In this document: piece by piece, positions 1 to 64,000 of the stretch
Layout of the letters: each line of letters opens with the position of its first letter
Numbering within the stretch: position 1 is the first letter of the stretch
Assembly: GCA_050084515.1 (NCBI GenBank)
Contig: CM114271.1
Location: 8,928,001 to 8,992,000, forward strand
Direction of reading: 5' to 3'
Origin: Blasia pusilla
Taxonomy: Eukaryota
Length of the DNA: 64,000 bases
The notes under the pieces: model-generated
Seen by the model: the letters and a program-made list of their open reading frames with translations, nothing else
The model's database searches: none
What the model was told of the DNA's origin: nothing
Made by a program: the position numbers and the translations under genes

Positions 1-504
1 AGTTTGTACAAACTCTCTGTCACCCCTGCATCAGCAAGACCAGAGTCCCCGGAGAAGTATGATTCCTTAAATCGTTTAGCAGCTGCAATTGCTCCAGCTC
101 TGAGTCCAGACCGTATTGTCCGGAACCCTGGCTCACCACTACTGCCTGGTGGTGAGCCGACAGGGGTGGCACTAGAACCTCCAAGCTCTTCCAATGCTGC
201 AACCTCGTTATTGTTTCCACTTGGCCGTCTTCGCCCTGATCCCCCTCGGCGGGGCCTTGTTGGGGGGGCTGGGGCAGCACTAGTTGAGGCGTCTCCAGAC
301 TTTCCAGCTGCTGCAGATGCCTGAGGTGGTGGAGATGCTAGCACGCTTTCTGAGACTATAAGAACATCAATTGCATGCACCACTCCTTCCTTTACAAACA
401 CTTTCGAAAAGACATCCCAAAGTTTCTGCATTAACATTTCAGCTATCTGCAATGCTGTAATGAGAATTGAGGCGTCCTTGGAAGCCAGGACACCAGCCAG
501 AAAG
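1..504 (-). CDS. UPL3: UPL3-like exon 8 (partial, open to the window edge)
   Basis: SFLAGVLASKDASILITALQIAEMLMQKLWDVFSKVFVKEGVVHAIDVLI...AKRFKESYF, open frame to position 1. Confidence 0.88.
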
Positions 505-609
505 CTGCACAAGACACATTTCATCAGATGGACACCACCAAAACCAGAGAGAAATCAACTCTGAACAAGAAAGGATCTCTGAGCTATGTGAACCAGAAGA
601 AAAGCACAC

Positions 610-731
610 CTTGATATGTTCGATTCTTTTAAAAGTGAACGCAACATCTCAGGTGTACTGAAGTGCAATAACTTGTGTGTGGCAGCAAGACACTTCTGTC
701 GAACAGGTGGATTAACACTCGATCCATATAC
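610..731 (-). CDS. UPL3: UPL3-like exon 7
   Basis: VYGSSVNPPVRQKCLAATHKLLHFSTPEMLRSLLKESNIS, followed by a phase-2 intron. Confidence 0.88.
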
Positions 732-834
732 CTGTGGGAAAATGCAGTTGTCCAAGTGATCAAAACAGAAGAAAATACAATCCACTAATCTTCTCGAACA
801 AAAATAGACCTCTTCAAATTTAGATATTGCTCAC

Positions 835-1092
835 CTGTACAAGAACTGGACAAAGATCCACCCCAAACTGTACAAGAAGTTCAGGCTTCTCACGAAGGAG
901 TTTTTCCCGTACTCCTACATCAGGCAAGGACCCTTGAACGGCATCCTCTGATTTACTTGGATTTGTCACCGTGGAGTACTTCCTTAAGGCTCTAGAGACA
1001 TTGCCACCATTCGATGTTGACACTCCAGAAGTTCCAACTGAATCTGGCATTGGTGGAAGTAGCTCGTTCACTAAGTTCACAATCTCGTAAAG
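835..1092 (-). CDS. UPL3: UPL3-like exon 6
   Basis: LYEIVNLVNELLPP...REKLLREKPELLVQFGVDLCPVLVQ, CAG/GT boundaries. Confidence 0.9.
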
Positions 1093-1455
1093 CTGCAGAC
1101 CAGAGGAGTTTTAAGAGTCAAGCATGAGCTTACACATCCATTCACACAAAAACACAGATACCTGGGCCCTCACATCGACAATGAGATTTTCCAGACCTTG
1201 TCATGGCCATCTAAACCATAGTAGACTCTTGCACCTGCTTGTGAAACTTAGAAAACACTCGAAGTTTTAACCTTTTCACATGACAATTGAACACAGCGGT
1301 AACAACTAGATTATCTTGTCATTTATTCTCTTTACCTAGCAGCATTGCACCATGGTCAGAAGGTTCCATCAAGACTTTTCCAGAAATGTAAGCACTAGGT
1401 TTAACCAAATAATCGCATCTCTATGACTTCCCCACCATAGTTAACTCTCACTAAC

Positions 1456-1620
1456 CTGCTCTGGAGGTCGGTTGACCGAAGGGGGAGACACAGATGTGCA
1501 AGATACAAGACCTGCCCCCGCAAGAATGTCCTTCAATATGCTACTAATCCGCAAGAGAAGAAGACTTTCAGCAGCAGCTGCGGATCCGCTTGCGCAAGTT
1601 GATAAGAGTCGTATTAGACC
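1456..1620 (-). CDS. UPL3: UPL3-like exon 5
   Basis: GLIRLLSTCASGS...SVNRPPEQ, CAG/GT boundaries. Confidence 0.9.
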
Positions 1621-1716
1621 CTGTAGGAACACAAGGAAGTCAATCACCCATCTGAGAAATGGTGCCAAAAACCCAGCACACCTGTATGGGCAAAATAGGA
1701 TAGCTGATGGACATAC

Positions 1717-1896
1717 CGTGAACGTTGATGTGCTTAGTGATGTCTGGGGAACCAAGCTTCCAGAAGAATTGCCAACAGATATGAGACGAGCTGTTTGAGG
1801 AATTAAACCATGAGAGCAAAGCGTGTCCAGTTTTTCAGGAGAGGCTGCAAATGATTCTGCGATCCGTGTAAGACAGACTGAGGCATGCTCAACCAC
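1717..1896 (-). CDS. UPL3: UPL3-like exon 4
   Basis: VVEHASVCLTRIAESFAASPEKLDTLCSHGLI...SLSTSTFT, CAG/GT boundaries. Confidence 0.9.
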
Positions 1897-1995
1897 CTGT
1901 TGATGAAAAGTAGAACCGTGTGAGAATCCAGAAGATGGGTAGTTCACTGTAACTCGTTATAATACATTGGTTTGTTTGTCATCTATCAAGAGTAC

Positions 1996-2112
1996 CTTGG
2001 CATCTTGATATTGCAAGAGGTTGGTCAAAATGGGTACAGCCTCTGTGACAAAGTCCGATGCATCAGAAGGTAACTGACGGCAAATATTCGCAGCAGTTGA
2101 GACTGCAACTCT
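1996..2112 (-). CDS. UPL3: UPL3-like exon 3
   Basis: RVAVSTAANICRQLPSDASDFVTEAVPILTNLLQYQDAK, CAG/GT boundaries. Confidence 0.9.
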
Positions 2113-2355
2113 CTGAGAACAGAAAGAATAGACGTCAAAAATCAGTAATATGATCATACAAGGCATCTCCCCAACATTGGAACTGGACACATTCACAACA
2201 TACCCTATTTTGGCCCTAACTCTATCAGGCAAAGGTTCCTTCCTTGCCCTTCTTATAGAACTCGATAGTCTATAAGATCGCATCTTCCAACACAACCTAA
2301 CAACTACAGGTTATACAGATTCTACTCATCAGACAGGGAAGCTCGAGAGGCTTAC

Positions 2356-2466
2356 TTGAACTCCGGTTGAGAAGAAGTCTAGATAAGACAACACAGCAAT
2401 TAGTGTGCCAGCTCGGAGGCAGGCGGTTGGATGCTCGTGAGAGATCTTCTCAAGAGCTTGCAAAGA
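2356..2466 (-). CDS. UPL3: UPL3-like exon 2
   Basis: SLQALEKISHEHPTACLRAGTLIAVLSYLDFFSTGVQ, bounded by AG and GT, in phase. Confidence 0.9.
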
Positions 2467-2917
2467 CTGCATGATGAAGAAACCAATCCACAGTCAACAT
2501 ACTATCGCTCATCTTCTCAAACAGCATTTCCAACAAGGTGAGAGAAAAATGCGCAACCCTGACATACATGAGATGATCAACTTGCCACACGTATTACTTA
2601 CTCCAACCAACAGGAAGCAAACATGACAGAGCTAGAACCAGGAACGGGAGATAACCACAGAAATTCCCTTAGAATTGAGCTCGATTATGATAGCTAAAGA
2701 GGGATTCGGGCCATCCCATAATCCCTCCCACAACAGAGATGGAAGGGGCCATCAGGCAAGCGAACAAAATCATTTTCAACCCAATTTGATCAATCAAAAG
2801 GCTGCTCCCGATGTGGGCATAACTTGATCCGGGCTCGGAGGTGAACAATCCTACAACAGAAGTCCACTCACAGCTCATGAAAAACAAACAACGTGAGAAG
2901 GGCACAGGTTGATTGAC

Positions 2918-3802
2918 CTGTTCTGCCAAATCGATATACTCAATAGTCAAAAGGCGAGCGCAAAAGCACGGAACAGCTCCGTAGTGAACCACGGCTGCAC
3001 ATGAAGATGGCAGCACATCACACAAATGGGTCAAGGCACGGGCTGCCAGTAGCATCATGTCCGGATTGTACTCATAATTGAGAAGCCCCACCAACACCGG
3101 AACAAAGGAGTCTACGGAGAAGCTGCTGAGCGACTCTTCCGTTCCGATCGACAGCAATTCACACAGTTGAGATAAGGAATCTAGTTGCCGCCCCTCCTCT
3201 CCTTCAGCACGGAGCCCAGAGAGAATTCGTTTCAACCTGCTGTTCTGATGAGATGATGGAGTGGATGACGGCAAGAGGTCGTCCAATCCTGCCCCGAGCT
3301 TTCTCAATAAACCATGGAGCGCGCTACTGGCGGATGCTAGATTCTGGTGAAGAGAACTACCACCTTCCCCATCATGGTCATCGTCCCCTGCGCTGGCAGC
3401 TGCGAGTGCTCTATCTCTATCCCGTGTCCGCTCCTTCTCCTTGTCGGGTTCTTTCTCCTTTCCTTTCTCTGCTTCTCTATCCTTGTTCTCTTTTTCCTTA
3501 TCCGCTAATCGATCTTCTTCTTTTTCAGGTTCCTTCTTCGAACCTTTATCTTGGGTACGCTTCGAACCAGACGCTGACGAATCGAGACCAGAATCCATGA
3601 CAGATACAGACGTAGAAGGTACTGAGACAGGGGTAGCAGGGGCTTGAGCGCGAGTGGAAGGACGTGAACGCGGAGGCGCGAAGGATGCAGAGGCTGATGA
3701 GGTCGAGTTCGCTGAAACACGCGCGCGCTTAGACCTTGAAGGCGTGGCAGGGGATGGCCGATGCGACGTGGCCTCCGCCCGCTTGCGGCTGCGCGTTTCC
3801 AT
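2918..3802 (-). CDS. UPL3: E3 ubiquitin-protein ligase UPL3/KAKTUS-like (HECT, ARM repeats), coding exon 1 of at least 8; gene continues off the left edge
   Basis: Starts METRSRKRAEA; contains LHQNLASASSALHGLLRKLGAGLDDLLPSS and LSQLCELLSIGTEESLSSFSVDSFVPVLVGLL...CFCARLLTIEYIDLAEQ, typical of plant UPL3; GT donor at 2917-2916. Confidence 0.93.
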
Positions 3803-4765
3803 AAAACTACCCTCCCCCGTCTTTCTCCCCCTCACCTCTCTCTCCCCCTCTCATACATTTTCTCGATCCTGTCACTTTCCTCGTCCTTCTTCCCACTCCC
3901 TCCCTCGCCCCAATTCCCCTTTCCACTTTTATGATCACAATTCCTCACCGCTTTCTCGATGGCTTGGTTCCTTCTCTCTTCACCCGACGTATCGTGTCAA
4001 CACAACTCAAATCGTCCCACCGCCACACCGCCGCTACGCTCGACGCGCAACGAAACAAATGGTCACTCCGCCCTCCGATCCTTGCCTGTTCTTCTGTTTC
4101 TATGCACTCTTTCTCCTCTTCTGTCTTCCCTCCTCCTTCGCACTTGCCCTACCTCGTCTGTCTACTCTCTCTCTTTTCTCTCCTGTGCAACCCTCACCTC
4201 CGGCACTCTCCTGCTGGCTCGAGGCTCTCCGGAGCCTATGATGGAAAGAATGCAGGAGATGTAGCCAAAAACCCGTCCCCCACTCCTCCATCAGACAGCA
4301 AACGTAGGGAATTTCCCCAAGGTGGCGAGCCGCCTCCCTAGCCTAGTTAGCTGCGAATGACCGACTGCCGGACATCCCGGAACTCCGTCCCATGCCATCC
4401 CCTGCCTGCCATTCCATCCATCCCTGCAACTAGATGCCCAGCGGAACTGCACAATGACCTGACTGAGGGTATCTTGAATCCGATCTACACCGTCCGTTGT
4501 TCAACCTGAGTTCAAAAATTTTGCGATAGAATCTTATTGATTCTTGGTATCTTATGATCTGAAACCGTCAACCTTGTGAATCGGATGCTCTAAACACGCT
4601 TTCAGTAAACAACATTTGGCCATTTGTTGTGTCGATACTAGAGAATTCGATCGTTCTCCTAATAAATCTAACTCCTCCCCTCATTTGAAAACAAGGTATA
4701 ACTAGTAAGGTGCAAGAATAGATGATATTTAATTCTTTATGTGCATAAAAAAATAGTAGTTTATT

Positions 4766-5128
4766 TCAATCTAGTGTTTCTTTACACACTACATGTTGCG
4801 TGAAGGCATCTTCAGTATTTGAATGTTCGTCGTTTCCAATCATAACGTGGATGGAACTTCTCTTTCCTTCTCTAAATAATACTACGTACAATTGACCATA
4901 AGAGAATATGGCAGTAGGCAAGTAAATTCCAACATTTTTAAAAGTTTGACCTTGAGACTTATTGATAGTCATAGCAAAAGCTCCACAAATAGGGAATTGA
5001 AACCTACGGAAATCAATTGGCGAGCCAAAATCAGATGCAATCAATGAGAGGCGTGGAATAAAAACCTGATCTCCAATATTCTTCCCCGTGATGATTTCAG
5101 CATGTATGCAATGTTGCATGCTCCGCAA
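4766..5128 (-). pseudogene. Helitron PIF1-like helicase C-terminal remnant
   Basis: RFQFPICGAFAMTINKSQGQTFKNVGIYLPTAIFSYGQLYV matches PIF1 motifs V/VI. Confidence 0.85.
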
Positions 5129-5139
5129 ATCATAAATCT

Positions 5140-6151
5140 TGTTATGAGCCTACTCTTCTTGAACGTCAATTTTTAGTACTGCGGAAGCGTACGTTTAATA
5201 GGACACGCTCTTACTATTGATTTGCACCCAAATACACTCACGTTAGTCTGGTTTGGATCAATCAACCTTCCAACTCACCAAGTTCTCAACTCGGTACTCC
5301 ATCAAGCTCAACCTTCCTTGTTCCTAGGTTTCCAACACGAGCAAGTCTTCCAGGACTTGGGACAGACTTTCTCGACAGTCCATGCACCTAAAACATCGTT
5401 CACATGCCTAGCGATCCTAACTCTCCAATGAACCTCGCATGAGCCCAAACCGAGACTCAACTAAATGAGTCACGGGTTGGAATCCAATAGGGACCTCCAA
5501 AATCCACTCTATTGGACCTGGTTCGGATTTCGAGTCCCAACGCCAAACTCCGGATCCATTCCGTACCCTTGGATCGCCCCGTAGTGCCCCAAAATGGGAT
5601 TTGAGTTCCAAACACTCTTGGATACCTTTCCCCTCACTAGTACTTTTGGGGTTCTCCGCCCTCCCCCTAACTTTGGGAAAGAGATGTTCGGGCCCCTCTT
5701 TTAGATCCTCAATCCAACTCGTTGTACAATTGTTTTTGGGCAGTTTCTCAACCTCTTCTTATGCGTTTGTTGAAATCTTTCATATGTTGGAACCAACTTC
5801 GCATAAGCTTTCCAACGCCATCTTACTTGTCCCAAATACATCTTGAGACTACAAGTTATGGTCCAAAATACATTCAAAACCCCAAACGCTAGTCATGTTC
5901 CAAATCCGGTTCTCACCTCTTTGGCAACCACTCTTCCTAGACTCAACTCCTCTCAACTCTTGGTTCAAATTTGGTTTAGGTTCCTAGTTACGGCCATAAA
6001 TGCATAAAATGCTCAAACTTTTTCGCGTCTCATTTCTTGTGTTTCTTGCGTCTCTTCCAAGAGACCTTTCTAGTGCGCAACCATCCTAGCGTGAATCCGC
6101 TAGAGTTTTGATGTTCCGTTGGGCGCTCATTTGGTTATGAGGGTTGTGACA
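5140..6151 (-). mobile_element. Diverged solo LTR related to the chromovirus at 41216-48584
   Basis: TG...CA ends, 5-bp TSD AATCT (5135-5139 and 6152-6156), collinear with the LTR at 41216-42215. Confidence 0.85.
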
Positions 6152-6539
6152 AATCTAGTCCCATTTGTTGGTCCCTCTGACCCATTCATGTGTCAGAGAG
6201 CATGATTGGTGCGCCAACCTTCAAACACAAACGATGTGGAGGTAATCTAGAAGGCAAGCATGTGTTGAGATTTTAGTGGGATATATATGACTCCTCGCCT
6301 CATTTATTATAGAGTCAACGCTAAGGTAAATATGTTCTTGTACACAATATATCATGAATTAGTTAGAAGTAGTAATGATTGGTTAGTATCCAAATCTTAA
6401 AAAAAAAGTTTCCTAAAGAAAATATGTAGAATAGGTATTACCTACCCAAAAAATTAAGACATACTGTCAACATTTATATCATTAACATCTCCATTTCTCG
6501 GCGTCAAAATAGCTATATCTCTTAAGAAGTCAATGTCAT

Positions 6540-7020
6540 GGAATTAGCTAGGAAAAATTCCATGGATAAGATCAATAAGATTACATATCTTATTACTATT
6601 GGTAACCATTTCAGATGGTAACCTTATGAAGTCTTCTCCAAAATGACGGTGCAAAGGTACACGACCCTCTCCTACCTCCAATAACCAATCAATTAATAAT
6701 ATTAATAATAATGCTTGTTGTTGAGCACACATATGACCTTCCAAACTTTGAACTCGCATGTTTGTTGTTAACTTCATCACTTTTATATAGGACCATAGAG
6801 ATGATCTCTTTATAGTGGATTGGATAATTTTTTGACAGTCCCCATGTCAAACAACATGCAATACTTAACGAAAGTCACCACCAAATATCACCAATTTTTG
6901 GCCAAATGGTATTTATCAAATATCAGAAGAGATCACTCCCATAATATCTTGTAAAGTATGATTTACTACCTCAAATGCATGACGAGGAGTCATATTCATC
7001 CCATATAACAAGCATTGCAA
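6540..7020 (-). pseudogene. Helitron PIF1-like helicase remnant (motifs II-III region)
   Basis: Minus strand reads LVIWDE / MTPRHAFEVVNHTLQDIM / PFGQKLVIFGGDFR* / LWSYIKVMKLTTNMRVQ, with stops and frameshifts. Confidence 0.75.
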
Positions 7021-7879
7021 CACCAATTGATCTTTGGGGAAAGCTCCAACCCGTCGGAGTCCGACTGGGTTGCATTCTTTTTCTTGAGCTAGTCAAAACT
7101 CTATGGTAGGGAGCTAGGCGTGGGGGGAAGTAGCAACCCATCGGACTCCAATGGGTTGCGGCTTTACCCCTTATCTAACTCTATAAGGAATGGTTGGGAA
7201 GTGACCTTCACTCCCCGCCTCCATCCTTCGATGTGCAGTGGTCTTGGATCCCAAGACCCTTCTTAGCCTTAATTGGTTTTGACACGTCTTTTTGAATTGC
7301 GTAGGTAATTTTAAACATATCGTGTCTCGCTCGAAGGATTTTGGTGAAGAAGCCTTGGATGATTTCACAAGCTTGTAGTATTTATTCTGCGCCTTCAAGT
7401 ATATCGGATTGGTTTTGGAAAGCGCATCGGTCATTGTATATTTGACTTTGATTTCCTCCATGAATAGAATTGATATATATCAATCAATTTTTAGGCGCCT
7501 TCAACCTGATAGTTGAAAAGCGGCGCCGGCTCCTCCTTTCATTGGCTTTCACTGGACAAAGGCAGCATAGAGACCGTAAATGAGAAAAGGCTGAAAGACC
7601 GAGAGGTCGGAAATTGTAAAGCCTATCCTAGAGTTTGCACTAGCTTAAGATTAAAAAAAAATGCAGCCCGTCGGACTCCGACACGTTGTGGATTTCCCAA
7701 AAGTTCCTCTACCATACCTGCTATTTGAAGGCGAAAGGTGCAACTTGTCTGAGTCCGACAAGTTGCAAGCGGAGAATACTTCTTTTCAAATGTGAATTCT
7801 TTAAGGTTAAGTTGGAGCTTATAGGATCCTTCAAGAGCTTTTTTGCAACCTATAAAAAACCGTCGGGTTGCATGTGATA

Positions 7880-9913
7880 TGAATTCTAAGAGAGGATTGA
7901 ACATTGCAAGATCGTTTCAGAAGGGAATATGATGCACTACTAGATCCAAGAATGCAATTGAGTGAAGAAGATGCATATATTACAATGCACCTTGCACAAT
8001 ACAAGGGATTTCTCGGAGAAGAATTGGTGGACGAGATTCTCGCGAAAGGAGCACAAATAAAGAAGAAGACTTGGGCAAACACCTTCATTTCACAAGATGC
8101 TAGAGTGATCATTCTTTTCTGGTCTAAAATCCAGGTAGCTAAGAGAAGTGCTCAACTAGAGTTGGAGCATAGGGAGAAGGTTACAAAGGCGAAGTGATCA
8201 AAATTCTTCCACGCTATAGTGTCGGTGGCGACAAAATATACAACCAACAAGATGGAGAGGTACATTGCTATGTTGAACCTCGACCTAAGCCCAAACTTCT
8301 ACAAGGAGTTGAAGGCCATTATCAAATGCCAACAAAAGAGGGACAAAGATCCCCATGCACGCATAGGAGGAGAGAAGATGTCCCTTGATCGCGTGCACAG
8401 GTTTGCTCTATGAGGGCTTTTAAGAATTCAGGAGAATCAAACTGATGAAATCAGACTTGAGGGGACGGAGGTAGAGAAGAAGGCGGTACACCACCCAGCG
8501 GGGTTTTTGGACCATGTCATCTCTCAATGGCTGAGAGAATGGTCCTTCAAGGATGCATTGAGGGTGCTCAGAAAATCTATGATTGGTAGTCTTGAAGCAG
8601 AGCTCCAGAAGATTGATCCAGTTCCGGAAGAGGCCGACCTCAAGTCAACTTTGGATTACAAACTTCGGCTAGAGGACGCTCGTGATAAGTCGGAGAAAAA
8701 CCTGAGATTCTGGCTTATTTTCCAAAAATAGATTGTTTTGCAAGGGAATGTTGAGAAAAGGAGATAGGCAACCCCAAAAAGAGGGATTTTTCGAAGAAGA
8801 AGACAAATATTCTAGAGCAAGCGGTTGAGTCCTCCCACCAAAAAGAAGCACAAAGGATGATGTATAGGTTCCTCGTATTCAATGTGAATGTAGGTACTTG
8901 GAGCAAGTATCCGACCACCTGCAAATTTTGGGCTACAATTGGAAATGGAGATGGATTCTCCATGTATGACGTGGACATGGCTTAAGAGATAACAAAGTAG
9001 GAGGTCCTTAATTGTCAAATTTGGTTGGAATACAATGACCCAGAGGAGATTAGCGATGACAAGCTGAGATCCTTCCATGATGCACTTGGTGCAGGCAACG
9101 AGGAGATCCCCAACCTCTTGAAGTTTGAGGAGTACTTTGCAGGTGATGTAGAGGAGCAGGCTCTTGAGAGCACTGGTCTGGTGTCCAAGGTAGTCATAGC
9201 CAAGGATAAGTCACAACGGGTCTCAAGGTGAAGGCGAGGGATCCAGGCAGTATGAGGCTAGATCATCGAGGCGGGAAGGACGGGCAAGGGGTGCTAAGAA
9301 ATAGACGTCTATTGATTTAGAGATTACCAAGACCCTGACACTCAGGCAACCAATTCGCGAAAAGCAAAAATGTGAGATGCCACGTTCCTTAGAGTTAGGA
9401 AAAAAATGTGTCCAATACTCTCCATCATCCTTGGGCAAGCCGAGGGACGGCGCAAGGAGGAGCAAAATCCTCCAACATCAGACCTTGCTCTTGGATGAAC
9501 TTGATAAATTCTTGAGTTAGGAGTCCACCGCTGCCCTCGAGAAGCTGACAGTCTTGGGACGAAAGCTTCTTCGAAACGACCATGCCCCATGGAGTGTGAA
9601 TTAGGTAGTTGATGATGTTGTTGTGGACCTCCTCATTGCAAACTTGCCATCCGGATTCAGGTTGTGGGATGATAACCCACAAGACATCGTCCCAGATTGG
9701 AACATCGCTCTCACTTTTAACTAGATTGCGTTGTTGTTTTCCTTCACCAACGCGTACATAAGTGACAAGGGATGTTTCCTTGTTTTGACTAGAGGAAGTG
9801 AAGACCAGCTCTTCAACCTTCAATGCGTTAGGAGATCACTCAAGTGGCAGATGGCACGGTCTTGGGTAGTCCGGAATGACTACCCCTTGAGGTCTCCAAC
9901 AAATCAACTCCAA
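7880..9913 (+). pseudogene. Long accessory ORF of the Mutator-like element, ending in a degenerate amino-methyltransferase-like N-terminal half
   Basis: Collinear ORF pieces broken by stops and frameshifts; VDLLIANLPSG (9623-9655) and NAYISDKGCFLVL resemble motifs IV and VI; GTAAGT donor at 9914. Confidence 0.5.
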
Positions 9914-10548
9914 GTAAGTTATGAAAAAAATTGGCAACACGACTACAACCTATCAGATTCAAATGGGTTGCACATATGTTAAGTTTTTTATTTATCTTTT
10001 CGCAGCCCGTTGGATTTGTACGCCCTTCATAAGTGGCTCCCATGTGTGTTAGATACTTTTGGGACTCTAGTTAGGTGAGTAGAAGGAGCTAGAACAACAA
10101 TCTGCAATTTAAATGGGATCATTGGTGCTATTTGGACCAAGATGGTGGCAGCTCACAAATCAGATTGGGATAGGAAATTAGCTTCAGCTGTCCATGCTTA
10201 CAACACAGCTGAGAAGAGTACAACAGGGAAAAGTCCCTACTTCTTGGTGTATGGGCAGAACCCTCTCTCGGTAGTAGAGTTGGAGTTGAAGACTGACCAT
10301 ACTCTAGAAGGGCACTTCCAACCTGAAGGTGGCATAGATAGCAGGCTGGATATGATTGATGCCCTAGAGGAGGACAGTAAAGGCAAAGATTAGAGAAGAC
10401 CAAGGTCGTTCAAAGAACAAAGGAAGATGAGGTTTGATAACCGAATACGGCATGATCCAAAGTGAAGGAGGGGGACATGGTGTCGATGTATGATAGTTTC
10501 GACCCCAAAAGTTTCAGAAAGTCGCACATTTGATCGCTTGGGCCTTAT

Positions 10549-10890
10549 CGGGTGAAGCGCATCCAAGGGAGTGATGAGAGCAGGTGGAGTCAAGAGCATC
10601 CGGGAGTGATGAGATCAGGTGAAGAGCATCCAGGGAGTGATGAGAGCGGTGGAGTCAAGAGCATCCAAGGGAGTGATGAGATCAGGTGAAGAGCATCCAG
10701 GGGAGTGATGAGAGCAGGTGGAGCTGAAGAGCATCCAGGGGAGTGATGAGATCAGGTGAAGAGCATCCAAGGAAGTGATGAGAGCAGGTGGAGCTGAAGA
10801 GCATCCAAGGGAGTGATGAGAGCAGGTGGAGCTGAAGAGCATCCAGGGGAGTAATGAGAGCAGGTGGAGCTGAAGAGCATCCAAGGGAAG
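10549..10890 (+). repeat. Minisatellite of mixed 38-bp and 32-bp units in the LTR
   Basis: Units GTGATGAGAGCAGGTGGAGCTGAAGAGCATCCAAGGGA and GTGATGAGATCAGGTGAAGAGCATCCAGGGGA. Confidence 0.95.
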
Positions 10891-11663
10891 CTCGAACCAG
10901 CTTGAGAAGAAGCAAGCATGGGAAGAATGTAAAGGTAGGTCTTACCTTCAAGCATGTCCAAGAGACAAGTCGAGCCTATGCCATCAATGCTGCTCAAGAG
11001 ACTTTAGTTAGGACACGTTCAGAAGTAGATGAGGTAGAAATTTCAGGCAGTAGATGCCTTGGAGTAGATGCTTAGGGGGAGGTAGATTTGTAGGAAGGTA
11101 GGAACCCAGAATGCCAGAGAAGCCCAAGTGGGAAGAGGGCTCTCAGCTTCACTTATAAATACTCTGTTGGGTTTGCTTGAAGGCGAGCATATACATGCTG
11201 TTGGCTAGTAGACAATTGATCTCTTGAGCCAAGCTAACCAGCAGAGTTATGTGCTCCTAGATCTAGGAAGTGTGTAGTGTGCTTGAAGGGGGCTGAGACT
11301 AAGAAGGTCTCCCATGTACTCGATGATTTTATGATACACAGAAGGTAGCCCAGTGAAATGAGTTCACTCCATTGCCCTCAGAGATCTGAGTATGTGCATG
11401 ATTGAGTGATGAGTTGGGGGGCTTGATGAAGGGAGATTCTTGGAGCTGATTCAATTGATCATTCAAAAGTGTAGTGAGTGGACAAGAGGTTGTACCAGTA
11501 GAGGGGAGGCAAGCTTGGGTTCCAAGATTGTGCTCCACCAAGGTATGCTTGGAAAGCTTGTTGTTCTGCCCACCTAAGCTTGGCCTTTGACACCAATCAC
11601 TGATTATTTCTAGGGTGTGACAACCTGGACTTCCAAGTCTGGTAAGTGATAAGAGTTAGTGAG

Positions 11664-11665
<2 letters not shown>

Positions 11666-11753
<88 letters not shown>
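11666..11753 (+). repeat. (GA)n microsatellite, about 44 units
   Basis: Directly visible. Confidence 0.98.
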
Positions 11754-11757
<4 letters not shown>

Positions 11758-12499
11758 CATGCTTAAGCTCCCCTATAGGTAGAAGACCATGGGCTCAGCT
11801 TGTTAAGTCTCCTACTACCTGAACAAGAAGGGAGAACAAAGGATCAGCAAGGTAAGAGGAGAAGAAGAAGGTGATTGCACTACCTGATCGGTTAGGAGTT
11901 GGGTGTACTTTAGAGGATGTCCTTGGAACATTCAACTAGTCCAAGGCAGCACATTGGAGGACCTTATGCTGCCCTGGTGATTCTTGAGTGTGATTTCTAA
12001 GTAGAGTGTGCTTGTTGGGTTCCACTGGCCACTCCACTTAAAGCACTCAAGAGAAAGGAAGGAGTTTTGGTTAGTAGGGTGAGGATAGTATTGTGATACT
12101 GAAGTGGAGAGAGTTTCTCCAGCCTCTTAAGGTAAAGAGGTGGGGTTTACAGTTCTTAAGGAGTACATCTTGTAGATCTGATCTTCTGATCTGGCCCTAA
12201 GCTCTTACATGGGACCGAACTGGTGGAACTAGCAACATTTTCACCTGGGTTGTGTGCTGGCCATGTATTATTTGGTGAGACATTTTGGCGCGGCGCGGAG
12301 AGTGGACTCTGGACCAAAAGTGAAGGAGACTTATGAGTGAGCGGCATCAAAGACATTCAGCAAGGAGGGCACGGAAGGCTGCTGCAGATCACCAAGAAGA
12401 GAAAGAAAGAGCTTCCATAGGAGACTCTTTAGTGGGGAGTTTAAGTTCAGCACCTACTATAGCAGCCGGCTCAGTTCAAGTGGTTCTTGCTCAAGCTAC

Positions 12500-15400
12500 C
12501 TCAGTCAAGATGCCTCCCTCATTTCGAATCAAGTACACCAGATTTTGAGGGGATGGTAGTCAAGATGTGGATGACTGGATGGAACAATACCTAGCAACTT
12601 TGGCAGCCAATAATGAAGGGGATGAAGACACAACCAAGAGGTTGTTTCGTGGGCTGATTGATGGAGAAGCCTTGCGTTGGTACAAGGCCTTGGAGGTTGG
12701 ACAAAAAGCTGATTGGCCAAGGCTGAAGTCAGCATTTGAGCAAGAGTTTAGGGAGATTGGGGCAGATTCAAGGGTGATGTCACGACTGAATTCTATCAAG
12801 ATGAAGGCAAGTGACACACTAAGGAGCTACACCCAGCGTGTCCAGTAGCTGATAGGGAAGTTGTCCATAGTACCACCAACAAACCTTCAGTTGGAGTGGT
12901 TTATTTATGGTCTACGAGAGTTGTTGGATTTTGATGTGAGGAAGGCAGATCCTCAAACATTAGGAGCTGCTGTTGATGTGGCCAAGAGATGTGAGAAGTC
13001 AGCCCTACTATCAGGCCGCTCGGCAGAGAAGAAGCTAAAGAAGAAGGTCAAGTTTGAGGACTCTGATGATAGTGATGAGTACTTGGTGGAGGACAGAGAA
13101 GAGAAGTCTAGCCATCAGAGAGGTAGAGAGACATGTCCATCACAACTCACCAAGGTTGTGAAGGATGAAATGCAGACCTTAAGGGCAGCCATAGAGGAGG
13201 TGAAGGTGCAGATGGCTGATATCAAGAAGAACCGCAAGGCAGTCCCTATGACCCGCACTAATATTTGGTGCACCCGATGCAAGAAGGAGGGTCACTTCTC
13301 TCATGATTGTCAAGTTGATTGGAGGATGATCCAAGAGATGGAGCTAAACTCTCAGGAGCTAGAGCTCAAGGACATAGAGTGTCTTTATGCTATTCAACAA
13401 GGAGCTCTACGTGTTGATATTAGAGCTAGACCAGGGAGTTCAATACCAAGAATCCCTGGTGCTTGTTGGGAATGTGGGGAGGTTGGACATATCTCACCTG
13501 AGTGCCCACACCAAAGGATGCCTGGGGAGTACATCTTGTTGTGTAGAAATTGCAGGGAAGAGGGGCACAAGGCTTCCAGGTGCCCAAAGCCTGTGCAACT
13601 TAGAGTGTTTCCCCGCTATACCCCAATCCCACCTAGGGAAGAGACAGTCCTCAACTGGTCCAACAAGGTAGCAGTAGAGCAGCAACCAAGGGACGAGGGC
13701 ACGACTTCAAATGTCAGATGGATCCAGGACTATGAAGAGGAGAATGTGTGGAGAGTGTCTACCAGGAGGCAAACCAATGAAGAGAAGGGCAAAGGGCCTG
13801 CAAGAGAGGAGATCAGATCAGGTGGAGAAGAGGAGGAAGAAGCTCCAGCCTTTGAGTTGCCTGATGTTACTGAAGAAGTGCTAGCCCACTTGGAAGAGCT
13901 ACATACCAAGGAGGGAGAGGCCAGTACCAAGAAGACTACAATGGTGGTAAGACCCTCTTTGTCCCCTGCAGCCATAAGGGAGTTGCACAACAACATCATG
14001 TTGGACATTGAGAAGAGGTTAGCTGAAGTCACCATTGGGCAGTTGTTGAAGGATAATCCAAGGTACCGAAAGCAAGTGTTGGATGTAGTAGAGACCAAGA
14101 GGAGGAAGAGGCTCCCACCTACCATTTCAGAGGTGAGGTACAGTGAAGTGGAGGATTGGGAAGCACCTGAGATCAACACTGAGATTGAAGGGTGTTTGAT
14201 CACAAGGGTACCAGTGGATGGAGGTTCAGGTGTGAATGTCATGATGGACCAAACTGCTGTTGACCTGGGTTACACCATATTCGAGCCTACCCCAAAGATA
14301 TTGAGGATGGCTAACCAAGAGGAAGTGGTACCAGTGGGTAAGTTATCTCAGGTAGTTACTAGGATGGGAGAGTTGGAGTATAAGCTGAACTATGTAGTAA
14401 TCAGGCTACCCATTCCTCCTACATTCCAAGTTTTGTTGGGAAGGCCTTGGCTATACAAGGCAGGAATTTTGGAGGATTGGAAGAAGAAGGAGTTTAGGAT
14501 TGGTTCAGTAAGGATCCCATGGGGGCTTCCAGCATACCAAGGTGAGACAATAGCAAGCTCCATGGGGTACACGACTGAGAGTGAGGAAGTAGAAGAAGAA
14601 GAGCAAGCTTCATATTGCTGGATGGTGGTGAATGCCTTCAAGACAGCAACAGAAAGAGAGTTTGACTTCAACCAACCAGAGGAAGAGCATGTGCAGGTCA
14701 AGGAAGGTGAAGAGCCAGAGGACACCACCAAGACTTGGCCTCTTACATCAAATGAAGGAGATCAAACAAGACTAGCTATGGGGAAGAAGAAGAAGAATGA
14801 GCATGCCCTAGGAGAACTTGATGTCCCACTCACCAGTGCCTGGGTGCACCAGCAACTAATGGAGGATCCAGGTATGAAGGGCTATCATGAGACCTTTGGA
14901 AGAGAGCAAGAGGAGGACCTCTCCGTTGTTGTAAAACCAATTCAGTATGAGAAGATGAGTCTTACGCCAGATATGGAGTTCTATGTAGGGAGGACTATCC
15001 AGGAGGTGGAGAAAGAAGCCTACAAGGAGTTGTTGCTAGAGTTCAAGGATGTGTTTTCTTGGTCACATCATGACTTGACTGAATCTCCCGAGTATGGAGA
15101 ACATCGAATAGACTTGAAGGAGGATGCACCATAGTTAGGCAAAGGCAATCAGGCTCAATCCAAAGTACTCCTTGAAGGTGAAGGAGGAGTTGGATAAGCT
15201 ATTGGAAGCAGGATTTATCTATCCTATAAAACATAGTGAGTGGGTATCCCCCATTGTGATTGTGCCAAAGAAGGTGGGAGCTGATGGAATAGCCAAGATC
15301 AGAGTTTGTCAAGACTATAGAAAGTTGAATGAGGCTACCAAGAAGGACTTCTACCCGCGCCCTTCATCGATATCATATTGGACCATGTAGCCGGGTCATA

Positions 15401-17955
15401 CGGTGTACACTTTCTTGGACGGTATGTCGGGTACTACTGACCTTCATCAGAGTTGGAGACCAGATCTACACTACATTCACCACTGATTGGGGGACTTATG
15501 CATTTCGTAGGATGCCCTTTGGATTGTGTAATGCTCCAGATACATTTCAGGGGATCATGACAGACATTTTCCATGATTTCTTGAGGCATTTTCTAGAGGT
15601 CTTCATCGATGATTTTGCAGTTTTCAGTGAAAGGGAGGAGCATCTACAACATTTGAGGCTTACCTTTTAAAGATTTAAGGAAGCCAATCTGAAGTTAAAC
15701 CCAAGAAAGTGCTTCATTGGGATGGAGAGTGGGATACTGTTGGGGCATAGAGTATCAGCCGAGGGGATTGCTGTAGACCTGGATAAAGTGACCACCATCT
15801 TGGCTCTCAAAGCACCCACTAGTGTGAAAGAAGTTCGAGGCTTCCTTGGCATGGTTGGTTATTATAGGAGGTTTATAGAGGGATATGCTAAGATTGCTCT
15901 CCCATTGACTATCGCGCCCCTACTCTCCTTGAACGTCAATCTTTAGTGTTGCGGAAGCGTACGTTCAGTAGGTCACGAACTCATCGCCGATCTGCACCCA
16001 AACACGCACTCTCGTTAGTTGGGTCTGGGCCAACTAGCGTTCCAACCCACCGAGTCCTCAACTCGGCGTCTCATCAAGCTCAACCTTCCTTAGTTCCTAG
16101 TTTCCAAAACATGGCAAGTCCTTCAAGACTTGGAACAGACTTCCTGGTTAGTCCAGGGATCTGAAACGGCACTTGCGCGCCTAGCGATCCCAACTATTCA
16201 ACGTTCCTCGGGTGAGTTCCGAACCGAGACCCAAGTAAGTGAGTCGCGGGGTGGAATCCAAGAGGGATGTCTAAAATCGCCTCAATGGACTTGGTGCAGG
16301 TTTTCCAACCCAACCCCCAAACTCGCGTTCCGTTCCATGCCCTTGAGGCGCCCAAGGTGGGGTTTGGGTTCCAAGCACTCTCGGAGACCTTCCCCCTTAC
16401 TAGTACTTCTGGGGTTCTCCAATAACCCCTCCCCTTTGGAAAAAGAGGGTCGGGCCCTTCATTGTGGCCCTCAACCCGACTCCACTTATAGTCTTTTTCG
16501 GGTTTTTTCTCAGATGCTGCTTATGCGTTTGCAGTGATTTTTAATGCGTTTGGACCGGCTCTTCATATGCTTTCCAACGCACCCTTATTTGATCCAAACG
16601 CATCTTGGCGCTAAAAGTTATGGCCATAAATACAGTCGGAAACTCTCAAACGCTAGTGGCGTCCCAAATCCGGATCTTTCCTTTGGCAACCCACTTCCTA
16701 GACTCGACTTCTTTCAAGTCTCATTCCGCGTTTGGTCCAGGTTTTTCGGTCGCGACCATAACATCTGAAATGCGACTCCTCGCTCGCGTCTCGTCTTATG
16801 TCTCTTCTTTGAGACTACTCCAACGCGCAAACCATCTTAGCGTGAGCCCGCTAATGTTCTGATGTTCCGCTTGGCACTTGTTTGGTCATGAGGGTCGCGA
16901 CATTGACCGAGTTGTTGAAGAAGGAGGCTACATTCCATTGGGCAGATCGCCAAGAGGAAGTCTTTAGGGAGCTCAAGGCAAGGATGGTGAAGGCACCCAT
17001 GATGGCAGCACCAAGGTTTGATAGAGAGTTCCATGTAACTGGTGATGCTTCTGGATTTTGCATAGGAATTATATTGTGGCAGTATGGAGATGACAAAAAG
17101 AGGAGAGGCCAATTTATTATGCTAGTAGGCAGTTGAGTTCCGCTGAGAGAAACTACAGCACTACTGAGAGAGAGTGCTTGTCTATCATTTGTGCGTGTAA
17201 GAAGTTCAGGCATTACCTCCTCGGCTATGATGTGGTCTTTCACATTGATCATGATGCCATCAAACATTTGGTCAACAAGGCTGATCTATCCGGCAGAGTT
17301 GCAAGGTGGGTTATGCTGCTACAAGAGTTCCAATACCAGATCAAGGTGAAGCCAGTGATGGGGAACAAGAATGTTGACTACCCGTCAGGCTAGAGGAGGA
17401 AGAGATGAGAAACTCTATTGTTGCCAAGTTTCTGATGAACACCTCTTTGCCATTTCAGAAGAAGGGGACGAGTATGCTGAGATTAGAAGGTATCTCAAAG
17501 AGGAAGTTGTTCCACCCTCGAACTCTCAAAAACAAAAGATGTTTATGGTTAAGGCAGGGCCATATGCATTGATCGAGGATGTCTTTGTTCAAACTTGGAC
17601 CAGATGACAGGTTGAGAAGGTGTGTGAGTAAGGGAGAAAGTCTGAGAATCATGCACACATTCCACTCAGGAGAGGAGGGGGGTCACTTTCGAGTGGAGAC
17701 CACCATCAAGAAGATTCGAACTGCAGGGTACAAGTGGCCTACCCTCCATAGAGATGTGCACAAGTACATCAGAAGTTGTGACCCTTACCAACATTCAGGC
17801 AAACCTTCAGTTAAGGATCACTGGCCACTCACACCTATCATCCTTTTCGGTCCTTTTGCTAAGTGAGGAATTGACTTCATTGGTCCTATCACTCCTGCTA
17901 GTAAGGGCCATAGAAATAGGTACATTATTCTAGCCACTGATTATGCTACTAAGTG
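12500..17955 (+). pseudogene. Family A gag-pol: gag with three CCHC knuckles, aspartic protease, RT, RNase H, integrase N-terminus
   Basis: CTRCKKEGHFSHDC, CWECGEVGHISPEC, CRNCREEGHKASRC; VDGGSGVN; MPFGLCNAP, FIDD; DASGF, NYSTTERECL; HHCC-type zinc finger region; interrupted by a solo LTR at 15910-16902. Confidence 0.9.
15910..16902 (-). mobile_element. Solo LTR of the chromovirus family, inserted in family A pol
   Basis: TA(TG)...CA ends, TSD TTGAC (15905-15909 and 16903-16907); removing it restores ...IALPLT|ELLKKEA. Confidence 0.93.
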
Positions 17956-18079
17956 GAAGATGAGGTTTGATAACCGAATACGGCATGATCCAGTGAAGGA
18001 GGGGGACATGGTGCTGATGTATGATAGTCGACCCCAAAAGTTTCCAGGAAAGCTGCACATTTGACTGCTTGGGCCTTAT

Positions 18080-18425
18080 CAGGTGAAGCGCATCCAAGGG
18101 AGTGATGAGAGCAGGTGGAGCTGAAGAGCATCCAGGGGAGTGATGAGATCAGGTGAAGAGCATCCAGGGGAGTGATGAGAGCAGGTGGAGCTGAAGAGCA
18201 TCCAAGGGAGTGATGAGATCAGGTGAAGAGCATCCAGGGGAGTGATGAGAGCAGGTGGAGCTGAAGAGCATCCAGGGGAGTGATGAGATCAGGTGAAGAG
18301 CATCCAAGGAAGTGATGAGAGCAGGTGGAGCTGAAGAGCATCCAAGGGAGTGATGAGAGCAGGTGTGGAGTCAAGAGCATCCAGGGGAGTAATGAGAGAG
18401 TGTGGAGTCAAGAGCATCCAAGGAA
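18080..18425 (+). repeat. Second copy of the 38/32-bp minisatellite (family A 3' LTR)
   Basis: Same units as 10549-10890. Confidence 0.95.
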
Positions 18426-20599
18426 GCTCGAACCAGCTTGAGAAGAAGCAAGCATGGGAAGAATGTAAAGGTAGGTCTTACCTTCAAGCATGTCCAAGAG
18501 ACAAGTCGAGCCTATGCCATCAATCGCTCAAGAGACTTTAGTTAGGACACGTTAAGTAGATGAGGTAGAAATTTTGCAAGAGATGCCTTGGAGTAGATGC
18601 TTAGGGGAGGTAGATTTGTAGGAAGGTAGGAACCCAGAATGCCAGAGAAGCCCAAGTGGGAAGAGGGCTCTCAGCTTCACTTATAAATACTCTGTTGGGT
18701 TTGCTTGAAGGCGAGCATATACATGCTGTTGGCTAGTAGACAATTGATCTCTTGAGCCAAGCTAACCAGCAGAGTTATGTGCTCCTAGATCTAGGAAGTG
18801 TGTAGTGTGCTTGAAGGGGGCTGAGACTAAGAAGGTCTCCCATGTACTCGATGATTTTATGATACACAGAAGGTAGCCCAGTGAAATGAGTTCACTCCAT
18901 TGCCCTGTATCTGAGTATGTGCATGATTGAGTGATGAGTTGGGGGGCTTGATGAAGGGAGATTCTTGGAGCTGATTCAATTGATTATTCAAATTGTGTGG
19001 CTCTACTTTTGAATATTTTTTGCATTGTCGATTAGTTTCTGACAAACTGAAACTTGTGTTCTTTGAATCCAAAATTTGTTGTATACACTGCTAGCGTTTT
19101 GCAACTTGTTTGATTTTGACAAGTCAAAATTTGAATTTTTGCTATTCTATGTATGGTGTTAGGATTGTGTCTCTCATAACCTATTCTTGCAATCCGTCAG
19201 ATTCTGATGGGTTGCATGTATGAATGTAGATTTCCTATCATTTCTTCATATGGATGTGAAGTTCCTAAAATTTTGCAGTTTTCCTGTCTTGCTAACTCTT
19301 GGATACCAATATCTTGCAAGAAGTCTATTTGTTGTCCTACTTCTTTTATTTTTCTTACCCTTGATGAGTCATGTCTGTTTTCAATTTTTCCTCGTCTCCT
19401 ATCTTGCAACTTGTTGGATTCCAACGGGTTGCATGACTAAATAGTTGGAACCTAACTTCATCTTTCTTTCATCATGTCTTGCAACCTGTCGGATTCCGAC
19501 AAGTTGCATGTCTAAATGGAACCTAGGAGTTTCATGCATTTCTCTACTTTCATATGTATGTTACGTTCCTATTTCTTTCAAATTTTTAGTGGTAATTTTT
19601 CAGTATAATCCTACAATGGTCATGTCTAATTCCGACAGGTTGCTTGTAGTGTCTATAGTAATCTTTCGTTCTTCATTTTTTCTTACCTCCTTTTTCTGTC
19701 ATCCAACTTGTCGGATTCGATAGGTTGCATATAGGATGATTCCCTTGTATTCATTTCTTTCTCTTTCTTCACTTGTTATGTCACTATTATTTCTTGACTT
19801 CTAACATCTAGCAATCTGTCGGATTTCGATAGATTTGGCGGGTTGATTGCTTCTCTTTTCCTCTCCATCCTACCTTTTAGGCATTCTTCTTGGCTTCCTT
19901 TACATGTAACATGTGTGTTTAAACAGAGTTGCCAAACGCCCATCAGCCTTGTAATGAACCACTCAAGGAAAAAGGTACTCTTTTAATCGCAAAGTATTAA
20001 GTTCGTTCCCAAGAGATCATTGTTTCCCGAGTTAAGAGAGGTTTTATAAGAAATATCAAGAATAACTCCTTCTTCACTAAGCACTTCACCAGTTTCAATA
20101 ACTAAGTCTTCACTAGTACAAAAGAACAAAATGATTTTCTTCCCTCTTGGAAAAGACTCTTCTCAAGTGCTGGAAAGAATCCTACAAATCTTGGATACCA
20201 AAACTTCAACAAGATCCTCGAAGAGGTCTCAAGAAGGTTGCGGCTCATCCTACTTTCATAACTTAATCTGTCATGGCAGGTTTCTCACTATCTAACATCT
20301 TTCATACGGTCTTCTTGATTCTCCTTTTGAAATTATGAGATCAAAGACTCAACTCTCATCCATAGTGAAGCCCAATAAGATTGGCGTTCAACTCCGCACC
20401 TCAAAAAGAATGAGAGAAGACATTTCTACTGCATCAAAGAGTGGAGGGAACTAGAAAGTAGTACAAGCTTCAGAGGGTATAGGACTCTTTAGCTTGGATC
20501 ATCCCCAAAGACTTCTCCACACAATCCACCAAAAGTATTTGGAAACTCAAGACACAAGGGAATGACCCCGTGCTCTTCTGCTTTATCTTTTTAATAGTC

Positions 20600-21201
20600 T
20601 CATTACAATTCGTGATTGACCTTCCTACTTTCTTCTAAATTTCTAACTATCAATTCCATGGTTCAAATCCTCCAACCCTTCATTTCCCTTAAGTCGGTTG
20701 GTATCTCTTCCGCTTCCATCTAAACCTCTACGCCCTTCCATTTCTAACTTCCACAACTTCCGTGACGGTTCATTATTTACGGACTTTGTAGTCTTCACAA
20801 TCTTCGCAGTTTCCGCACGAAGATTCCTTTGGATCCTCCGCTGCAAAGAAGAAGTCTTTTACATGTCTTTCTTGATAGTATTTGCCATCTTCTCGTAGTG
20901 CGATCTTCGCTACAAAGCACCCGCACCTCTTACTCTTACTTCTTTCCAACTATTTTCTTACTCTTACACAATTCTCACTCCTCCAAGACAATTCCTTGAT
21001 CTTCCAATCTCCTTGTCTTCTCAATGGAGTTTCACTGACTAGCCTTATCAAGTACTCTTCCAACTATTTCTCTTCCTCTATTCATATTTACAATCTTCTA
21101 CGAAATCTTCAATCTTCAATCTTCCGTCATAAGGACTTTTACCTATTTCTGTACAAAAAAACATCCCAACTACAAAATGTTCAAAAGAGTGGGTTATCAC
21201 A
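20600..21201 (-). mobile_element. LTR fragment resembling the TGTGATACC family
   Basis: Minus strand begins TGTGATAACCC after a purine-rich TAGGAGG; GAAG-rich like 38355-39700; left end uncertain. Confidence 0.4.
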
Positions 21202-21733
21202 AGCCTCCTAAAGACTCCATGTACCCATTCCTTAGCCAAGATTCTAACTCATTGGTGGCCTCCGGGTCTTCTGAGTCATTGTTGGCAATATTGCAATCCT
21301 AGACTTTCTACTAAACTCACCAAATCACATGTTATATTTTCCAATTCCTTTATCTCCAAGACTGTCATCATTGAGTGAAAAAATCCCATCTGATGGATCT
21401 GCATTGATAAGATACCATCCTACCAACAACACTGGCCTACATAGAGAGTGATTTTAGCATATCTAAAGTGGTATCCACTGTTCCATCTTCACATCTTAGT
21501 ATTAAAAATGATGTTAGTTTGTGCCCCAATGTGGTCCACTTCTTACTCTCTTCAAAACATTTCTTGCATTTGAAGTAGAGGAGATAAATTAAAATAGTGG
21601 AAATTTTTTAAGAGAGGTTAAGGATTTTGGCTCCTTTTTTTTTTAAAGAAAGACTCCCCTCTCTTACTCTCTCCTATCAGAATACCAGCCCCCAACAAAT
21701 GTCACCAATGTCAGTTACATTAGTTTTCTTCAA

Positions 21734-22457
21734 TGAAAGCCATCAAATTCACAGAAACAACTGTCGAACATTGTGCAACCTCTCGAAAGTTGGGTCGGTG
21801 TCAAGGTTGGCGAGCTGCTCTGGAGCAGCAAGAAGTAATTGCACTCGAAACTCTTTTAATGTACAAGAGTTATAAGAATTGATTTTTTTATGATGATTTA
21901 TGGGGTTCAATCCCCAAGAGGATCACTCTTGTCCGAAAAAGGAAGTTAAAGTGTGTCGTTTATATGAGGTTGATAATTATGTTGATACAAAATAGATTCA
22001 AACATTCATCTGCTTATTCTCCTTCTCACAAGTACCAAGATTTTTCCTTTCTTCTCTTCTCTCAAGTGGAATCAAATGAACGCTCAGGCATATTCATACT
22101 CAGCACCAAAGAACCTCATAGAGATCTCATCAACGAGATGGCTTCTCCTACTTTCCGCCCTCAATCTGTCTTTGCAGGCTACTCTATGTCGGACAAATTT
22201 CTCACATCTCGATGTTGATTATTCTATTGGTGAAATTTTCTCTCCCAATCCACTCCTCACTCTACAAACCCAATAAGAATTCTCAGACATATGTATCGCA
22301 CATCAGAATGAAGGAATGAGTTCTTTACTATTCCATCAAGAACAAGAAAGCTTCAAAGTGTATACAAGCACGAGAGAGTACGAATCTCTCGCTCGGACCA
22401 TTCCTATAGCGTAAGGATATCGTAAGAGAATGATCTTGATAACTACGTTGATGATCT
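21734..22457 (-). mobile_element. Part of a TGTGATACC-family LTR; the remainder lies at 36735-37243
   Basis: Reverse-complement similarity to 39000-39700 and 39930-40445; joins collinearly with 36735 onward when 22458-36734 is removed. Confidence 0.7.
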
Positions 22458-22689
22458 TGTCGTGCAAATACACATTGCTGCCAACATACATCGGCTATCA
22501 TGCACACACAAATCTAAGATCAATCTAACTATCAATCCTAACATCTCTACACATGAATGATTGGACAACCCCAGTATGAAGTTGAATACGAATTGTAAAC
22601 TCTGATGAAATTTGCAATCAACTGTGCTTCATCTAAACAACCATACTCATGATTCTGATATGCATTGGTGTGATAGCAAGAGAAAGGGT

Positions 22690-25600
22690 TTAGCTTCCCT
22701 ACTTTGTGTGAGTACCAAATATAGCACTTCATGTGTCTCATGAGCTTGACTGTAACTCAATTTTCAATACTCCCCCTCGAGCTCATATCGATATCTCTAA
22801 CGCCTAAATCATTTTTAAACATCTCAAACTTATCTCTCTTTAATGCCTTTGTAAAGATGTCAGTATTTTGCTTATCTGTACCTATATACACACGATCAAT
22901 TTATTGTGCAAGCACTTTCTCTCAGATAAAATGATAGTGCATCTCAACATGGTTTGTACGAGCATGAATTACAAGGTTATTAGAAAGCTTGATGCTACTA
23001 ATATTGTCTGCATATATTACACTAGATCCAAAGTTACTAACACCAATCTCAACAAGTAATCGATGAAGCCACACCGCCTCATATACTTCATTGGTTGCTC
23101 CTCTGTACTCAGCCTCTGTTGAAGATAAAGCAACTATCGGTTGCTTCTTTAAAGCCCAACTTATAGCTACGCTTCCCAAAGTAAATGAATAACCAGATGT
23201 GGAGTGTCGATCAGACATGCTTCTTGCCCAATCAACATTTGTGAATCCCTGTAATTGAAAACTTAGAGAAGGTTCAAATTGAAGCCCGAATTGAATAGAG
23301 AATTTCACATACCGCATAATCCTCCTCACAACATCAAGGTGAGGTTTTCGAGGTGCTTGCATAAACTAGCTTACTAGGCCAACAACATAGCTCAAATCTG
23401 ATCTCGTTATAGTTAGATAGACCAAACTTCCAACCATGTGCCTGTACATATTACAATCTGCAAGCAGCTCTCCTTCATCTACTCTTAGCTTCACACTCTG
23501 GTCCAACGGTGTAGAGATTGGCTTATAAGCCTTCATACCATATTTTGAAAGCATATGAAAAGCATATTGTTGTTGTAGTAACCACATGCTCTCTCCAAAT
23601 TTGATAAGCTCAATACCAAGAAAGTACTTGAGTTCTCCCAAGTCCTTCATATCAAATTCTGCTTGTAACTTAAGCTTGACTTGTTGTACAATTTCTTCAG
23701 TACTCCCAATAATTAGGAGATCGTCAACGTATAACACAATGAGAACCGTATGATCTTGTCCTCTCCAGACATATAACGAGGAGTCAGAATCACATACCCT
23801 AAAACCCAACTCTTGTAAGACGTATGTAATCTTGCCATACCAAGCTCTTGGAGCTTGTTTGAGCACGTAAAGAGCTTTCTTCAACGTGCATACGCGAAAT
23901 GGAAACTTGGGATACTCGTACCTAGGTGGTTGAGTCATATATACCTCCTCGTATAGATCTCCATTCAAGAAGGAATTCTTGACGTCCATGTGATATAATC
24001 TCTTCTTCTTACTTACTGCAACTGCAACCATTATTCTCGTAGTCGCCATCTTTGTAACACGGCTAAATGTTTCCTCATAATCGATGCCATATTGTTGTGC
24101 ATAAACCTTAGCCACCAATCTCACTTTGTATCTATTAATTTTACCATCTTGATTGCGCTTGATTTTGTAAACCCATTTGCAACCAATAGCTTCCTTATCA
24201 AAAGGTATATTAACTAGCTCCCATGTTTGTTGATGTCTTAATGCAGCAAGCTCTTCCTCCATAGCTTCAATCCATTCTACTTTACTTGCAGCTTCTTCAA
24301 AATAACTCGGCTTTTATTCTTGAAGGATAGTCATCATATATGCATGATGTGTCGCAAGGAAATCTTCATTTATGAATCTATGAACTGGATGTATAACTCT
24401 ATTTGATCTACGAAGTTGTTGTTGAGAGGTAGATGCCTCTGACACATGACTCGAGCTCTGACTAGTGTCAATAGATTGAATACATACTCTTCCTGTCCAT
24501 GGACTCACAAATTTAATTGATGAATCTAGGACCTCTCATAACTTTGCACTAGTACTTGGGGAAGTTGAAGACAATGTCTGTTGGTTTACAGTCACATTCT
24601 CCCCCTCAACAAACGAGTTCAGAGGTGGAATAAGCTCAGATGGAGCATACCATGACTTTAGCTCATCAAAGACAACATCGTGACTAATAATAAGTTGCCT
24701 AGAGGATGGAATGTAGCACTTATACCCCTTAGTTCCATCTGCATAGCCAATGAAGATACATCTTTCAAACTTGGGGTCTAATTTTTTACGTCTCTCAGAA
24801 GGAACATGAGCATAACAAATACAGCCAACTACTTTCAAGAAGGAAAAATCAAGTTTACTTCATGTGAAGACTTTGAATGGAGTTTTATCATGAATTCTTG
24901 TTGTTGGAGTTCGGTTGATTAAGAAGACTGCTCATGCTATAGCCTCTGCCCAATACAACTTAAGCATGTTCTTCTCATTCATCATAGCTTGTGCCGCTTT
25001 AGCAATATGTCAATTCTTCCTCTCATCCATTCCATTTTATTGTGGAGTGTAACGGTAAGTCACTTGACGTTGGATACCATTCTGACGTAAATAGTCATCA
25101 AACTCTGTTGATAAATACTCTCCTCCTCCATCACAATGCAATTTCAGCAAGTATTCTCCAATCTGCTTCTCTAGTAGAACTCCGAATGTTTGGAACATTG
25201 AGAATACATCTGACTTGGCTTTCAAAAAGTATACCCATATATACCTAGAGAAGCCATCAATAAATGAAATAAAGTATTGGCAACCACTAAGGCTATGTTG
25301 TAATGTTGTCCACACATTACTGTGGATCAACTCCAATATATAGGATGCTCTTCTACCTTGCATTGGAAAAGGAAATCTAGCTTATTTTCCAAATTGGCAA
25401 GCAAGACATACCTCTAATGTAGCAAGACTCGCTAATTCAAGGAGTCCAGTTACTATACTAGACAATGAAAGACTCTAGAATCTTTGAAGATTCATATGCT
25501 TAATTATTTTATACCACATATTTAAATCTGTGACTTGTTGGCCAATTTGACCATATACTGTTGTTTGAATCTCTAGCATAGAAACATCTAATTTGAACAT

Positions 25601-27777
25601 TCTGCCAAATCTAGTTCATTTGGCTATCGTAGTCTAGTCATCCTTTGTTTCAATGAAACAACCATCTGCGTTAAACTTCACTTAATAACCATGTTCTACT
25701 ATTTGTCCTACAAAGATGAGGTTTCTTGCAATGATAAGAACATAGAGAGCATTTCCAAGAGCACAAAGACCATATGATGCTATTGGAACTTTACTGATAT
25801 GCGTGATATGATGTTGAGTGTCATCTCGTATGAGCACAATTGCAGGATCTTTCACCGGATCCAAACTATTGAACCATTTAGCTTGTGAGGTCATGTGATT
25901 TGATGCACCTGAGTCAATGTACTAATCTGTTGTTGAGTCTTTCTTGACCATTCCTCCCATATGATGAGTCATGACCAAGAGATGCTCGGTTTGTGAATAT
26001 TGTTGTTCTTGGTATTGCTCTTGGTATTGTTGCTCCACATAGTTTTGTTACTGTAAGGCTCCTTTCCTCATATCTGCCTTCTTCTTGAAGCAAAACTTTG
26101 CATAGTGATCCTTTATCCCGCAGTAATTGCAAGATCCAAGACCCTGTACTGCTGACCTCGATCCCAACGATTTCCACCATTATCACCTTGTGATTGTGTC
26201 TGGTACTGGTTTGGAGTTGATTGAGTGACATTATATTGAGTGTATTTTCTTCCATATACTTGATATCCACCATGACCATGGAAGCTTCTGCCACGATCCC
26301 TGCCTCTGTTTGATCCATAACTTGTAAATGTCGCACTCCCTTGCAGATTAGACGAGATATCGCCGCCTACTACGTGCATATCTTCAGTGATTAAGAGTGG
26401 AACTAACTCTTGAAAGGTTGGATACTTCTCTCTCACAGAGATAGAGGTCTCAAAGGACTTGTAATCCTTTGGAAGGCCTTGAAGAGTGAACAAAATCATA
26501 TCATCATCTTCTACTGTCACTCCAATGCTATTCAACTAATCAACAATATGTATGATACTCAAAATATAATCATTGATGCTCTACAATCCTTTCCTAACTT
26601 TGTTCAATTGCTATTTCAATTGAAGCTTTCAGAACTTTGTAGATGTCTATAACAGCTTTTCCAATGCATCTGAGGCCTTCTTCGAAATATCAACATCTTG
26701 AATGTGACCAATATCATTGGCGAATTGATCGTTATTGAAATGTAGTGGATTACTTGCCTTGTGTGTTTGTTCCAGGCGTGAACATTCAAGTCTATTGAGT
26801 CACCTTCTTGCTTGCCTCATCACCTATGATAAGCTCCCATAGTTCTTGACTCATGAGAAATTATTTCATGCGAAACTTCTAGACATTGTAATTGTGCTTA
26901 TCTAGCTTTTCGCCTGTGATTGCTGTTGAGGAATACTCCATGACAAACGATTTTACTCATAAAAATATAATTTCATGCTCTCTACTTCTCCAATTGAAGC
27001 ACATATCACTCCTACATAGAAATTGACCTGAAATTTGCCAAAATTGATCAATTATATGAAAGAACTAGTCAAAATTAGCCTGTAGAGAGCAAGTTGCATA
27101 ATTTTTCTTCACTAATTGCACTTTCCTACGTTGAAATTGCTACTGCAAGAGCTCAAAATGTCTTAATCAAGCAATTTTGGATAAGTTGGAAAGCTCTCAA
27201 CAAGCTCTATAAGACAGCTAGTATCAAATTTTGGCATCATTATAGCCGCTGCGGACTCAGATGGCTAAATCGACCGGGAAAGCCTTAAAAAACGCCTCCA
27301 AAGTTTTATCACCGTAAAAAATCCACCCTAAATCTTCACCCACTGAGCTCTGAACAAAATTTCCTTATCCCAAACTTAAATTTTTCCTTCTCTTGCCTCT
27401 CTTATCTTCTCAAACATCAAGAATTCCAAGTGAAGTTCTCCTATCACTCTAATACCATGTGGAAAAATTGCTAAAGAAGCATAATTGGTGGGAAACGGCT
27501 CTCACACTCTCACACTCTCACACCACCATGGAGAACGAAATTTGCAATGAGAGAATGAATGGAGGTTTTTCCCCTTCTCAATTATATAGGGTATGTACAA
27601 GCAACCCTAACCCTAACCTTAATCATAGTCTCGAGTTAGACCAACTTTAATTAACCGACCATAGTTAAGAAAATCGCGCTTAACAAACTAACCAAGATTA
27701 AGCTTGCCACTTTGTGTGAGTACCAAATATAGGAGTTTAGGTATCTCATGAGCTTGACTGTAACTCGATCTTCAATA
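22690..27777 (-). mobile_element. Ty1/copia LTR retrotransposon, decayed
   Basis: 5' LTR 27458-27777; PBS TGGTATTAGAG (iMet type) at 27447-27457; gag, DSGASNHM protease, integrase (25037-25363), RT with YVDD (23366-24262), RNase H with SSTEAEY; PPT GAGGGGGAG at 22770-22778; truncated 3' LTR 22690-22769. Confidence 0.92.
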
Positions 27778-27928
27778 ACTCTTATTCTAGATAGCCTACA
27801 AAACAAGTCTAAATGCTATGCATCTTTTTGGTGCTGAGATCAGGAGGTTGGGTGCTATATCGCCCCATCGTTGGTCACCTTCCTGCAATCCATAACATCA
27901 AGAGTCATCTTGTATCTACCTATCATGC

Positions 27929-29190
27929 CTATTTACATATGGGACAAAGCCAATGTCCTTGAGGAACCAAGTCAAGAGGCGGCATCAAACACGACATAAG
28001 CCATCCTCGAGAACACCCATCATAAACTAGCATCGTGGCTGCGCCCTTGGCAGACCCACACAACATGCATCTCAAGCCTGTAGGAACAACTACCAAGCTT
28101 GGATCAATCCTCCCATCTATGTTTGGAAGATGATATGGCGCACAGTTACGCACATGAATTTTCCAAACGGTACCGTCACGACCCTCTAAAACAAGGACTC
28201 CTGAAGGTAGAATCTCTCGTACTCGTAGAATAGTGCATCCCGCCGTCACGTCCAATATCATCGATGCTGTCTGCTGTAGGTAGAGATAATTTCCGGGATG
28301 GAATCGTCGAATCCGTGCATCCTCCACGCGTAGTCGCGTACCTCAAGATATCGCGATGTTGAGCGATATCCAGGTTCTCAAACGCCATAGGCATGACTCT
28401 CCGAAAGAGCTCAACCCACTGAGAACATGCTCGCAGCCAAATGTCTGGATTGTCGAGGTCAAGTACGTCAACCACATCTTGTCAAATTGATGTCGGTAAC
28501 TCTGGCTCTCTCTCATAGAGCAAGAAATACGTTGAAAATGATGCCAAGGATGCATGTCGACTGAAGCGGTAATCCATCGCCAACCACGGCAACTATTGGT
28601 CCCAATCTCCCTAGTGTCCTGTCTGCAATCCATACTTGCGCAATCCTCTCTTCACCGTCTGCACAACTCTCTCTGGCAAACCATCTGCCTCCGGATGATC
28701 TCGAGAAGTCGTACGATGATCTATCAGTGCCTGATCACACAAGGCTTGAAAGTAACCCCTAAACTCAGTACCCTCGTGTGTCAACACCTCTACTAGTGCG
28801 CCAAAATGACTAAGCACTTTATCAAGAAATGCATAAGCCACTCCCTCACTCGATCTATCTGGAAACGCTACCAACTCAATCCACTTGGAGAAGTGCTCCA
28901 CCATGACCAACACGTATCGACTATGGTGTCCCGTCAATGGTAAAGGCCCTACAAAGTCTAAACTCTAGCGATACCCTAATCCCATGATCGATAAAGGATG
29001 CATGTGTGGTGTTGGAGCATTGAACGATGCCCGCACCCTACCACATACAATGCATCTGGCTACAAATTGCTGAACATCGGTCTACATACCATACCATCAA
29101 TACTGAATCTGAATCAAGCTAAATGTACGCTTGACTCCAAAATTCCCTAACTCCTCGTGAGCATGTCTCACAATTCGTGCTCGTTTTGAA
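27929..29190 (-). pseudogene. Integrase with C-terminal PHD finger (DNMT-gypsy copy 1)
   Basis: HAHEELGNFG..CIVC zinc finger; YVLVMVEHFSKWIE..GTEF..HPEADGLPER core; CMLCG..MLVYDGCSRGW..CL.PPL..VPQGHWLCPICK. Confidence 0.88.
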
Positions 29191-29789
29191 TGAGCTGGTG
29201 AGGACGTCAACCTATCCTTGAGCTCCTGCTCATCTCCCCAAAACCACTCCTGGTCCAACCTAGTCAACCAAGTCTCGACTCCTACTCTAGATCAAGGCTC
29301 GCTCCAGGTTGGAATACGTGTAGGGTCATTGGAAGATAGGAGTATCACTATCCAAATCAATCCGAATACCTGGACCCTTCAGCATACCCAAGTCATGCAT
29401 ACTATATGCAAAACAGTCCCTAAATCTCCGCAATAACTGCAACACTCATCTCCTCTATGCTCATGTTAACCTAGGACCAATCATCGGCTCCCAAGTCTCT
29501 CTCTTGACCTCTGGAGAAGAGGAGGGTGGTGATTGCTAACTAGCAACCTCTAGAGCAGCAACATGCGCTCCCAACTCAGGCACCAACTCTCTAGGCACTC
29601 CACTATGTCTTGCATCGGCGAGATGAACTCCCATCTCTCTATGCTCTCGTGACATATCCCATGAAGTCCATGGATACCTCTCCATCACCATCGCGCCCCC
29701 AACCAGTGTCTCACCCGTCCCGGTAGACGTTGCCCTACAAAGTGGACGTAATGTCATCGATGCCTCTCACAACCGTCTGTGCTCAGCCA

Positions 29790-30760
29790 AACCAAGACTG
29801 AACACCCAAGTAAGACAGTTCAGGTCCATGGCCTGACCCAATAGCTATGTGGGGGATGCCTTTGCCATCAGAGGCACCGCCGTTGTACATATAGAGAACC
29901 CCATAGCTCACTCTTGCTCATCAGCGTTGGTTTCCACGAGTGTACTTGCCAGCTCATTCCATATCATGCCTGGTCCTCCCTGACAAAAAGCATGAGATGA
30001 TGGGAAACTCACCAACGTAGGCAATGTTGCCCTTTGTTGGCCCACCCGATTGGCCACTGCCAACGGTGGTACATCATCATGAGTAACAACCTGAGATCGC
30101 CGCCCTATATCCAAGATCGCATCCACTATAAGTACCGATGGTCTCTGGACTCCAAAATAAGCCCATCTTAGTAACTCGGATGGTAAAAGGTCCGTCCACC
30201 ACAATCGTGGACGATGTGCGCGCGATCCAATACTCGCCGCATCCAACATCACCATCGGTCCTATCCACGACCGTACCTGATGTACACTCGCCATCACTTG
30301 GGCTCGAGTGTTACCTAACAATGGGATGTTCTCCAAAATGTAGGCTGGAGAACATTGGTGGGTAGTCTGCAAGTGACGAAGAACTCGCAACATCTCCCAA
30401 AACATGGCCGACCTCGGATCCTACAAACCAAGTCCCTGACCCACTGCAGAATAACCCTGACATGGCCACCATGCCACCGCCAAGGGTTTCCGACCAACCC
30501 TATCCAGATTTGGCGTCCCCAACAATGAAATGTTGGCCGGCAATACATGCTGATATCCCATGATTGCAAACACTGGCAATAATTGAGGATACTGCTGGAC
30601 TAGTCTTGACACATGATGTAAAGAGACTCTACGTGGAGTCTCATCCCTCTCAACATACAAGTACTTCTGTACTCGTACTCCGACCTGCGACATTGCAGCC
30701 AACACTGTACTAATCCCTCAAAAGAGATCTAGTATACATAAACCCTCCTCGGGATACTGC
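29790..30760 (-). pseudogene. C5-cytosine DNA methyltransferase domain within gypsy pol (copy 1)
   Basis: Motif I LDLF*GI, II YVERD, IV WPCQG, VI YILEN, VIII RAHRPRLWW, IX E*AMGF, X LLGQAMD, in canonical order. Confidence 0.9.
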
Positions 30761-31104
30761 CACACCATCAGTATGGTGTCCAAGGGTGTCAATGTCTCCA
30801 CTCCTAGAGCACGTTATAACTCTGTCTCGTCTCGCTCTAGAGCATAGGCTCAACTCCATGCCTGCCTCACAAGCTCATGTGCTATCCTCTGCAAATCGAT
30901 GCTCGTTCCCCACAAAGTTGAAGAAGTGTCGCCAGCAAATGTAGCCACGCTCGTCATCGCATGCCACTCCTCAAGACTATCCTCTACATCAGCGTTCCCC
31001 TCCAGTAAATCTTCAGGCCAACATAATGTGCCACAAGAAGCAGCAATTGTTGTTGTCGACCCGCAAAGTGAACCATCAAGTCTCCCTGCATACTGCACGG
31101 GTAG

Positions 31105-31560
31105 CTAACTCGCTCGTCCCTCACCTGACTGCCAACCTGGTCGATAGGAGGCTGTCTCCTCCCAAAAGTCAATTGTGAACCCTATAGGATACAATACGGT
31201 AGCCCCTACCAAAACATCATAAGACTCAGCCGGTGTCACAACCGCTCTCGTCCACACCATCGTACTATCCGTAGGATGATCGGGCCGAATCCTTATTGCA
31301 ATCTCATCGCGAGTCATGAACTGTGTCGAGGATGTGCCTCCCAGTGAAGTCATAATCTAGAATGGACATGGAATGATCTCACATTTCCGCAATCCCATCG
31401 CTACATATGCCGCCTTCCCCAACATAAGGGGTTGTGCTCTTGAATCAAGTAGCACTCTTTGCGGTCGATACACGACTTCAGATGGACCAATCAACTGGAA
31501 AACTCCATCTCGCTTGTCCAAGACAACAACTCCTGGTGAGACGGTTGCACGCTCTATCGC
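31105..31560 (-). pseudogene. Retropepsin-like aspartic protease (DNMT-gypsy copy 1)
   Basis: VLLDSRAQPLMLG (D-S-G-like active site) and YDVLVGATVLYPIGFTIDF. Confidence 0.7.
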
Positions 31561-31930
31561 TGGTCTAGCTAGCAACTCTGCCATTCTAGCGACTGCTGCA
31601 TGCCAACTCTCTATGGTCCTCATCTTGAGCACATGCTCGAAGGGTACCTCTGCCACATCTCCTGTGTGAGTCTCAACACTAGAAGAACCAAACTTATTGC
31701 TCTCACAGAACGTCGCTGCCAACCAAAAAAAATCAGCTCGTCGATCTCCACATGTCAACAAATCTCTGGCTGTAAATAGTTGCCATCTCTCGTAACGTGC
31801 CAGTACTAGGCGGTGTCGAATGCTGCATAGGCCTGGTAGACGTACTCGCCTCACCTGCTCCTCTAATTGCATGGGCATCTACGACAAAAATACTCCGTAA
31901 AGGCTGTCTAGGGACCATCGATGGGGTCCA

Positions 31931-32242
31931 TGTGGAAAATTGCTAAAGAAGCATAACTGGTGGGAAACGACTCTCACACTCACATACCACCATGGAGAAC
32001 AAATTTTGCAATGAGAGAATGAGTGGAGGCTGGTCCCCTTCTCAATTATATAGGGTATGTATAAGCAACCCTAACCCTAACCTTAACCATAGTCTCAAGT
32101 TACAATAACTGTGATTAACTAACCCTAGTTAAGATAATCGCGCTTAACTGACAAACCAAAATTAAGCTTCCCTACTTCGTGTGAGTACCAAATGTAGCAG
32201 TTCAGGTGTCTCATGAGCTTGACTGTAACTCAATCTTCAATA
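31931..32242 (-). mobile_element. Solo LTR of the copia family
   Basis: Matches 27458-27777 over its length; flanks GTCCA/GTCCT. Confidence 0.88.
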
Positions 32243-32699
32243 GTCCTCTAACAACATTAAAGACTAGGTAAGTCTAGCATGCCTGCCGGCTTCTCCCCTC
32301 TAGGGATCCAACTCCACATCAGATTCTCGTGCCTTAGAAGCTCTCACCACGTCTCTTGTAACCACTGCATCTGCATCCACCTCTGCGGTGTTGCACAAAA
32401 ATCCCATACCTCCAAGATCTCCCGCCATATCCTAGGCCTGAGCACATCATGAAGTTGACGCGCCCCCTACACATGATGTAGATGCCTGTTGGGTTGTCGT
32501 AGCCTGAAGGCGTTGCTTCAACTGAGCAATCTTTGCCAAAGCTGCCTTTGATGCAAGTGCTGCACTAGCTCTAGCAGGTGGTGGAGTCCTGCCCCTACCA
32601 CGTCCTCGACCTCCCTCTAGACACAGCTCGGGGTGGAGCTCGAAACATCTCTCACATGCGTGCCCATATCTCTGGCAATGATCATACTGAGGTAAGGGT

Positions 32700-33892
32700 G
32701 GCCTCCTTTAGGCCACCTCATATACAACTGATGGTGCTGCCTGCACTCCACTCTGCTGTCTATAATCTCGCTGACGATGTGATCCTCCACACGTCCAACA
32801 AGAAATACCTTGGCCGTGCTGCCAAGGGTGTGACTGAACTGGTTGTGGTCCTGGCTCCCGATATCCTGCCGTAGCCCTCGGTCCCATGACTCTATCTCGA
32901 GTAGTGCGCTCCGCCACTAATGGAGACACCATCACTTGTGTCGTCTCCCTTGAAGATGACGTGCATGTCGTCAAAACTCTCTCCTCAAGTATGTTGAGCT
33001 TAATGCGCTCCGCCAACAAAAATATAGACTTGAGAGTAGGTGAACCAACATGTAAGAGAGTTGCATCCCGAACTCACTTCTATAACTCGCAGTCTAGCAT
33101 CGCATACCATAACTGAACCGCTTGCACCTTCGTCACTCCGTGAGTCGCTCTGATCAACTGTCAAAGCCGTGCATAGGCTTCTCGAAGACTCTCTCCCGCT
33201 CTCCGCTGAAACTCATGAATCGACTTCAGCTTGTCGGTCCTCACCCCTTGATAGTTCCTCCCCAACTCTTGGAAGAACAAAACCAATAGGTTGAACGCAT
33301 GTGGTACTCGACTCGTCACACTCATAATACTCGGGTTGACAACTCCTCCATGCGGTTAGTAGGTGCTAGTGCAGCCGCCACATCATACATCGCACGCCCT
33401 ATGAGGGACACATATCCTGGAGACCAAAATAGTCTCCACGCCTCAATCTCCGCCTCATGGAGAATCCAAAACTCGTGATAATCATCCATGGGAGGCCCCT
33501 CCAGATGCTGAAAAAGTCCCTTCCATGCCATAAAATGGTCGAATCTCTGATGGTTCCCTATCCTCTATGCATCGCACCAACTATTGAACTCCTCCATGAA
33601 ATCATCAAACTCGATGATTCCCACCATGCCTGAGAACCGTCAGGATCCCCTTGTGTCCGGACCCATACATATCGCGATCATCCATGTCCCACAACAATGG
33701 TGTGGCGACACTCGCTACACTTAGTGGCCTCTGGGGTAACTCAAAATCCGTTGACGTCACCTTTAGAGTAACTACAACTGGTGGCTGAGGTGGTTCCTCG
33801 AGTGGAAACCCTCGATATCTAGCCCCACTCCGTGTAAATCCTCCGCCACTTCTACCACTACCATGCTCCCCAGTACCATGTGGATGCGTCAT
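32700..33892 (-). pseudogene. gag remnant with CCHC-like knuckle (DNMT-gypsy copy 1)
   Basis: Retrotransposon gag-like stretch near 33150-33300; CWTCGGSHRQRDY. Confidence 0.65.
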
Positions 33893-34484
33893 GGTGAAAC
33901 CTGCAAACTAGTATGACTCACTCCGGAGCCACTAGCTCTGCACTAGAAAATGCCCAAACTATAGACACGCCCCCACTTATCTCACTTGAGATCAAGACTC
34001 GGAAAATAGCCCGCACACTCAGTCACTCCCGACTAGTGTGGTATAAATCCATCCCACCAAGCTCTCTACAATAGTCGTGGTAGTGTCGTGCACTCACCAA
34101 CGCACTAATCCATAATGTATGTCACCCAAAAATCACCCCTCAAACATCTCCATAAGCAGCAAGGTAAGTGAATAAACCCCCCTCTGTGCAACAACTGACC
34201 ATCACTCCCTTGTGGGTATGTTGGTAACACAACATGCAAAAGAACTCTCGAGTTAAGTACACTCTAGAGGAATAGAACTGGGATGGGTGACGTGGAAGTT
34301 ATGCTGAATTGGATCAGCACCACCTTGCCAAGTCCTCGCACTTGCCAACAAGCTGGCTTGTTGGCGCCTCGCGCCTTCAACGCCTTTCATGCCCACTCGC
34401 ACCTTCGACACCTTTCCCGCCTCGAAGCCTTCCTTTGAACGCCGTGCTAAATTTGGTAGTCACGCCGACCTCACTCCCTCCAAA

Positions 34485-35425
34485 GGGGATCAGAACTTGA
34501 GTTTTGATTGCCCTCACTATCCTCTCCATCTCCCTGAAGAGAACCCACAATTGAGGAGCAAAATCAGAACTACAGTTCTCATTGCCTCCTTCCTGTCATC
34601 TCCACCTCCCTGAAGAGAAGGCACACCACAACTCATGAGCAAAATGGGAACTAGAGTTCCCATTGCCTCCTTCCTATCCTCTCCACCTCCCTGCAGAGAA
34701 GCCCCATAAGTGAAGAGCGGAATGGGAACTGAAGTTCCAATTGCCTCCTCACTTCACTTCTCTTCCCTACGCCGCCGCACTATGCCACGCAGTAGTCAGT
34801 TGCAGTTGAGACGCTCCACTATTCTCCAACTGATATAGAATTGGAACTTGAGTTCCCAATCCTCCTTGCTTCCTTGTCACTCCCACCGTGCCAATCTCTA
34901 CTACGCCATTGAGATGACCACCATGCAGTTGAACCACGCCTCGGCTCAACTGTGCTCAAAATGGAACTTGAGTTTCAAATCCCTTTTGTAACTCCTTGTC
35001 ACCCTTGCCACGCCGTGCCGTGCCGCGCCCCTCAAATGACTCGGCCTTTGCTGCTAAATCAGAACTTCAATTATGATTCCTACTTCGCCGCTCTGCTCCG
35101 ATCTGCGGCTTGGGAGGACGCTCTTGAATCAGAACTTAAGTTCTCATGCCTCCCTCAATTCCACTAACTTTGTGGCTAGCAGTCCTAGCTATGCTCTGGT
35201 AACGGATCCAAACTAGTGGCGCTAGATCCTCCATACTAGCTGCATCCCAAACCTTTCTCAACCTCTCACCGAGGGAAAGCTACACCACCTAGCCTCTTCC
35301 TTGCCTGAACCACATTCACCAACAAGGGAAATCGGAACTTCATTTCCAATTGAATGAAGAGCTCTCCTCCTCCTCACTCCTTCTCACTTTCCAAACAAAG
35401 GCTATCAGAACTTAAGTTGTGATGC
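34485..35425. repeat. Dispersed palindromic motif array, core GAACTnnAGTTC (about 10 copies), in the putative 5' leader
   Basis: For example AATGGGAACTAGAGTTCCCATT near 34643; other copies near 34490, 34565, 34724, 34842, 34963, 35060, 35130, 35333, 35406. Confidence 0.75.
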
Positions 35426-36734
35426 CTCACACAGCACCTCCAGTGCTGCTCTCCTAACGTTTCCACATCGATGATCCGCTCATCTGAGGGAATCTATGTG
35501 GCTATGGGGAATCTTTTGGAATCTTCCTCAAATGAGCTCCGTTTCTGGTCCCGTTTTCACTATTGGACTCAAATTTTTGCGATCTTTCCAATGGCGAATT
35601 CAGATCTCATAAAATCTTGCACAATTAAAGACCATTGTGCCCTCCTTACATTCGTTTCTTGCTTGATTTTCCTCCTGCCCAATATTCATCCAATTTGGTC
35701 GAGAATCAACCACACCTCACTCAAAATCAACAACGAAGTGCCCACGGACTTGTTGACTTGCCCACACTCAATCAAGTCATGATTGATGGTGATTTCCTCA
35801 CCAAAATTGTCTTAATAACTCCGTCCCTACAATCTTATCCTCAATTGCTCCACTCTTGAGCAGCTCCACCAGGATTGAGAAGCCTCCCCCTCTTCAAATC
35901 TTGTCAAATCTATCTCATTGCAAAGATTTATCAATTCTGAACATCTCACTTCGATTTCACCAATTCTTCTACCCCATGTTCTCCCGCATAGTCAAGATAC
36001 ACTAGCTTGCAATTCTTGCAAATCCCACAGCACCATAATTGTGCTCTACACCACAAATTGAGTCCGACTTTCTCTTCTATTTAGAACCAACGTGCATCTC
36101 CTTAGGATATAAAGTTGAATACGAATTGTAAACTCTGATGAAATCTACAATCAACCGTGCTTCATCCAAACAACCATACTCATAATTCTGATATGCACTA
36201 GTGTGACAACAAGAGAAAGTATACACGAGGATTCCCAAAATGTGTGATCTCCTTATTGATCACTCCTAGCCCACTCTTCAAGAGAGAATCTATGCTCAAT
36301 ACATGCACGTCGCAATGTATCATAGATTCCAATAAGGGTCTGCAATCCTAAGGAGATGAGCTCCAAATGAGACTCATCCAAGGTATACCCCCCTAGGCAC
36401 CTCCATGGATGACCTGTACACACAAGTCACCTCCCTCCTAGCAGGTCACTACCAACATGTAGTATATCCATATTAGCTCCCTAACAACTACACATATGGT
36501 CCCCTCATGAGACCGACTACCAACTAACCCATGATACTATAGGTCCAAGTGGAGCCATTCATGGTTGGGAAGGTCAACCTCTCCAAGGTTGCCACTCCTC
36601 ATAAAGGGAAGGGTGACCTACACCCGTAGGTCACCTCTTAAGAGCAATTCACATATGACCTCTCAAAATAGGGAAGTACAAGACCCCTCTAAGGCCTCGA
36701 TACTATCTCGCCCTGCGCCTCATCTATCATGACA

Positions 36735-37243
36735 ATCCTTAAATATCTTTCCAAACGATATGAGTAGTAAAGATCTGAAGCGCTTCATGCGAAGTAGGCA
36801 CCTACTGGGATCTTTTAACTGCTTTGATCTACAATTCTCTTAAGTTTTCCTATGATCCCTAAGAATCCGCTGGTCATAACTCTTCCAATTGCTTTGTTCT
36901 TCCTTCTTCGTTCTTCTGCGAAGTACTGCTACTTCGTCTTGGTGCTTCCTACAAGAACGAAGTACTTCACAATCGCGTTCTTTATTTGTGCTTCATTGTC
37001 TTGGTCTTTAGACTTCGTGAATTCATTTCCCTATCCTCCAAGTGAAATCCTTGATGTTCCACCTCTCTACCTTATCCTAGGAGCTTCATAGTCAATTCCA
37101 ATACTCCTCATTCTCCCAATACGCCAAAAATAATATTCAAGACAACCTTTACTTCAAAGAGTCTTCATTCTTGAAGACATGTATACTCAAGTTGAATACA
37201 AAAATCTGTTTATCTTCAAAATTGCAAAATTGTGGGTATCACA
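36735..37243 (-). mobile_element. 5' part of the interrupted TGTGATACC-family LTR
   Basis: Minus strand begins TGTGATACCCACAATTTTG; similar to 38355-38960 and 39780-39920. Confidence 0.7.
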
Positions 37244-38354
37244 ACTCTTCCACATTGAAGAGGTTAATTTCTTCCACAGGGTTTAGCCAAGAAGAAGTCT
37301 CTTCTCCTTCAGAGATCTCCCTAACACTCATTCATTATTCCGCTCGATTTCCAGGAGGACACGTCCTCCATTTTGACACTTTTGGTGGGGCGCTCGGAGG
37401 TTTCCACTTCCACTTCTAGGGCCACAACCCTCTCCTTCCTGGCTCTGGCCAATTCTTCTTTCCTGTAAGCGGCATCTCGCTTCTTTTGCTTTAGCTCATC
37501 CACAATTTGTTTCTTCCCCACCTTCTCCATCTCCGCGAGCACTTTTGTTTGTTGCCTCGCTTCTTGCTTCGCATGCTTCTCAAGAGCAAGCTATGCCATC
37601 AACTCCTGCTTGTGCATTTTGGCTTCCCTCTTGCGCTCCTTGATCTCCTCTCGCCTTACGTCCGTGGCCAAGCGTCGGCCAAAACTAGCGGAGGAAGGAG
37701 TCTCGAAAGGCTTGGGAGAGAATCTCCCACCCTTGTTGGCTTGGGCTTTTTTTCGAGTCATACTCAAAGTGATAGATGTGCAAAAACCAAGAGAAATGTT
37801 GCAAAGATTAGATCGAACGATGGGCGAGAGCATTCGAGTCTTGAATCGTCATCACCTTTCAGAAAAATCACTTCAAACTCAACCATCATCACCTTCCAAA
37901 GGGATGGTCACCAACCGTTTATGGGTGCGGCTGAAGAGGTACACCACCGATTTTCAAAATGACTGTGGAAATAGAGAGGCGGTTTGGGAAAAGTCGCGAA
38001 CTGGGGCCTTCACAAGAGTAAGGGTTGAAAATGAAATGGTAGAATGAAAAAGTGAAATTCGACAATCATACAAAGTCTCTTCCAGAAGTTGTACCCACTC
38101 TTTCAATTACCCTTGAAGACTTACAACTATTTACTCCATCTGATGTCTTAGTCCAGAACGAAGTACTACGGAGTAAATTAGTTGTTAACAAGTCGCGAGA
38201 AAGAATGCGCAATCATACCCCTAACATTATCAACAAACCTTCAGGTGTAGTTTTGCACCTACACTTGAATTTGATAGTTTAGACGATACTTTTATGGAGA
38301 TAGGAGAGACATCATGAAGTGTTCGCCGGGCGCTCACATTTAAGGGAGGGGGTA

Positions 38355-39700
38355 TGTGATACCCATAATTTTATACTCTTGAAGAATATATCTTTTTATT
38401 CAACGAAGACTCTTGTATATTATGATTATGATTTTGATTATTTATTATTATGAGGAAGAATGAGTGAATCACGAAGCTCCTGGGACAAGGTAGAGAGATG
38501 GAAGATCAAGGATTTGCCTTAGAGGAGAGGAAAACGCAATAACAAAGTCTCAAGACTCAGAACGAAACTTAACGAAGCTCAACGAAGATGTACGAAACTC
38601 TATCTTTGAAGTGCTTCGCTACATAACGAAGCATCACAAAGAAAACAAGAAAAGAAGAAATAAGAACTTCGCTCTTACACGAAGCACCAGAAATAAAAAT
38701 GAAGCATGGAGTACTTCGTCCTCATGAAGTCCAACAAAGCGAAGCTAAGAAGGACTATGATTTCAAGCGACACATGTTAGAACAGTTAAACTAGGAAAGG
38801 GCGCAACCCTTTGTATCAAATTGGTAGTTAGGACAGTTTTGTACCGCGGATTCACAGGGATCGTAGGAAAAGCTAAGAGAACCATAGATCTAGGTAGTTA
38901 GAAATAGTGAAGAGACACTAGCTTCATCAAGAACGTTTCGAATCTTTGGATCACTTCCACTCCAGTGACTATTTAAGAAGCAAGGCAGAAGCCATAATCA
39001 TCATTCTCTTACGAAGTCCTTATGTTGTAGGAATGGTCCGAGCAAGAGAGTAGTTCCCTCTCGAGCTTGTATACACTTTGAAGCTTTCTCGTTCTTGATG
39101 GAGTAGTAAAGCAATCATTCATTCATTCTGATGTGCTATGCTTATGTCTGATTATTATTTTTGGGTCTATAGAGTGAAGAGTGAATCAGGCGAACCTTTC
39201 TCATCAATGAAATAATCAACCTGAGTTGTAGGAAATCTGTTTGACAGTGAGTAACCTGCCGAGACGGATTGAGTTCCGAAAGTAGGAGAAGCCAGCTTTT
39301 GTGTTGAGATCTCTGTGAGGTTTCTTGATGTCGAGAGGAAAATCTACCTGAACATGCTGTCAATTCCACTAGAGAGAATCGAGAAAAGATCCTTTGGTAC
39401 TAAGAAAGATCAGAAGATATTAATAAGACATTGAATATAACTCACACACCTTTAAATACAACTATTACAACATAATTGTAATTCCGAACTCTCTTTTCAT
39501 CAAACAATGATCCTCTTGGGGATCGAACTTATTAAAAAGACTATAAAATATAAACACTTGTATATTACAGCGATAGAAAGAGTATCTTTTTCCTTGAGTT
39601 GTACATTACAACATATGAGCGAAGAGCAAAGCACTTTGTCAATTAACAAAGAAGAAGAGGTTCCAACTTTGCAGAGAATAGAAGACTGTCCGCGATTTCA
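38355..39700 (+). mobile_element. LTR of the TGTGATACC family (~1.35 kb)
   Basis: TG...CA; preceded by PPT AAGGGAGGGGG (38342-38352); followed by PBS-like TGGCACACCATTAGAG (39703-39718); a further partial copy at ~39780-40445. Confidence 0.65.
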
Positions 39701-40454
39701 AGTGGCACACCATTAGAGTAGTTAGGTTAGGAAGAGACATACATTTTCAGAACAAATAGGAAGGTAGAAGAGTTACGACCTATGAATTCCTAGGAATCAT
39801 AGGAAAAATTAAGAGAACCGTAGATTAAAGTAGTTACAAGATCTCAAGAGGTGTTTACTCTAAAGAAGCGCTTCATATCTTTGATATTGACGTCGTTTAA
39901 GATAATATTTAAAGACTATCAAAGGAGTTTCCAGCATCATTCTCTTACGACGTCCTTATGATGTAGGAATGATCTGAGCCAAAGAGTAATACCCTCACAT
40001 GCTTGTACACACTTTACAGCCTTTTTGTTCTTGATGGAATAGCATAAACCTCATTTCTTCATTATGATGTGGGGTGTATCTATCTAAGAGATCTTATTCG
40101 GTCTGCAGAGTGAGAAATGATTGGTAGAGCATCTTTCACTAGAAGAATAATCAATTGCAAGATGTAGGAAGTCTATTTGACAGAGAGTTACGTGCCAAGA
40201 TGGATTTAGTTCCGAGAGTAGGAAAAGCCATCTGGCGATTGAGATCTCTGTGAGGTTCTTTTGTTAAGGAAGCATCTGCCAGAGAGTTCTATACCACTTG
40301 AGAGAATAGAAGAAAGGAAATCTTGGTACTTATTAAGAGAAGAACAACCTGATGAATGTTTGAATCTGTTTTGTATAAACATAATCATCACCTTCACATA
40401 AACAACACAACTTAAAGCTCTCTTTTCGGATAATAGTGATCTTTTTTGATATTT

Positions 40455-40945
40455 GCTATAGGGTGTTGAATGGATGGTTGACCATGGGTGCACACGTTTA
40501 TGACCATGTGGAAAAAGGACTCAAACCCTTTTTTTTTTATGTGAGGTAAAAGCAAAAGATGTTGGCAGCTTGAAGATATGCTGGTTACTCTTATAAGAGG
40601 TGGTGAAGGAAAAAAAAAAAGGCCACCTCCTGAAATTTATGCGTTCATAGCGGAAAATGCACAACTAGGATGAATTTCTATTAGGGAAGTGTTATGGGGT
40701 GGAGAAGTTCAACTAGAAAGGGAAAGATCGGATGCTTTCCATTGGTAATAGTCCGTGACTCACTATACGAAATCTTGCATCAAGGAGAATAAATGATCAG
40801 AGCATGTTGATCTACTACAACATTGCAAGGATAGCAAATGCTTGAAACAAGCGATGGAGTCCCAATAAGAGCTTCATGTGTGGTGGAGGAAGCATGCAAT
40901 TGAGGGGAAATATAAAGAGTTGTGTTGTGAAACCTGGTAAATAGA
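40455..40945 (+). pseudogene. Fragment of the Mutator-like transposase
   Basis: Clear nucleotide similarity to 58760-59250 (LNGWLTMGAHVYDHVEKG...DAFHW). Confidence 0.85.
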
Positions 40946-41215
40946 TTGAGGTACAAACCCATAGGAATTGAGCAAAGCCAATTGTCCCTCCATGGAGTTT
41001 AACCTTGTAGCAATCTTGAGCAAGCCACCAAGATTAGGAGCCCCAGGGGATACTCATGGACAAAGCCCGACCATCAGCTTGAAATCAACAAGATGAGCGT
41101 AGGAATAAGCACCAAGAGGGCTACCCATCCTGGAAACCACCGGGAGTCGCTCCTAGTCCTAGTCCTCGAACAAAGCGGAAGAGCAAGAAGAGGGACGGAA
41201 GTCTGTCACCCCGCA

Positions 41216-44200
41216 TGTCGCGCCCCTACTCTCCTTGAACGTCAATCTTTAGTGTTGCGGAAGCGTGCGTTCAGTAGGTCACGAACTCATCGCCGATCTG
41301 CACCCAAACACGCACTCTCGTTAGTTGGGTTTGGCCAACCGGCGTTCCAACCCACCGAGTCCTCAACTCGGCGTCTCATCATGCTCAACGTTCCTTAGTT
41401 CCTCGCTTCCAACACATGGCAAGTCCTTCAAGACTTGGAACAGACTTCCTGGTTAGTCCAGGGATCAAACAAGATTTTGCGCGCCTAGCGATCCCAACTG
41501 TTCAACGGTCCTCGGGTGAGTTCCGAACCGAGACCCAAGTAATTGAGTCGCGGCGTGAAATCCAAGAGGGATGTCTAAAATCGCTTCAATGGACTTGGTG
41601 CAGGTTTTCCAACCTAACGCCCAACTCGCGTTCCGTTCCATGCCCTTGAGCCGCCCCGCAACGCCCAAAGTGGGGTTTGGGTTCCAAGCACTCTCGGAGA
41701 CCTTGCCCCTTACTAGTACTTCTGGGGTTCTCCAATAACCCCTCCCCTTTGGGAAAAGAGGGTCGGGCCCTTCATTGTGGCCCTCAACCCGACTCCACTT
41801 ACAGTCGTTTTCGGGTCGTATCTCGGCTGGTGCTTATGCGTTTGCATCGATCTTTGGTGCGTTTGGACCGGCTCTCCACAAGCTTTCCAACGCACCCTTA
41901 TTTGCTCCAAACGCATCTTGGCGCTAAAAGTTATGGCCATAAATACAGTCAGAAACTCTCAAACGCTAGTGGTGTTCCAAATTCGGATCTTCCCTTTGGC
42001 AACCCACTTCCTAGACTCGACTTCTTTCAAGTCTCATTCCGCGTTTGGTCCAGGTTTCTCAGTCACGACCATACCACCTGAAACACGACTCCTCGTTCGC
42101 GTCTCGTCTCTTGTCTCCTCTTTGAGACAACTCCAACGCGCAAACCATCTTAGCGTGAGCCCGCTAATGTTCTGATGTTCCGCTTGGCACTTGTTTGGTC
42201 ATGAGGGTCGCGACACTCACCCCTCTTTTAGAGATTGATGCCCTCATCAACGCAAACCTTTATTATGTCAAGTCTCCTGGGCAGCCTACCCCTTGACATT
42301 GAATTGCGTTCTGGTGGCTAACCCGCAATTCCTCTTAGTCTCTAGTTGTCGCTTTGCCCCACTTAGAATTACTAGCCTCTCCTCTTCGATAAGCCTGGAC
42401 TAGTTCCAAGGAACTAACCTTTCAAATAAGCTTACTAAGTGTGCAACCTTAGACTCTTTCGACTCATTACTGTAAACATCACACCTGTTTACCTGGTCCA
42501 CAAATCGTACTACTATTGGGTGGCTCTCGTATTCGACTTAGGCGCGTTACTAAGTTTATTTATGTGGCCACAAGTAAGATCATCCCAAGCCCCAAGACAG
42601 ACTTCATCTGCCCCGCCGACGCTAGGGCGAGCCTGAGTGTAATCCAACACAAGGTCCTGTTCTAGGTGCTTATCCACATACGAGCTCTCACCTCAAATAC
42701 TCCTTGTCTGTCCTCTTGTCGTACATTCTAAGCCTATGATGAACGACTCATAACCATGCACTACCACATACAAATTGCAATCAACACTGGTATCGAATCT
42801 CCAAATCCATACACTCCTTTATTGCAACACTAGCATATTCTAGTTACAACGGCCTTCGGCCCAAGATTCCACTGGTTACAAGTCATGTCTCTAGCTTCTC
42901 CTCGTACTAACGTATGTGCTTCGCTTGTGTTCGCTTGAAGTCACGCAACAACTCTTGCGCGTGTTCCAAATCCGCCTCCGCAATCCAAGTCGCCTCCTTC
43001 ATATGGTAGCCCTTCCATTTTACCAAGTATTCATACTTGTTGGCCCGACGTCTCGAACGTAAGATGGTCTCCACCTCAAACTCCGGCTCTTCATTTACGT
43101 TGACCGGGTGCGGTCTCACCACCTGTCTCGCTCAAAACGTCCATTATCTTGAAGATATTTCTTCAACAATGACACATGAAAGGTCGGGTAAATCTTGAAC
43201 TCGTCCGGCAGCCTCAACGTATACACATCCTCAAACGGGTTTGCCACAATCACATACGGTCCAACATACTTGGCAGACAGCTTCGCAGACAACTTTTTGG
43301 GAAGAGTGAGATTCTTTACACTCAACCACACTTGTTCTCCAACTTGGAATCGTACTTGGCGCCGACTCTTGTTCGCATGCTTAACGTACCTCATTTGAGC
43401 CTTTGCAAGACTTCGCCTTGCGCGCTCTTCTTGTTCTCGCATCTCTACCAGCAAACCTTCTGCCGTCACTTGTCGTGTTCATGGCAATGTAGTACCCTTC
43501 GAAAGGGCTAGATCAAGAGGCCCTTCTGGCTCTCGTCCATTTTCCAAGAGAAACGGAGATTCTCCAGTTGCAGAATGCTTGGTCGAGTTGTAGCAGTATT
43601 CCGCCATGCTCAGCCAGCTGACCCAATCGCGTTGATCAGCATTGACATAATTCCTTAAGTACTGATTCACGATAGAGTTGACCTTTTCAGTCTGTCCATC
43701 CGTCTGTAGGTGGAAAGCCGTACTGAAACTCAGCTTGGTCTTAAACCTTATGAACAAGTGCTTCCAGAAAGCACTGGTAAACTTTGGATCCCGATATGAA
43801 ACAATGCTCCTCGGCAAACCATGAGCACGCCACCAGCTATCGAGGAATAGTTGCGCCGTTGTATACGCCGTTGCGGAATCCACCGTCGGCACGAATCTCG
43901 CGAACTTGCTAAACCGATCAACAATCACAAGTATAGCGTTGTATCCCTCAGATTCCGGAAGACTCGTGATGAAATCCATACTCACACTTTGCAAGGGTCC
44001 TTCTGGGATCGGCAAGGGATGCAGCAAGCCCTGTTTCTTATCATAAGAGACTCTATTCGCTTGGCAAGTCACACAGGTCTTCACATATTGAGCAACATCC
44101 TCTTTCATGTTGGGCCAAAAGAACCGTTTCGACAGAACAGCTAGCGTAGATTTCTCTCCTTTATGTCTTGCCAAGGGCCCGTCGTGACATTCCGCCAACA

Positions 44201-47200
44201 CCTTGGTTCGCATCCTGCCTTGCCCTACATAGATCCTACTCTGTTTGAACCTTAGTAAACCATGCCTCAAATTTATGTTGGCCACCTTCTCACCCTACTT
44301 CAACTTCCTCAGGTATTCCCCTCCTTGAGCATCCTTCATATATCCTTCACGAATCCTTCTTTCCAGATCTGTTTCCTTAGGGAACATTGCTCTCAAGACC
44401 TATGTCGTCGATGGCATGTGTTCCTCCTTGCGACTTAACGCATCTGGAATCACATTATCTTTACCTGACTTGTGGATCAACTCTACATCCATCGCCAAGG
44501 TATCATGCCACCGCAGATTGTTTGGTGTCACTTTCGATCCTGGGTCTCAAAATACTTGAGTGATATATTATCGGTGAATACTCGAGTCCTGTGGAGCCCT
44601 AGATAATGCCGCCACTTCCTCAAGCAATGTACCACCGCGAACAACTCTTTCTCGTGAGTAGGCCATCTCCTTTCAGTATCGCTAAGCTTCTTGCTCTCAT
44701 ATGCCACCGGTCTCCCTTCTCGCACCAACATTCCTGCAACCGCAAAATCACTAGCATCGGTATGCACTTCGAACGGTTTGTCAAACTCCGGCAGCTTCAA
44801 CACTGGTTCCTGCGATAGAATCTGCTTTACTCGGTTGAATGCCTCATTAACTTCTTGGGTCCAAGTCGTGTTGGCAAACTTTGCTGTCCAATCCGTGAGA
44901 GGTCTCACAATTCCCGAAAAGTTTTTCACATATGTACGATAAAATTGCACCGCACCTATGAACCTCCTCATCCCCTTTAGAGTGGATGGGGGTTCCCACT
45001 CGAAAATCGCTTTCACCTTCTCCCTGTCTGGACTGACGCCATCTGCACTGACCACGTGACCCAAGAATTTGATCTTTCTCAAACCAAACTCGCTCTTCTC
45101 TACATTCGCATACAGCTAATTTGCCCTTAGCTTAGCCAAGACCGCTCTCACATGTCGAACGTGCTCCTCTAGTGACTTCGAATAGATAATTATATCATCG
45201 ATATAGATGATAACATACTCATCCATTTCCTTGTGAAAAATGGAGTTCATCAATGTGGTGAATGTTGGAGGCGCGTTACATAGACCGAAAGGCATCACTA
45301 CAAACTCAAAGGACCCGTATCACGTCCTGCACGCAATCTTCTCCACATCTGCTTTGGCAATCCGAATCTGGTAATATCCTGACTTTAAGTCAATCCTACT
45401 GAAATATCTTGCGCCTGCCAGCCTATCAAAGAGATCATCTATCCTTGGAAGAGGATAATTGTTCGAATCGTCACTTTTTGTTAGGCACGGTAATCAACAC
45501 ACTGACCTCATCTTTCCATCCTTCTTCTTTACAAAGAGAACAGGTGCTCCATAAGGTGACTTGCTAGTCCTAATGTAACCCTTTTCCAAGAGCTCACTTA
45601 ACTGCTTTTTCAACTCAAGAAGTTCCTCCTGATTCAACCTATATTGTGCTTTTGAAGGCGGTTGGGAACCGGGTATGATCTCTATCTTATGATCTACGGC
45701 TCTATGCGGCGGCAATTCGGTCGGAAGCTCGTTTGTCAAGACATCCTCAAACTCCTTGACCACTTCTGGAGTGGTTGGGACTACCCTCAAAGCGGTGTCC
45801 GATCTCTGCGTATATCGCTTGTAGCCTCCTCCACTTGTCTCATCAAGCAGAGAAATCCATCCTCCAACTCAGTCATGCTCCTCCTTGTGATCGAGTTCAC
45901 TAACTCCATTTTCGCTGGAACCTCACGGACCAACCGCACCTGTAAGCGTTTGCCTTTTAGCAAGACGCTCAACCTCAATGGTCGGCATCTTAACTCCACC
46001 TCATACGCATCTAGGAATGTATTCCCCAAAACTCCGTCAATGCCATCCATTTCGCACACAGTGAAATTCTCCTTCAACTTGAATACTCCGCATCCTACTG
46101 TCAAACCCAAGACCAAATCAGAAGTCCGATGAGACTTGCCTCCTGCAAATCCCACTCGAATGGGCTCGTCCGCCTTAGAGGTAGACAACCCCAATTCTTT
46201 CACGATTCTCGGGCTTAGGAAGGAGTGCGAAGCACCTGTATCCATGAGCAACAACACATCGCGATCAACAATCTTGGATCTTAGGTACACCAAATTGTGC
46301 GTCCTCTTGGTGACTTGAAGGGACGTCTCAAGATCGCCCGCCAACAGATGCTTAGCAGAAAACGCAATCATACTCCCATTACTAACCTTCGGTTTTGAAC
46401 ACCCTTTCGACAGGTGCCCCGGTTCGCCACAGTTGTAGCATACGACCTTGCCGTACCCTGACTTTGAGTGTTGTCCTCCTTTCGGTTTCGCATGAAGTTC
46501 CACTCATTTTGCTGCCGGGGCAAACGACTCTCCTGGTTTGTGCTGGCCCCCACTCCAGCCTCTTTTGAACGCCTCCTTATTTTTTGACTTCTTCGAAAAA
46601 ACTTTTGGCTCAAAGGGTTTATGGGTTTGGACCTCATTGTCCCCAATCCGCTCCGCTAGCTTCAGAAGGTCCGCGCACGTCTCTCGTAACGTCGGCATTC
46701 GGTAAAGGGCCTTTTCAGCACTCGGCTTGAGTCCACTAATGAAGATAGCCTTCTTCGCATGTTCATCCATCTTTGGACTAGAAGTCGGTTTCGCACTAAA
46801 CTCCCTCACATACGCACTTAAGGAACCACTCTGCCGCATCCGCACGTATTCCACCGTGTCACGCAACCCTTGGTACTCCGGAGTGAACCGATCCCCAATC
46901 AACTCTTTGAACTCCTCCCAAATCAGAGGTGACTTGCCGCCCAGATATTCCTCTCGTTGAGCTGTCCACCATTGTAGAGTATGATCCTTCACGAATGTAA
47001 CGGCTACCGTCACCTTGTCCTGCTCAGCAGCCCTCTGCGCCTCGAAGTACAGTTCCAGTTCCGTAAGGAAATCCTTCACTTTCCGCGAGCGCCCCACTCC
47101 CGTGAATGGCGTGGGCAGGTTCGTCTTGCAGAGCTTTTTGCCCGCACAAGGGTTTTGAGTGGCCTCTAACTCTGCAATCCGCTTGCTTTGCTGGGACATC

Positions 47201-48584
47201 TGCTCCACCAACACCTTCAACAAGTCCAACGTCTGGCTCAACTCCGTCCTTTCCCTTGAGTTTGGGCCCACTGGCCCCGCGGAAGGATTCGCCTCCGGAA
47301 CGTCCTCATGACTGGCGTTCAGCTCTTCGGGAGTCTCCGTCTCCTCTATAGCTTCACGGTCCGGCATTGGTTCCTCTCTTGGTTCACGTCGCTTGATTTG
47401 GCGCTTCTTGGGTTGTTCTCCCTCGATCGCCATTTCCAAGCCAACTCACTCAGGTCTCCTCCTCGTTTCTTGCGTCCCTCCTCGAGCTTTTGAGTCTAGC
47501 CGCTACCTTTGAGTTTCCCCAAGCGTCCGGCTGATCCCACGACCCCAAGTTCTCGCTCACCAAGGATTAGCTCTGATACCACTTGTCGCGCCTCTACTCT
47601 CCTTGAACGTCAATCTTTAGTGTTGCGGAAGAGTGCGTTCAGTAGGTCACGAACTCATCGCCGACATGCACCCAAACACGCACTCTCGTTAGTCGGGTTT
47701 GGCCAACCGGCGTTCCAACCCACCGAGTCCTCAACTCGGCGTCTCATCATGCTCAACCTTCCTTAGTTCCTCGCTTCCAACACATGGCAAGTCCTTCAAG
47801 ACTTGGAACAGACTTCTTGGTTAGTCCAGGGATCTGAAAGAGTACTTGCGCGCCTAGCGATCCCAACTGTTCAACGGTCCTCGGGTGAGTTCCGAACCGA
47901 GACCCAAGTAATTGAGTCGCGGCGTGAAATCCAAGAGGGATGTCTAAAATCGCCTCAATGGACTTGGTGCAGGTTTTCCAACCTAACGCCCAAACTCGCG
48001 TTCCGTTCCATGCCCTTGAGCCGCCCCGCGGCGCCCAAAGTGGGGTTTGGGTTCCAAGCACTCTCGGAGACCTTGCCCCTTACTAGTACTTCTGGGGTTC
48101 TCCAATAACCCTTCCCTTTTGGGAAAAGAGGGTCGGGCCCTTCATTGTGGCCCTCAACCCGACTCCACTTACAGTCGTTTTCGGGTCGTATCTCGGCTGG
48201 TGCTTATGTGTTTGCATCGATCTTTGTGCGTTTGGACCGGCTCTCCACAATCTTTCCAACGCACCCTTATTTGCTCCAAACGCACCTCGGCGCTAAAAGT
48301 TATGGCCATAAATACAGTCAGAAACTCTCAAACGCTAGTGGCGTTCCAAATTCGGATCTTCCCTTTGGCAACCCACTTCCTAGACTCGACTTCTTTCAAG
48401 TCTCATTCCGCATTTGGTCCACGTTTCTCAATCGCGACCATACCACCTGAAACGCGACTCCTCGTTCGCGTCTCGTCTCTTGTCTCCTCTTTGAGACAAC
48501 TCCAACGCGCAAACCATCTTAGCGTGAGCCCGCTAATGTTCTGATGTTCCGCTTGGCACTTGTTTGGTCATGAGGGTCGTGACA
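41216..48584 (-). mobile_element. Structurally complete chromovirus (Ty3/gypsy with chromodomain), ORFs disrupted
   Basis: LTRs 41216-42215 and 47584-48584 (TG...CA); TSD CCGCA; PBS TGGTATCAGAGC at 47570-47581; PPT at 42216-42229. Confidence 0.96.
42907..47439 (-). pseudogene. Chromovirus gag-pol: gag, CCHC, PR, RT, RNase H, INT, chromodomain
   Basis: CYNCGEPGHLSKGC; LMDTGASHSF; YIDD; TDASDF; SMDFIT..VDRFSK; GPY; EFEVETIL..YLVKWKGY..EATW; several stops and frameshifts. Confidence 0.93.
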
Positions 48585-48699
48585 CCGCACTTCCCCTGCA
48601 CTTTCCAAGTCGGAGGACGAACAAACTTTGAATCCCTTTGCGGATTTAGGGGACGAGGAACCTATCAGGCCAACAAGGCCTAAACCTATACCTCCCCCT

Positions 48700-50121
48700 T
48701 CTCGAAGAACCAATCCAGTGCCTAACGGCTAGACTCCACATATGGCCAACGTTAGGTAAATGCTGTTGCAATATCCCACCTTTGCGGGAGGTTGAAGGGA
48801 TGATGGGGATAACTTTGTATTGGAATTTACCCATGTGGCCAAGGCTAATGGGGAAGGCTAAGAGGAAGAGATGTTACAGGTATTTCCACGCCTATTAAAG
48901 AAACGAGCAAGTTAGTGGTACAACGGGCTTGGAGTTGAAGCCACAAAAACATGGAAGGGGGTACTAGAAGCCTTCCTGCATGAGTTCCAAGATTTGGAGT
49001 TCGAAGACCGGCTTCTTACGAAGCTTCGTGACTTAAGGAGGAAGAAGAGGGAGACCCTGGGAGAATATACTCAAAGATTGTGGAGCCTTGTAAATAAATT
49101 AGAACACACCACTACCTCCCAATTGGTAGTTTGGGTTGTGGCAAGATTGTCAAAGGAAATGGACCGGTACTATTGCCGAGCCCAACGGGATTCTCTGGAG
49201 GCAGCTATTGCGTCTGCGGGGGCATACGAAGCCTTTGAGAAATCCCCAAAAATGCAAAGACGGAGGCAGCAATGGCGGGGCTCTTTGCAGACTAGCTCTT
49301 TGGCCAAAGACAAAGTGTCCTTTACAGACAGCGAAGCTTCTACTGAAAATTCAACGGAGTCCTAAGATTTCCAAGACTACTCCAAAGCCAAGGGAAAGAA
49401 GAAAGTTAAGAATCATCAAAGCTCTTTGAAGCGTGGGCGAAGGGCCAAGCCCGCAAAGCGTGTCAACCGGAAGTCTACAAGCCCGACACGTGATTTTGCA
49501 AAGATTACGGGGATGACAACCATTGAAGAGTTAACCAAACAAATAGCTTAGTTGAAAGTGCACCTAGCGGACCAGAAAGACCCCGGAAGGAGACCAGGTC
49601 TTATGAGGCCGAGTGTGTGGTGGAGTTCTTGCGGGAACCAATGGCATACTGCCAAGGAATGTCACCTTCAAGGGGATCTTTGTTGGGTTCAGGAGGTCCC
49701 AACCTTGAAAGATGGGTGGTACGAAGCGGAACAATGAGAAGGGTGCTATGCCATTCAAACCGTACTAGCTCCTAATCAAGGATGGAATTGGATTCCGAGG
49801 TATGTGCCCCTAGAGTATGAAGAAAAAAGACCCCTGCGGCATATCATGGGACCTGCAGCCTTTACTCCACCAATTAAAAGGAATTGCTGCTACAACTGCG
49901 GAGCAGTGAATCATAGGGCGGATAACTGCCCAAACCCAAAGAGACCAATGGGATTGAATCCCTTGTGCGGAAACTGCAAGAAAGGCGGGCAAACCGCGGT
50001 AGAATGTCCGGAACCAAAGGTTCCTTGGTTGCTGGTAAAGTATGTGGCCACCCTAGCAACAAAATCTGAGGCCAAGAATGAGGTGGATGTTCAGCTCATA
50101 CGGGTGGAAAAGATATCTCCT
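48700..50121 (+). pseudogene. gag remnant of another Ty3/gypsy element (family A-like), host of the chromovirus insertion
   Basis: LRDLRRKKRETLGEYTQRL; CYNCGAVNHRADNC and CGNCKKGG knuckles; cut off at the CACTA end. Confidence 0.75.
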
Positions 50122-50870
50122 CACTAGAAGAAAGGCTGGTTTTTATGACTAGCAATAGAATGACTAAGTGTGGTTAATGACTTATTATACGACTCAAATG
50201 GAAATATGCAATTTTTAGTCTATACAGAGTCATATTATACCTACTAAGAGTCATGCATAGATGACTAGATGACCATCTTAGTCCTACAAAATATTTTTTA
50301 TTAAATTATAATATTATTAATATGATTGCAATATAATCTACAAAATATAGTTAGTCATATCTAACGTACCTCCTAGTCATATTATTCATTACTCACAACC
50401 CATGAAGTGATTTTTTTAAAGGCCAGTGATGATTTGGCATGAGACATGCCTACATGGCAATTAGGTAGTCATATCTAACCTACCTTGTAGTCATATTATT
50501 CATGACTCATAACTAGTGGAGTCATGTTTTGAAAGGCCACTGATGACTTGGCATAAGACGTGCCAACAAAGCAATTAGGTATTCATATTCAACCTACCTT
50601 CTCGTCATATTATTCATGATTCCATATAAAAAAAACCTTTCATGGCCATCAAAGGTAGTGCATTCATGCCGAATTATGAGCAACATAACTATACATGATT
50701 TATAAAAAAGATGAAGGTTCTAGGATTCGAACTCGCACCTAGAGGATTGCAAATGCAATCCATATCACCGAGCTATATCATATTACTTGACAGTAATCAC
50801 AAAAAATCTATTTTTGATTATTTCAAACGTCCTCTCTTTAGGGTTTTGGCATCAAGAGCACAGGAGGAGT
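50122..50870 (+). mobile_element. CACTA-type transposon end with subterminal repeats
   Basis: Begins CACTAGAAGAAA; many ATGACT/AGTCAT motifs; ~114-bp tandem units from 50352; no second end seen. Confidence 0.6.
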
Positions 50871-53079
50871 ATGTCGTACGCATACACATTGCTTCACAAT
50901 ATACATCCCTTTCATCGAACATACACATAAATACGCATAATCCCATGCTAACTCATGGCATCCAAACAACGAGTCAAGAAGTACAAAAATATCTCCAATG
51001 AGAGGCTTGGGTTACACGCACACGGCAAGGAGGACCATAGCTCAGCCGCCTCATGCCAAGAGGTTCAACAAAGAGAGAATGAGCTCTCAAGCTCTCTCTC
51101 TTGGAGGTAATATCCCCTTCCCTCTCCCAAGCTCTCTCCTCGATAACCTATGCTCGTAGGTCACCTCCTTGGCTCTTGACATGCTGTAGCGGATCAAGGG
51201 CCACTTCCCAAAGTGGGAACTTAATTATACTCCAAATGGAAACTCACCCAAAATAGTAAGTTACTATATATGACTCCAAATGAGCCAAAACAAAGGAGAA
51301 ACCTGCTCTCTCAGGTTACCCGTGGCCTGAGTAAGTCATCCTCGGCTTCCTGAGACTGTCCTTTAGTATCTCTGAAGGCGCTCTACTAGATCTCGCCAAT
51401 CTATCCTAAGAGATGTGACAACTATCGTACGCATATAATCGCTACACAACATACCTCACTGTCATCGAACATACACATAAACACGCACGATCCCATTCTA
51501 GCTCATGGCATCCAAAAAATGAGACGAGAAGAACCAAAATATCTCCAATCGCCCCCTTAGCCAGTGGTTAGGTCCGTCTAACTCTAGATAGCAATCTATC
51601 CCTACCTACCATGACATACATCTCTCGGACGCTAAGGGCAAAAAGATCGGGTGCTCATGTGGCCCCATCGTTAGTCTCCTTCTTGTCATCCATGTCATAG
51701 ACACAACTCGGAATCTAGAACTACCTACTCTATGTACATCTGGGACACATCCATCATCCATGAGGAACCCTGGTGAGAGGTGGCGTCAGACATGCCATAT
51801 ACTATCCTCTCGAACATTCATCACAGACTAGCATAGTGGCTGCACCATGGGCGGAACCACGCAACATACATTACAAGCTTGCAAGAACTACTGCTAAGCT
51901 CGGATCAATTGTACCATCAATGTTAGGAAGGTGACATGGCGCACAGTTATGCACATGGTCCTTCCAAACCATACCATCGCGTCCCTCCAATAAAAGAATA
52001 CAAGATGGCAAAACCTCACGCACTCTCAAGATGATGCGCCCTGCAGTCACATCCAACGTCGTGGACGCATCTGCAAAAAGTAGACATAGTCTCCCTACTG
52101 AAACCTCTAGATAGTAGGTCGATAACCACCTCCCCAAATAGTCGCATACCTCAACGTATCCCAATGCTGCGCAATCTCCAAGTTCTCAAATGCCATGGGC
52201 ATCACTCTCCGAAATAACTCAACCCTTTGAGAACATGCTCGCATCCATACATCATGGTCATCAAGGTTCAATACCTTACCAACATCTTGATCAATGGCGA
52301 GAGGTAAATATGGCTCACGGCCATAAAGTAGCAAGTACGGTGAGAAAGATGCTAAGGACAACTCCCTGCTGAATTTGTATCCCATTGCCAACCACAGCAA
52401 CTGGAGGTCCCAATCTCCTAGGTGACCTCTCTGCAAGCCATACTTGCGTAATGCTCTCTTCACCGTCTGTACAACCCTCTCAGCTAGTCCATCCGCCTCA
52501 GGATGATCTCGCAAAGTGGTGCGGTGGTCGATCAACGCCTGATCACACAAGGCGTGAAACTCCTCGTGAAACTCAGTACCCTGGTCTGTCAACATCTCAA
52601 CTGGAGCACTGTAATGACTCAGCACTCGATCGAGGAAGGCATACGCTACTCCCTCACTCGCTTTGTCAAGCAGTACAACCAACTCTATCCACTTCGAGAA
52701 GTGCTCGACCATCACCAACACATAACGACTATGGCGCTTCGTCAAAGGTAAACGTCATGCAAAATCCAAACTCCATCTATAACCTAAACCCATGATCAGA
52801 AGTGGATGAAACTATGGCGTTAGAGCATTGAACAATGCCCGGACCCAATCACAAACCATACCCCTAGCAACAAGCTGTTGAACGTCAGTCTAAATGCATC
52901 ACCACGAATAGTGTATCTAGAGCAACATGTACGACTGCTTCACTCCAAAATGACCCAACTCCTCATGGGCATGATGCACCAAACGTGCGATGTGTGAAGG
53001 ATGAGGCACTACACATACTTTACCATCCTCACATACTTGCAACACATGTGTTTCCTCCCACCGGAACCGTCACGCTCGC

Positions 53080-55063
53080 TGTCTCACCTGGTAATACATG
53101 GCCAGCACACAACCCAAGTGAAAATGTTGCTAGTTCCACCAGTTCGGTCCCATGTAAGAGCTTAGGGCCAGATCAGAAGATCAAGATCTACAAGATGTAC
53201 TCCTTAACTACTGTAAACCCCACCTCTTTACCTTAAGAGGCTGGAGGAACTCTCTCCACTTCAGTATCACAATCCTATCCTCACCCTACTAACCAAAACT
53301 CCTTCCTTCCTCTTGAGTGCTTTGAGTGGAGTGGCCAGTGGAACCCAACAAGCACACTCTACTTAGAATTCACAGTCAAGGATGACCAAGGCAGCATAAG
53401 GTCCTCCAATGTGCTGCCTTGGACTAGTTGAATGTACCAAGGCATCCTCTAAAGTACACCCAACTCCTAACCGATCAGGTAGTGCAATCACCTTCTTCTT
53501 CTCCTCATACCTTGCTGATCTGATGTTCTCCCTTTTTGTTCAGGTAGTAGGAGACTTAACACGCTGAGCCCATGGTCTTCTACCTATAGGGGAGCTCAAG
53601 CATGACCCTCTCTCTCTCTCCACTCACTAACTCTTATCACTTACCAGACCTGGAAGTCCAGGTTGTCACACCCTGGAAGTAATCATGTGATTGGTGTCAA
53701 AGGCCAAGCTTAGGTGGGCAGAACAACAAGCTTTCCAAGCACACCTTGGTGTAGCACAATCTTGGAACCCAAGCTTGCCTCCCCTCTGGGTATGTGACCT
53801 CTTGTCCCTCTCCTGCACTTTTGAATGATTAGTTGAATCATCTCCAAGAATCTCCCTTCATCAAGCCCTCCCCCAACTCATCACTCAATCATGCACATAC
53901 TCAGATACAGGGCAATGGTATGAACTCATTTCACAGGGCTACCTCCTGTGTATCACAAAATCATAGAGTACATGAGAGACCTTCTTCTTCTCAGCCCCCT
54001 TCAAGCACACTACACACTACCTAGACCTGGGAGCACATAACTCTACTGGTTAGCTTGGCTCAAGAGATAGAGTGTCTACTAGCCAACAACATGTCTATGC
54101 CCGCCTTCAAGCAAACCCACCAGAGTATTTATAAGTGAAGTTGAGAGCCTTCTTCTTCCATGGGCTTCTCTGGCATTTTGGGTTCCTACCTTCCTACAAA
54201 TCTACCTCCCCCTAAGCATCTACTCCAAGGCATCTACTGCCTGAAATTTCGACCTCATCTACTTCTGAACCTGTTCTAACTAGCATTTCCCAAGCTTGCT
54301 TCTTCTCAAGCTGGTTCGAGCTTCCCTTGGATGCTCCTCACCTGATCTCACCTGATCTCATTACTTCCTTGCTGCTCCTCAGCTCCTCACCTGACTTCAC
54401 CTGATCTCATTACTTCCCTGCTGCTCCTCAGCTGATCTCATTACTTCCCTGATGCTCCTCACCTGATCTCACATGATCTCATTACTTCCCTGCTGCTCCT
54501 CACCTCCTCATTACTTCCCTGCTGCTCCTCACCTGATAAGGCCTAAGCAGTCGAATGTGTAGCTTTCCTGGAAACTTTTGGGGTCAACTATCATACATCA
54601 GCACCATGTCCCCCTCCTTCACTAGATCATGCTGTATTCGGTTATCAAACCTCATCTTCCTTTGTTGCTGAACGGCCTTGGTCTTCTCTAATGGTGCCTT
54701 TCTCTCCTCCTCTAGGGCATCAATCATATCCAGCCTGCTATCTATGCCACCTTCAGGTTGGAAGTGCCCTTCTAGAGTATGATCAGTCTTCAACTCCAAC
54801 TCTACTACCGAGAGAGGGTTCTGCCCATACACCAAGAAGTAGGGAATTTTCCCTGTGGTGCTCTTCTCAGCTGTGTTGTAAGCATGGACAGCTGAAGCTA
54901 ATTTCCTATCCCAATGTGATGTGTGAGCTACCACCATCTTGGTCCGAATGGCACCAATGATCCCATTTAAATTGCAGATTGTTGTTTTACCTCCTTCTAC
55001 TCACCTAACTAGAGTCCCAAAAGTATCTAACACACATGGGAGCCACTCATGAAGGGGCGCACA
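53080..55063 (-). mobile_element. Solo LTR of family A (~1.98 kb) with integrase fragment and variant minisatellite
   Basis: Reverse complement of 10017-12282; TG...CA; flanks CTCGC/CTCGT. Confidence 0.9.
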
Positions 55064-57997
55064 CTCGTTGTAGGATCCGATCCCACTCTCTAGCACCCAC
55101 TGTGCTTGCGACGCTGCCAGTACGTAGGTACTCCAAGACTACTCCATCTTTATGAATATCTCGGCCACTTATCATCTCCTTTCTGGCCTCTGGATCCAAG
55201 GACTCTCCACCAAACCTCGCCATCGAAGTCTCAGCAATCTGGCTCTCCATAGCCAACAAGCCCAAATAGGCTGACGTGTGCCATCTTGGCACCACCTCCT
55301 CGTCACTCTCACCATGCCATCGAGCTCCAATTGCATCTCGCTGACTCGGGCATGGGTTACAGCTCAAACCATCTGCATCTGGGTTGAGCATCCTAGGTCT
55401 ATGCACTATCTAGAATTCATACTCTTGCAACAAAAGAGCTCACCTCGCAAGCTTCCCTGTAAGCTTATCAGACTCCATCAACCACTTAAGTGGCTGATGA
55501 TCACTAATGAGTGTAAAGGGGTCGCCGGATAGATAACACCTGAAATGTGCGACAACCCACACTAGAGCCAAACACTCACCCTCATATGAGCTATACTTTT
55601 CCTGTGCAGCGTTGTTCAAGCGACTAGCGTAAGCCACCACGAACTCTTTACCATCATCGCCATGTAGGGTGAACACCGCTCCAAGCCCCAACATGCTCAA
55701 ATCTGTATGCAATTGGAAAGGATGTCCCTTGATTGGTCTCCTCAATATGGGCACGAACGTCAATGTGTCCTTGAGGAGCTAAAATGCTCTCTCTTGCTCG
55801 TCCCCCCAGTGGCACTCTTGATCCATCTTGGTCAGCAAGGTTAGCGGCTTCGAAATCAAACTGAAACCCTTGACGTACCGTCGATAGAAGTTCGCCAATC
55901 CCATGAATGCACAAACTCGACTCACATCTGTAGGACGTGGAATGCCTGACATAGCCTCTGCTTTCGTCTACTGCACACCAAGGCCACCTGGGTACATTGT
56001 ATGACCCACGTATTCAATCTGATCGTAGAAGAACTTGCACTTGCCTAGGTGTAGCTTTAGCCCATGTAACTGCAATCGTTGAAACGGGGGCTGGTATTCT
56101 GGCAGGAGAGAGGAAGAGAGGAGAGGAAGAGAGGAGAGTCTCTCTTCAAGAAAAAGGGCCAAATCCGCCTCCTCTCTTCAAAACTTTTTGACATATTTGA
56201 AATTTTTGTTTGCTTTCAAATTCATGAAATCTTTAGAAGAGAGTAGGTAGTGGTCCACATTCGGGCCTAAAGAAACCGCCTTTTTCCAAGGGGCAAAAAA
56301 CAAGTAGACATCATAACACCACTACAAACATTTCTCCATCACTCTCCATGTGAGCCTAAGTTTCTTCACATTGCCTGTCTCAGTCTACAGTAAGATGTGC
56401 CCAGGGTTATTTTTGTTGGAGGACCACCCGGATGCGCATCGGTATGATGCCAACCTCTCTTTTTCCAGGGATTATTGCCTCCATCATGGCCTCCCCATAA
56501 TTGCCCCATAATGAATGGTGTCTGCTCAAGACCAACTTTATGAAATGTGAACACACAAGACGATAATTGAACCAAAAGATTGTTAGCTATCTGGAGTAAA
56601 GAGGAACTGATGTCCCTTCATTCAGATCCTAAATCTGAGAAACCGAGAAGCTCCACCCCTCCCAACCCGTCGGAATTTTACAGGTTGCAACTTTTGCAAC
56701 CCGTCGGAATTAGATGGCTTGCACCCCTTGCAAGAAAGCTCACCACAACAAAGGAAAGATTTTGAGAAGTGATTCCATTCCACCCTGCACCCACAAGAAT
56801 CCAACAGTTTGGGAATCCCAAATGGCAATTCGACAGGTAGTAGGAATCCAACACGTCTTAGAGAAAAAAAGAAGCCTACGACTAGTTTGACGATACTAGG
56901 GGAACGAGCCAAAAGTGAAGAAGCCCGCCACAATGCCTCAGAAGTTGGTCTCACACGGAAAGAGTCTAATCACTCAAGCAACCAACTTGTCAGAATCCGA
57001 CAGCTTGCCTGGAAATGGTTAAAAAGTTGCAGTGGTCAAAAAGTGAAAAGTTGCAACCCGTCGGAATCAGACGGGTTGCAAAATAAAAATTATGAGTAGC
57101 TAGACGAACACAATCGACAAGTCCAAAAAAAACATTCAGCAAATTTTTGCAAACACCATTATCCTTTGAAAATCTCTTATCTTTTATTACATCCGAATGA
57201 AGCTCAGAAATGTACATTTGATATAGTCTATGATTTCTTCAACCTCGTCATCTACAAATTTACTCCTAATTCTCCTAGGTTCCTATACAAAAGGAATGTC
57301 ATGGGATACAAGTGGCTCCTCTAGCCGCTTGTAGACGGGGATCGAAAATGTTGGCAAATTCGAGAGCCTTGCCCCCTAGGTACACCATAACGGTCCCATG
57401 TAACCTGATTTGAGTCCCACCGCCTTCCTTGGCAGTATATCTTGTACGCTCTGCAAGGTGACACCCATCCACTATCAATATCTGCTCCGTCCTTGGAAAC
57501 ACCATCACGAAAATCCGACAGGTAGTAGGAATCCAACACGTCTTAGAGAAGAGAAGAAGCCTACGCCTTGTTTGACGATACTAGGGGAAGGAGCCAAAGT
57601 GAAGAAGCCCACCAAACAGAATACCTCTAAAATTGGACCAACAGGGAAAGAGTCCGATCACTCATGTAGCCAACCTGTCGGAATCCGAAAGGTTGCATGG
57701 AAGTGGTTCAAAAGGTGCAGTGGTCAAAAAGTGAAAAGTTGCAACCCGTGGGAATCCGACATGTTGCAAAATAAACTGTCGAAGTACATAGACGATCACA
57801 TTCAACAAGACCAAAAAAGATATTCAGCAAACTTTTACAAACACCATCATCGTTCGAAAAAATCTTGTCCTTTATTACATCCGAAGGAAGCTCGGAAATT
57901 TACATTTGATCTATTCTATGAATTCTTCTGCCTCATCATCAAATAAATCCCTACTCCAAAACGCTGCAGTCAATCTGGGTCCTTGAGGTCTTTGAAC

Positions 57998-58321
57998 TCA
58001 CTCGTTATCATCCGAGAGCTCTTTCACAATTATTGTCGGCCTTGCCCTCCCAATTTTTGGAATCGTGGGAAGTGACGATGGTGTCACTACCAGTGGTGGG
58101 TCTGGAACCGGAGCTCTCGGCTTCGGAGGAGAGTTGTACGCCCCAACTAGCATGTAGTAATCTTCCTTTGCCTCTTTGCAAAGGTCAAACAGTTCCTGCC
58201 TTCCCTCGAGGCAAAGAATGTTCCTGCCACTATGGCAGGCCCCTCTAATACTTGCCCCTGAAAGGCCCACTAAGTTGAACACCAAGTCACCCGGCCTTGA
58301 GCACAGCTTGATGAGTGTCAC
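57998..58321 (-). pseudogene. C-terminal SAM-binding half of a beta-class N4/N6 DNA methyltransferase-like domain
   Basis: LIKLCSRPGDLVFNLVGLSGASIRGACHSGRNILCLEGRQELFDLCKE follows the pattern LI..S.PGD.VLDPF.GSGT...A...GR..IG.E. Confidence 0.6.
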
Positions 58322-61300
58322 ATCAAGGAGGATGTGGCGAAGAAAGTGGCCGAGGTCTACAGAAACTCTTCGGGTTCAAAGCCCGGAGTGATCAAGCTAA
58401 CAACAACATCACAAATTTGTGAACAATTGCTTGGAATCCTTGGACAGGGCGAGATCACGGCTACTGAGGAGAAACAACTATGGGAAAATGTCGCATTTCT
58501 CGCTGATCCTCAATGCTTCCGGAATTTTTTGCGTCAAATACGGGTACGGGATGGAAAGACGGCCGAAATGGATGCCATTTCCCGAATCAAGGCTAACTCC
58601 AGATTTCCAATCATTCAGAGATGGCAATTCATGGGCCAGGGAGGCGAAGGATCCAAGGCCTTTGTCTTCAAAATGTCAACGACAGGTCCGTCGAGTGGCC
58701 TCGATCTTATAGAACGAATGAGGGAAGGGGAAGAGCTTTAAGGGAGCTGGATAAGCTTTGATATTTGCTACAGAGTGCTGAATGGATGGTTGACAATGGG
58801 TGCTCATATTTATGACCATGTGGAGAAGGGACTCAAAACTTTATTTGTCTATGAAGTAAAAGCAAAAGACATTGGCAGTTTGAAGATGTGTTGGTTACTC
58901 GTATTGGAGGTGGTGAAGGAAAAAAAAAGGCCACCTCCGAAAATTTATGGGTTCATGGCGGACAATGCACAACGTGGGTGGATTGCTATCAGGGAAGTGT
59001 TATGGGGTGGAGAGGTTCAACCGGAGAGGGAAGGGTTGGATGCTTTCCATTGGCAACAGTCTATGACCCGGTACAACCAATCTTGCATCAAGGAGAATAA
59101 GAGGACAGAGCATGTCACTCTCCTCCAATGATGCAAGGACATCAAAACCTTTAAACAGGCCATGGAATGCCAAGAAGAACTTCATGGGTGGTGGAGGAAA
59201 CATGCGATTGAGGGGTACAAAGAGTTATGCTTTTGGCTGAGTTGGTGGACTGTACGAATGAGACAATGGGGAAACTTCATGCGGGAGGTGAGTTCACTAA
59301 TTTGTCTCATCAAGCTCATGCTGAAAATTGTTTGAAGAGTTGTAGCTTAAGTTGAGAAGCGTGGGCAGTATAGGGATCTCAAAACAAAGAAACCAAGCAA
59401 CCCGTCGGATGCGACGGGTTGCATCAAGAAGGTTTGGGTTACCTGTCGGAGCGCGACATCATGCACGAGGAATGTTTGTGCAACCCATCGGAACCCGACA
59501 GGTTGCATGAGTGTGCAACCTGTCGAATCCCGATGGCTTGCAAGTTGCATGTATACAAGGCCTGCAAATAGTTGGACTTGGGTGTGTTGCAAGCCGCAAG
59601 GCTGCGAGTTTACTCGATCTGCAACCCGTCGCATTCGACAAGTTGCATTTTTTTGACTTATGGGATTCCGACTAGTTGCGTCTGTATGTGACTCTCGCAT
59701 TCAGACAGGTTGCTGCTGTCACAAAGTCGCATCCAGAAAAGTTGCATCAGTTCAAGTTAACTGGAACTTGTCGAATTCCAATAGTTGCAAAGCTTCCTAT
59801 GTGGACACTTCTTGCAAGCCAACGGAATCCGACAGGTTGCACAAGGATTTTCGAGATCTGACCGGCCTGCTTCTCACAACCCATTCGATTTCGATGGATT
59901 GCAGTAGCAGGTTTTTGGGTGCTAGGTTACTAGGACATTCCAAGGATGTCTCCGACTTGCAACCCGTTTCAAGTTGGAGGCTCGAAAATCCATGTGCAAT
60001 TCATTGGATTCCGATGACTTGCACTTGGATCTTCCAGCTTGGAGTGGCCAAAGTTACTTGCAACGCGCGTGAAATCTAACGGGTTGCACTAGATGGTTCC
60101 TAGGTGTTGCAACACGTCGTAAACCAACGGGTTACACAGCCATTCATGGAATGCCTCCGACTTGCAACCCGTCTAGTTTCGACCGCTTTTTTCTTTGCTC
60201 ATAGCGCTATTTTGGTTCCCTTCTCACATTTCCATCGTTGCAGGGATTGAACATTCATGAAAATGCCCTTTGCCACAACACAAGTGGAGTAGAAAGTGTT
60301 CATTTCTCCTAGAGGTCGTGACAAGCATGCCAAAGAATTTCACTTGTGGAGGCATCCCGACAAAACCAGGCAAGAGCAATGCTACAATCTGCAGCATCCC
60401 ATATATTCCTCACAAAAGGCATACCAAAAGGAAGGGGGCCTTTGATCTACGAGCTCTATGTCAAGGCCACTGTGAGATCTGGTGATGAGAAACTCTATGT
60501 AAAAGCCTTCAATCGGTGCATAGCAGGAACTCCCCTCGAGCAAGACATACACATTGGTGGGGATATTTTTGGGCGCGTTTCAAGACGTCCCATACATATG
60601 GTGGTAGAGCAGTCCGAGCAAGACTTGTGGAGACCAGATAACTATCTTGACTTCAGGCAGGTGAAAAGGCAACATCAAGGAACAAACCCGGTGATTGATT
60701 TGGATGAGGAAATCACGCCGCCCAAGTATTCGGAGACCCTAGATTGCTCTCAAATCCGTGATGCACTATCTTCTCCAAAATCAATGAATGTTTTATTTCA
60801 AAAGCCCTCCGTTGCTGGAAGTTCGCAACATCCGGTCGCTGGGGTGGTTCAACAATATGGGATTTCGGTCATGGAGGTGGATTGCAACCTGAAACGGTCG
60901 CATATATCTCGGAGCAACCTTGGATGTGCACCCACTTGCAGGGCAGGATCCGATGGCATTAGGAGAGCATGCGGCACTTTCCTTAATAAGAACTATACAA
61001 GGATTGGACGACCACTGCTTGGATTTTAGGGACTCAAAACCTTTGATCGTTTCTCCAGGATCCGGGATCAATTGAAATACTTCTTCTGCCCAAATTAATC
61101 TTGCACTTTCCGGAAGTCTTATCCGGCTGCCATTGGAGCTCTAGGGAATACCCCCATGATTTGGCCCATGGCCGTTGGTACGAATTGCATTTAACACGAA
61201 GTGGGAAATCTTACAAGTGCCGGTTTGAGACTCGTAGACGAAGGAAGTTCATAGCATGTTCGCATTACAGAGACGTTCACATTTTTTATTCAACCCAAGA

Positions 61301-61746
61301 TTGATGTCGACATGTACCTGGAGAAGGTGGATGATCTCAATCCACTATTTCTGTTTGAGTCTAGAAATGGGGTGAAGAGAAACAGAATGTGTAGGCCAAC
61401 GGTGGAGAGAGCAAAGCGAATTGCATTAGCTCGGGAGGCAAAAATGGAAATCATCGCCACGAAAGATGTTTAGAGTGGCAATGGAATAGGAAGGATGTAT
61501 TGGGTCAGGAACCACACTGTAAATTCAAGTGTCACAAGGGTGTATGTGGTGCACATCTCTTGCTTTCCCACATGTTCATGTGATGACTTTGTCCAAAGAG
61601 AGACAAGTGGGAAAAGGTATTTCCCTTGTAAGCACATGTACCATGTGTCGCCTGTAGCTTTAAGAGAGTCGGAGGTAGGAGCAGGAATCCACCAACCAAT
61701 TCTGTCCCTCAAAGAAGTGCCAAGTATTCTAAACAAACCACTTTGA
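58322..61746 (+). pseudogene. MULE-type DDE transposase with C-terminal SWIM finger; intron 59288-60243
   Basis: WISFDICY, FMADNA, DAFHWQQS, NTSGVESVH; SWIM CSCDDF...PCKH; GTGAGT...TTGCAG intron keeps the frame. Confidence 0.82.
59395..60190. repeat. Array of roughly 15-17 degenerate 29-bp palindromes in the transposase intron
   Basis: Consensus TGCAACCCGTCGGAnTCCGACGGGTTGCA, separated by short variable spacers. Confidence 0.9.
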
Positions 61747-62303
61747 GGATGCAAAATGAGGTTTTAGATTGTAGTTTCATTTTCTAGAACCTACACTTTG
61801 AGTTTGAATTCTATTAAGCCCAAGGCAAATGATAGATTTTTTCCAGACCTTGGATGGAAAAAGTGATTGGTTCCACACTTATGATTCCACTGATTTTTCA
61901 GTTTTCTAAATTTTGTGCAAATTGCAACTCGTCGGACTTAGAGAGGTTGCCAAAATGTGGAAGAGGAAAATAAAACTGTGGGAGTGCTTAAGAAGTGAGA
62001 AGAAAAGTGCAAAATAAATCACACAAAAAGTTTCCTCTCTTCAACCCAACGGAAACTCTCTTACAAAAAAGTATCTCTTTGGGTTGAAGGTAGTTTCCTC
62101 TCTCCTCTCTTCCTCTCCTCTTACCACACCTCTCGTTGAAACACCTCCTCTAGATGTCGCTCATGCTCCTCAACCGTGGCGCTAAAGACTACAATGTCAT
62201 AAATATAATATCTAGCAAAATCCAAACATGCCAAGATCTGATCCATGACTCTTTCAAACTTAGCAAGGGCATTCTTTAACCCAAATGGTAAGAACCACCT
62301 CAC

Positions 62304-62915
62304 GTGGCACCAAGTTGGTCCACCAAAGTTGCGGGCGATGTGCTCGTGAACCTACACTCGCCGTATCCAACAACACTTTGGGGCCAATTCATGCGTGCAT
62401 CTAATGTGCACTCATCACCATGCGGGACCTCGAATTGGCCAAAATTGGCTGATTCTCTAGAGTGTATGCAAGAGAACAAGATTGATGCTCCTATAAATAT
62501 CGCAAGATCCGCATCATCTCCCAAAAAAATTTGGACCAAGAGTCAACTAACCCGCTACCTTATCCAACACTCGATTGGCCCTAACACAACCAACCATAAA
62601 TGACCAAGTCTATGGTCCCTACCCGATTCAAGTCCTACGCACCCAACAATGAAATATCCCTTGGTAGGAAACTCTAGTATCCCTGGACAGCAGACGCAGA
62701 CAACAAGTCGGATAACCCGAGGTGTAACTACACCACATGGTGAAGTGAAGCGCGCCTTGCAACATCATCAATCTCCACATATAGGTACCGTTGCACGCAT
62801 ACTCCAGCCTACAAAATAGTAGCTAAACTAGTGCTAATCCCACCAAAGAGATCTAGCACGAAAATACCCTCCTCTAGAATGCACCACACAATCGGGATGG
62901 TGTCCAAAGGGGTCA
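62304..62915 (-). pseudogene. C5-cytosine DNA methyltransferase domain, motifs I-VIII (DNMT-gypsy copy 2)
   Basis: VLDLFGGIS, YLYVEID, RDISLL, DLVIYGWLC*G, YTLEN, GSRAHRPQLWWTN, then a deletion junction into RT (WFLPFGLKNA). Confidence 0.88.
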
Positions 62916-62995
62916 TAGTAGCACTGCTGGCTACCTCGAGTTCCTCTGACCCATCACGCTCTAATGCAAAGCTCTCGCTCCATGCGGTCTACACA

Positions 62996-63518
62996 TGCAG
63001 ACTGTAGTATTGCTCTTGTCTGGTCTTGTTGGCATGCCTCCACAAGTGAAATTCTTTGGCATGCTTGTGATGACCTCCAAGAGGAATGAACACTTTCTGC
63101 TCCACTTGTGTTGGAGCAGAGCGCATTTTCATGAATGTTGAATCCCTGCAACAACCCCAATGTGAGAAGGGAACAAAAATAACTCAGAAGTAAAAGAAAT
63201 AAGCTACCTGTCAGAACCAGACGAGTTGCAAGGGCGAGGCATCCCATGAACGACTCTGCGACCTGTGAGTTCCTGACGTGTTGCAACACCCAGGAACCAC
63301 CTAGTGCAACCCATCAGATTTTGAGGGATTGCAAGTAAATTTGGCAATGCGACTTGCAACCCGTCCTTTTCGACTGGTTGAACACTCAAGAAACCTGTCA
63401 ACCTCTCGGATTCCGATGGGTTGCAAGTAAATTTGGCCATGCGACTTGCAACCCGTCGGTTTCCGACTGGTTGCACACTCAGGCAACCCATCGATTAGCG
63501 ACGGGTTGAACACTTCTC
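62996..63518 (-). mobile_element. Inverted fragment of the Mutator-like element (intron palindromes plus exon with the catalytic E)
   Basis: GFNIHENALCSNTSGAESVHSSWRS matches 60244-60390; about seven palindromes. Confidence 0.85.
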
Positions 63519-64000
63519 AAGGTGCGGTAAGGGGAGAGGAAGAGAGGAAGAGAGGAGAAAGGAGAGAGGAAACTACCTTTAACCGAAAGAGATACTTTTT
63601 TTTAAGAGAGTTTTCTGCAATTTGAAGAGAGTTTCCGTTGGGTTGAAGAGAGGAAAATTGTTGTGTGAATTTTTTTGCACTTTTCTGCTCAATTCTTAAG
63701 CACTTCCACAAAAGTCTTTTTCCTCTTCCACATTTTGGCAACCCCTCTGAGTCCGACGAGTTGCAAATTGCACAAAATTTAGAAAACTGAAAAATCAGTG
63801 GAATCATAAGTGTGGAACCAATCACTTTTTCCATCCAAGGTCTGGAAAAAATCTATCATTTTCCCTAGGCTGAATAGAGTTCAAGATCAAAGTGAAGGTT
63901 TTGGAAAAATGAAATTACAATCTAAAACCTTATTTTGCATCCTCAAAGTGGTTTGTTTAGAATATTTCACACTTCTTTGAGGGACAAATTGGTTGGTGGA
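63519..64000 (-). mobile_element. Right end of a further Mutator-like copy, continuing off the window
   Basis: Reverse complement of ~61690-62132. Confidence 0.88.

Follow-up and report, generated by a model that had tools for sequence, protein, structure and literature searches.

A broken multi-copy gene of Blasia pusilla whose C-terminal block weakly resembles part of a beta-class DNA methyltransferase

Prokaryote-type methyltransferases in liverworts and in mobile elements

That DNA methyltransferases of prokaryotic type have shaped the biology of liverworts is already known. In Marchantia, the tandem host genes MpDN4MT1a/b are described as encoding beta-class N4-cytosine methyltransferases with a prokaryote-type fold, which are expressed in sperm, are catalytically active and carry a TSPPY motif, and the 4mC laid down by the DN4MT1 enzymes is reported to be essential for Marchantia sperm (bioRxiv 10.1101/2021.02.12.428880). 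Mobile elements provide a second setting: a prokaryote-derived DNA methyltransferase module is described in eukaryotic DIRS and LTR retrotransposons (DAM-TEs), many of which carry adenine methyltransferase domains; the DAM domain is described as split into three parts (CD-1, a target-recognition region and CD-2) that preserve the catalytic pocket, and DAM-LTR elements (LTR retrotransposons with a DAM domain) are reported there to be absent from Streptophyta; the introduction to the same preprint also presents VANDAL elements as countering methylation (bioRxiv 10.64898/2026.05.21.726589).

The present analysis concerns a stretch of 64,000 nucleotides of Blasia pusilla (the window) and, within it, a gene at 7901-9913 (+) with two relatives in Riccia. 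In the enzymes of PF01555 (for example, phage SfV orf48, phiKO2 Gp52 and PY54 gp60), the features of the N-terminal half occur in the same order as in the C-terminal block of this gene family, namely, a strand ending in D, a tryptophan linker, a strand after G and a W...N..P block. Nevertheless, the family carries (D/N)LP(T/K/S) at the motif IV position instead of (D/N)P(P/A)(Y/F), places a helical extension of ~370 residues before the block, gives no match to PF01555 at the HMM level and has neither the TRD nor the SAM-binding half in the same sequence. MpDN4MT1a/b come from the same plant lineage as the Riccia relatives and are set beside the family by their published description only. The domain of the DAM-TEs, which we take to be Dam-type and hence of a class other than beta, is described as lying inside retrotransposon polyproteins, whereas the ORF at 7901-9913 does not lie in one. 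VANC of the VANDAL Mutator-like elements binds repeated motifs, and its likeness to the family is one of functional analogy only, in the pairing of an accessory transposon protein with short motifs that recur across non-coding parts of the element.

The reading preferred here, to which a probability of roughly one half is given, is that of a dead, truncated copy whose C-terminal block is the diverged remnant of a beta-class PF01555 catalytic half, the module being probably inactive. The gene would belong to a multi-copy, probably transposon-borne family whose protein joins a long, mostly helical N-terminal region to a C-terminal block of ~100 residues, and the block would most likely descend from the motif IV to VI half of a PF01555-type DNA amino-methyltransferase. 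Such a module may have no role beyond binding DNA or a partner, and it appears to end mid-domain, at a probable exon end. If correct, a repeated family of liverwort type with a degenerate beta-class half would be a further example of epigenetic machinery taken up by mobile elements, the acquired part here probably being an inactive binding module.

The broken gene and its relatives

The region 7901-9913 (+) holds a single collinear broken reading frame, consisting of three frame segments with 12 in-frame stops and two frame changes (Table 1). The preliminary description had reported a collinear broken ORF of ~2 kb that ends in VVDLLIANLPSGFRLWDDN..VPDWN..LLFSFTNAYISDKGCFLVL and is followed by GTAAGT, and this is borne out: the residues are read in frame within 9305-9982, and GTAAGT comes directly after the end coordinate given. 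That end (9913) is exact, while the start (7880) is approximate, the frame opening at 7901 after a stop.

Table 1. Coordinates of the features discussed, in positions of the window
Feature	Position	Strand	Remarks
Palindrome cluster, 5 copies	7046-7871		Upstream of the ORF
ORF segment 1	7901-8751	+	3 in-frame stops; N-terminal region, predicted to be helical
ORF segment 2	8755-9300	+	6 stops; shifted one frame relative to segment 1
ORF segment 3	9305-9913	+	3 stops; first frame again
Methyltransferase-like block	9623-9913	+	VDLLIANLPS starts at 9623; NLPS (9641-9652) at the motif IV position
GTAAGT	9914-9919	+	Possible phase-0 splice donor directly after the ORF end
Palindrome pair and junction	9945-10028		Just past GTAAGT; stretch ends at the gypsy junction (~10023)
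Palindrome cluster, 6 copies	19101-19837		Just beyond the LTR retrotransposon
Shared end block	21440-21720	+	~230-290 bp; ~70% identity to 56350-56064 in reverse; element end of the preliminary description
Separate ORF (SAM-binding fragment)	57998-58375	-	Residues 20-68 match the SAM-binding (motif I) region of PF01555

The ORF is more than a chance frame. A phmmer search of ORF segment 3 against 1,835,955,588 proteins returned two matches (E 2.2e-14 and 8.7e-8), both of them hypothetical proteins, from Riccia sorocarpa (KAL3687003.1, 488 aa) and Riccia fluitans (KAL2653794.1, 305 aa). Each is the sole member of its protein cluster, and the two are the only annotated family members among about 15 billion proteins. 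Word-based protein searches yielded no further relatives, and in a metagenome scan with the three-sequence alignment of the family block, 130 pattern stretches were matched, of which none was a relative. Both Riccia proteins are collinear with the window ORF through its helical region and on into the C-terminal block, where identity amounts to 34% and 27%, and they share its D-L-P motif, although the R. fluitans protein is without most of the middle region. Segment 1 is homologous to them from ~8110 onward, the window ORF reaching ~70 codons further upstream than either, and segment 2 corresponds to the middle region, being homologous to residues 195-325 of the R. sorocarpa protein. With the latter as the tblastn query against the window, collinear segments were recovered at 8246-8608 (+2), 8827-9201 (+1) and 9581-9919 (+2), containing 1, 2 and 2 stops, respectively. 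The Riccia genes are annotated as intact, in contrast to the window copy, in which 12 stops and two changes of frame occur.

The source organism contains many diverged copies of the gene. At an identity of at least 85%, 1267 DNA reads aligned to the ORF, with 14 at 99% or above, 314 at 95-99%, 352 at 90-95% and 587 below 90%; depth was uneven (0.3 to ~96 per bin) and peaked at 7950-8159 in segment 1, where diverged relatives also contributed a small number of RNA reads. No second copy was detected by blastn or tblastn within the window. The family to which the pseudogene at 7901-9913 belongs is a very rare one. Since the copy is dead, it carries little weight in itself, and its value is that of a pointer to the family, with its two annotated members and, elsewhere in the window, a separate PF01555 fragment.

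GTAAGT is a possible splice donor. All three family members lose similarity at this point, and both Riccia gene models, which may be truncated, stop where the similarity to the window ORF ends. The RNA reads aligned to the ORF region number 15-18 per run, all of them partial and below 99% identity; none covers GTAAGT, and among the alignments listed none has a joint or loose end at 9913. A further exon would have been lost from the window copy, since a truncated gypsy element abuts ~110 bp downstream.

The methyltransferase-like block

In the block, VDLLIANLPS is followed by a hydrophobic strand with D.GC and then by W...W.(I/V).N..P(M/L)R....Q. The motif IV position reads DLPT and DLPK in the Riccia pair and NLPS in the window, and is thus canonical in none of the three sequences, while among 54 PF01555 enzymes it reads DPPY (32), DPAY (10), DPPF (8) or NPPY (1), the remaining 3 being misaligned or otherwise. 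The degeneracy of the DPPY position, already pointed out for the window copy, is therefore a trait of the family and not a product of decay in this copy. With the catalytic tetrapeptide so replaced, the module would probably not be an active methyltransferase.

The evidence for ancestry comes chiefly from profile-to-profile comparison by hhalign, with the three-sequence family-block alignment as the query and the 54 PF01555 (beta-class N6A/N4C) sequences as the template. The alignment (score 28.8, P 8.5e-4, probability 23.8%) places Q24-89 on T76-142 with I/VDLL..DLP on VDLvvtDPPY, and widens to Q17-115 on T69-170 at a looser threshold. The proposal that the block is the N-terminal half of the PF01555 domain hence holds as regards its register, motif IV onward being aligned as predicted, though the significance is modest. 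The same register was obtained with the Riccia pair (P 8.6e-4), the R. fluitans protein (P 1.1e-3), the R. sorocarpa protein (P 0.012) and both full-length Riccia proteins; P was 0.13 for the window sequence by itself against PF01555, and 0.093 for the family block against a five-sequence PF01555 profile. As to controls, 1 of 603 column shuffles did as well (31.5; mean 13.1, SD 2.6), a null that may be too lenient because local strand patterns are lost when columns are shuffled. Reversing the query brought the score to 14.5, and P was 0.1 for the N-terminal 363 residues.

Further leads were provided by the ESM Atlas, in which residues 364-488 of the R. sorocarpa protein drew the features PF01170 and PF05175 (0.91-0.92) and PF01555 (0.86-0.87), and in which the structure rows, 10 of 10, belonged to class-I methyltransferases (TM 0.53-0.57, all under the bar; pLDDT of the model 0.33). 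The N-terminal part of the protein drew no feature lead and only mixed folds (TM 0.24-0.33). As PF01170 and PF05175 rank above PF01555 here, and MTS and RsmB/F families occur among the structure rows, the block might be assigned to another amino-methyltransferase class, either a gamma-type (PF05175/PF01170), with its SAM-binding part upstream, or MT-A70. We regard this as very improbable: upstream, residues 1-363 are predicted to be helical, show neither a glycine-rich SAM loop nor a beta-alpha-beta pattern and draw no ESM Atlas lead, and Pfam gives no match to PF05175 or PF01170. MT-A70 (PF05063) likewise has no match in Pfam, and in hhalign it scores 12.4 (P 0.36) without DLP falling on DPPW, against a profile that is shallow (56 close relatives, Neff 1.6).

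A more serious contender, albeit one that we consider doubtful, is that the block is a lineage-specific domain of an orphan repeat-family protein without methyltransferase ancestry, in which the hydrophobic strand, D-x-P, tryptophan and second strand resemble PF01555 by chance or convergence. Sequence-to-profile searches, which are blank in both directions, argue for it. Across Pfam, NCBIfam and PHROGs (E up to 10), no methyltransferase family was matched by the window pieces or by either Riccia protein; this includes the Pfam N6_N4_Mtase (PF01555) search put forward in the preliminary description, whose gathering score was not reached by any of them, window 9725-9982 included, while the E values of five phage enzymes run as positive controls lay between 1e-24 and 4e-44. 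In the six-frame translation of the window, 9623-9913 was not recovered by HMMs made from 5 or 54 PF01555 enzymes, the PDB gave no match for the block by sequence or by profile, and tblastn against 50,697 phage records produced one chance match only. Over 401 bacterial genomes, the family HMM returned noise (best E 0.008); under 12 loci, 8 open frames were checked, none encoding a DNA methyltransferase, with L168, L171, L175 and L176 left out on account of stops or short frames. The structure prediction that had likewise been put forward gave AlphaFold2 models too poor to use (pLDDT 41 for the domain and 38.6 at full length), and Foldseek of the domain model against the PDB returned weak unrelated rows with no methyltransferase among them. 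The low hhalign probability (24%), the single shuffle scoring above the real alignment and the non-canonical motif IV of all three sequences point the same way. Against an origin without methyltransferase ancestry stand the recovery of one register independently from each Riccia protein, from their pair and from the full-length proteins, the rarity of equally good shuffles with the MT-A70 and N-terminal controls at background, and the confinement of the ESM Atlas leads, all of them methyltransferases in both feature and structure, to the block. The methyltransferase reading is supported in part, and the methyltransferase-like tail is to be taken as a lead and not as a proven enzyme relic.

The SAM-binding fragment, the palindromes and the neighbouring elements

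None of the three family sequences has a SAM-binding half (motif I, FxGxG) past the block, although the gene models may be truncated. Elsewhere in the window, the SAM-binding fragment that had been proposed at 57998 is indeed a PF01555 motif-I fragment: hhalign matches its ORF to PF01555 with a probability of 89% (P 2.2e-6), PHROGs offers three families of DNA methyltransferases (E 0.0045 to 0.34), tblastn against phages also matches it, and it is the only match of the PF01555 HMMs in an hmmsearch of the six-frame window translation. Its motif I is degenerate, reading NLVGLSG as against DPFxGSG in the enzymes. Word-based protein search found no longer protein matching this ORF.

These observations raise the question of whether the block and the fragment are halves of one intron-containing beta-class gene, carried by one transposon family and present here in two damaged copies. 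The pieces cover complementary, non-overlapping columns of PF01555 (T69-170 and T231-279 of 348), and both are degenerate at key motifs. The shared orientation described earlier also stands, as both read towards the common block (21440-21720 and 56350-56064), and both adjoin clusters of the same 27-bp palindrome. Furthermore, the window copy is cut ~110 bp after GTAAGT and could have lost its second half there; for the same reason, the missing half in this copy is uninformative either way. We nonetheless hold the split gene to be unlikely. An intact copy with both halves did not emerge from the protein and metagenome searches, no protein or locus among those searched having the two together, and the gene models of both Riccia species break off at the shared end point. 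Neither tblastx nor HMM search nor a look at the ORFs revealed a C-terminal methyltransferase half in 18993-21900; upstream of the fragment, on its strand, there is nothing like the R. sorocarpa protein or PF01555, the space being held by opposite-strand protein-like ORFs (58301-59335) with a second copy at 40445-40924; and the middle of the PF01555 domain (T171-230) is seen nowhere. The idea of two copies of one element fares no better, the loci not being collinear: between the palindrome clusters, one has the 7901-9913 ORF in sense and the other has different opposite-strand ORFs and the C-terminal fragment, and beyond the palindromes and the end block no sequence is common to both.

The palindrome itself (27 bp, consensus about GCAACCNGTCGGANTCCGACNGGTTGC, with a GANTC-type centre) occurs at 36 sites with up to 5 mismatches and at 13 with up to 3, as against 0.00 of the latter expected by chance, and is clustered around the gene. 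That the family protein binds it is pure conjecture, drawn by analogy. A bolder proposal, which we rate as improbable, would combine these elements into a liverwort-lineage mobile gene, in which a disabled, intron-split beta-class module on a helical region reads the 27-bp palindromes instead of methylating. Such a module could shield the element from host methylation or recruit host factors, it may have originated by the same kind of prokaryotic transfer as the liverwort N4-cytosine methyltransferases, and it would amount to a DNA reader of methyltransferase origin carried by a streptophyte transposon.

The association of the gene with a transposon, as assumed in the preferred reading of a dead copy with a PF01555 remnant, is probable in view of its many copies. 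As for the boundaries, no termini (TIR or LTR), target-site duplication or linked transposase tying the ORF to a defined transposon were found, and the shared end block has no terminal inverted repeat, only CT-rich low-complexity matches. Sequence from the palindrome cluster beyond the LTR retrotransposon to the shared end block is AT-rich, and 18993-21700 contains no protein-like ORF. At 29908-30717 (-), a candidate C5-cytosine methyltransferase, picked out by eye from its motifs, was rejected, as neither Pfam nor the PDB supports it. Downstream of the gene, a 5'-truncated gypsy integrase fragment begins at 10023 and is followed by an LTR; 10023-10772 matches 55056-54325 in reverse (85%), and the LTR pair lies at 10422-11467 and 17955-18992 (95%). 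The neighbour of the ORF on the opposite strand is a PIF1-like helicase fragment.

A broken reading frame with two relatives in Riccia

A dead and truncated copy occupies the locus; it belongs to a liverwort-type family that is very rare and multi-copy, and its tail is plausibly, though not demonstrably, the catalytic half of a beta-class amino-methyltransferase in disabled form. With stops read as X, the frame at 7901-9913 (+) resolves into three protein-like pieces (7901-8751, 8755-9300 and 9305-9982, with 3, 6 and 4 stops; 3+6+3 when counted only to 9913), and VDLLIANLPS, the beginning of its methyltransferase-like C-terminal block, starts at 9623. In tblastn, the Riccia sorocarpa protein KAL3687003.1 (488 aa) aligns with the window in three collinear segments, 8246-8608 (+2), 8827-9201 (+1) and 9581-9919 (+2), containing 1, 2 and 2 internal stops, respectively. 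Because these collinear segments occupy two frames and have stops inside them, the frame is real but is a pseudogene. The collinear broken frame and the residues quoted in the preliminary description are confirmed. Neither blastn nor tblastn detected a second copy of the frame in the window.

An exhaustive phmmer search with the last piece against 1,835,955,588 representative proteins matched two proteins at E ≤0.001, namely KAL3687003.1 (E 2.2e-14) and KAL2653794.1 of Riccia fluitans (305 aa; E 8.7e-8), both named as hypothetical proteins at source and each the lone member of its 90% cluster. Similarity is lost in all three family sequences 1-2 residues past Q(F/L)(K/Q)V, beyond which the R. 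sorocarpa protein runs for 3 residues and the R. fluitans protein for 19; on the profile of PF01555 (N6_N4_Mtase) this limit is column 170 of 348, i.e., mid-domain. Past it, either further exons follow or the family retains a half-domain only. The GTAAGT located exactly at the limit (9914-9919, phase 0, directly after ..NQLQ) favours an exon end and is a putative donor.

Reads from one DNA run and three RNA runs, all under one species label, were mapped at ≥85% identity. Among 1267 mapped DNA reads, 14 were ≥99% identical, 314 were 95-99%, 352 were 90-95% and 587 were <90% identical; 1225 of the 1267 fitted partially and the depth per bin varied from ~0.3 to ~96. The locus is therefore one of many diverged family copies, among which short patches, such as 7997-8100, are conserved. 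The RNA reads (15-18 per run, partial, 0 at ≥99% identity) fall mostly on 7425-8159 and 8895-8999 and stem from diverged relatives; since reads of such relatives map to 7997-8100, some family member is transcribed. This patch is the most conserved one among genomic copies as well as the main RNA-read site (10 reads in one run). Over 9840-9944, RNA is near nil (mean depth 0.15 in one run, zero in the other runs), with no donor joint among the rows listed.

Resemblance of the C-terminal block to amino-methyltransferases

The question put to the C-terminal block (9623-9913) was whether it is METHYLTRANSFERASE-like. On the evidence as a whole, the odds that it descends from an amino-methyltransferase catalytic half are roughly even. 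For the profile comparisons, 54 PF01555 enzymes were assembled: 5 Pfam-confirmed phage enzymes and 49 bacterial relatives (open frames ≥200 aa, from 80 loci kept). In hhalign, the three-sequence alignment of the block scored 28.8 against these enzymes (P 8.5e-4, probability 23.8%), with family positions 24-89 on template columns 76-142, pairing the I/VDLL..DLP strand with VDLvvtDPPY and the D.GC strand with that of RVLKp.G; at a looser threshold the alignment reaches the W...W.I.N..PMR block, opposite the ivW.K..n block. Only 1 of 603 column shuffles reached 28.8 (mean 13.1, SD 2.6) and the reversed query scored 14.5. The same register was obtained with the Riccia pair (P 8.6e-4), with the R. 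fluitans sequence alone (P 1.1e-3; full-length 0.0032) and with that of R. sorocarpa alone (P 0.012; full-length 0.05). With only the window sequence as query, P was 0.13 against the 54-enzyme profile, and a profile of the 5 phage enzymes left the register unchanged at P 0.093. The N-terminal 363 residues matched elsewhere on the PF01555 template (P 0.1), and a shallow MT-A70 profile scored 12.4, out of register.

The methyltransferase interpretation of the preliminary description is partly supported, with a PF01555 register at P 8.5e-4. The Pfam search that it had proposed gave no match: at E ≤10, no methyltransferase family was found for the window pieces and Riccia proteins in Pfam, NCBIfam or PHROGs. 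Likewise, none was found in PDB, by sequence or with the profile of the block, and a tblastn search of 50,697 phage records with the block returned one chance match. HMMs from 5 or 54 PF01555 enzymes, applied to the six-frame window, matched only 58318-58172 (-) and not the block. The family HMM yielded noise in 401 bacterial genomes (matches at E ≤10 in 61 genomes, best E 0.008), and 0 of 8 open frames scanned under its matches was a DNA methyltransferase. In the ESM Atlas, residues 364-488 of KAL3687003.1 gave feature hits including PF01170, PF05175 and PF01555 clusters, and class-I methyltransferases made up 10/10 structure rows (TM 0.53-0.57, all under the bar); residues 1-340 gave zero feature hits and mixed folds (TM 0.24-0.33). 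AlphaFold2 with three-sequence input attained a pLDDT of 41 for the block, with no meaningful Foldseek match for that model, and 38.6 for full-length KAL3687003.1, in which the N-terminal 363 residues are predicted to be helical.

Motif IV is needed for amino-methyltransferase catalysis. The DPPY position, already described as degenerate, is NLPS in the window and DLPT and DLPK in Riccia, while the same column in the 54 enzymes is DPPY (32), DPAY (10), DPPF (8), NPPY (1) or misaligned/other (3). With DPPY lacking in all three sequences, the degeneracy is a family trait rather than decay of the window copy, and it argues against catalytic activity.

According to a preprint, liverwort MpDN4MT1a/b are active beta-class N4-cytosine methyltransferases with a TSPPY motif, encoded by sperm-expressed host genes (bioRxiv 10.1101/2021.02.12.428880); by this published description, they differ from the family, which has (D/N)LP(T/K/S). 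Prokaryote-derived adenine methyltransferase (DAM) domains, composed of CD-1/TRD/CD-2, are described in DIRS and LTR retrotransposons in a 2026 preprint, and its DAM-carrying LTR elements are reported as absent from Streptophyta (bioRxiv 10.64898/2026.05.21.726589). Keyword searches of the open-access literature found no paper on a streptophyte repeat family carrying a PF01555-like module. The retrotransposon DAM domain is presumably Dam-type, of a class other than beta.

The SAM-binding fragment at 57998-58375

The ORF at 57998-58375 (-) matches DNA methyltransferase families of PHROG, three in number (E 0.0045, 0.025 and 0.34), and, by tblastn, 65 phage records (E 0.06-1); among the 30 listed, 26 lie on DNA methylase genes, 1 is a further row for the same SfV gene under the label 'unknown' and 3 are records without annotation. 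With an hhalign probability of 89% (P 2.2e-6) at template columns 231-279 (S-R-P-G-D-L-V / FxGxG), it is a genuine C-terminal (SAM-binding, motif I) fragment of PF01555, having a degenerate glycine motif (NLVGLSG).

The block and this fragment had been regarded as halves of one domain, similarly oriented to a shared end block. They do take complementary positions on the PF01555 profile, but no sequence carrying both was found in protein searches (including the 1,835,955,588 proteins) or a metagenome scan. Although both pieces read towards the shared block (21440-21720 / 56350-56064, ~70% identity), the two loci do not represent collinear copies of a single element, having that block and the palindromes in common and nothing else. 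Upstream of the fragment, tblastn and PF01555 HMMs found nothing methyltransferase-like on its own strand; the space is taken up, head-to-head with the fragment, by protein-like ORFs on the opposite (+) strand (58301-59335), of which a further copy (82%) lies at 40445-40924. A tie between the block and the fragment is a testable idea.

Palindromes, downstream junction and neighbouring elements

The window is eukaryotic and plant-like, with nested repeats throughout and several LTR retrotransposons.

Coordinates of repeats and genes around the broken frame
Feature	Position	Strand	Details
Palindrome clusters	7046-7871, 9945-10028, 19101-19837, 56662-57767, 59480-60135, 63203-63764
TRIP12/UPL3-type HECT E3 ligase N-terminal region	1-3850	-	Host gene with introns; Pfam TPR_TRIP12_N, E 3e-36
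PIF1-like helicase fragment	6544-6846, perhaps to ~7040	-	Pfam PF05970, E 4.5e-8
Composite gypsy structure	10023-18992		5'-truncated integrase fragment, LTR, internal region, second LTR (pair 95% identical)
LTR pair	10422-11467 / 17955-18992		95% identity
Retroelement	27929-30717	-	Integrase core (rve, E 1.7e-8), then PHD finger (E 1e-5)
LTR pair	41216-42216 / 47584-48585		97% identity

A perfect-type 27-bp palindrome (approximately GCAACCNGTCGGANTCCGACNGGTTGC) with a GANTC-like centre recurs in clusters on either side of the broken frame; the window contains 36 sites with ≤5 mismatches, and 13 with ≤3 mismatches against 0.00 expected. By DNA reads, the unit is highly repeated genome-wide (depth up to ~250 at 7666), and the clusters are candidates for a MITE or for an element's binding-site array. 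At ~10023, the sequence meets a gypsy fragment that begins partway into its integrase region. The stretch 10023-10772 corresponds to 55056-54325 in reverse orientation; the latter copy extends upstream into RT. The junction is a truncation, not a clean insertion, and a deletion may have removed from this copy whatever once lay 3' of GTAAGT. On the far side of the retrotransposon, no protein-like ORF was found in 18993-21700.

The TRIP12/UPL3-type gene at the left end is the sole clearly non-repeat gene seen. The PIF1-like helicase fragment, of a type found in Helitrons, breaks off at the start of the first palindrome cluster. Upstream of the rve/PHD retroelement, ORFs 30717-30421 and 30420-29908 (-) display, by eye, C5-cytosine methyltransferase-like motifs (PCQ-type, D-P-R-S and E-N-I), an identity unsupported by Pfam or PDB. 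The composite gypsy structure could represent two elements, in tandem or recombined, with an LTR in common, and its internal region carries an open gag-pol frame of 761 aa (12849-15134).

What the first reader, a model, noticed from the sequence alone, without database searches (positions are those of the whole stretch)
27929..28069. PHD finger in place of a chromodomain at the integrase C-terminus
Seen: C-x2-C..C-x2-C..(H)-x2-C..W-x-C-x2-C spacing ends pol in both copies (here and 51730-51872). The copies carry complementary lesions, and the His position (CTT versus TAT) is one base from CAT in each. Established: PHD fingers read histone H3 tails, and chromoviruses use a chromodomain at this position for targeting. 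Inference: histone-guided integration in an element that also encodes a DNA methylation writer.
Basis: partly seen in the sequence, partly recalled or inferred. Interest (0 to 1): 0.7.

Follow-up and report, generated by a model that had tools for sequence, protein, structure and literature searches.

The report
Histone-reader finger on liverwort retrotransposon integrase
A very abundant jumping-gene family in a liverwort ends its insertion enzyme with a histone-reading zinc finger and also carries a DNA-methylating enzyme, a combination shared with relatives in green algae that may help it choose where in the chromosome to land.

Summary
The PHD finger is real. Both window copies are decayed (His lost, frameshift from the integrase core), but other genomic copies carry the C4HC3 finger in frame after integrase: His in 48 of 48, all eight ligands in 38 of 48, integrase and PHD in one ORF in 13 of 13 scanned, dN/dS about 0.1. 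The host is a liverwort; the family has at least 1,150 copies. It is a Ty3/gypsy-type element with a DNMT3-like domain, split A...B-A-B repeats, TG...CA ends and 4-bp target duplications: the KnitGypsy-Dnmt3 kind. The integrase-PHD fusion recurs in Marchantia, Calypogeia, Sphagnum, Klebsormidium and chlorophytes. It is not a chromovirus on the integrase tree, so the PHD is an analogue of the chromodomain, not shown to replace one. It resembles KDM5-PHD1/BHC80 readers of unmodified H3, without an H3K4me3 cage; the liverwort form lacks two acidic contacts. Histone-guided integration is plausible (about 0.5) but unshown; PHD-bearing Gypsy elements and this hypothesis are already in print. The scan noted the split repeats before in another genome.

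The parts
27929..28069 (-). PHD finger, copy 1 (Cys3 and His lost), followed directly by the pol stop
28070..28312 (-). Integrase C-terminal domain and linker, copy 1; same frame as the PHD, different frame from the core
   Evidence: tblastn with a natural ORF of another copy
28302..29213 (-). Integrase H2C2 and DDE core, copy 1
   Evidence: PF17921 and PF00665
29182..29267 (-). Site of an internal deletion of about 1.6 kb that removed most of RT and RNase H in copy 1
   Evidence: blastn against L031 jumps 5667 to 7245 in oriented coordinates; no RT or RNase H Pfam hit
29780..30791 (-). DNMT3-like C5 cytosine methyltransferase domain, copy 1 (with stops)
   Evidence: PF00145 24.9 bits
31115..33624 (-). 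Protease-like and gag-like region of copy 1 (assigned by position and DNA similarity to other copies; no Pfam hit), interrupted by a foreign repeat at 31928-32242
36107..36734 (-). 5' terminal repeat A of copy 1, starting TGTCA at 36734
   Evidence: blastn to the 3' repeats of L012 and L002
22458..22686 (-). Remnant of the 3' A-B repeats of copy 1, ending GACA at 22458; flanks match in 3 of 4 bases
22689..27777 (-). Copia-type element inserted in the 3' untranslated part of copy 1 (label from recalled RT and RNase H motifs, not Pfam-scanned)
   Evidence: ORFs; repeats
51730..51870 (-). PHD finger, copy 2 (Cys2 and His lost, stops at both Trp codons)
51871..53090 (-). Integrase of copy 2 (H2C2, DDE core, C-terminal domain; frame break near 52062-52095)
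50872..51549 (-). 3' split repeats of copy 2: B1 51425-51549, A2 50992-51420, B2 50872-50999
   Evidence: (L031, L051 against window)
55062..56085 (-). RT C-terminal part and RNase H of copy 2, separated from the integrase by an insertion at about 53083-55065
62133..62986 (-). RT start (62133-62294) and DNMT3-like part (62296-62986) of copy 2, displaced by nested insertions; the 5' end of copy 2 was not found in the window

Best explanation
The two stretches are decayed copies of a high-copy liverwort Ty3/gypsy-type retrotransposon family of the KnitGypsy-Dnmt3 kind, with domain order gag, protease, DNMT3-like, RT, RNase H, integrase, PHD, stop. SHOWN: the PHD is the last domain of pol, in frame with a DDE integrase, under purifying selection, at a fixed distance from the integrase C-terminal domain in liverwort, moss, Klebsormidium and chlorophyte relatives; insertions have TG...CA ends and 4-bp target duplications, as expected of this integrase. 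INFERRED: after polyprotein cleavage the PHD stays on integrase and tethers the integration complex to nucleosomes through the free N-terminus of histone H3 (Ala1 pocket, Arg2 salt bridge), as KDM5-PHD1/BHC80-type fingers do. Lacking an aromatic cage, it should not favour H3K4me3 promoters, and would bias insertion towards H3K4-unmethylated intergenic or repeat chromatin. It works like a chromovirus chromodomain but arose separately. The methyltransferase probably acts on the element's own DNA or new insertion and is not the PHD's main partner. Odds: domain and fusion real 0.97; binds H3 tail 0.65; biases target choice 0.5.
For: In-frame ORFs 13 of 13; ligands kept in 38 of 48 copies. Between subfamilies a and b the PHD has dN 0.117, dS 1.19, ratio 0.098 (364 non-independent pairs, 42 of 48 copies in register), against 0.077 for the preceding domain and 0.081 for the core. 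PF00628 in 117 of 120 long homologs listed, no chromodomain listed (the query included the PHD, which favours such hits); named relatives in Marchantia, Calypogeia, Sphagnum, Klebsormidium, Volvox, Chromochloris and Tetrabaena, Pleodorina, Chlamydomonas eustigma, Scenedesmus, Monoraphidium. Spacing from the integrase PCH motif to Cys1 is 23 residues in 166 of 199, whereas the DNMT sits before RNase H in 7, after it in 88, and is undetected in 14 of 120. Best single-domain PDB hits are KDM5B and KDM5A PHD1, DPF2/3 and PHF21A; no ING, BPTF or TAF3 among 60 of 78 shown. KDM5B contacts for H3 Ala1 and Arg2 (PMC4225485) are kept: L325-type 196, D328 189, P347 168, G349 161 of 199; no Trp two before His in 199 of 199 (that cage position is recalled). 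Complex model with the host H3 tail: weak support, 0.38 against best control 0.02, runs agree in at least 90% of contacts, partner pLDDT at least 54; the mark was reached by 51 of 78 solved and 2 of 108 mismatched pairs, but at 0.60 or under by only 5 of 78 solved and all 4 passing mismatches, and like complexes are solved, so it may be memory. A PHD-bearing Chlamydomonas Gypsy inserts intergenically 2.6 times more than chance (PMC9940879; its membership of this clade was not tested).
Against: No binding or targeting data exist. The liverwort finger lacks the acidic residues equivalent to KDM5B D308 (Lys4) and E321 (Thr3) and has net charge +2, while relatives with long tails have median -3; each loss cost KDM5B about 6- to 12-fold in affinity, so binding and K4 discrimination may be weak here. 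141 of the 150 best copies, on the 8 contigs of known length, are evenly spread (pooled KS p 0.32): no chromosome-scale targeting. Target duplications are varied. After subtracting within-subfamily divergence the PHD is less constrained than the core (0.088 against 0.026). At least one close relative ends without a PHD (P0077). Cleavage sites in pol were not mapped.
Confidence: 0.5

Rival explanations
1. The PHD is a general nucleosome or chromatin anchor (or a structural or protein-interaction module) that raises integration efficiency or nuclear retention without biasing where insertions land.
For: Even spread of 141 copies; varied target sites; loss of the Lys4- and Thr3-contacting acids in the liverwort form while the Ala1 and Arg2 contacts stay; some PHD fingers bind atypical targets (PMC10124903, passages).
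Against: Chromosome-scale evenness cannot see local chromatin bias; 130 of 199 homologs keep an acid within one residue of the D308 position.
Confidence: 0.27
2. The PHD serves the element's methyltransferase, as the ADD finger serves animal DNMT3 (recalled): it reads H3K4me0 and licenses methylation of the new copy or its flanks.
For: DNMT and PHD co-occur in most homologs (106 of 120 with a DNMT hit); in 88 the DNMT lies between RNase H and integrase, so a DNMT-integrase-PHD product is possible; the catalytic Cys is kept in 100 of 100 covered homologs.
Against: In this liverwort family RT and RNase H separate DNMT from PHD; the DNMT moves while the PHD stays fixed on integrase; 14 of 120 have no DNMT hit; activity of the Klebsormidium domain was not detected in yeast (inconclusive, PMC5890265).
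Confidence: 0.14
3. The element is a chromovirus whose chromodomain was exchanged for a PHD finger.
For: Same terminal position; a chromovirus with chromodomain plus PHD exists (P0440); REM1 is described as a chromovirus (PMC2774666) and cited as PHD-bearing (PMC6673714).
Against: The PHD group is one side of a long branch (100/100); chromodomain-bearing rows, including P0440 and the window's chromovirus, group apart (100/98) with three non-chromo rows between (40 rows; same split, 73 rows); 0 of 242 clade proteins match the window chromodomain against 62 of 150 chromovirus-like representatives. The trees are unrooted and hold no named Chlamyvir or REM1 rows.
Confidence: 0.05
4. The PHD reads H3K4me3 and steers insertion to active promoters.
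For: PHD fingers as a class include H3K4me3 readers (PMC10124903).
Against: No Trp at the cage position in 199 of 199 (Gly in 184); nearest solved fingers are readers of unmodified H3.
Confidence: 0.03
5. The Cys pattern is chance, or a captured host-gene fragment with no role in the element.
For: Both window copies are broken and out of frame with the core.
Against: Pfam above cut-off, conservation in 48 copies, dN/dS 0.1, and presence across green plants.
Confidence: 0.01

Closest known systems
KnitGypsy-Dnmt3 of Klebsormidium nitens (de Mendoza et al. 2018, PMC5890265; passages and text supplements seen, figures not)
   Same: Gypsy domain set with a Dnmt3-like domain in pol and DIRS-like split repeats (A-coding-B-A-B); K. 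nitens proteins KFL_015960010 and KFL_005000010 carry integrase plus PHD and fall in the same integrase clade.
   Different: The paper's text and text supplements do not mention a PHD (0 hits; Fig. 4c unseen may show it) or any land plant copy; here at least 1,150 copies in a liverwort. That those two K. nitens proteins belong to KnitGypsy-Dnmt3 is inferred, not checked.
Gypsy-7a_cRei of Chlamydomonas reinhardtii (Craig et al., PMC9940879; passages seen)
   Same: Gypsy Gag-Pol with a PHD finger; intergenic insertion bias; targeted insertion proposed.
Chromoviruses (Tcn1 and others; PMC6317226 passages; window element 41216-48585)
   Same: A histone-reader domain at the integrase C-terminus.
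   Different: Chromodomain, ordinary paired LTRs (96.9% identical in the window), separate integrase group, no DNMT.
REM1 of C. reinhardtii (paper not read; cited in PMC2774666, PMC6673714, PMC9940879)
   Same: LTR element cited as PHD-bearing.
   Different: Described as a chromovirus with a truncated integrase in reverse frame.
KDM5B/KDM5A PHD1, PHF21A (BHC80), DPF2/3 fingers (PDB 2mny, 7klo, 2puy; PMC4225485 passages)
   Same: Nearest solved fingers; Ala1 pocket and Arg2-binding Asp kept.
   Different: D308 and E321 equivalents absent in the liverwort form.
EpiLTRs and DAM-LTRs (bioRxiv 10.64898/2026.05.21.726589; passages seen)
   Same: Retrotransposons combining DNA methyltransferases with a histone reader.
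   Different: Those use a chromodomain and a DNMT4-related domain; the preprint calls them distinct from streptophyte Gypsy-DNMT3 and mentions no PHD finger.

Membership tests
PHD finger (PF00628) | C4HC3 zinc ligands and Pfam score over cut-off | tested here: met
   29.1 and 35.6 bits in the window; 35-43 bits in 13 other copies; all eight ligands in 38 of 48 copies, incomplete in both window copies
PHD readers of unmodified H3 (KDM5-PHD1/BHC80 type) | Ala1 pocket and Arg2-binding Asp | tested here: met
PHD readers of unmodified H3 (KDM5-PHD1/BHC80 type) | Acidic residue before Cys1 that holds unmethylated Lys4 | tested here: not met
   Absent in the liverwort copy tested; within one residue in 130 of 199 homologs
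PHD readers of unmodified H3 (KDM5-PHD1/BHC80 type) | Measured binding to H3 tail | not testable with these tools
   Only a weak complex prediction
PHD readers of H3K4me3 (ING/BPTF type) | Aromatic cage with Trp two residues before His (position recalled) | tested here: not met
   Trp in 0 of 199, Gly in 184
Ty3/gypsy LTR retrotransposons | Order PR-RT-RH-IN with H2C2 and DDE integrase | tested here: met
   D, D, E present with 34 residues between the second D and E
Ty3/gypsy LTR retrotransposons | TG...CA ends and short target-site duplication | tested here: met
   4-bp duplication in 8 of 9 copies with both ends found, out of 20 examined
Ty3/gypsy LTR retrotransposons | Two complete identical LTRs | tested here: not met
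   Split arrangement A...B-A-B instead
Chromoviruses | Chromodomain at integrase C-terminus | tested here: not met
   No PF00385; 0 of 242 by phmmer
Chromoviruses | Grouping with chromoviruses in pol phylogeny | tested here: not met
   Integrase trees, unrooted, unnamed references
Chromoviruses | Tf2-type SH3/GPY-F module before the reader domain | tested here: inconclusive
   No Pfam hit in own copies; hhalign probability 1%, 16 columns; PF24626 listed for one algal relative, P0080
KnitGypsy-Dnmt3 kind | Dnmt3-like C5 methyltransferase within Gypsy pol | tested here: met
   PF00145; PCQ in 15 of 20 copies; DNMT3A/B best PDB hits but weak, HhaI close behind; no DNMT tree built
KnitGypsy-Dnmt3 kind | DIRS-like split repeats with Gypsy domains | tested here: met
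KnitGypsy-Dnmt3 kind | Common descent with the Klebsormidium elements | tested here: met
   K. nitens integrase-PHD proteins group with own copies (89/91 and 98/89); identity of those proteins with the named element inferred
KnitGypsy-Dnmt3 kind | Methyltransferase activity | not testable with these tools
   none
DIRS/Ngaro tyrosine-recombinase elements | Tyrosine recombinase in place of a DDE integrase | tested here: not met
   No recombinase family in the frames and ORFs scanned; DDE integrase and target duplications present
Phygy clade | NCGN target preference (PMC6317226) | tested here: not met
   0 of 8 duplications have CG in the middle two positions; no Phygy reference in the trees

The most novel reading that the evidence does not exclude
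An ancient non-chromovirus Gypsy clade, inherited since the chlorophyte-streptophyte split and massively amplified in a land plant, couples a reader of unmodified H3 on its integrase to its own de novo cytosine methyltransferase (and, in chlorophytes, possibly an adenine-methyltransferase-like tail): it lands in H3K4-unmethylated chromatin and methylates its new copy, a self-contained reader-writer unit like animal DNMT3-ADD. It inserts through a DDE integrase from a split-repeat intermediate whose CA-NN-TG junction resembles a joined pair of ends.
Probability: 0.2. Interest if true: 0.8.

Novelty: new variant of a known kind. Interest (0 to 1): 0.5.

Why it matters
If true, Gypsy elements evolved a histone-reading integrase tail twice: the chromodomain and, in a clade spanning green algae to liverworts and mosses, a PHD finger for a different mark. 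With more than a thousand insertions in one liverwort genome and relatives in Marchantia, where chromatin maps can be made, PHD-guided targeting, so far only suggested, becomes testable. It also extends methyltransferase-carrying retrotransposons from Klebsormidium into land plants and warns that gene models such as Mp7g09570 and DNMT3 or PHD gene counts in bryophytes include transposon proteins. The general idea is already in print, which caps the surprise.

Tried and rejected
Chance pattern: rejected. Chromodomain after or beside the PHD: none. Homology of the pre-PHD domain to the chromovirus SH3 module: inconclusive. Chromosome-scale clustering of copies: none. A CG-centred target preference as in Phygy: not seen in 8 duplications. 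Pfam found no family for the gag-like region or for the long C-terminal tails of algal relatives. The 73-row careful tree did not finish, so a quick tree was read and a 40-row careful tree was run whose bootstrap had not fully settled. Look-ups of earlier findings by sequence and by place gave nothing. The journal version of the chromatin-evolution survey is not held and its preprint supplement listing 823 transposon-chromatin fusions could not be seen; it may already list these elements. Craig's thesis and the REM1 paper were not read. Expression, local chromatin context of insertions, and a DNMT tree were not examined.

Full report
Observation. On the minus strand, 27929-28069 and 51730-51870 translate to Cys-rich stretches that end at a stop. 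Pfam PF00628 scores them 29.1 bits (E 1e-6) and 35.6 bits (E 9.7e-9, stops as X), over the cut-off of 24. The codons at the His position are CTT and TAT. Copy 1 lacks Cys3 and His; copy 2 lacks Cys2 and His and has stops at both Trp codons, so the lesions are only partly complementary. In both copies the finger is in a different frame from the integrase core. The window alone therefore does not show a fusion.

The family. A search of the own genome (390 Mb, 26 contigs) with the copy-1 ORF gave 11,499 first-look candidates; 150 were scored, all with E at most 2.2e-62. Among 48 other copies, His is present in 48 and all eight ligands in 38 (two were not covered at the last Cys; these are best matches and lean towards intact). 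From 20 loci chosen for long open frames, 13 PHD-terminal ORFs were scanned; all 13 hold the integrase core and the PHD in one ORF, and L031 (786 aa) and L032 (665 aa) also hold RNase H. None of the 20 loci has an unbroken pol. The order in L031 is C5 methyltransferase, RT, RNase H, H2C2, rve, PHD, stop. Three subfamilies are told apart by their 3' untranslated parts. Between subfamilies a and b the 46 PHD codons show dN 0.117 and dS 1.19 (ratio 0.098; 364 non-independent pairs, 42 of 48 copies in register); the preceding 75 codons give 0.077 and a core segment 0.081 (21 of 42 copies kept). After subtracting within-subfamily divergence the ratios are 0.088, 0.055 and 0.026. The finger was under purifying selection while the family diverged, a little less tightly than the core; dS is near saturation.

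Host. An exon of the UPL3-like gene at the window start is 97% identical to Marchantia polymorpha, 94% to Calypogeia fissa and 88% or less to named moss, lycophyte, fern and seed-plant proteins: a liverwort.

Ends. The elements do not have two complete LTRs. They read A, coding region, B, A, B. Nine of 20 loci had both ends; all start TGTCAC and end GACA, and 8 of 9 have a 4-bp target duplication. The inner junction pattern has 1,150 exact matches in the genome and the reversed control none, a lower bound on copy number. The integrase keeps D, D and E. So the DDE integrase that bears the PHD is the enzyme that inserts these elements (inference from ends and duplications). In the window, copy 1 spans 22458-36734, has lost most of RT and RNase H, and is interrupted by a Copia-type insertion; copy 2 keeps B-A-B at 50872-51549 and is broken up by nested insertions, with its methyltransferase part at 62296-62986.

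Methyltransferase. PF00145 is hit in copy 1 and in three ORFs of other copies. The PCQ motif is kept in 15 of 20 copies. The best PDB matches are DNMT3A and DNMT3B, weakly (E about 1e-3), with HhaI close behind. No DNMT tree was built and no activity is shown.

Distribution. Of 186 long homologs, 120 were listed; 117 carry PF00628 and none a chromodomain (the query held the PHD, which biases this). Named ones are chlorophytes (Tetrabaena, Pleodorina, Astrephomene, Chlamydomonas eustigma, Scenedesmus, Monoraphidium). A search at shorter lengths (129 hits, 120 listed) added Marchantia, Calypogeia, Sphagnum, Klebsormidium nitens, Volvox and Chromochloris. In 199 of these 240 proteins a strict C4HC3 pattern was found; in 166 of 199 it begins 23 residues after the integrase PCH motif. 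The methyltransferase lies before RNase H in 7, after it in 88, in a protein without RNase H in 11, and was not found in 14 of 120. The PHD is thus the fixed companion of integrase and the methyltransferase is the mobile part.

Chromovirus or not. The window holds a real chromovirus (41216-48585) with a chromodomain after its SH3 module, so the slot is the same. With its integrase as query, 150 representatives were fetched; 62 match its chromodomain, against 0 of 242 proteins of the PHD clade. On integrase trees (73 rows quick; 40 rows careful, bootstrap not fully settled) the PHD rows are one side of a long branch (100/100), chromodomain-bearing rows plus two others group at 100/98, and three non-chromo rows lie between. 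Within the PHD group, streptophyte-type rows group together (89/91), which fits vertical descent. The trees are unrooted and lack named references, so a deep sister relation is not excluded, but nesting in the sampled chromoviruses is. Homology of the pre-PHD domain to the chromovirus SH3 was inconclusive.

What the finger reads. The best single-domain solved relatives are KDM5B and KDM5A PHD1, DPF2/3 and PHF21A; no ING, BPTF or TAF3 finger is among the 60 of 78 shown. Readers of H3K4me3 use an aromatic cage and readers of unmodified H3 use acidic residues (PMC10124903, passages). The cage Trp position (recalled: two before His) is Gly in 184 and Trp in 0 of 199. KDM5B binds H3 Ala1 with L325, P347, G349 and W351, Arg2 with D328, Thr3 with E321 and Lys4 with D308 (PMC4225485, passages). 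The first five are kept in the clade (196, 168, 161, all by pattern, and 189 of 199) and in the liverwort copy tested; E321 and D308 are not kept in it, and its finger has net charge +2. A complex model with the host's own H3 tail gave weak support: 0.38 against best control 0.02, contacts agreeing at 90% or more, partner pLDDT at least 54; such low passes came from 5 of 78 solved pairs and all 4 passing mismatches, peptides are untested, and like complexes are solved. The best reading is weak binding to the free, unmodified H3 N-terminus.

Targeting. Not shown. 141 of the 150 scored copies lie on 8 contigs of known length and are evenly spread (pooled KS p 0.32). This excludes strong centromere-scale clustering only; local chromatin could not be examined.

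Mechanism. Shown: in-frame fusion, selection, conservation, DDE-type ends. Inferred: the PHD stays on processed integrase, docks on H3 tails and biases insertion away from H3K4me3 chromatin (about 0.5). Rivals: an unbiased chromatin anchor (0.27), a partner of the methyltransferase (0.14), a chromovirus domain swap (0.05), an H3K4me3 reader (0.03), chance (0.01).

Literature. De Mendoza et al. 2018 (PMC5890265; passages; three text supplements; figures unseen) describe KnitGypsy-Dnmt3 with Dnmt3 in pol and DIRS-like repeats; the text has no 'PHD', 'moss' or 'fern'. PMC6673714 (passages) says many retrotransposons encode PHD fingers. PMC9940879 (passages) reports a PHD in Gypsy-7a_cRei Gag-Pol, a 2.6-fold intergenic bias and possible targeting. 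PMC2836005 reports a C-terminal PHD on a Ginger integrase-like transposase; bioRxiv 10.1101/2021.11.30.470311 (passages; supplement unseen) reports PHD-transposon fusions; bioRxiv 10.64898/2026.05.21.726589 (passages) reports chromodomain-methyltransferase EpiLTRs. PMC6317226, PMC12344493, PMC8557442, PMC2774666 and PMC9985172 were seen as passages and do not describe this clade's PHD. Eight searches on the element (listings and abstract starts only) found no paper describing an integrase-terminal PHD as the mark of a green-lineage Gypsy-DNMT3 clade or such elements in liverworts; the library lacks most subscription papers, theses and Repbase reports.

Verdict. A real feature; a new variant of a known kind. 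The fusion is solid, the targeting role is a reasonable and already published type of hypothesis that this high-copy land-plant family makes testable. Interest 0.5.

Noticed in passing
L031-L070; window 50872-51549 and 36107-36734; genome-wide: Split terminal repeats A...B-A-B on a DDE-integrase element. The inner B|A junction reads GACA-NN-TGTC, a near-palindrome like two joined ends, while the true ends are TG...CA with 4-bp duplications. 1,150 exact matches to the junction pattern, 0 for the reversed control. How such an element primes and integrates is unexplained; a purine-rich run precedes B1.
   Followed up: partly
P0013, P0016, P0023, P0118 and others: Chlorophyte-type relatives continue about 330 residues past the PHD; the last part looks like an adenine-methyltransferase fold (Atlas feature hits 0.95-0.96, clusters with N6_Mtase 14% and MTS 26%; both motif-like patterns in 10 of 68 tails; no Pfam hit). 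If real, these carry C5 methyltransferase, PHD and N6-type methyltransferase together.
   Followed up: partly
P0003-P0122: The DNMT domain lies before RT/RNase H in 7 homologs and in the liverwort, but between RNase H and integrase in 88; most of the latter have Glu-Cys in place of the usual Pro-Cys catalytic motif.
   Followed up: partly
window 41216-48585 (-): A near-complete chromovirus with 1-kb LTRs 96.9% identical and a chromodomain at about 42931-43080 (PF00385, E 1.2e-14); related LTRs at 15912-16908 and 5149-6151.
   Followed up: partly
P0440: A chromovirus-type polyprotein ending SH3, chromodomain, PHD: an independent PHD capture at the integrase tail.
   Followed up: partly
P0246 (Marchantia Mp_7g09570), P0249, P0264: Annotated host gene models in Marchantia and Sphagnum that are integrase-PHD pieces of this family (77%, 79%, 67% identity); domestication not tested.
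   Followed up: no
window 1-3850 (-): Host UPL3/TRIP12-like HECT E3 ligase gene; one exon is 97% identical to Marchantia polymorpha and 94% to Calypogeia fissa.
   Followed up: partly
window 10422-11467, 17955-18992, 53080-55056: Another Gypsy-like family whose long repeats contain 32-38-bp purine-rich tandem arrays; one piece interrupts copy 2 between RNase H and integrase.
   Followed up: no
window 60047-64000: Several inverted repeats (60047-60393 with 62996-63345; 61688-62120 with 63547-64000) around the displaced DNMT part of copy 2; nature not determined.
   Followed up: no

Follow-up and report, generated by a model that had tools for sequence, protein, structure and literature searches.

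The question raised by this locus is whether a DNA transposon in the nuclear genome of a liverwort carries, beside its transposase, a gene of bacterial DNA-methyltransferase type. The window, by which we mean the whole stretch of 64,000 nucleotides that was analyzed (Blasia pusilla, GenBank assembly GCA_050084515.1, contig CM114271.1, positions 8,928,001 to 8,992,000 of the forward strand), is plant nuclear DNA packed with retrotransposons. An earlier note on this DNA had proposed a Mutator-like element (MULE) bounded by target-site duplications (TSDs) and containing, opposite to the transposase, a frame with the spacing of the C-terminal motifs of beta-class amino-methyltransferases. Genomic reads were taken from approximately 1% of one 139-Gb whole-genome run of the same species and accepted at a likeness of 85% or more to the window, and two stranded-looking RNA runs were used for transcription. 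All coordinates below are those of the window.

Structure of the Mutator-like element

The features of the element and its borders are the following.

56076-56085, no strand: left TSD, TCGTTGAAAC, the identical 10-mer present on both sides of the element
56086-62132, plus: Mutator-like element of 6,047 bp, an internal-deletion copy, recognized by its TSD, inverted ends and empty-site reads
56086-56140, plus: left terminal inverted repeat, GA-rich and imperfect, aligning with the reverse complement of 62078-62132
56661-57768, no strand: subterminal region with six copies of a 29-bp palindrome and a tandem duplication
57998-58315, minus: 3' remnant of the putative accessory gene, an open frame of 105 codons and a stop
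58160-58318, minus: core resembling motifs X, I and II of PF01555 methyltransferases, residues 20-72
58316-58318, no strand: internal deletion junction, with genomic reads diverging on both sides
58319-59335, plus: middle part of the transposase, MULE-type core, with in-frame stops at 58739-58741 and 59129-59131
59400-60250, no strand: variable palindrome-rich stretch in the transposase region, five palindrome units
60250-61700, plus: downstream part of the transposase, with a SWIM-like zinc finger at 61543-61641
62078-62132, minus: right terminal inverted repeat, GA-rich, pairing with the left end over about 55 bp with gaps
62133-62142, no strand: right TSD, TCGTTGAAAC, identical over 10 bp to the left copy

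Target-site duplications of MULEs measure about 8-11 bp, and the borders proposed for this element hold: the 10-bp duplication is exact, the GA-rich ends are inverted, and 931 genomic reads carry uninterrupted retroelement sequence at 62133, which is the empty site. At the loose end before 62133 the reads agree with the left flank (56050-56075), and a single minus-strand Ty3/gypsy pol gene (reverse transcriptase and RNase H) makes up both flanks. A host gene broken by insertions is ruled out by the TSD boundaries together with the read depth. The units of the tandem duplication (56827-57252 and 57512-57940) are 84% alike; most genomic copies have a single unit, since the read joints skip approximately 693-697 bp.

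The transposase is decayed in this copy. Its core gave no match in Pfam, where PF10551 was sought for a MULE-type DDE transposase; in the ESM Atlas 23 of 30 matches of the transposase fell in a MULE set and further ones in MULE/ZSWIM sets, the top score of 0.94 resting on only 157 shared features. The SWIM profile PF04434 matched the downstream part with an E of 0.022, below the cut-off. The methyltransferase-like frame lies, as had been proposed, inside this element and antiparallel to its transposase.

Other pieces of related elements occur in the window. The end of a second MULE copy, inverted, occupies 63521-64000 and extends past the window; 63520-64000 and 61688-62131 are complementary to 91%, and the end at 63521 is a close match to the right end of the element and also aligns with its left repeat. 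An inverted copy of 60047-60393 is found at 62996-63345. At 40445-40921 there is an isolated fragment of the transposase core, its DNA 82% identical to 58757-59226, with no methyltransferase-like part adjoining.

The 29-bp palindrome is CpG-rich (idealized, TGCAACCCGTCGGAATCCGACGGGTTGCA) and has 27 units in the window at 8 mismatches or fewer, versus 0 in five shuffles. Its units cluster in the subterminal and internal non-coding parts of the element and in other element fragments, the clusters outside the element lying at 7045-7872, 9944-9972, 19188-19508 and 63202-63765. The palindrome is a general motif of the family studied here or of related element families.

The remainder of the window contains the 5' exons of a UPL3/TRIP12-type HECT ubiquitin ligase gene (3-3850, minus), whose protein is 88% identical to that of Marchantia polymorpha, the best match, and 70% identical to that of Calypogeia. 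Judged by this one gene, the window comes from a liverwort that is close to M. polymorpha but distinct from it. An apparent C-terminus of a PIF1/Helitron-type helicase lies at 4766-5149 (minus), with a weak UvrD_C_2 match at an E of 0.0036, below the cut-off. A fairly young Ty3/gypsy element at 41216-48585 (minus) has LTRs of 1 kb with 96.9% identity, and its gag, protease, reverse transcriptase and integrase frames are long and open; a further LTR pair (10422-11467 and 17955-18992) is 95.6% identical.

The methyltransferase-like frame

The minus strand has a stop-to-stop open reading frame (ORF) of 125 codons between 58375 and 57998. The peptide quoted in the earlier note is present there as described and corresponds to residues 21-57. 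The segment LIKLCSRPGDLVFNLVGLSGASIRGACHSGRNILCLE (58315 down to 58160, minus) can be aligned to the C-terminal motifs X-I-II of PF01555 (N6_N4), and downstream of this methyltransferase-like part a 50-residue proline-rich tail closes the ORF. AlphaFold2, run on the ORF without an alignment, gave a mean pLDDT of 42.

The ORF had zero matches in Pfam at an E of 10 or less, the curated threshold of PF01555 (26.7 bits) being unmet, and zero matches in NCBIfam. Searches of other collections returned weak matches to one kind of enzyme. With phmmer against the PDB two distinct sequences were matched, both M.RsrI (E 0.64-0.68), with residues 20-58 of the ORF aligned to residues 234-272 of 319. A tblastn search of phages matched 65 records (E 0.06-1); 34 of the 40 listed are named methylase or methyltransferase, five are unannotated and one is called 'unknown', this last being an SfV gene whose RefSeq name is methyltransferase. 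The same search of plasmids matched 195 records (E 0.2-4), with 39 of the 40 listed named methyltransferase and one unannotated. All four phage genes checked exceed the PF01555 cut-off (83-148 bits) and are matched by the ORF at their C-terminal end; in all nine enzymes examined the match covers the last 50-60 residues. The profiles of PHROGs and PADLOC, which were built independently, agree in giving methyltransferase families in all three PHROG matches (best E 0.0045) and Type II methyltransferase models in five of six PADLOC matches (best E 0.0068). In the ESM Atlas, 27 of the 30 clusters nearest to residues 1-80 belong to PF01555, with scores of 0.92-0.94. Alignment by hhalign to nine methyltransferases gave a probability of 95.6%, and a local HMM made from the same nine gave the ORF 34.9 bits, compared with 5.8 bits for the next-best of 2,106 six-frame ORFs and 5.5 bits for the best of 2,000 shuffles; the scores of both methods are inflated because the nine references had been selected as resembling the ORF. 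Of two control ORFs taken from the window (136 and 125 aa), neither had a phage tblastn match or a PADLOC match, and their PHROG matches were unrelated noise only, with a best E of 0.046.

These results bear on whether the resemblance could have arisen by chance, with an antisense or decayed frame falling on a short, strongly conserved motif. In favor of such an accident are the unbiased database E-values, all of them weak (0.0045 to 4), and the way the frame was chosen, which was by the earlier note from approximately 92,000 six-frame residues. We nevertheless consider it extremely improbable, since all matches fall in one family and at the same position, the controls have no such matches, the local HMM score stands far above that of the best shuffle, and two features of the family reads described below, a majority Asp at residue 34 and an upstream E-K-x-P, fit the enzyme family in a manner unexpected by chance. 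Judged by these comparisons, the likeness of the ORF to the C-terminal X-I-II region of beta-class amino-methyltransferases exceeds chance, although no single unbiased search passes a curated cut-off. The match to X-I-II spacing that had been claimed is thereby recovered in the PDB, phage and plasmid, PHROG, PADLOC, ESM Atlas and hhalign comparisons, and the closest matches of the frame are bacterial and phage beta-class enzymes.

The alignment keeps L-I, S-x-P-G-D-L-V, S-G, A, G-R and the Glu of motif II. Six of the nine columns that are invariant in the nine methyltransferases are kept in this copy (I, S, G, A, R, E). The motif X helix (L-I-x-x-x-S-x-P-G-D-x-V) and the motif II region (G-R-x-x-I/L-x-x-E) are both present with the spacing of the family and at the C-terminal end, and this order of motifs X and II at the C-terminal end is the permuted beta order. 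Motif I reads N-L-V-G-L-S-G versus D-P-F-x-G-x-G and fails the consensus, the Phe and the first Gly being missing; the degenerate FxGxG remarked on before is real (V-G-L-S-G). At 58276 a T>C difference in 94% of reads gives Asp, invariant in the enzymes, versus the Asn34 of this copy, which would raise the invariant columns to seven of nine and makes the majority motif I D-L-V-G-L-S-G. Among the read variants listed none restores the Phe or the first Gly.

The catalytic motif IV of beta-class amino-methyltransferases, (D/N/S)PP(Y/F/W), is located in the N-terminal half of the protein. Motif IV and the catalytic half are absent from this copy, and with the full-length methyltransferase HMM no other six-frame ORF of the window scored above 5.8 bits. 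A second part of the gene had been sought at 9605-9913, to be joined to the fragment; this proposal fell, as that region lies 46 kb outside the element, shares only the 29-bp palindrome motif with it and has no methyltransferase signal. The frame at 9428-9835 (minus) was rejected as the other half of the gene, with no methyltransferase signal in Pfam, the methyltransferase HMM, tblastn, PHROGs, NCBIfam or PADLOC. It is a 136-aa open frame of no recognizable family, with PHROG matches at noise level and no phage tblastn match.

Searches for closer relatives gave little. An exhaustive phmmer search of 1.84 billion representatives (E of 0.001 or less) found nothing other than two repeat proteins, which were rejected as relatives because their 22 and 8 matched stretches were taken as a pile-up of score, and word-index searches against longer proteins gave no match for either the accessory ORF or the transposase core. 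In a metagenome scan for intact copies, two loci among the matches listed are spurious, as only the proline-rich tail (APVPDPPLVV) was matched, on GC-rich contigs. A search of sequencing runs returned small shares (0.06) in runs of two other organisms and in an air metagenome, which carry no meaning yet.

What is visible of the frame appears to derive from motifs X, I and II, the C-terminal SAM-binding subdomain, of a beta-class N6/N4 DNA amino-methyltransferase of PF01555. Derivation of the accessory gene from a methyltransferase is very probable.

Copy number, internal deletion and transcription of the family

Genomic depth is approximately 1,200 over the methyltransferase-like segment versus 1,300-1,400 over the transposase core, and 1,000-1,275 over 60250-61700. 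Most of these reads are 85-95% alike to the window copy. The element family is old and of very high copy number; from a depth of about 1,300 in the fraction of the run used, its copies would be in the thousands. Because the depth of the segment is about equal to that of the transposase, the fragment is not a one-off Pack-MULE capture, a prospect that the earlier note had itself held up against its proposal. The stretch at about 59400-60250 has a depth of approximately 135-200, versus about 1,300 on both sides, and RNA reads are absent from it; at roughly one-tenth of the surrounding depth it represents an insertion specific to this copy or else an intron that is highly variable.

Where the accessory frame and the transposase meet, genomic reads depart from the window in both directions: 791 behind 58315 and 1,037 before 58319, with a consensus agreement of 0.95 and 0.94. 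Since almost all reads diverge cleanly at 58315/58319, the window copy has an internal deletion there, which the earlier note had overlooked, and the frame is the 3' remnant of a gene only. The deletion site is the meeting point of two head-to-head frames, and homology to methyltransferases begins at motif X, right at the junction. Both genes lost their 5' parts in this deletion, the minus-strand accessory gene as well as the plus-strand transposase. The accessory fragment is therefore dead in this copy, and the opening 19-20 residues of its 125-aa ORF arose as an artefact at the junction. The dead window copy gives no information on activity.

In the majority sequence beyond the junction both divergent ORFs are open across the ten codons shown. 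The transposase continues upstream as ..THPVTDAIQR and the accessory frame as ..REKSPALMQT, followed by LIKLCSRPGD. The E-K of REKSPALMQT was aligned to the E-K of HPxEKP, which stands ahead of motif X in the nine enzymes. The 30-nt loose-end sequences were not found elsewhere in the window at 8 mismatches or fewer.

In other copies no read spans both the methyltransferase-like fragment and the transposase, as nearly every read departs from the window at the junction. The linkage of the two genes in those copies rests on their equal depth and on the one TSD-bounded copy that they share. This indirect linkage, with reads diverging both ways, is what would be seen if the fragment were a segment of another repeat nested in a MULE copy, the boundary having been erased by the deletion, and had never been a gene of the MULE family. 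Against such a chimera, the depth is nearly equal on either side (about 1,200 versus 1,300), the same 29-bp palindromes border the fragment on its left and recur in the right-hand part of the element, a single pair of homologous ends, its TSD intact, encloses both parts, and the head-to-head ORFs both extend into the missing segment as fits one divergent gene pair. We hold a chimera to be very improbable and regard the methyltransferase-like gene as probably an integral part of the MULE family.

The RNA runs support a divergent pair. First mates map to the plus strand over 57250-58500 and to the minus strand over 58750-61700. Over the accessory remnant the first mate is on the plus strand at 20.3 versus 1.38 and 13 versus 0, which is minus-strand RNA; over 60250-61700 it is mostly on the minus strand, which is plus-strand RNA. 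The strand call assumes a standard stranded library and is calibrated by the flanking minus-strand gypsy pol gene, whose first mates likewise map to plus. Coverage by RNA is low; 23 RNA reads (run X19) extend into the missing segment. Most RNA reads are less than 95% alike to the window and therefore derived from other copies. The accessory gene and the transposase are transcribed divergently, each in sense.

Differences among copies were used to look at the condition of the frame. Six differences between copy sub-populations, among the variants listed, comprise two sites of intermediate frequency (58208 and 58253) and four sites at which the consensuses of the DNA and RNA loose ends differ; five are synonymous changes and the sixth is Glu/Asp. 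This synonymous excess is suggestive of constraint, on six sites only. Among the 11 differences of the window copy from the majority that were listed, five are non-synonymous. The second transposase stop (59129-59131) is private to this copy, since a sense codon is found there in 93% of reads.

These data also bear on a passive origin of the frame. MULEs often capture gene fragments, and an ancestor of the family could have picked up, in the manner of a Pack-MULE, only the C-terminal piece of a host or foreign methyltransferase, which would be functionless in its descendants. Consistent with such cargo are the frequency of gene-fragment capture in MULEs, the visibility of only about the last 55 residues of the domain, the degenerate motif I, the sub-threshold Pfam result and the five non-synonymous changes just mentioned. 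On the other side, the frame extends at least ten codons further in most copies with residues typical of the family, its 105 codons are intact although the transposase of the same copy gained stops, its transcripts are sense, sub-populations of copies differ mostly at synonymous sites, and no close parent gene was found among 1.84 billion representatives, a library whose related protein collection includes Marchantia polymorpha. Pack-MULEs are non-autonomous and bear a piece of some host gene whose parental copy sits elsewhere; the family here has its own transposase, and protein searches found no parental gene. We regard passive cargo as unlikely, the most serious of the alternatives considered.

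Interpretation and known systems

The reading that we prefer takes the frame as the 3' end of an accessory gene of an abundant liverwort MULE family, truncated here by the deletion, with the intact gene specifying a methyltransferase fold; as a joint reading it is likely, well short of certain. The element, the frame and its likeness to bacterial-type enzymes are kept from what was first proposed for this locus, and the partner at 9605-9913 and the claim of novelty are given up. Full-length copies would encode a longer protein of methyltransferase fold, kept with the transposase and transcribed, and we think such a full-length fold in intact copies somewhat probable. The protein may act on the element's own DNA, most plausibly on the repeated 29-bp CpG-rich palindromes, as suggested by analogy with the systems below. 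It would be either a DNA-modifying enzyme or a catalytically weakened factor binding DNA and SAM, the latter option being raised because motif I is degenerate (D-L-V-G-L-S-G versus D-P-F-x-G-S-G); catalytic activity of the full-length protein seems doubtful. Its role could be the regulation of the element or a shield from host silencing.

MuDR of maize is a two-gene autonomous Mutator element in which mudrA and mudrB are convergent and mudrB has no known similarity to methyltransferases; two genes are present in both, divergent here and convergent in MuDR. VANC, of the VANDAL21 (Hi) MULE, is an anti-silencing protein, not a methyltransferase; its targets are short repeated motifs in the element that encodes it, and its action leads to loss of 5mC. 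Compared by description, the Blasia family would resemble VANDAL21 as a MULE with an extra gene altering the methylation of its own motifs.

The earlier statement that no such combination had been described does not stand. In the red-algal Plavaka, Mutator, Zisupton and Fanzor-encoding elements, according to the Bostrychia moritziana genome preprint (10.1101/2025.02.11.637652), an accessory gene, PAG2, combines a PF01555 DNA methylase with a SET domain, is accompanied by PAG1 and PAG3 (ParB-like plus 2OG oxygenase), and inverted-repeat arrays are proposed as binding sites of an accessory protein. The Blasia element is similar in being a cut-and-paste DNA transposon of a very abundant family, with a PF01555-like gene beside the transposase and inverted-repeat arrays, and it differs in its liverwort host and its size (about 6 kb in this deleted copy versus 17-19 kb in red algae). 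A SET domain is absent downstream of the methyltransferase-like part, and in this copy, which has lost the 5' part of the gene, no PAG2-type SET domain, PAG1 or PAG3 was seen. PF01555-type accessory genes in DNA transposons are thus already described in red algae, and the liverwort MULE is a variant. A land-plant DNA transposon with a PF01555-type accessory gene was not found in the literature searched, which is not proof of absence.

Retrotransposons provide further precedents. In one report (PMC5890265), Dam-like adenine methyltransferase domains are cited for DIRS elements, again contrary to the claim of novelty, and Dnmt3 or Dnmt1-type domains for retrotransposons of Symbiodinium and Klebsormidium. 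The likeness to these is that of a mobile element with a DNA methyltransferase domain, for which a self-regulating or anti-host role has been proposed; the difference is that theirs, of other methyltransferase classes, lies within the Pol polyprotein of a retrotransposon, whereas here a separate divergent gene belongs to a DNA transposon.

The window itself has a retrotransposon-like unit at 27929-30717 (minus), with a related piece at 51649-52973, that includes a C-5 cytosine DNA methyltransferase-like domain. This domain (29911-30717, one in-frame stop read through as X) matches PF00145 with 27.7 bits (cut-off 22, E 2.2e-6) and gives weak PDB matches to M.HaeIII, M.HhaI and DNMT2; downstream on the same strand are an integrase core (28611-28964) and a PHD finger (27929-28342). 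The unit resembles the DNMT-bearing retrotransposons of Symbiodinium and Klebsormidium. With the MULE fragment and this unit, the window therefore has two different mobile elements with DNA methyltransferase-like parts.

Bacterial-type amino-methyltransferases are also present in eukaryotic nuclear genomes as host genes. MpDN4MT1a/b of Marchantia polymorpha (10.1101/2021.02.12.428880) and N4CMT of bdelloids (PMC8885841) are beta-class enzymes of this kind, with a TSPPY catalytic motif and shown 4mC activity. The Blasia frame is like them in being beta-class, bacterial-type and nuclear, Marchantia belonging to the same plant group, and unlike them in being transposon-borne, with only the C-terminal subdomain visible and a degenerate motif I. 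The empty phmmer result speaks against close kinship with DN4MT1 only if the DN4MT1 proteins are in the library of 1.84 billion. A bolder version, which we think quite unlikely, would have an active enzyme writing 4mC or 6mA on the element's own palindromes, so timing transposition or blocking 5mC silencing, and belonging to a lineage linked, as donor or recipient, to the DN4MT1 of Marchantia sperm; if true, it would give an entry and spread route for bacterial-type DNA modification in a plant lineage.

Transposons with their own DNA-modifying enzymes are rare and bear on the escape from, or exploitation of, host epigenetic control. Liverworts are a plant group in which a role of a bacterial-type 4mC methyltransferase has been shown (in Marchantia sperm), and both the origin of such enzymes and any self-marking of transposons therefore become directly testable through a MULE that is high-copy and transcribed, has a related domain and belongs to a relative of Marchantia.

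Follow-up and report, generated by a model that had tools for sequence, protein, structure and literature searches.

The window (the whole 64-kb stretch of Blasia pusilla DNA that was analysed) contains the remains of a transposase gene, together with several clusters of a short palindromic motif, here called dyads. One part of the gene is an exon on the forward strand at 58301..59287, which was located by tblastn with homologues. It encodes an RNase H-like core that includes a C-x-x-H motif and the first two of the acidic residues, and an in-frame TAA at 58739-58741 marks it as a pseudogene. The exon is followed by a putative intron on the same strand (59288..60243; GT-AG, phase 0) that holds one whole cluster of dyads. 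Its donor reads GAG-GTGAGT, with the junction at 59287/59288, and its acceptor ttgcag-GG, with the junction at 60243/60244 and a pyrimidine tract before it. The alignment with the tail of a homologue, P0072, covers 59234-59272, breaks off, and is taken up again at 60247-60441 (67 aa at 36% identity; E 0.002, search space 3 kb). A downstream transposase exon region (60244..61026, forward strand) was defined from this alignment, from its translation, and from a second, inverted copy. It includes the presumed third catalytic residue, the E at 60292-60294 within GVESVH (60286-60303), where P0072 has TVNLSESKH, and stop codons interrupt it at 60310-60312 (TAG) and 60319-60321 (TGA); in the inverted copy, this same stretch can be read without stops. 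Additionally, 60844-61017 is matched by a Riccia protein, P0067, over its residues 447-506. Downstream of the core, a SWIM-like zinc finger (CxC...CxH; 61474..61743, forward strand) corresponds to a sub-threshold match to Pfam PF04434 (E 0.0082; 16.1 bits, below the cutoff of 19.6). Upstream, a weak tblastn match at 57784..57852 on the forward strand (VH..SH..RPKKIFS) to P0100 (residues 357-379; E 0.035, search space 4 kb) is a possible relic of the end of an N-terminal zinc-finger exon, and lies 16 nt past a dyad. Apart from this one weak relic, nothing was found in the window of the N-terminal region of about 420 residues that full-length homologues possess.

Among 1.84 billion representative sequences, the transposase has 154 homologues (E<=1e-3), and its named relatives are liverwort proteins; a word-based homology search among longer proteins gave no match. 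Several comparisons suggest, with moderate confidence, that the carrier of the dyads is a divergent Mutator/IS256-type DNA transposon present as dead copies only, in keeping with the original prediction of a Mutator-like element. A Foldseek search with an AlphaFold model of homologue P0009 (49-sequence alignment; pLDDT 83.2, pTM 0.65) gave the IS256-family transposase ISCth4 as each of its top three PDB matches (probability 1.00, E 5e-3 to 9e-3, TM 0.31-0.39), with no match at E<=0.001. IS256 is the bacterial relative of MULEs. The nearest ESM Atlas clusters carry the MULE domain PF10551 in 49-87% of their members, which at a score of 0.94 is a lead only, and the weak SWIM-like finger points in the same direction. 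The catalytic signature that we take to be typical of MULEs, a second D followed by C-x-x-H and a third residue in a TN..ES-type motif, is also present: the window has MADNA...FHW and GVESVH, and P0072 and P0135 have PT[VT]NL[SA]E[ST]KH. Pfam gave no PF10551 match for ORFs of the window even at E<=5, nor among the 26 distinct homologues scanned, and a PDB sequence search with P0162 returned nothing at E<=1. One homologue match rich in Pfam domains, P0106, is an RTX-repeat protein and was taken as spurious. Of CACTA features, the scanned ORFs had no match to Transposase_21 or related Pfam families and the examined ends had no CACTA start. A literature search for Mutator-like transposases of Marchantia found no such element by title or abstract.

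The palindromic motif had been described as a CG-rich sequence in about 45 copies. The literal 29-mer has five matches in the window with at most 3 mismatches, compared with none in 100 shuffled sequences. A position weight matrix was made from the half-site TGCAACCCGTCGGA, and half-sites scoring at least 13 bits were regarded as strong. There are 69 of these in the 64-kb window (mean 1.5 and maximum 4 in 50 shuffled sequences). Two half-sites arranged head-to-head at offsets of 13-17 were counted as a dyad, and 33 dyads were found by this rule, 28 with a 1-nt centre (29 bp) and five with no centre (28 bp); the mean in shuffled sequence (n=100) was 0.03 and the maximum 1. Together with the lone half-sites inside clusters, which number 12 (>=13 bits) to 16 (>=11 bits), this gives 45-49 copies, close to the predicted number, and the two CpGs in each half-site agree with its description as CG-rich. 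The dyad centre reads ..GTCGGA N TCCGAC.., where N is A or T, such that each half-site includes CCGAC. None of the 33 dyads is a perfect 14/14 palindrome, and the number of complementary arm positions ranges from 7 to 13 of 14 (mean 10.3). A 27-mer core of the motif had no match in a bacterial and archaeal genome collection, a result that bears on prokaryotes only. Two 13-mers of the motif did not occur in a literature text search, and the matches listed for its 12-mers come from apparently unrelated animal, bacterial, and fungal papers.

All 33 dyads and 68 of the 69 strong half-sites lie within the clusters as first listed, which make up 4,207 bp or 6.6% of the window; the sole exception is a half-site at 21774. 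In the transposase-bearing copy, there is an upstream (5') cluster at 56661..57768 with six dyads, the cluster in the intron of the forward-strand gene at 59396-60176 with nine dyads and seven lone half-sites, and a cluster 3' of the transposase gene at 61923..62053 with one dyad and one half-site. A further eight dyads (63202-63765) lie in a second, inverted and rearranged partial copy on the reverse strand (62996..64000), which runs past the end of the window. This copy contains, in order, the 3' region of the gene, a GA-rich repeat, the dyad cluster, the intron acceptor, and the start of the downstream exon, which is open for 56 codons. Its similarity to the first copy is 81% between 60047-60393 and the reverse complement of 62996-63345, and 87% between 61688-62120 and its inverted repeat at 63547-64000; two-dyad modules are common to the inverted copy and the intron cluster. 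The remaining clusters belong to a second element that has no transposase and is split by a nested retrotransposon. Its left cluster (7045..7872) has four dyads, plus one with a 2-nt centre at 7045, and an internal inverted repeat (7029-7110 and 7622-7706, 78% identical). One dyad and one half-site are at its edge directly before the retrotransposon (9944..10014), and its right cluster (19100..19823) has four dyads plus degenerate ones. The nested element is a Ty3-type LTR retrotransposon on the forward strand (10023..19095) with Pfam matches to gag, zf-CCHC, RVT_1, RNase H, and integrase, and with direct repeats at 10422-11467 and 17955-18992 that are 95% identical.

The carriers of dyads in the window are three copies of one element group. 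Within the 64-kb window, the motif is confined to non-coding parts of the element, as had been proposed, and these include the transposase-gene intron. A scan of the window with the dyad rule found no dyads in the transposase exons, in the Ty3/copia elements, or in an isolated transposase-exon fragment on the forward strand (40445..40924; 82% nucleotide identity to 58757-59229), which also has no dyads nearby. When reversed, the outer end of the right cluster of the second element shows homology to the transposase-bearing copy at its left end (approximately 56631-56690). These two ends align over a terminal stretch of about 55 bp and again at a two-dyad module about 330 bp further inward, with unalignable sequence between them, and the dyads are at collinear positions even though the elements are otherwise unalignable. 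No convincing alignment to the 3' flank segment was obtained for the region left of 56661 or for 21490-21850. MULEs have long terminal inverted repeats and target-site duplications of 8-10 bp; here, exact termini and duplications were not found, and a short-word BLAST between candidate ends returned dyad matches only.

Comparison of the dyads with each other shows a sharply bounded unit that is now decaying. The arms have a mean information content of 1.23 bits per position, compared with 0.07 in the 25-nt flanks, and BLAST between clusters recovers dyad modules only. The best-kept positions are the outer GCAAC and T10 (consensus frequency 0.97-0.98), whereas the CCGAC part is at 0.64-0.83. 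Symmetric changes in the two arms, which had been noticed in some copies, do exist, for example in CAACTTGTC..GACAAGTTG at 7739-7767. However, they are no commoner than independent decay predicts, with an identical non-consensus base in both arms in 18 cases compared with 22.4 expected, and covariation between the arms is therefore rejected. Overall identity between arms is slightly in excess (339 observed, 326 expected, of 462; p 0.02), which fits old dyads that have simply been worn in both arms. Among the dyad substitutions, 96 of 171 are C>T or G>A changes, the majority of them at CG or CHG cytosines, and this is the pattern that methylation-driven decay would leave. In recently duplicated segments, dyad positions are conserved at 226 of 270 sites (84%) and the rest at 917 of 1039 (88%; Fisher p 0.051). 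There is thus no sign of present constraint on the dyads, as expected for dead copies, although a functionless repeat would fit this result as well. All copies in the window are dead relics, now decaying neutrally.

New dyads arise by local duplication. Duplications carrying dyads are seen as 34-35-bp units (56654-56733 and 63448-63514), as units of about 97 bp (63280-63488), and as a 430-bp direct duplication in the upstream cluster (56827-57252 and 57512-57940, 84% identical). The possibility that each dyad is a tiny inserted element was rejected, since none of the 33 has target-site duplications of 3, 4, 8, or 9 bp; flanking duplications of 5 bp occur at one of the 33 and of 2 bp at three of the 33, with approximately 2.2 expected for the latter. 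Alternatively, the dyads may be a functionless by-product: replication slippage and local duplication in fast-evolving non-coding DNA would have multiplied a palindromic unit in the manner of a dispersed minisatellite. The dyad-bearing tandem duplications, the degeneracy of every copy, and the decay of dyads in paralogous segments at least as fast as their surroundings would all be accounted for. However, the spacing of the dyads is irregular (34-286 bp) and the spacers are unrelated. Conservation ends exactly at the edges of the 29-bp unit, and dyads stay collinear in ends whose intervening sequence is beyond alignment. Five or more distinct non-coding compartments contain them, and the exons in between never do. 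A by-product is therefore considered unlikely.

A palindrome may also act as a hairpin in RNA or DNA, with read-through or intronic transcripts folding into double-stranded stretches that enter small-RNA production or another structure-dependent step. Of six dyads that were folded, the five best-kept form DNA hairpins of -11 to -15 kcal/mol and the sixth, which is decayed, one of -3.3 kcal/mol. As RNA, the 801-nt cluster folds far better than 20 shuffled versions of it (z -6.8), with pairing between different dyads over about 20 bp. VANDAL non-coding regions are also described as efficient targets of RdDM (PMC10398659). However, any palindrome folds, and the z-scores hence add nothing beyond the palindrome itself. 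The stems would be at most 14 bp long, with only 7-13 of 14 positions paired and none perfect, and the compensatory changes expected of a conserved stem are absent by the count of both-arm changes given above. A 14-bp stem is short for Dicer-like processing. Hairpin function is accordingly judged very unlikely. It is scarcely credible that the dyads are host transcription factor sites giving the element stress-responsive expression: each half-site does contain CCGAC, the core sequence of DRE/CRT elements, to which DREB-type AP2 factors of plants bind, and ..GTCGGA N TCCGAC.. lies at every dyad centre, but the outer GCAAC and T10 are better conserved than CCGAC, the 14-bp half-site far exceeds a 5-6-bp host core, and only one strong site in the window lies outside the element.

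The reading preferred here is that the dyads are probably binding-site arrays for an element-encoded dimer, most plausibly the transposase. The original prediction had proposed either cognate sites for an element-encoded dimeric protein or hairpins that yield small RNAs; the first of these gains support from the layout of the arrays, which matches studied binding-site arrays (VANC21, TnpA/AtMu1c, and Muta1), and the second is weak. Also in favour of the first are the confinement of the dyads, the restriction of conservation to the 29-bp unit, the lack of target-site duplications at single dyads, their spread by local duplication, and the Mutator-type transposase of the carrier. Binding as such, the identity of the binder, its dimeric state, and the effect of binding are what we infer from this likeness. 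The dyads would be cis-acting recognition sites of a divergent Mutator/IS256-type transposon family of liverworts, and the head-to-head arrangement of two 14-bp half-sites is the geometry that would be expected for a symmetric-dimer binder. They stand at high density in the subterminal regions of both ends, ahead of the transposase gene, within the intron in its catalytic domain, and along its 3' flank. The transposase, acting through its N-terminal zinc-finger domain, would be the likeliest binder; it is the only element-encoded protein detectable here. An accessory protein, which had also been put forward, was not borne out: a scan of 144 ORFs (45 of at least 120 aa across the window and 99 of at least 60 aa chosen from 146 in 6500-20500 and 55500-64000) found no accessory-type domain, and the ORF that follows the intron cluster, for which there were no homologues of similar length and no usable ESM Atlas match, is the continuation of the transposase.

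With multiple sites, the protein would bind copies of its own family more avidly and more specifically, which would help it to recognize ends and excise the element and might also activate transcription or relieve silencing. Binding would be sensitive to methylation because of the two CpGs per half-site. A more specific and rather unlikely version of the binding-site reading is that a liverwort Mutator-type transposase dimer acts on methylation-sensitive 29-bp operators in its own subterminal regions and in its own catalytic-domain intron, such that one protein would mark ends for excision and also, depending on methylation state, turn family copies as well as its own gene on or off. If true, bryophytes would have a circuit of the AtMu1/TnpA/VANC type with the transposase as regulator (a 'controlling element'), in a dyad architecture undescribed for those systems.

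Among the systems to which the dyads can be compared, the mosquito element Muta1 (a 'type 2 foldback' MULE of Aedes aegypti) has the same transposase superfamily and short repeats stacked near its ends. Its transposase binds a TIR composed of a palindromic terminal motif and nine 12-bp subterminal repeats, more repeats lead to more binding and more excision, and the palindromic pattern matters for end recognition (PMC5499845). The Muta1 repeats are direct and tandem, with 3-4-bp linkers in a 145-bp TIR, and its sole palindrome is the 10-bp terminal motif (PMC5499845), whereas here the unit itself is a 29-bp dyad, spacing is irregular, the arrays are 0.6-1.1 kb long, and one is intronic. Similarly, Arabidopsis VANDAL21 is Mutator-like and carries a dense, family-specific short motif, YAGTATTAY, in non-coding regions and introns, where arrays of it are bound by VANC21; these targets likewise evolve by tandem duplication (PMC5735166). 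That motif, however, is 9 bp long, AT-rich, non-palindromic, and in one orientation, and its binder VANC is a separate accessory protein (PMC5735166). In contrast, the motif described here contains CpG and no VANC-like gene was found in the window.

Element proteins that bind dense clusters of a family-specific 10-12-bp end motif are also described for TnpA of Spm/CACTA elements and AtMu1c, where density confers specificity (bioRxiv 10.64898/2026.08.24.746577). There, TnpA binds dense clusters of CCVTCGCAAA, for which density is essential and which contain CpG as does the motif here, and the transposase of AtMu1c both binds to motifs within the TIRs of its own element and has an activating effect on cognate copies, so that in AtMu1 the transposase itself is binder and activator (bioRxiv 10.64898/2026.08.24.746577). 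The subterminal repeats of CACTA elements are bound by TNPA-like proteins, and their GC-rich part has been proposed to be methylation-sensitive (PMC2613891). The CACTA termini and Tnp2-type transposase that characterize CACTA elements were not found here, and the sites of those elements are concentrated at the termini and not in a catalytic-domain intron. The maize TNPA protein binds a 12-bp motif and favours pairs arranged tail to tail.

The dyad arrays are thus a familiar kind of transposon feature, here in decayed copies. If they are transposase operators, they would provide a clean long-motif system outside flowering plants for studying the recognition of self copies by DNA transposons and the gating of such recognition by CpG methylation. 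With about 14 bp per half-site and a strict dyad, stray genomic matches should be few, and a tractable liverwort could directly test the hypothesis of transposases as intrinsic sequence-specific regulators. Since the window holds only decayed relics of a familiar feature, the practical value lies mainly in annotation. The dyad is a sensitive marker for an element family otherwise invisible to Pfam, and it also reveals the transposase intron and a non-autonomous relative.

A literal search for the 29-mer with ≤3 mismatches recovered 5 matches in the window and 0 in 100 shuffles, a count that is too low because most copies are worn. A position weight matrix was iterated from the half-site TGCAACCCGTCGGA, and at ≥13 bits it identified 69 half-sites in the window, compared with 1.5 on average and at most 4 in 50 shuffles. 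Head-to-head dyads number 33, 28 of them 29 bp long with one central base and 5 of them 28 bp long without any, versus a mean of 0.03 and a maximum of 1 in 100 shuffled controls; the consensus of the original prediction is real. Together with 12-16 lone half-sites inside clusters, these give 45-49 copies, in line with the roughly 45 anticipated. The clustering also stands, as 68 of the 69 strong half-sites in the 64-kb window fall within the clusters previously named and the remaining one is at 21774. All 33 dyads lie at 7045-7872, 9944-10014, 19100-19823, 56661-57768, 59396-60176, 61923-62053, and 63202-63765, intervals that sum to 4,207 bp (6.6% of the window). The cluster at 59396-60176, on which this analysis centres, holds 9 dyads and 7 lone half-sites. 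The arms carry 1.23 bits/position versus 0.07 in the 25 nt on either side, a contrast partly built in because sites were selected by the matrix, although the flat flanks are not. The dyad centre is A or T only, and the unit is sharply bounded.

The cluster at 59396-60176 belongs to an element copy at 56.6-62.1 kb that carries, between its clusters, a transposase pseudogene (ORF 58301-59128, plus strand, with one in-frame TAA). The ORF lacks any Pfam match, also at a cutoff as loose as E≤5, and scans of 26 distinct homologues found no relevant Pfam domain in any of them. Homologues at E≤1e-3 number 154 in a set of 1.84 billion representatives, and those with names come from two liverworts, Calypogeia fissa and Riccia sorocarpa. 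In the ESM Atlas, the clusters nearest to it carry PF10551 MULE, which is a lead only. For an AlphaFold model of one homologue, P0009 (pLDDT 83), the three best PDB matches are the ISCth4 (IS256-family) transposase (prob 1.00, E 5e-3-9e-3, TM 0.31-0.39), followed by RAG1 and Hermes; no PDB match reaches E≤0.001. Eukaryotic Mutator-like elements have IS256 as their bacterial relative. In the protein, the second aspartate is followed by C-x-x-H, and its homologues contain PT[VT]NL[SA]E[ST]KH, both of which we take to be Mutator-type signatures. A SWIM-like finger lies downstream at 61474-61743, scoring below the Pfam cutoff. The predicted Mutator-like identity of the carrier is therefore supported with moderate strength. 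The N-terminal region of about 420 residues found in full-length homologues, including a zinc finger, is absent save for a weak relic at 57784-57852.

The cluster most likely lies within an intron of the transposase gene. In a second homologue, P0072, the catalytic-glutamate motif directly follows a ..QWG.. motif, whereas in the window the latter ends at 59272 and the alignment picks up again only at 60247-60441, where 67 residues align at 36% identity (E 0.002, search space 3 kb). Splice signals are present as a consensus donor, GAG|GTGAGT, at 59287/59288 and, with a pyrimidine tract, an acceptor, ttgcag|GG, at 60243/60244, in phase 0. The downstream exon has two stops in this copy (TAG at 60310 and TGA at 60319); an inverted second copy keeps the same acceptor, has W and S at the two stop positions, and is free of stops for its first 56 codons. 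Taken together, the alignment gap, the splice sites, and the open reading of the inverted copy make it most likely that 59288-60243 is an intron, and that the whole cluster at 59396-60176 is inside it. An accessory protein gene had also been envisaged, but none was found: the candidate ORF at 60322-61026 was ruled out since it continues the transposase. This ORF has no similar-length homologues and no Atlas lead, and a single Riccia protein joins relatives of the upstream and downstream transposase parts.

All element copies within the 64-kb window are defective. The inverted copy, rearranged and partial, occupies the window from 62996 onwards to its end; in reverse complement, 62996-63345 is 81% identical to 60047-60393, and 63547-64000 is 87% identical to 61688-62120. 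Two-dyad modules are common to its cluster and the intron cluster. A single element of about 3.7 kb, which has no transposase similarity and is interrupted by a nested Ty3-type retrotransposon, accounts for the clusters at 7045-10014 and 19100-19823. When the right end of this element is reversed, its outermost ~55 bp show homology to the left end of the transposase-bearing copy, and both ends have a two-dyad module ~330 bp inward, with unalignable sequence between. Such a comparison has the appearance of long degenerate inverted ends in which only the terminus and the dyads are preserved. Exact termini and target-site duplications of the dyad elements were searched for and not found. The interior of the transposase-less element (7873-9943) has minus-strand ORFs of 132 and 136 aa, which lack Pfam hits and show no resemblance to the transposase-bearing copy. 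A 480-bp transposase exon fragment at 40445-40924 has no dyads. The one strong half-site that no cluster includes (21774-21787, 17.4 bits) adjoins 21504-21693; this stretch, in reverse complement, shares 72% identity with 56086-56285, which borders the transposase-bearing copy on its left. The interval 21504-21787 may be a further piece of the family, or of the sequence that usually neighbours it.

Dyad anatomy fits, by analogy, arrays of binding sites for an element-encoded protein, because the dyad is long and symmetric, is locally dense, and is restricted to the non-coding parts of one element group, and because dyads are collinear at element ends and arrays grow by tandem duplication. The transposase would be the likeliest binder, as it is the only element product found; the symmetry would point to binding by a dimer, and the two CpGs per half-site would be a likely methylation switch. 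Substitutions relative to the consensus number 171; C>T or G>A changes make up 96 of these and cluster at positions 7-9 and 11-13, which are the CpG and CCG/CGG cytosines. Such a spectrum is a signature of methylated-cytosine deamination in CG and CHG contexts, and by this spectrum the copies have probably long been methylated and silent.

It is improbable that the dyads are a dispersed repeat with no function. In four recently duplicated segment pairs, dyad positions are 84% identical (226/270) versus 88% (917/1039) for others, and the dyads are now without detectable constraint. Their persistence across unalignable ends, together with repeated local duplication, shows that dyads were either kept up or formed anew during the active life of the lineage. 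Dyads as small inserted elements were ruled out because no duplications flank single dyads. A role as hairpins yielding small RNAs is also improbable: although the cluster at 59396-60176 folds with a z of -6.8 and different dyads can pair with one another, the stems are short, many copies now pair poorly, and no compensatory covariation between arms was detected. The symmetric changes noted previously do exist (for instance, at 7739-7767), but the same non-consensus base occupies both arms at 18 positions versus 22.4 expected under independent decay. Overall arm identity is only slightly in excess (339 versus 326 of 462 by permutation, p 0.02), an excess that would follow from wear of both arms in old dyads. 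That the dyads are sites for a host factor is very unlikely.

As putative binding-site arrays, the dyads resemble the subterminal or non-coding repeat arrays of Muta1, AtMu1, Spm, and VANDAL, although the units of those arrays are asymmetric motifs of 9-12 bp and the unit here is a 29-bp dyad. In Muta1, an Aedes MULE, the transposase-bound TIR combines nine 12-bp subterminal repeats with a palindromic motif at the terminus, higher repeat number giving more binding and more excision (PMC5499845). Other accounts describe the AtMu1c transposase as binding motifs in its own TIRs and activating cognate copies, and TnpA as binding dense CCVTCGCAAA clusters whose density is decisive (bioRxiv 10.64898/2026.08.24.746577); VANC21 as binding YAGTATTAY arrays, which evolve via tandem repeat formation, in VANDAL21 non-coding regions and introns (PMC5735166); and CACTA subterminal repeats as bound by TNPA-like proteins (PMC2613891). 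The dyad-bearing elements are not members of VANDAL/VANC (Arabidopsis Mutator-like elements and their anti-silencing proteins) because no VANC gene was found in them, and are not CACTA elements because they lack both a Tnp2-type transposase and CACTA ends. The 13-mers of the motif are absent from the searchable literature, a scan of prokaryotic genomes gave 0 matches, and literature searches on Marchantia Mutator-like elements and palindromic subterminal MULE motifs yielded Muta1 as the sole relevant case. The apparent specificity of the dyad for one element family is drawn from a single 64-kb window. The array type itself is known, and is met here in the liverwort lineage and in a transposase clade without Pfam recognition.

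Elsewhere, HECT-type E3 ubiquitin ligase exons (UPL3/TRIP12-like) occupy 1-5200 (minus strand), that at 2669-3850 being 88% identical to a Marchantia polymorpha protein and 70% to its Calypogeia counterpart, and retrotransposons crowd the window. The sequence has the look of nuclear DNA from a liverwort, and the Marchantia match puts it within or close to the Marchantiopsida. The Ty3-type LTR element nested in the transposase-less element (10023-19095, plus strand) encodes gag, protease, RT, RNase H, and integrase, and its direct LTR-like repeats (10422-11467 and 17955-18992) are 95% identical. Each repeat contains a 70-bp tandem array of ~5 units (10547-10888; 18078-18423), and a third copy of the LTR and leader is inverted at 53080-55056. 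A segment of ~1 kb occurs at 41216-42216, 47584-48585, 15912-16908, and 5149-6151 (identities 97%, 92%, and 73%); related Ty3 elements are its probable source, and its recurrence points to several copies that are nested or fragmented. A copia-type element (22922-26535, minus strand; RVT_2, gag) and a second Ty3-type element (43116-47445, minus strand; gag, protease, RNase H, integrase, SH3_Tf2-1) have no dyads. Between the forward and inverted dyad-element copies are an RVT_1 fragment (62124-62351, minus strand) and a stretch (62765-62915) 72% identical to 30641-30791, which suggests a piece of a non-LTR retroelement at their junction. Finally, an ORF with a PHD finger (E 1e-5; 27929-28342, minus strand), within a region of strong negative GC skew at 28-38 kb, may be either a gene of the host or a fragment that was captured.
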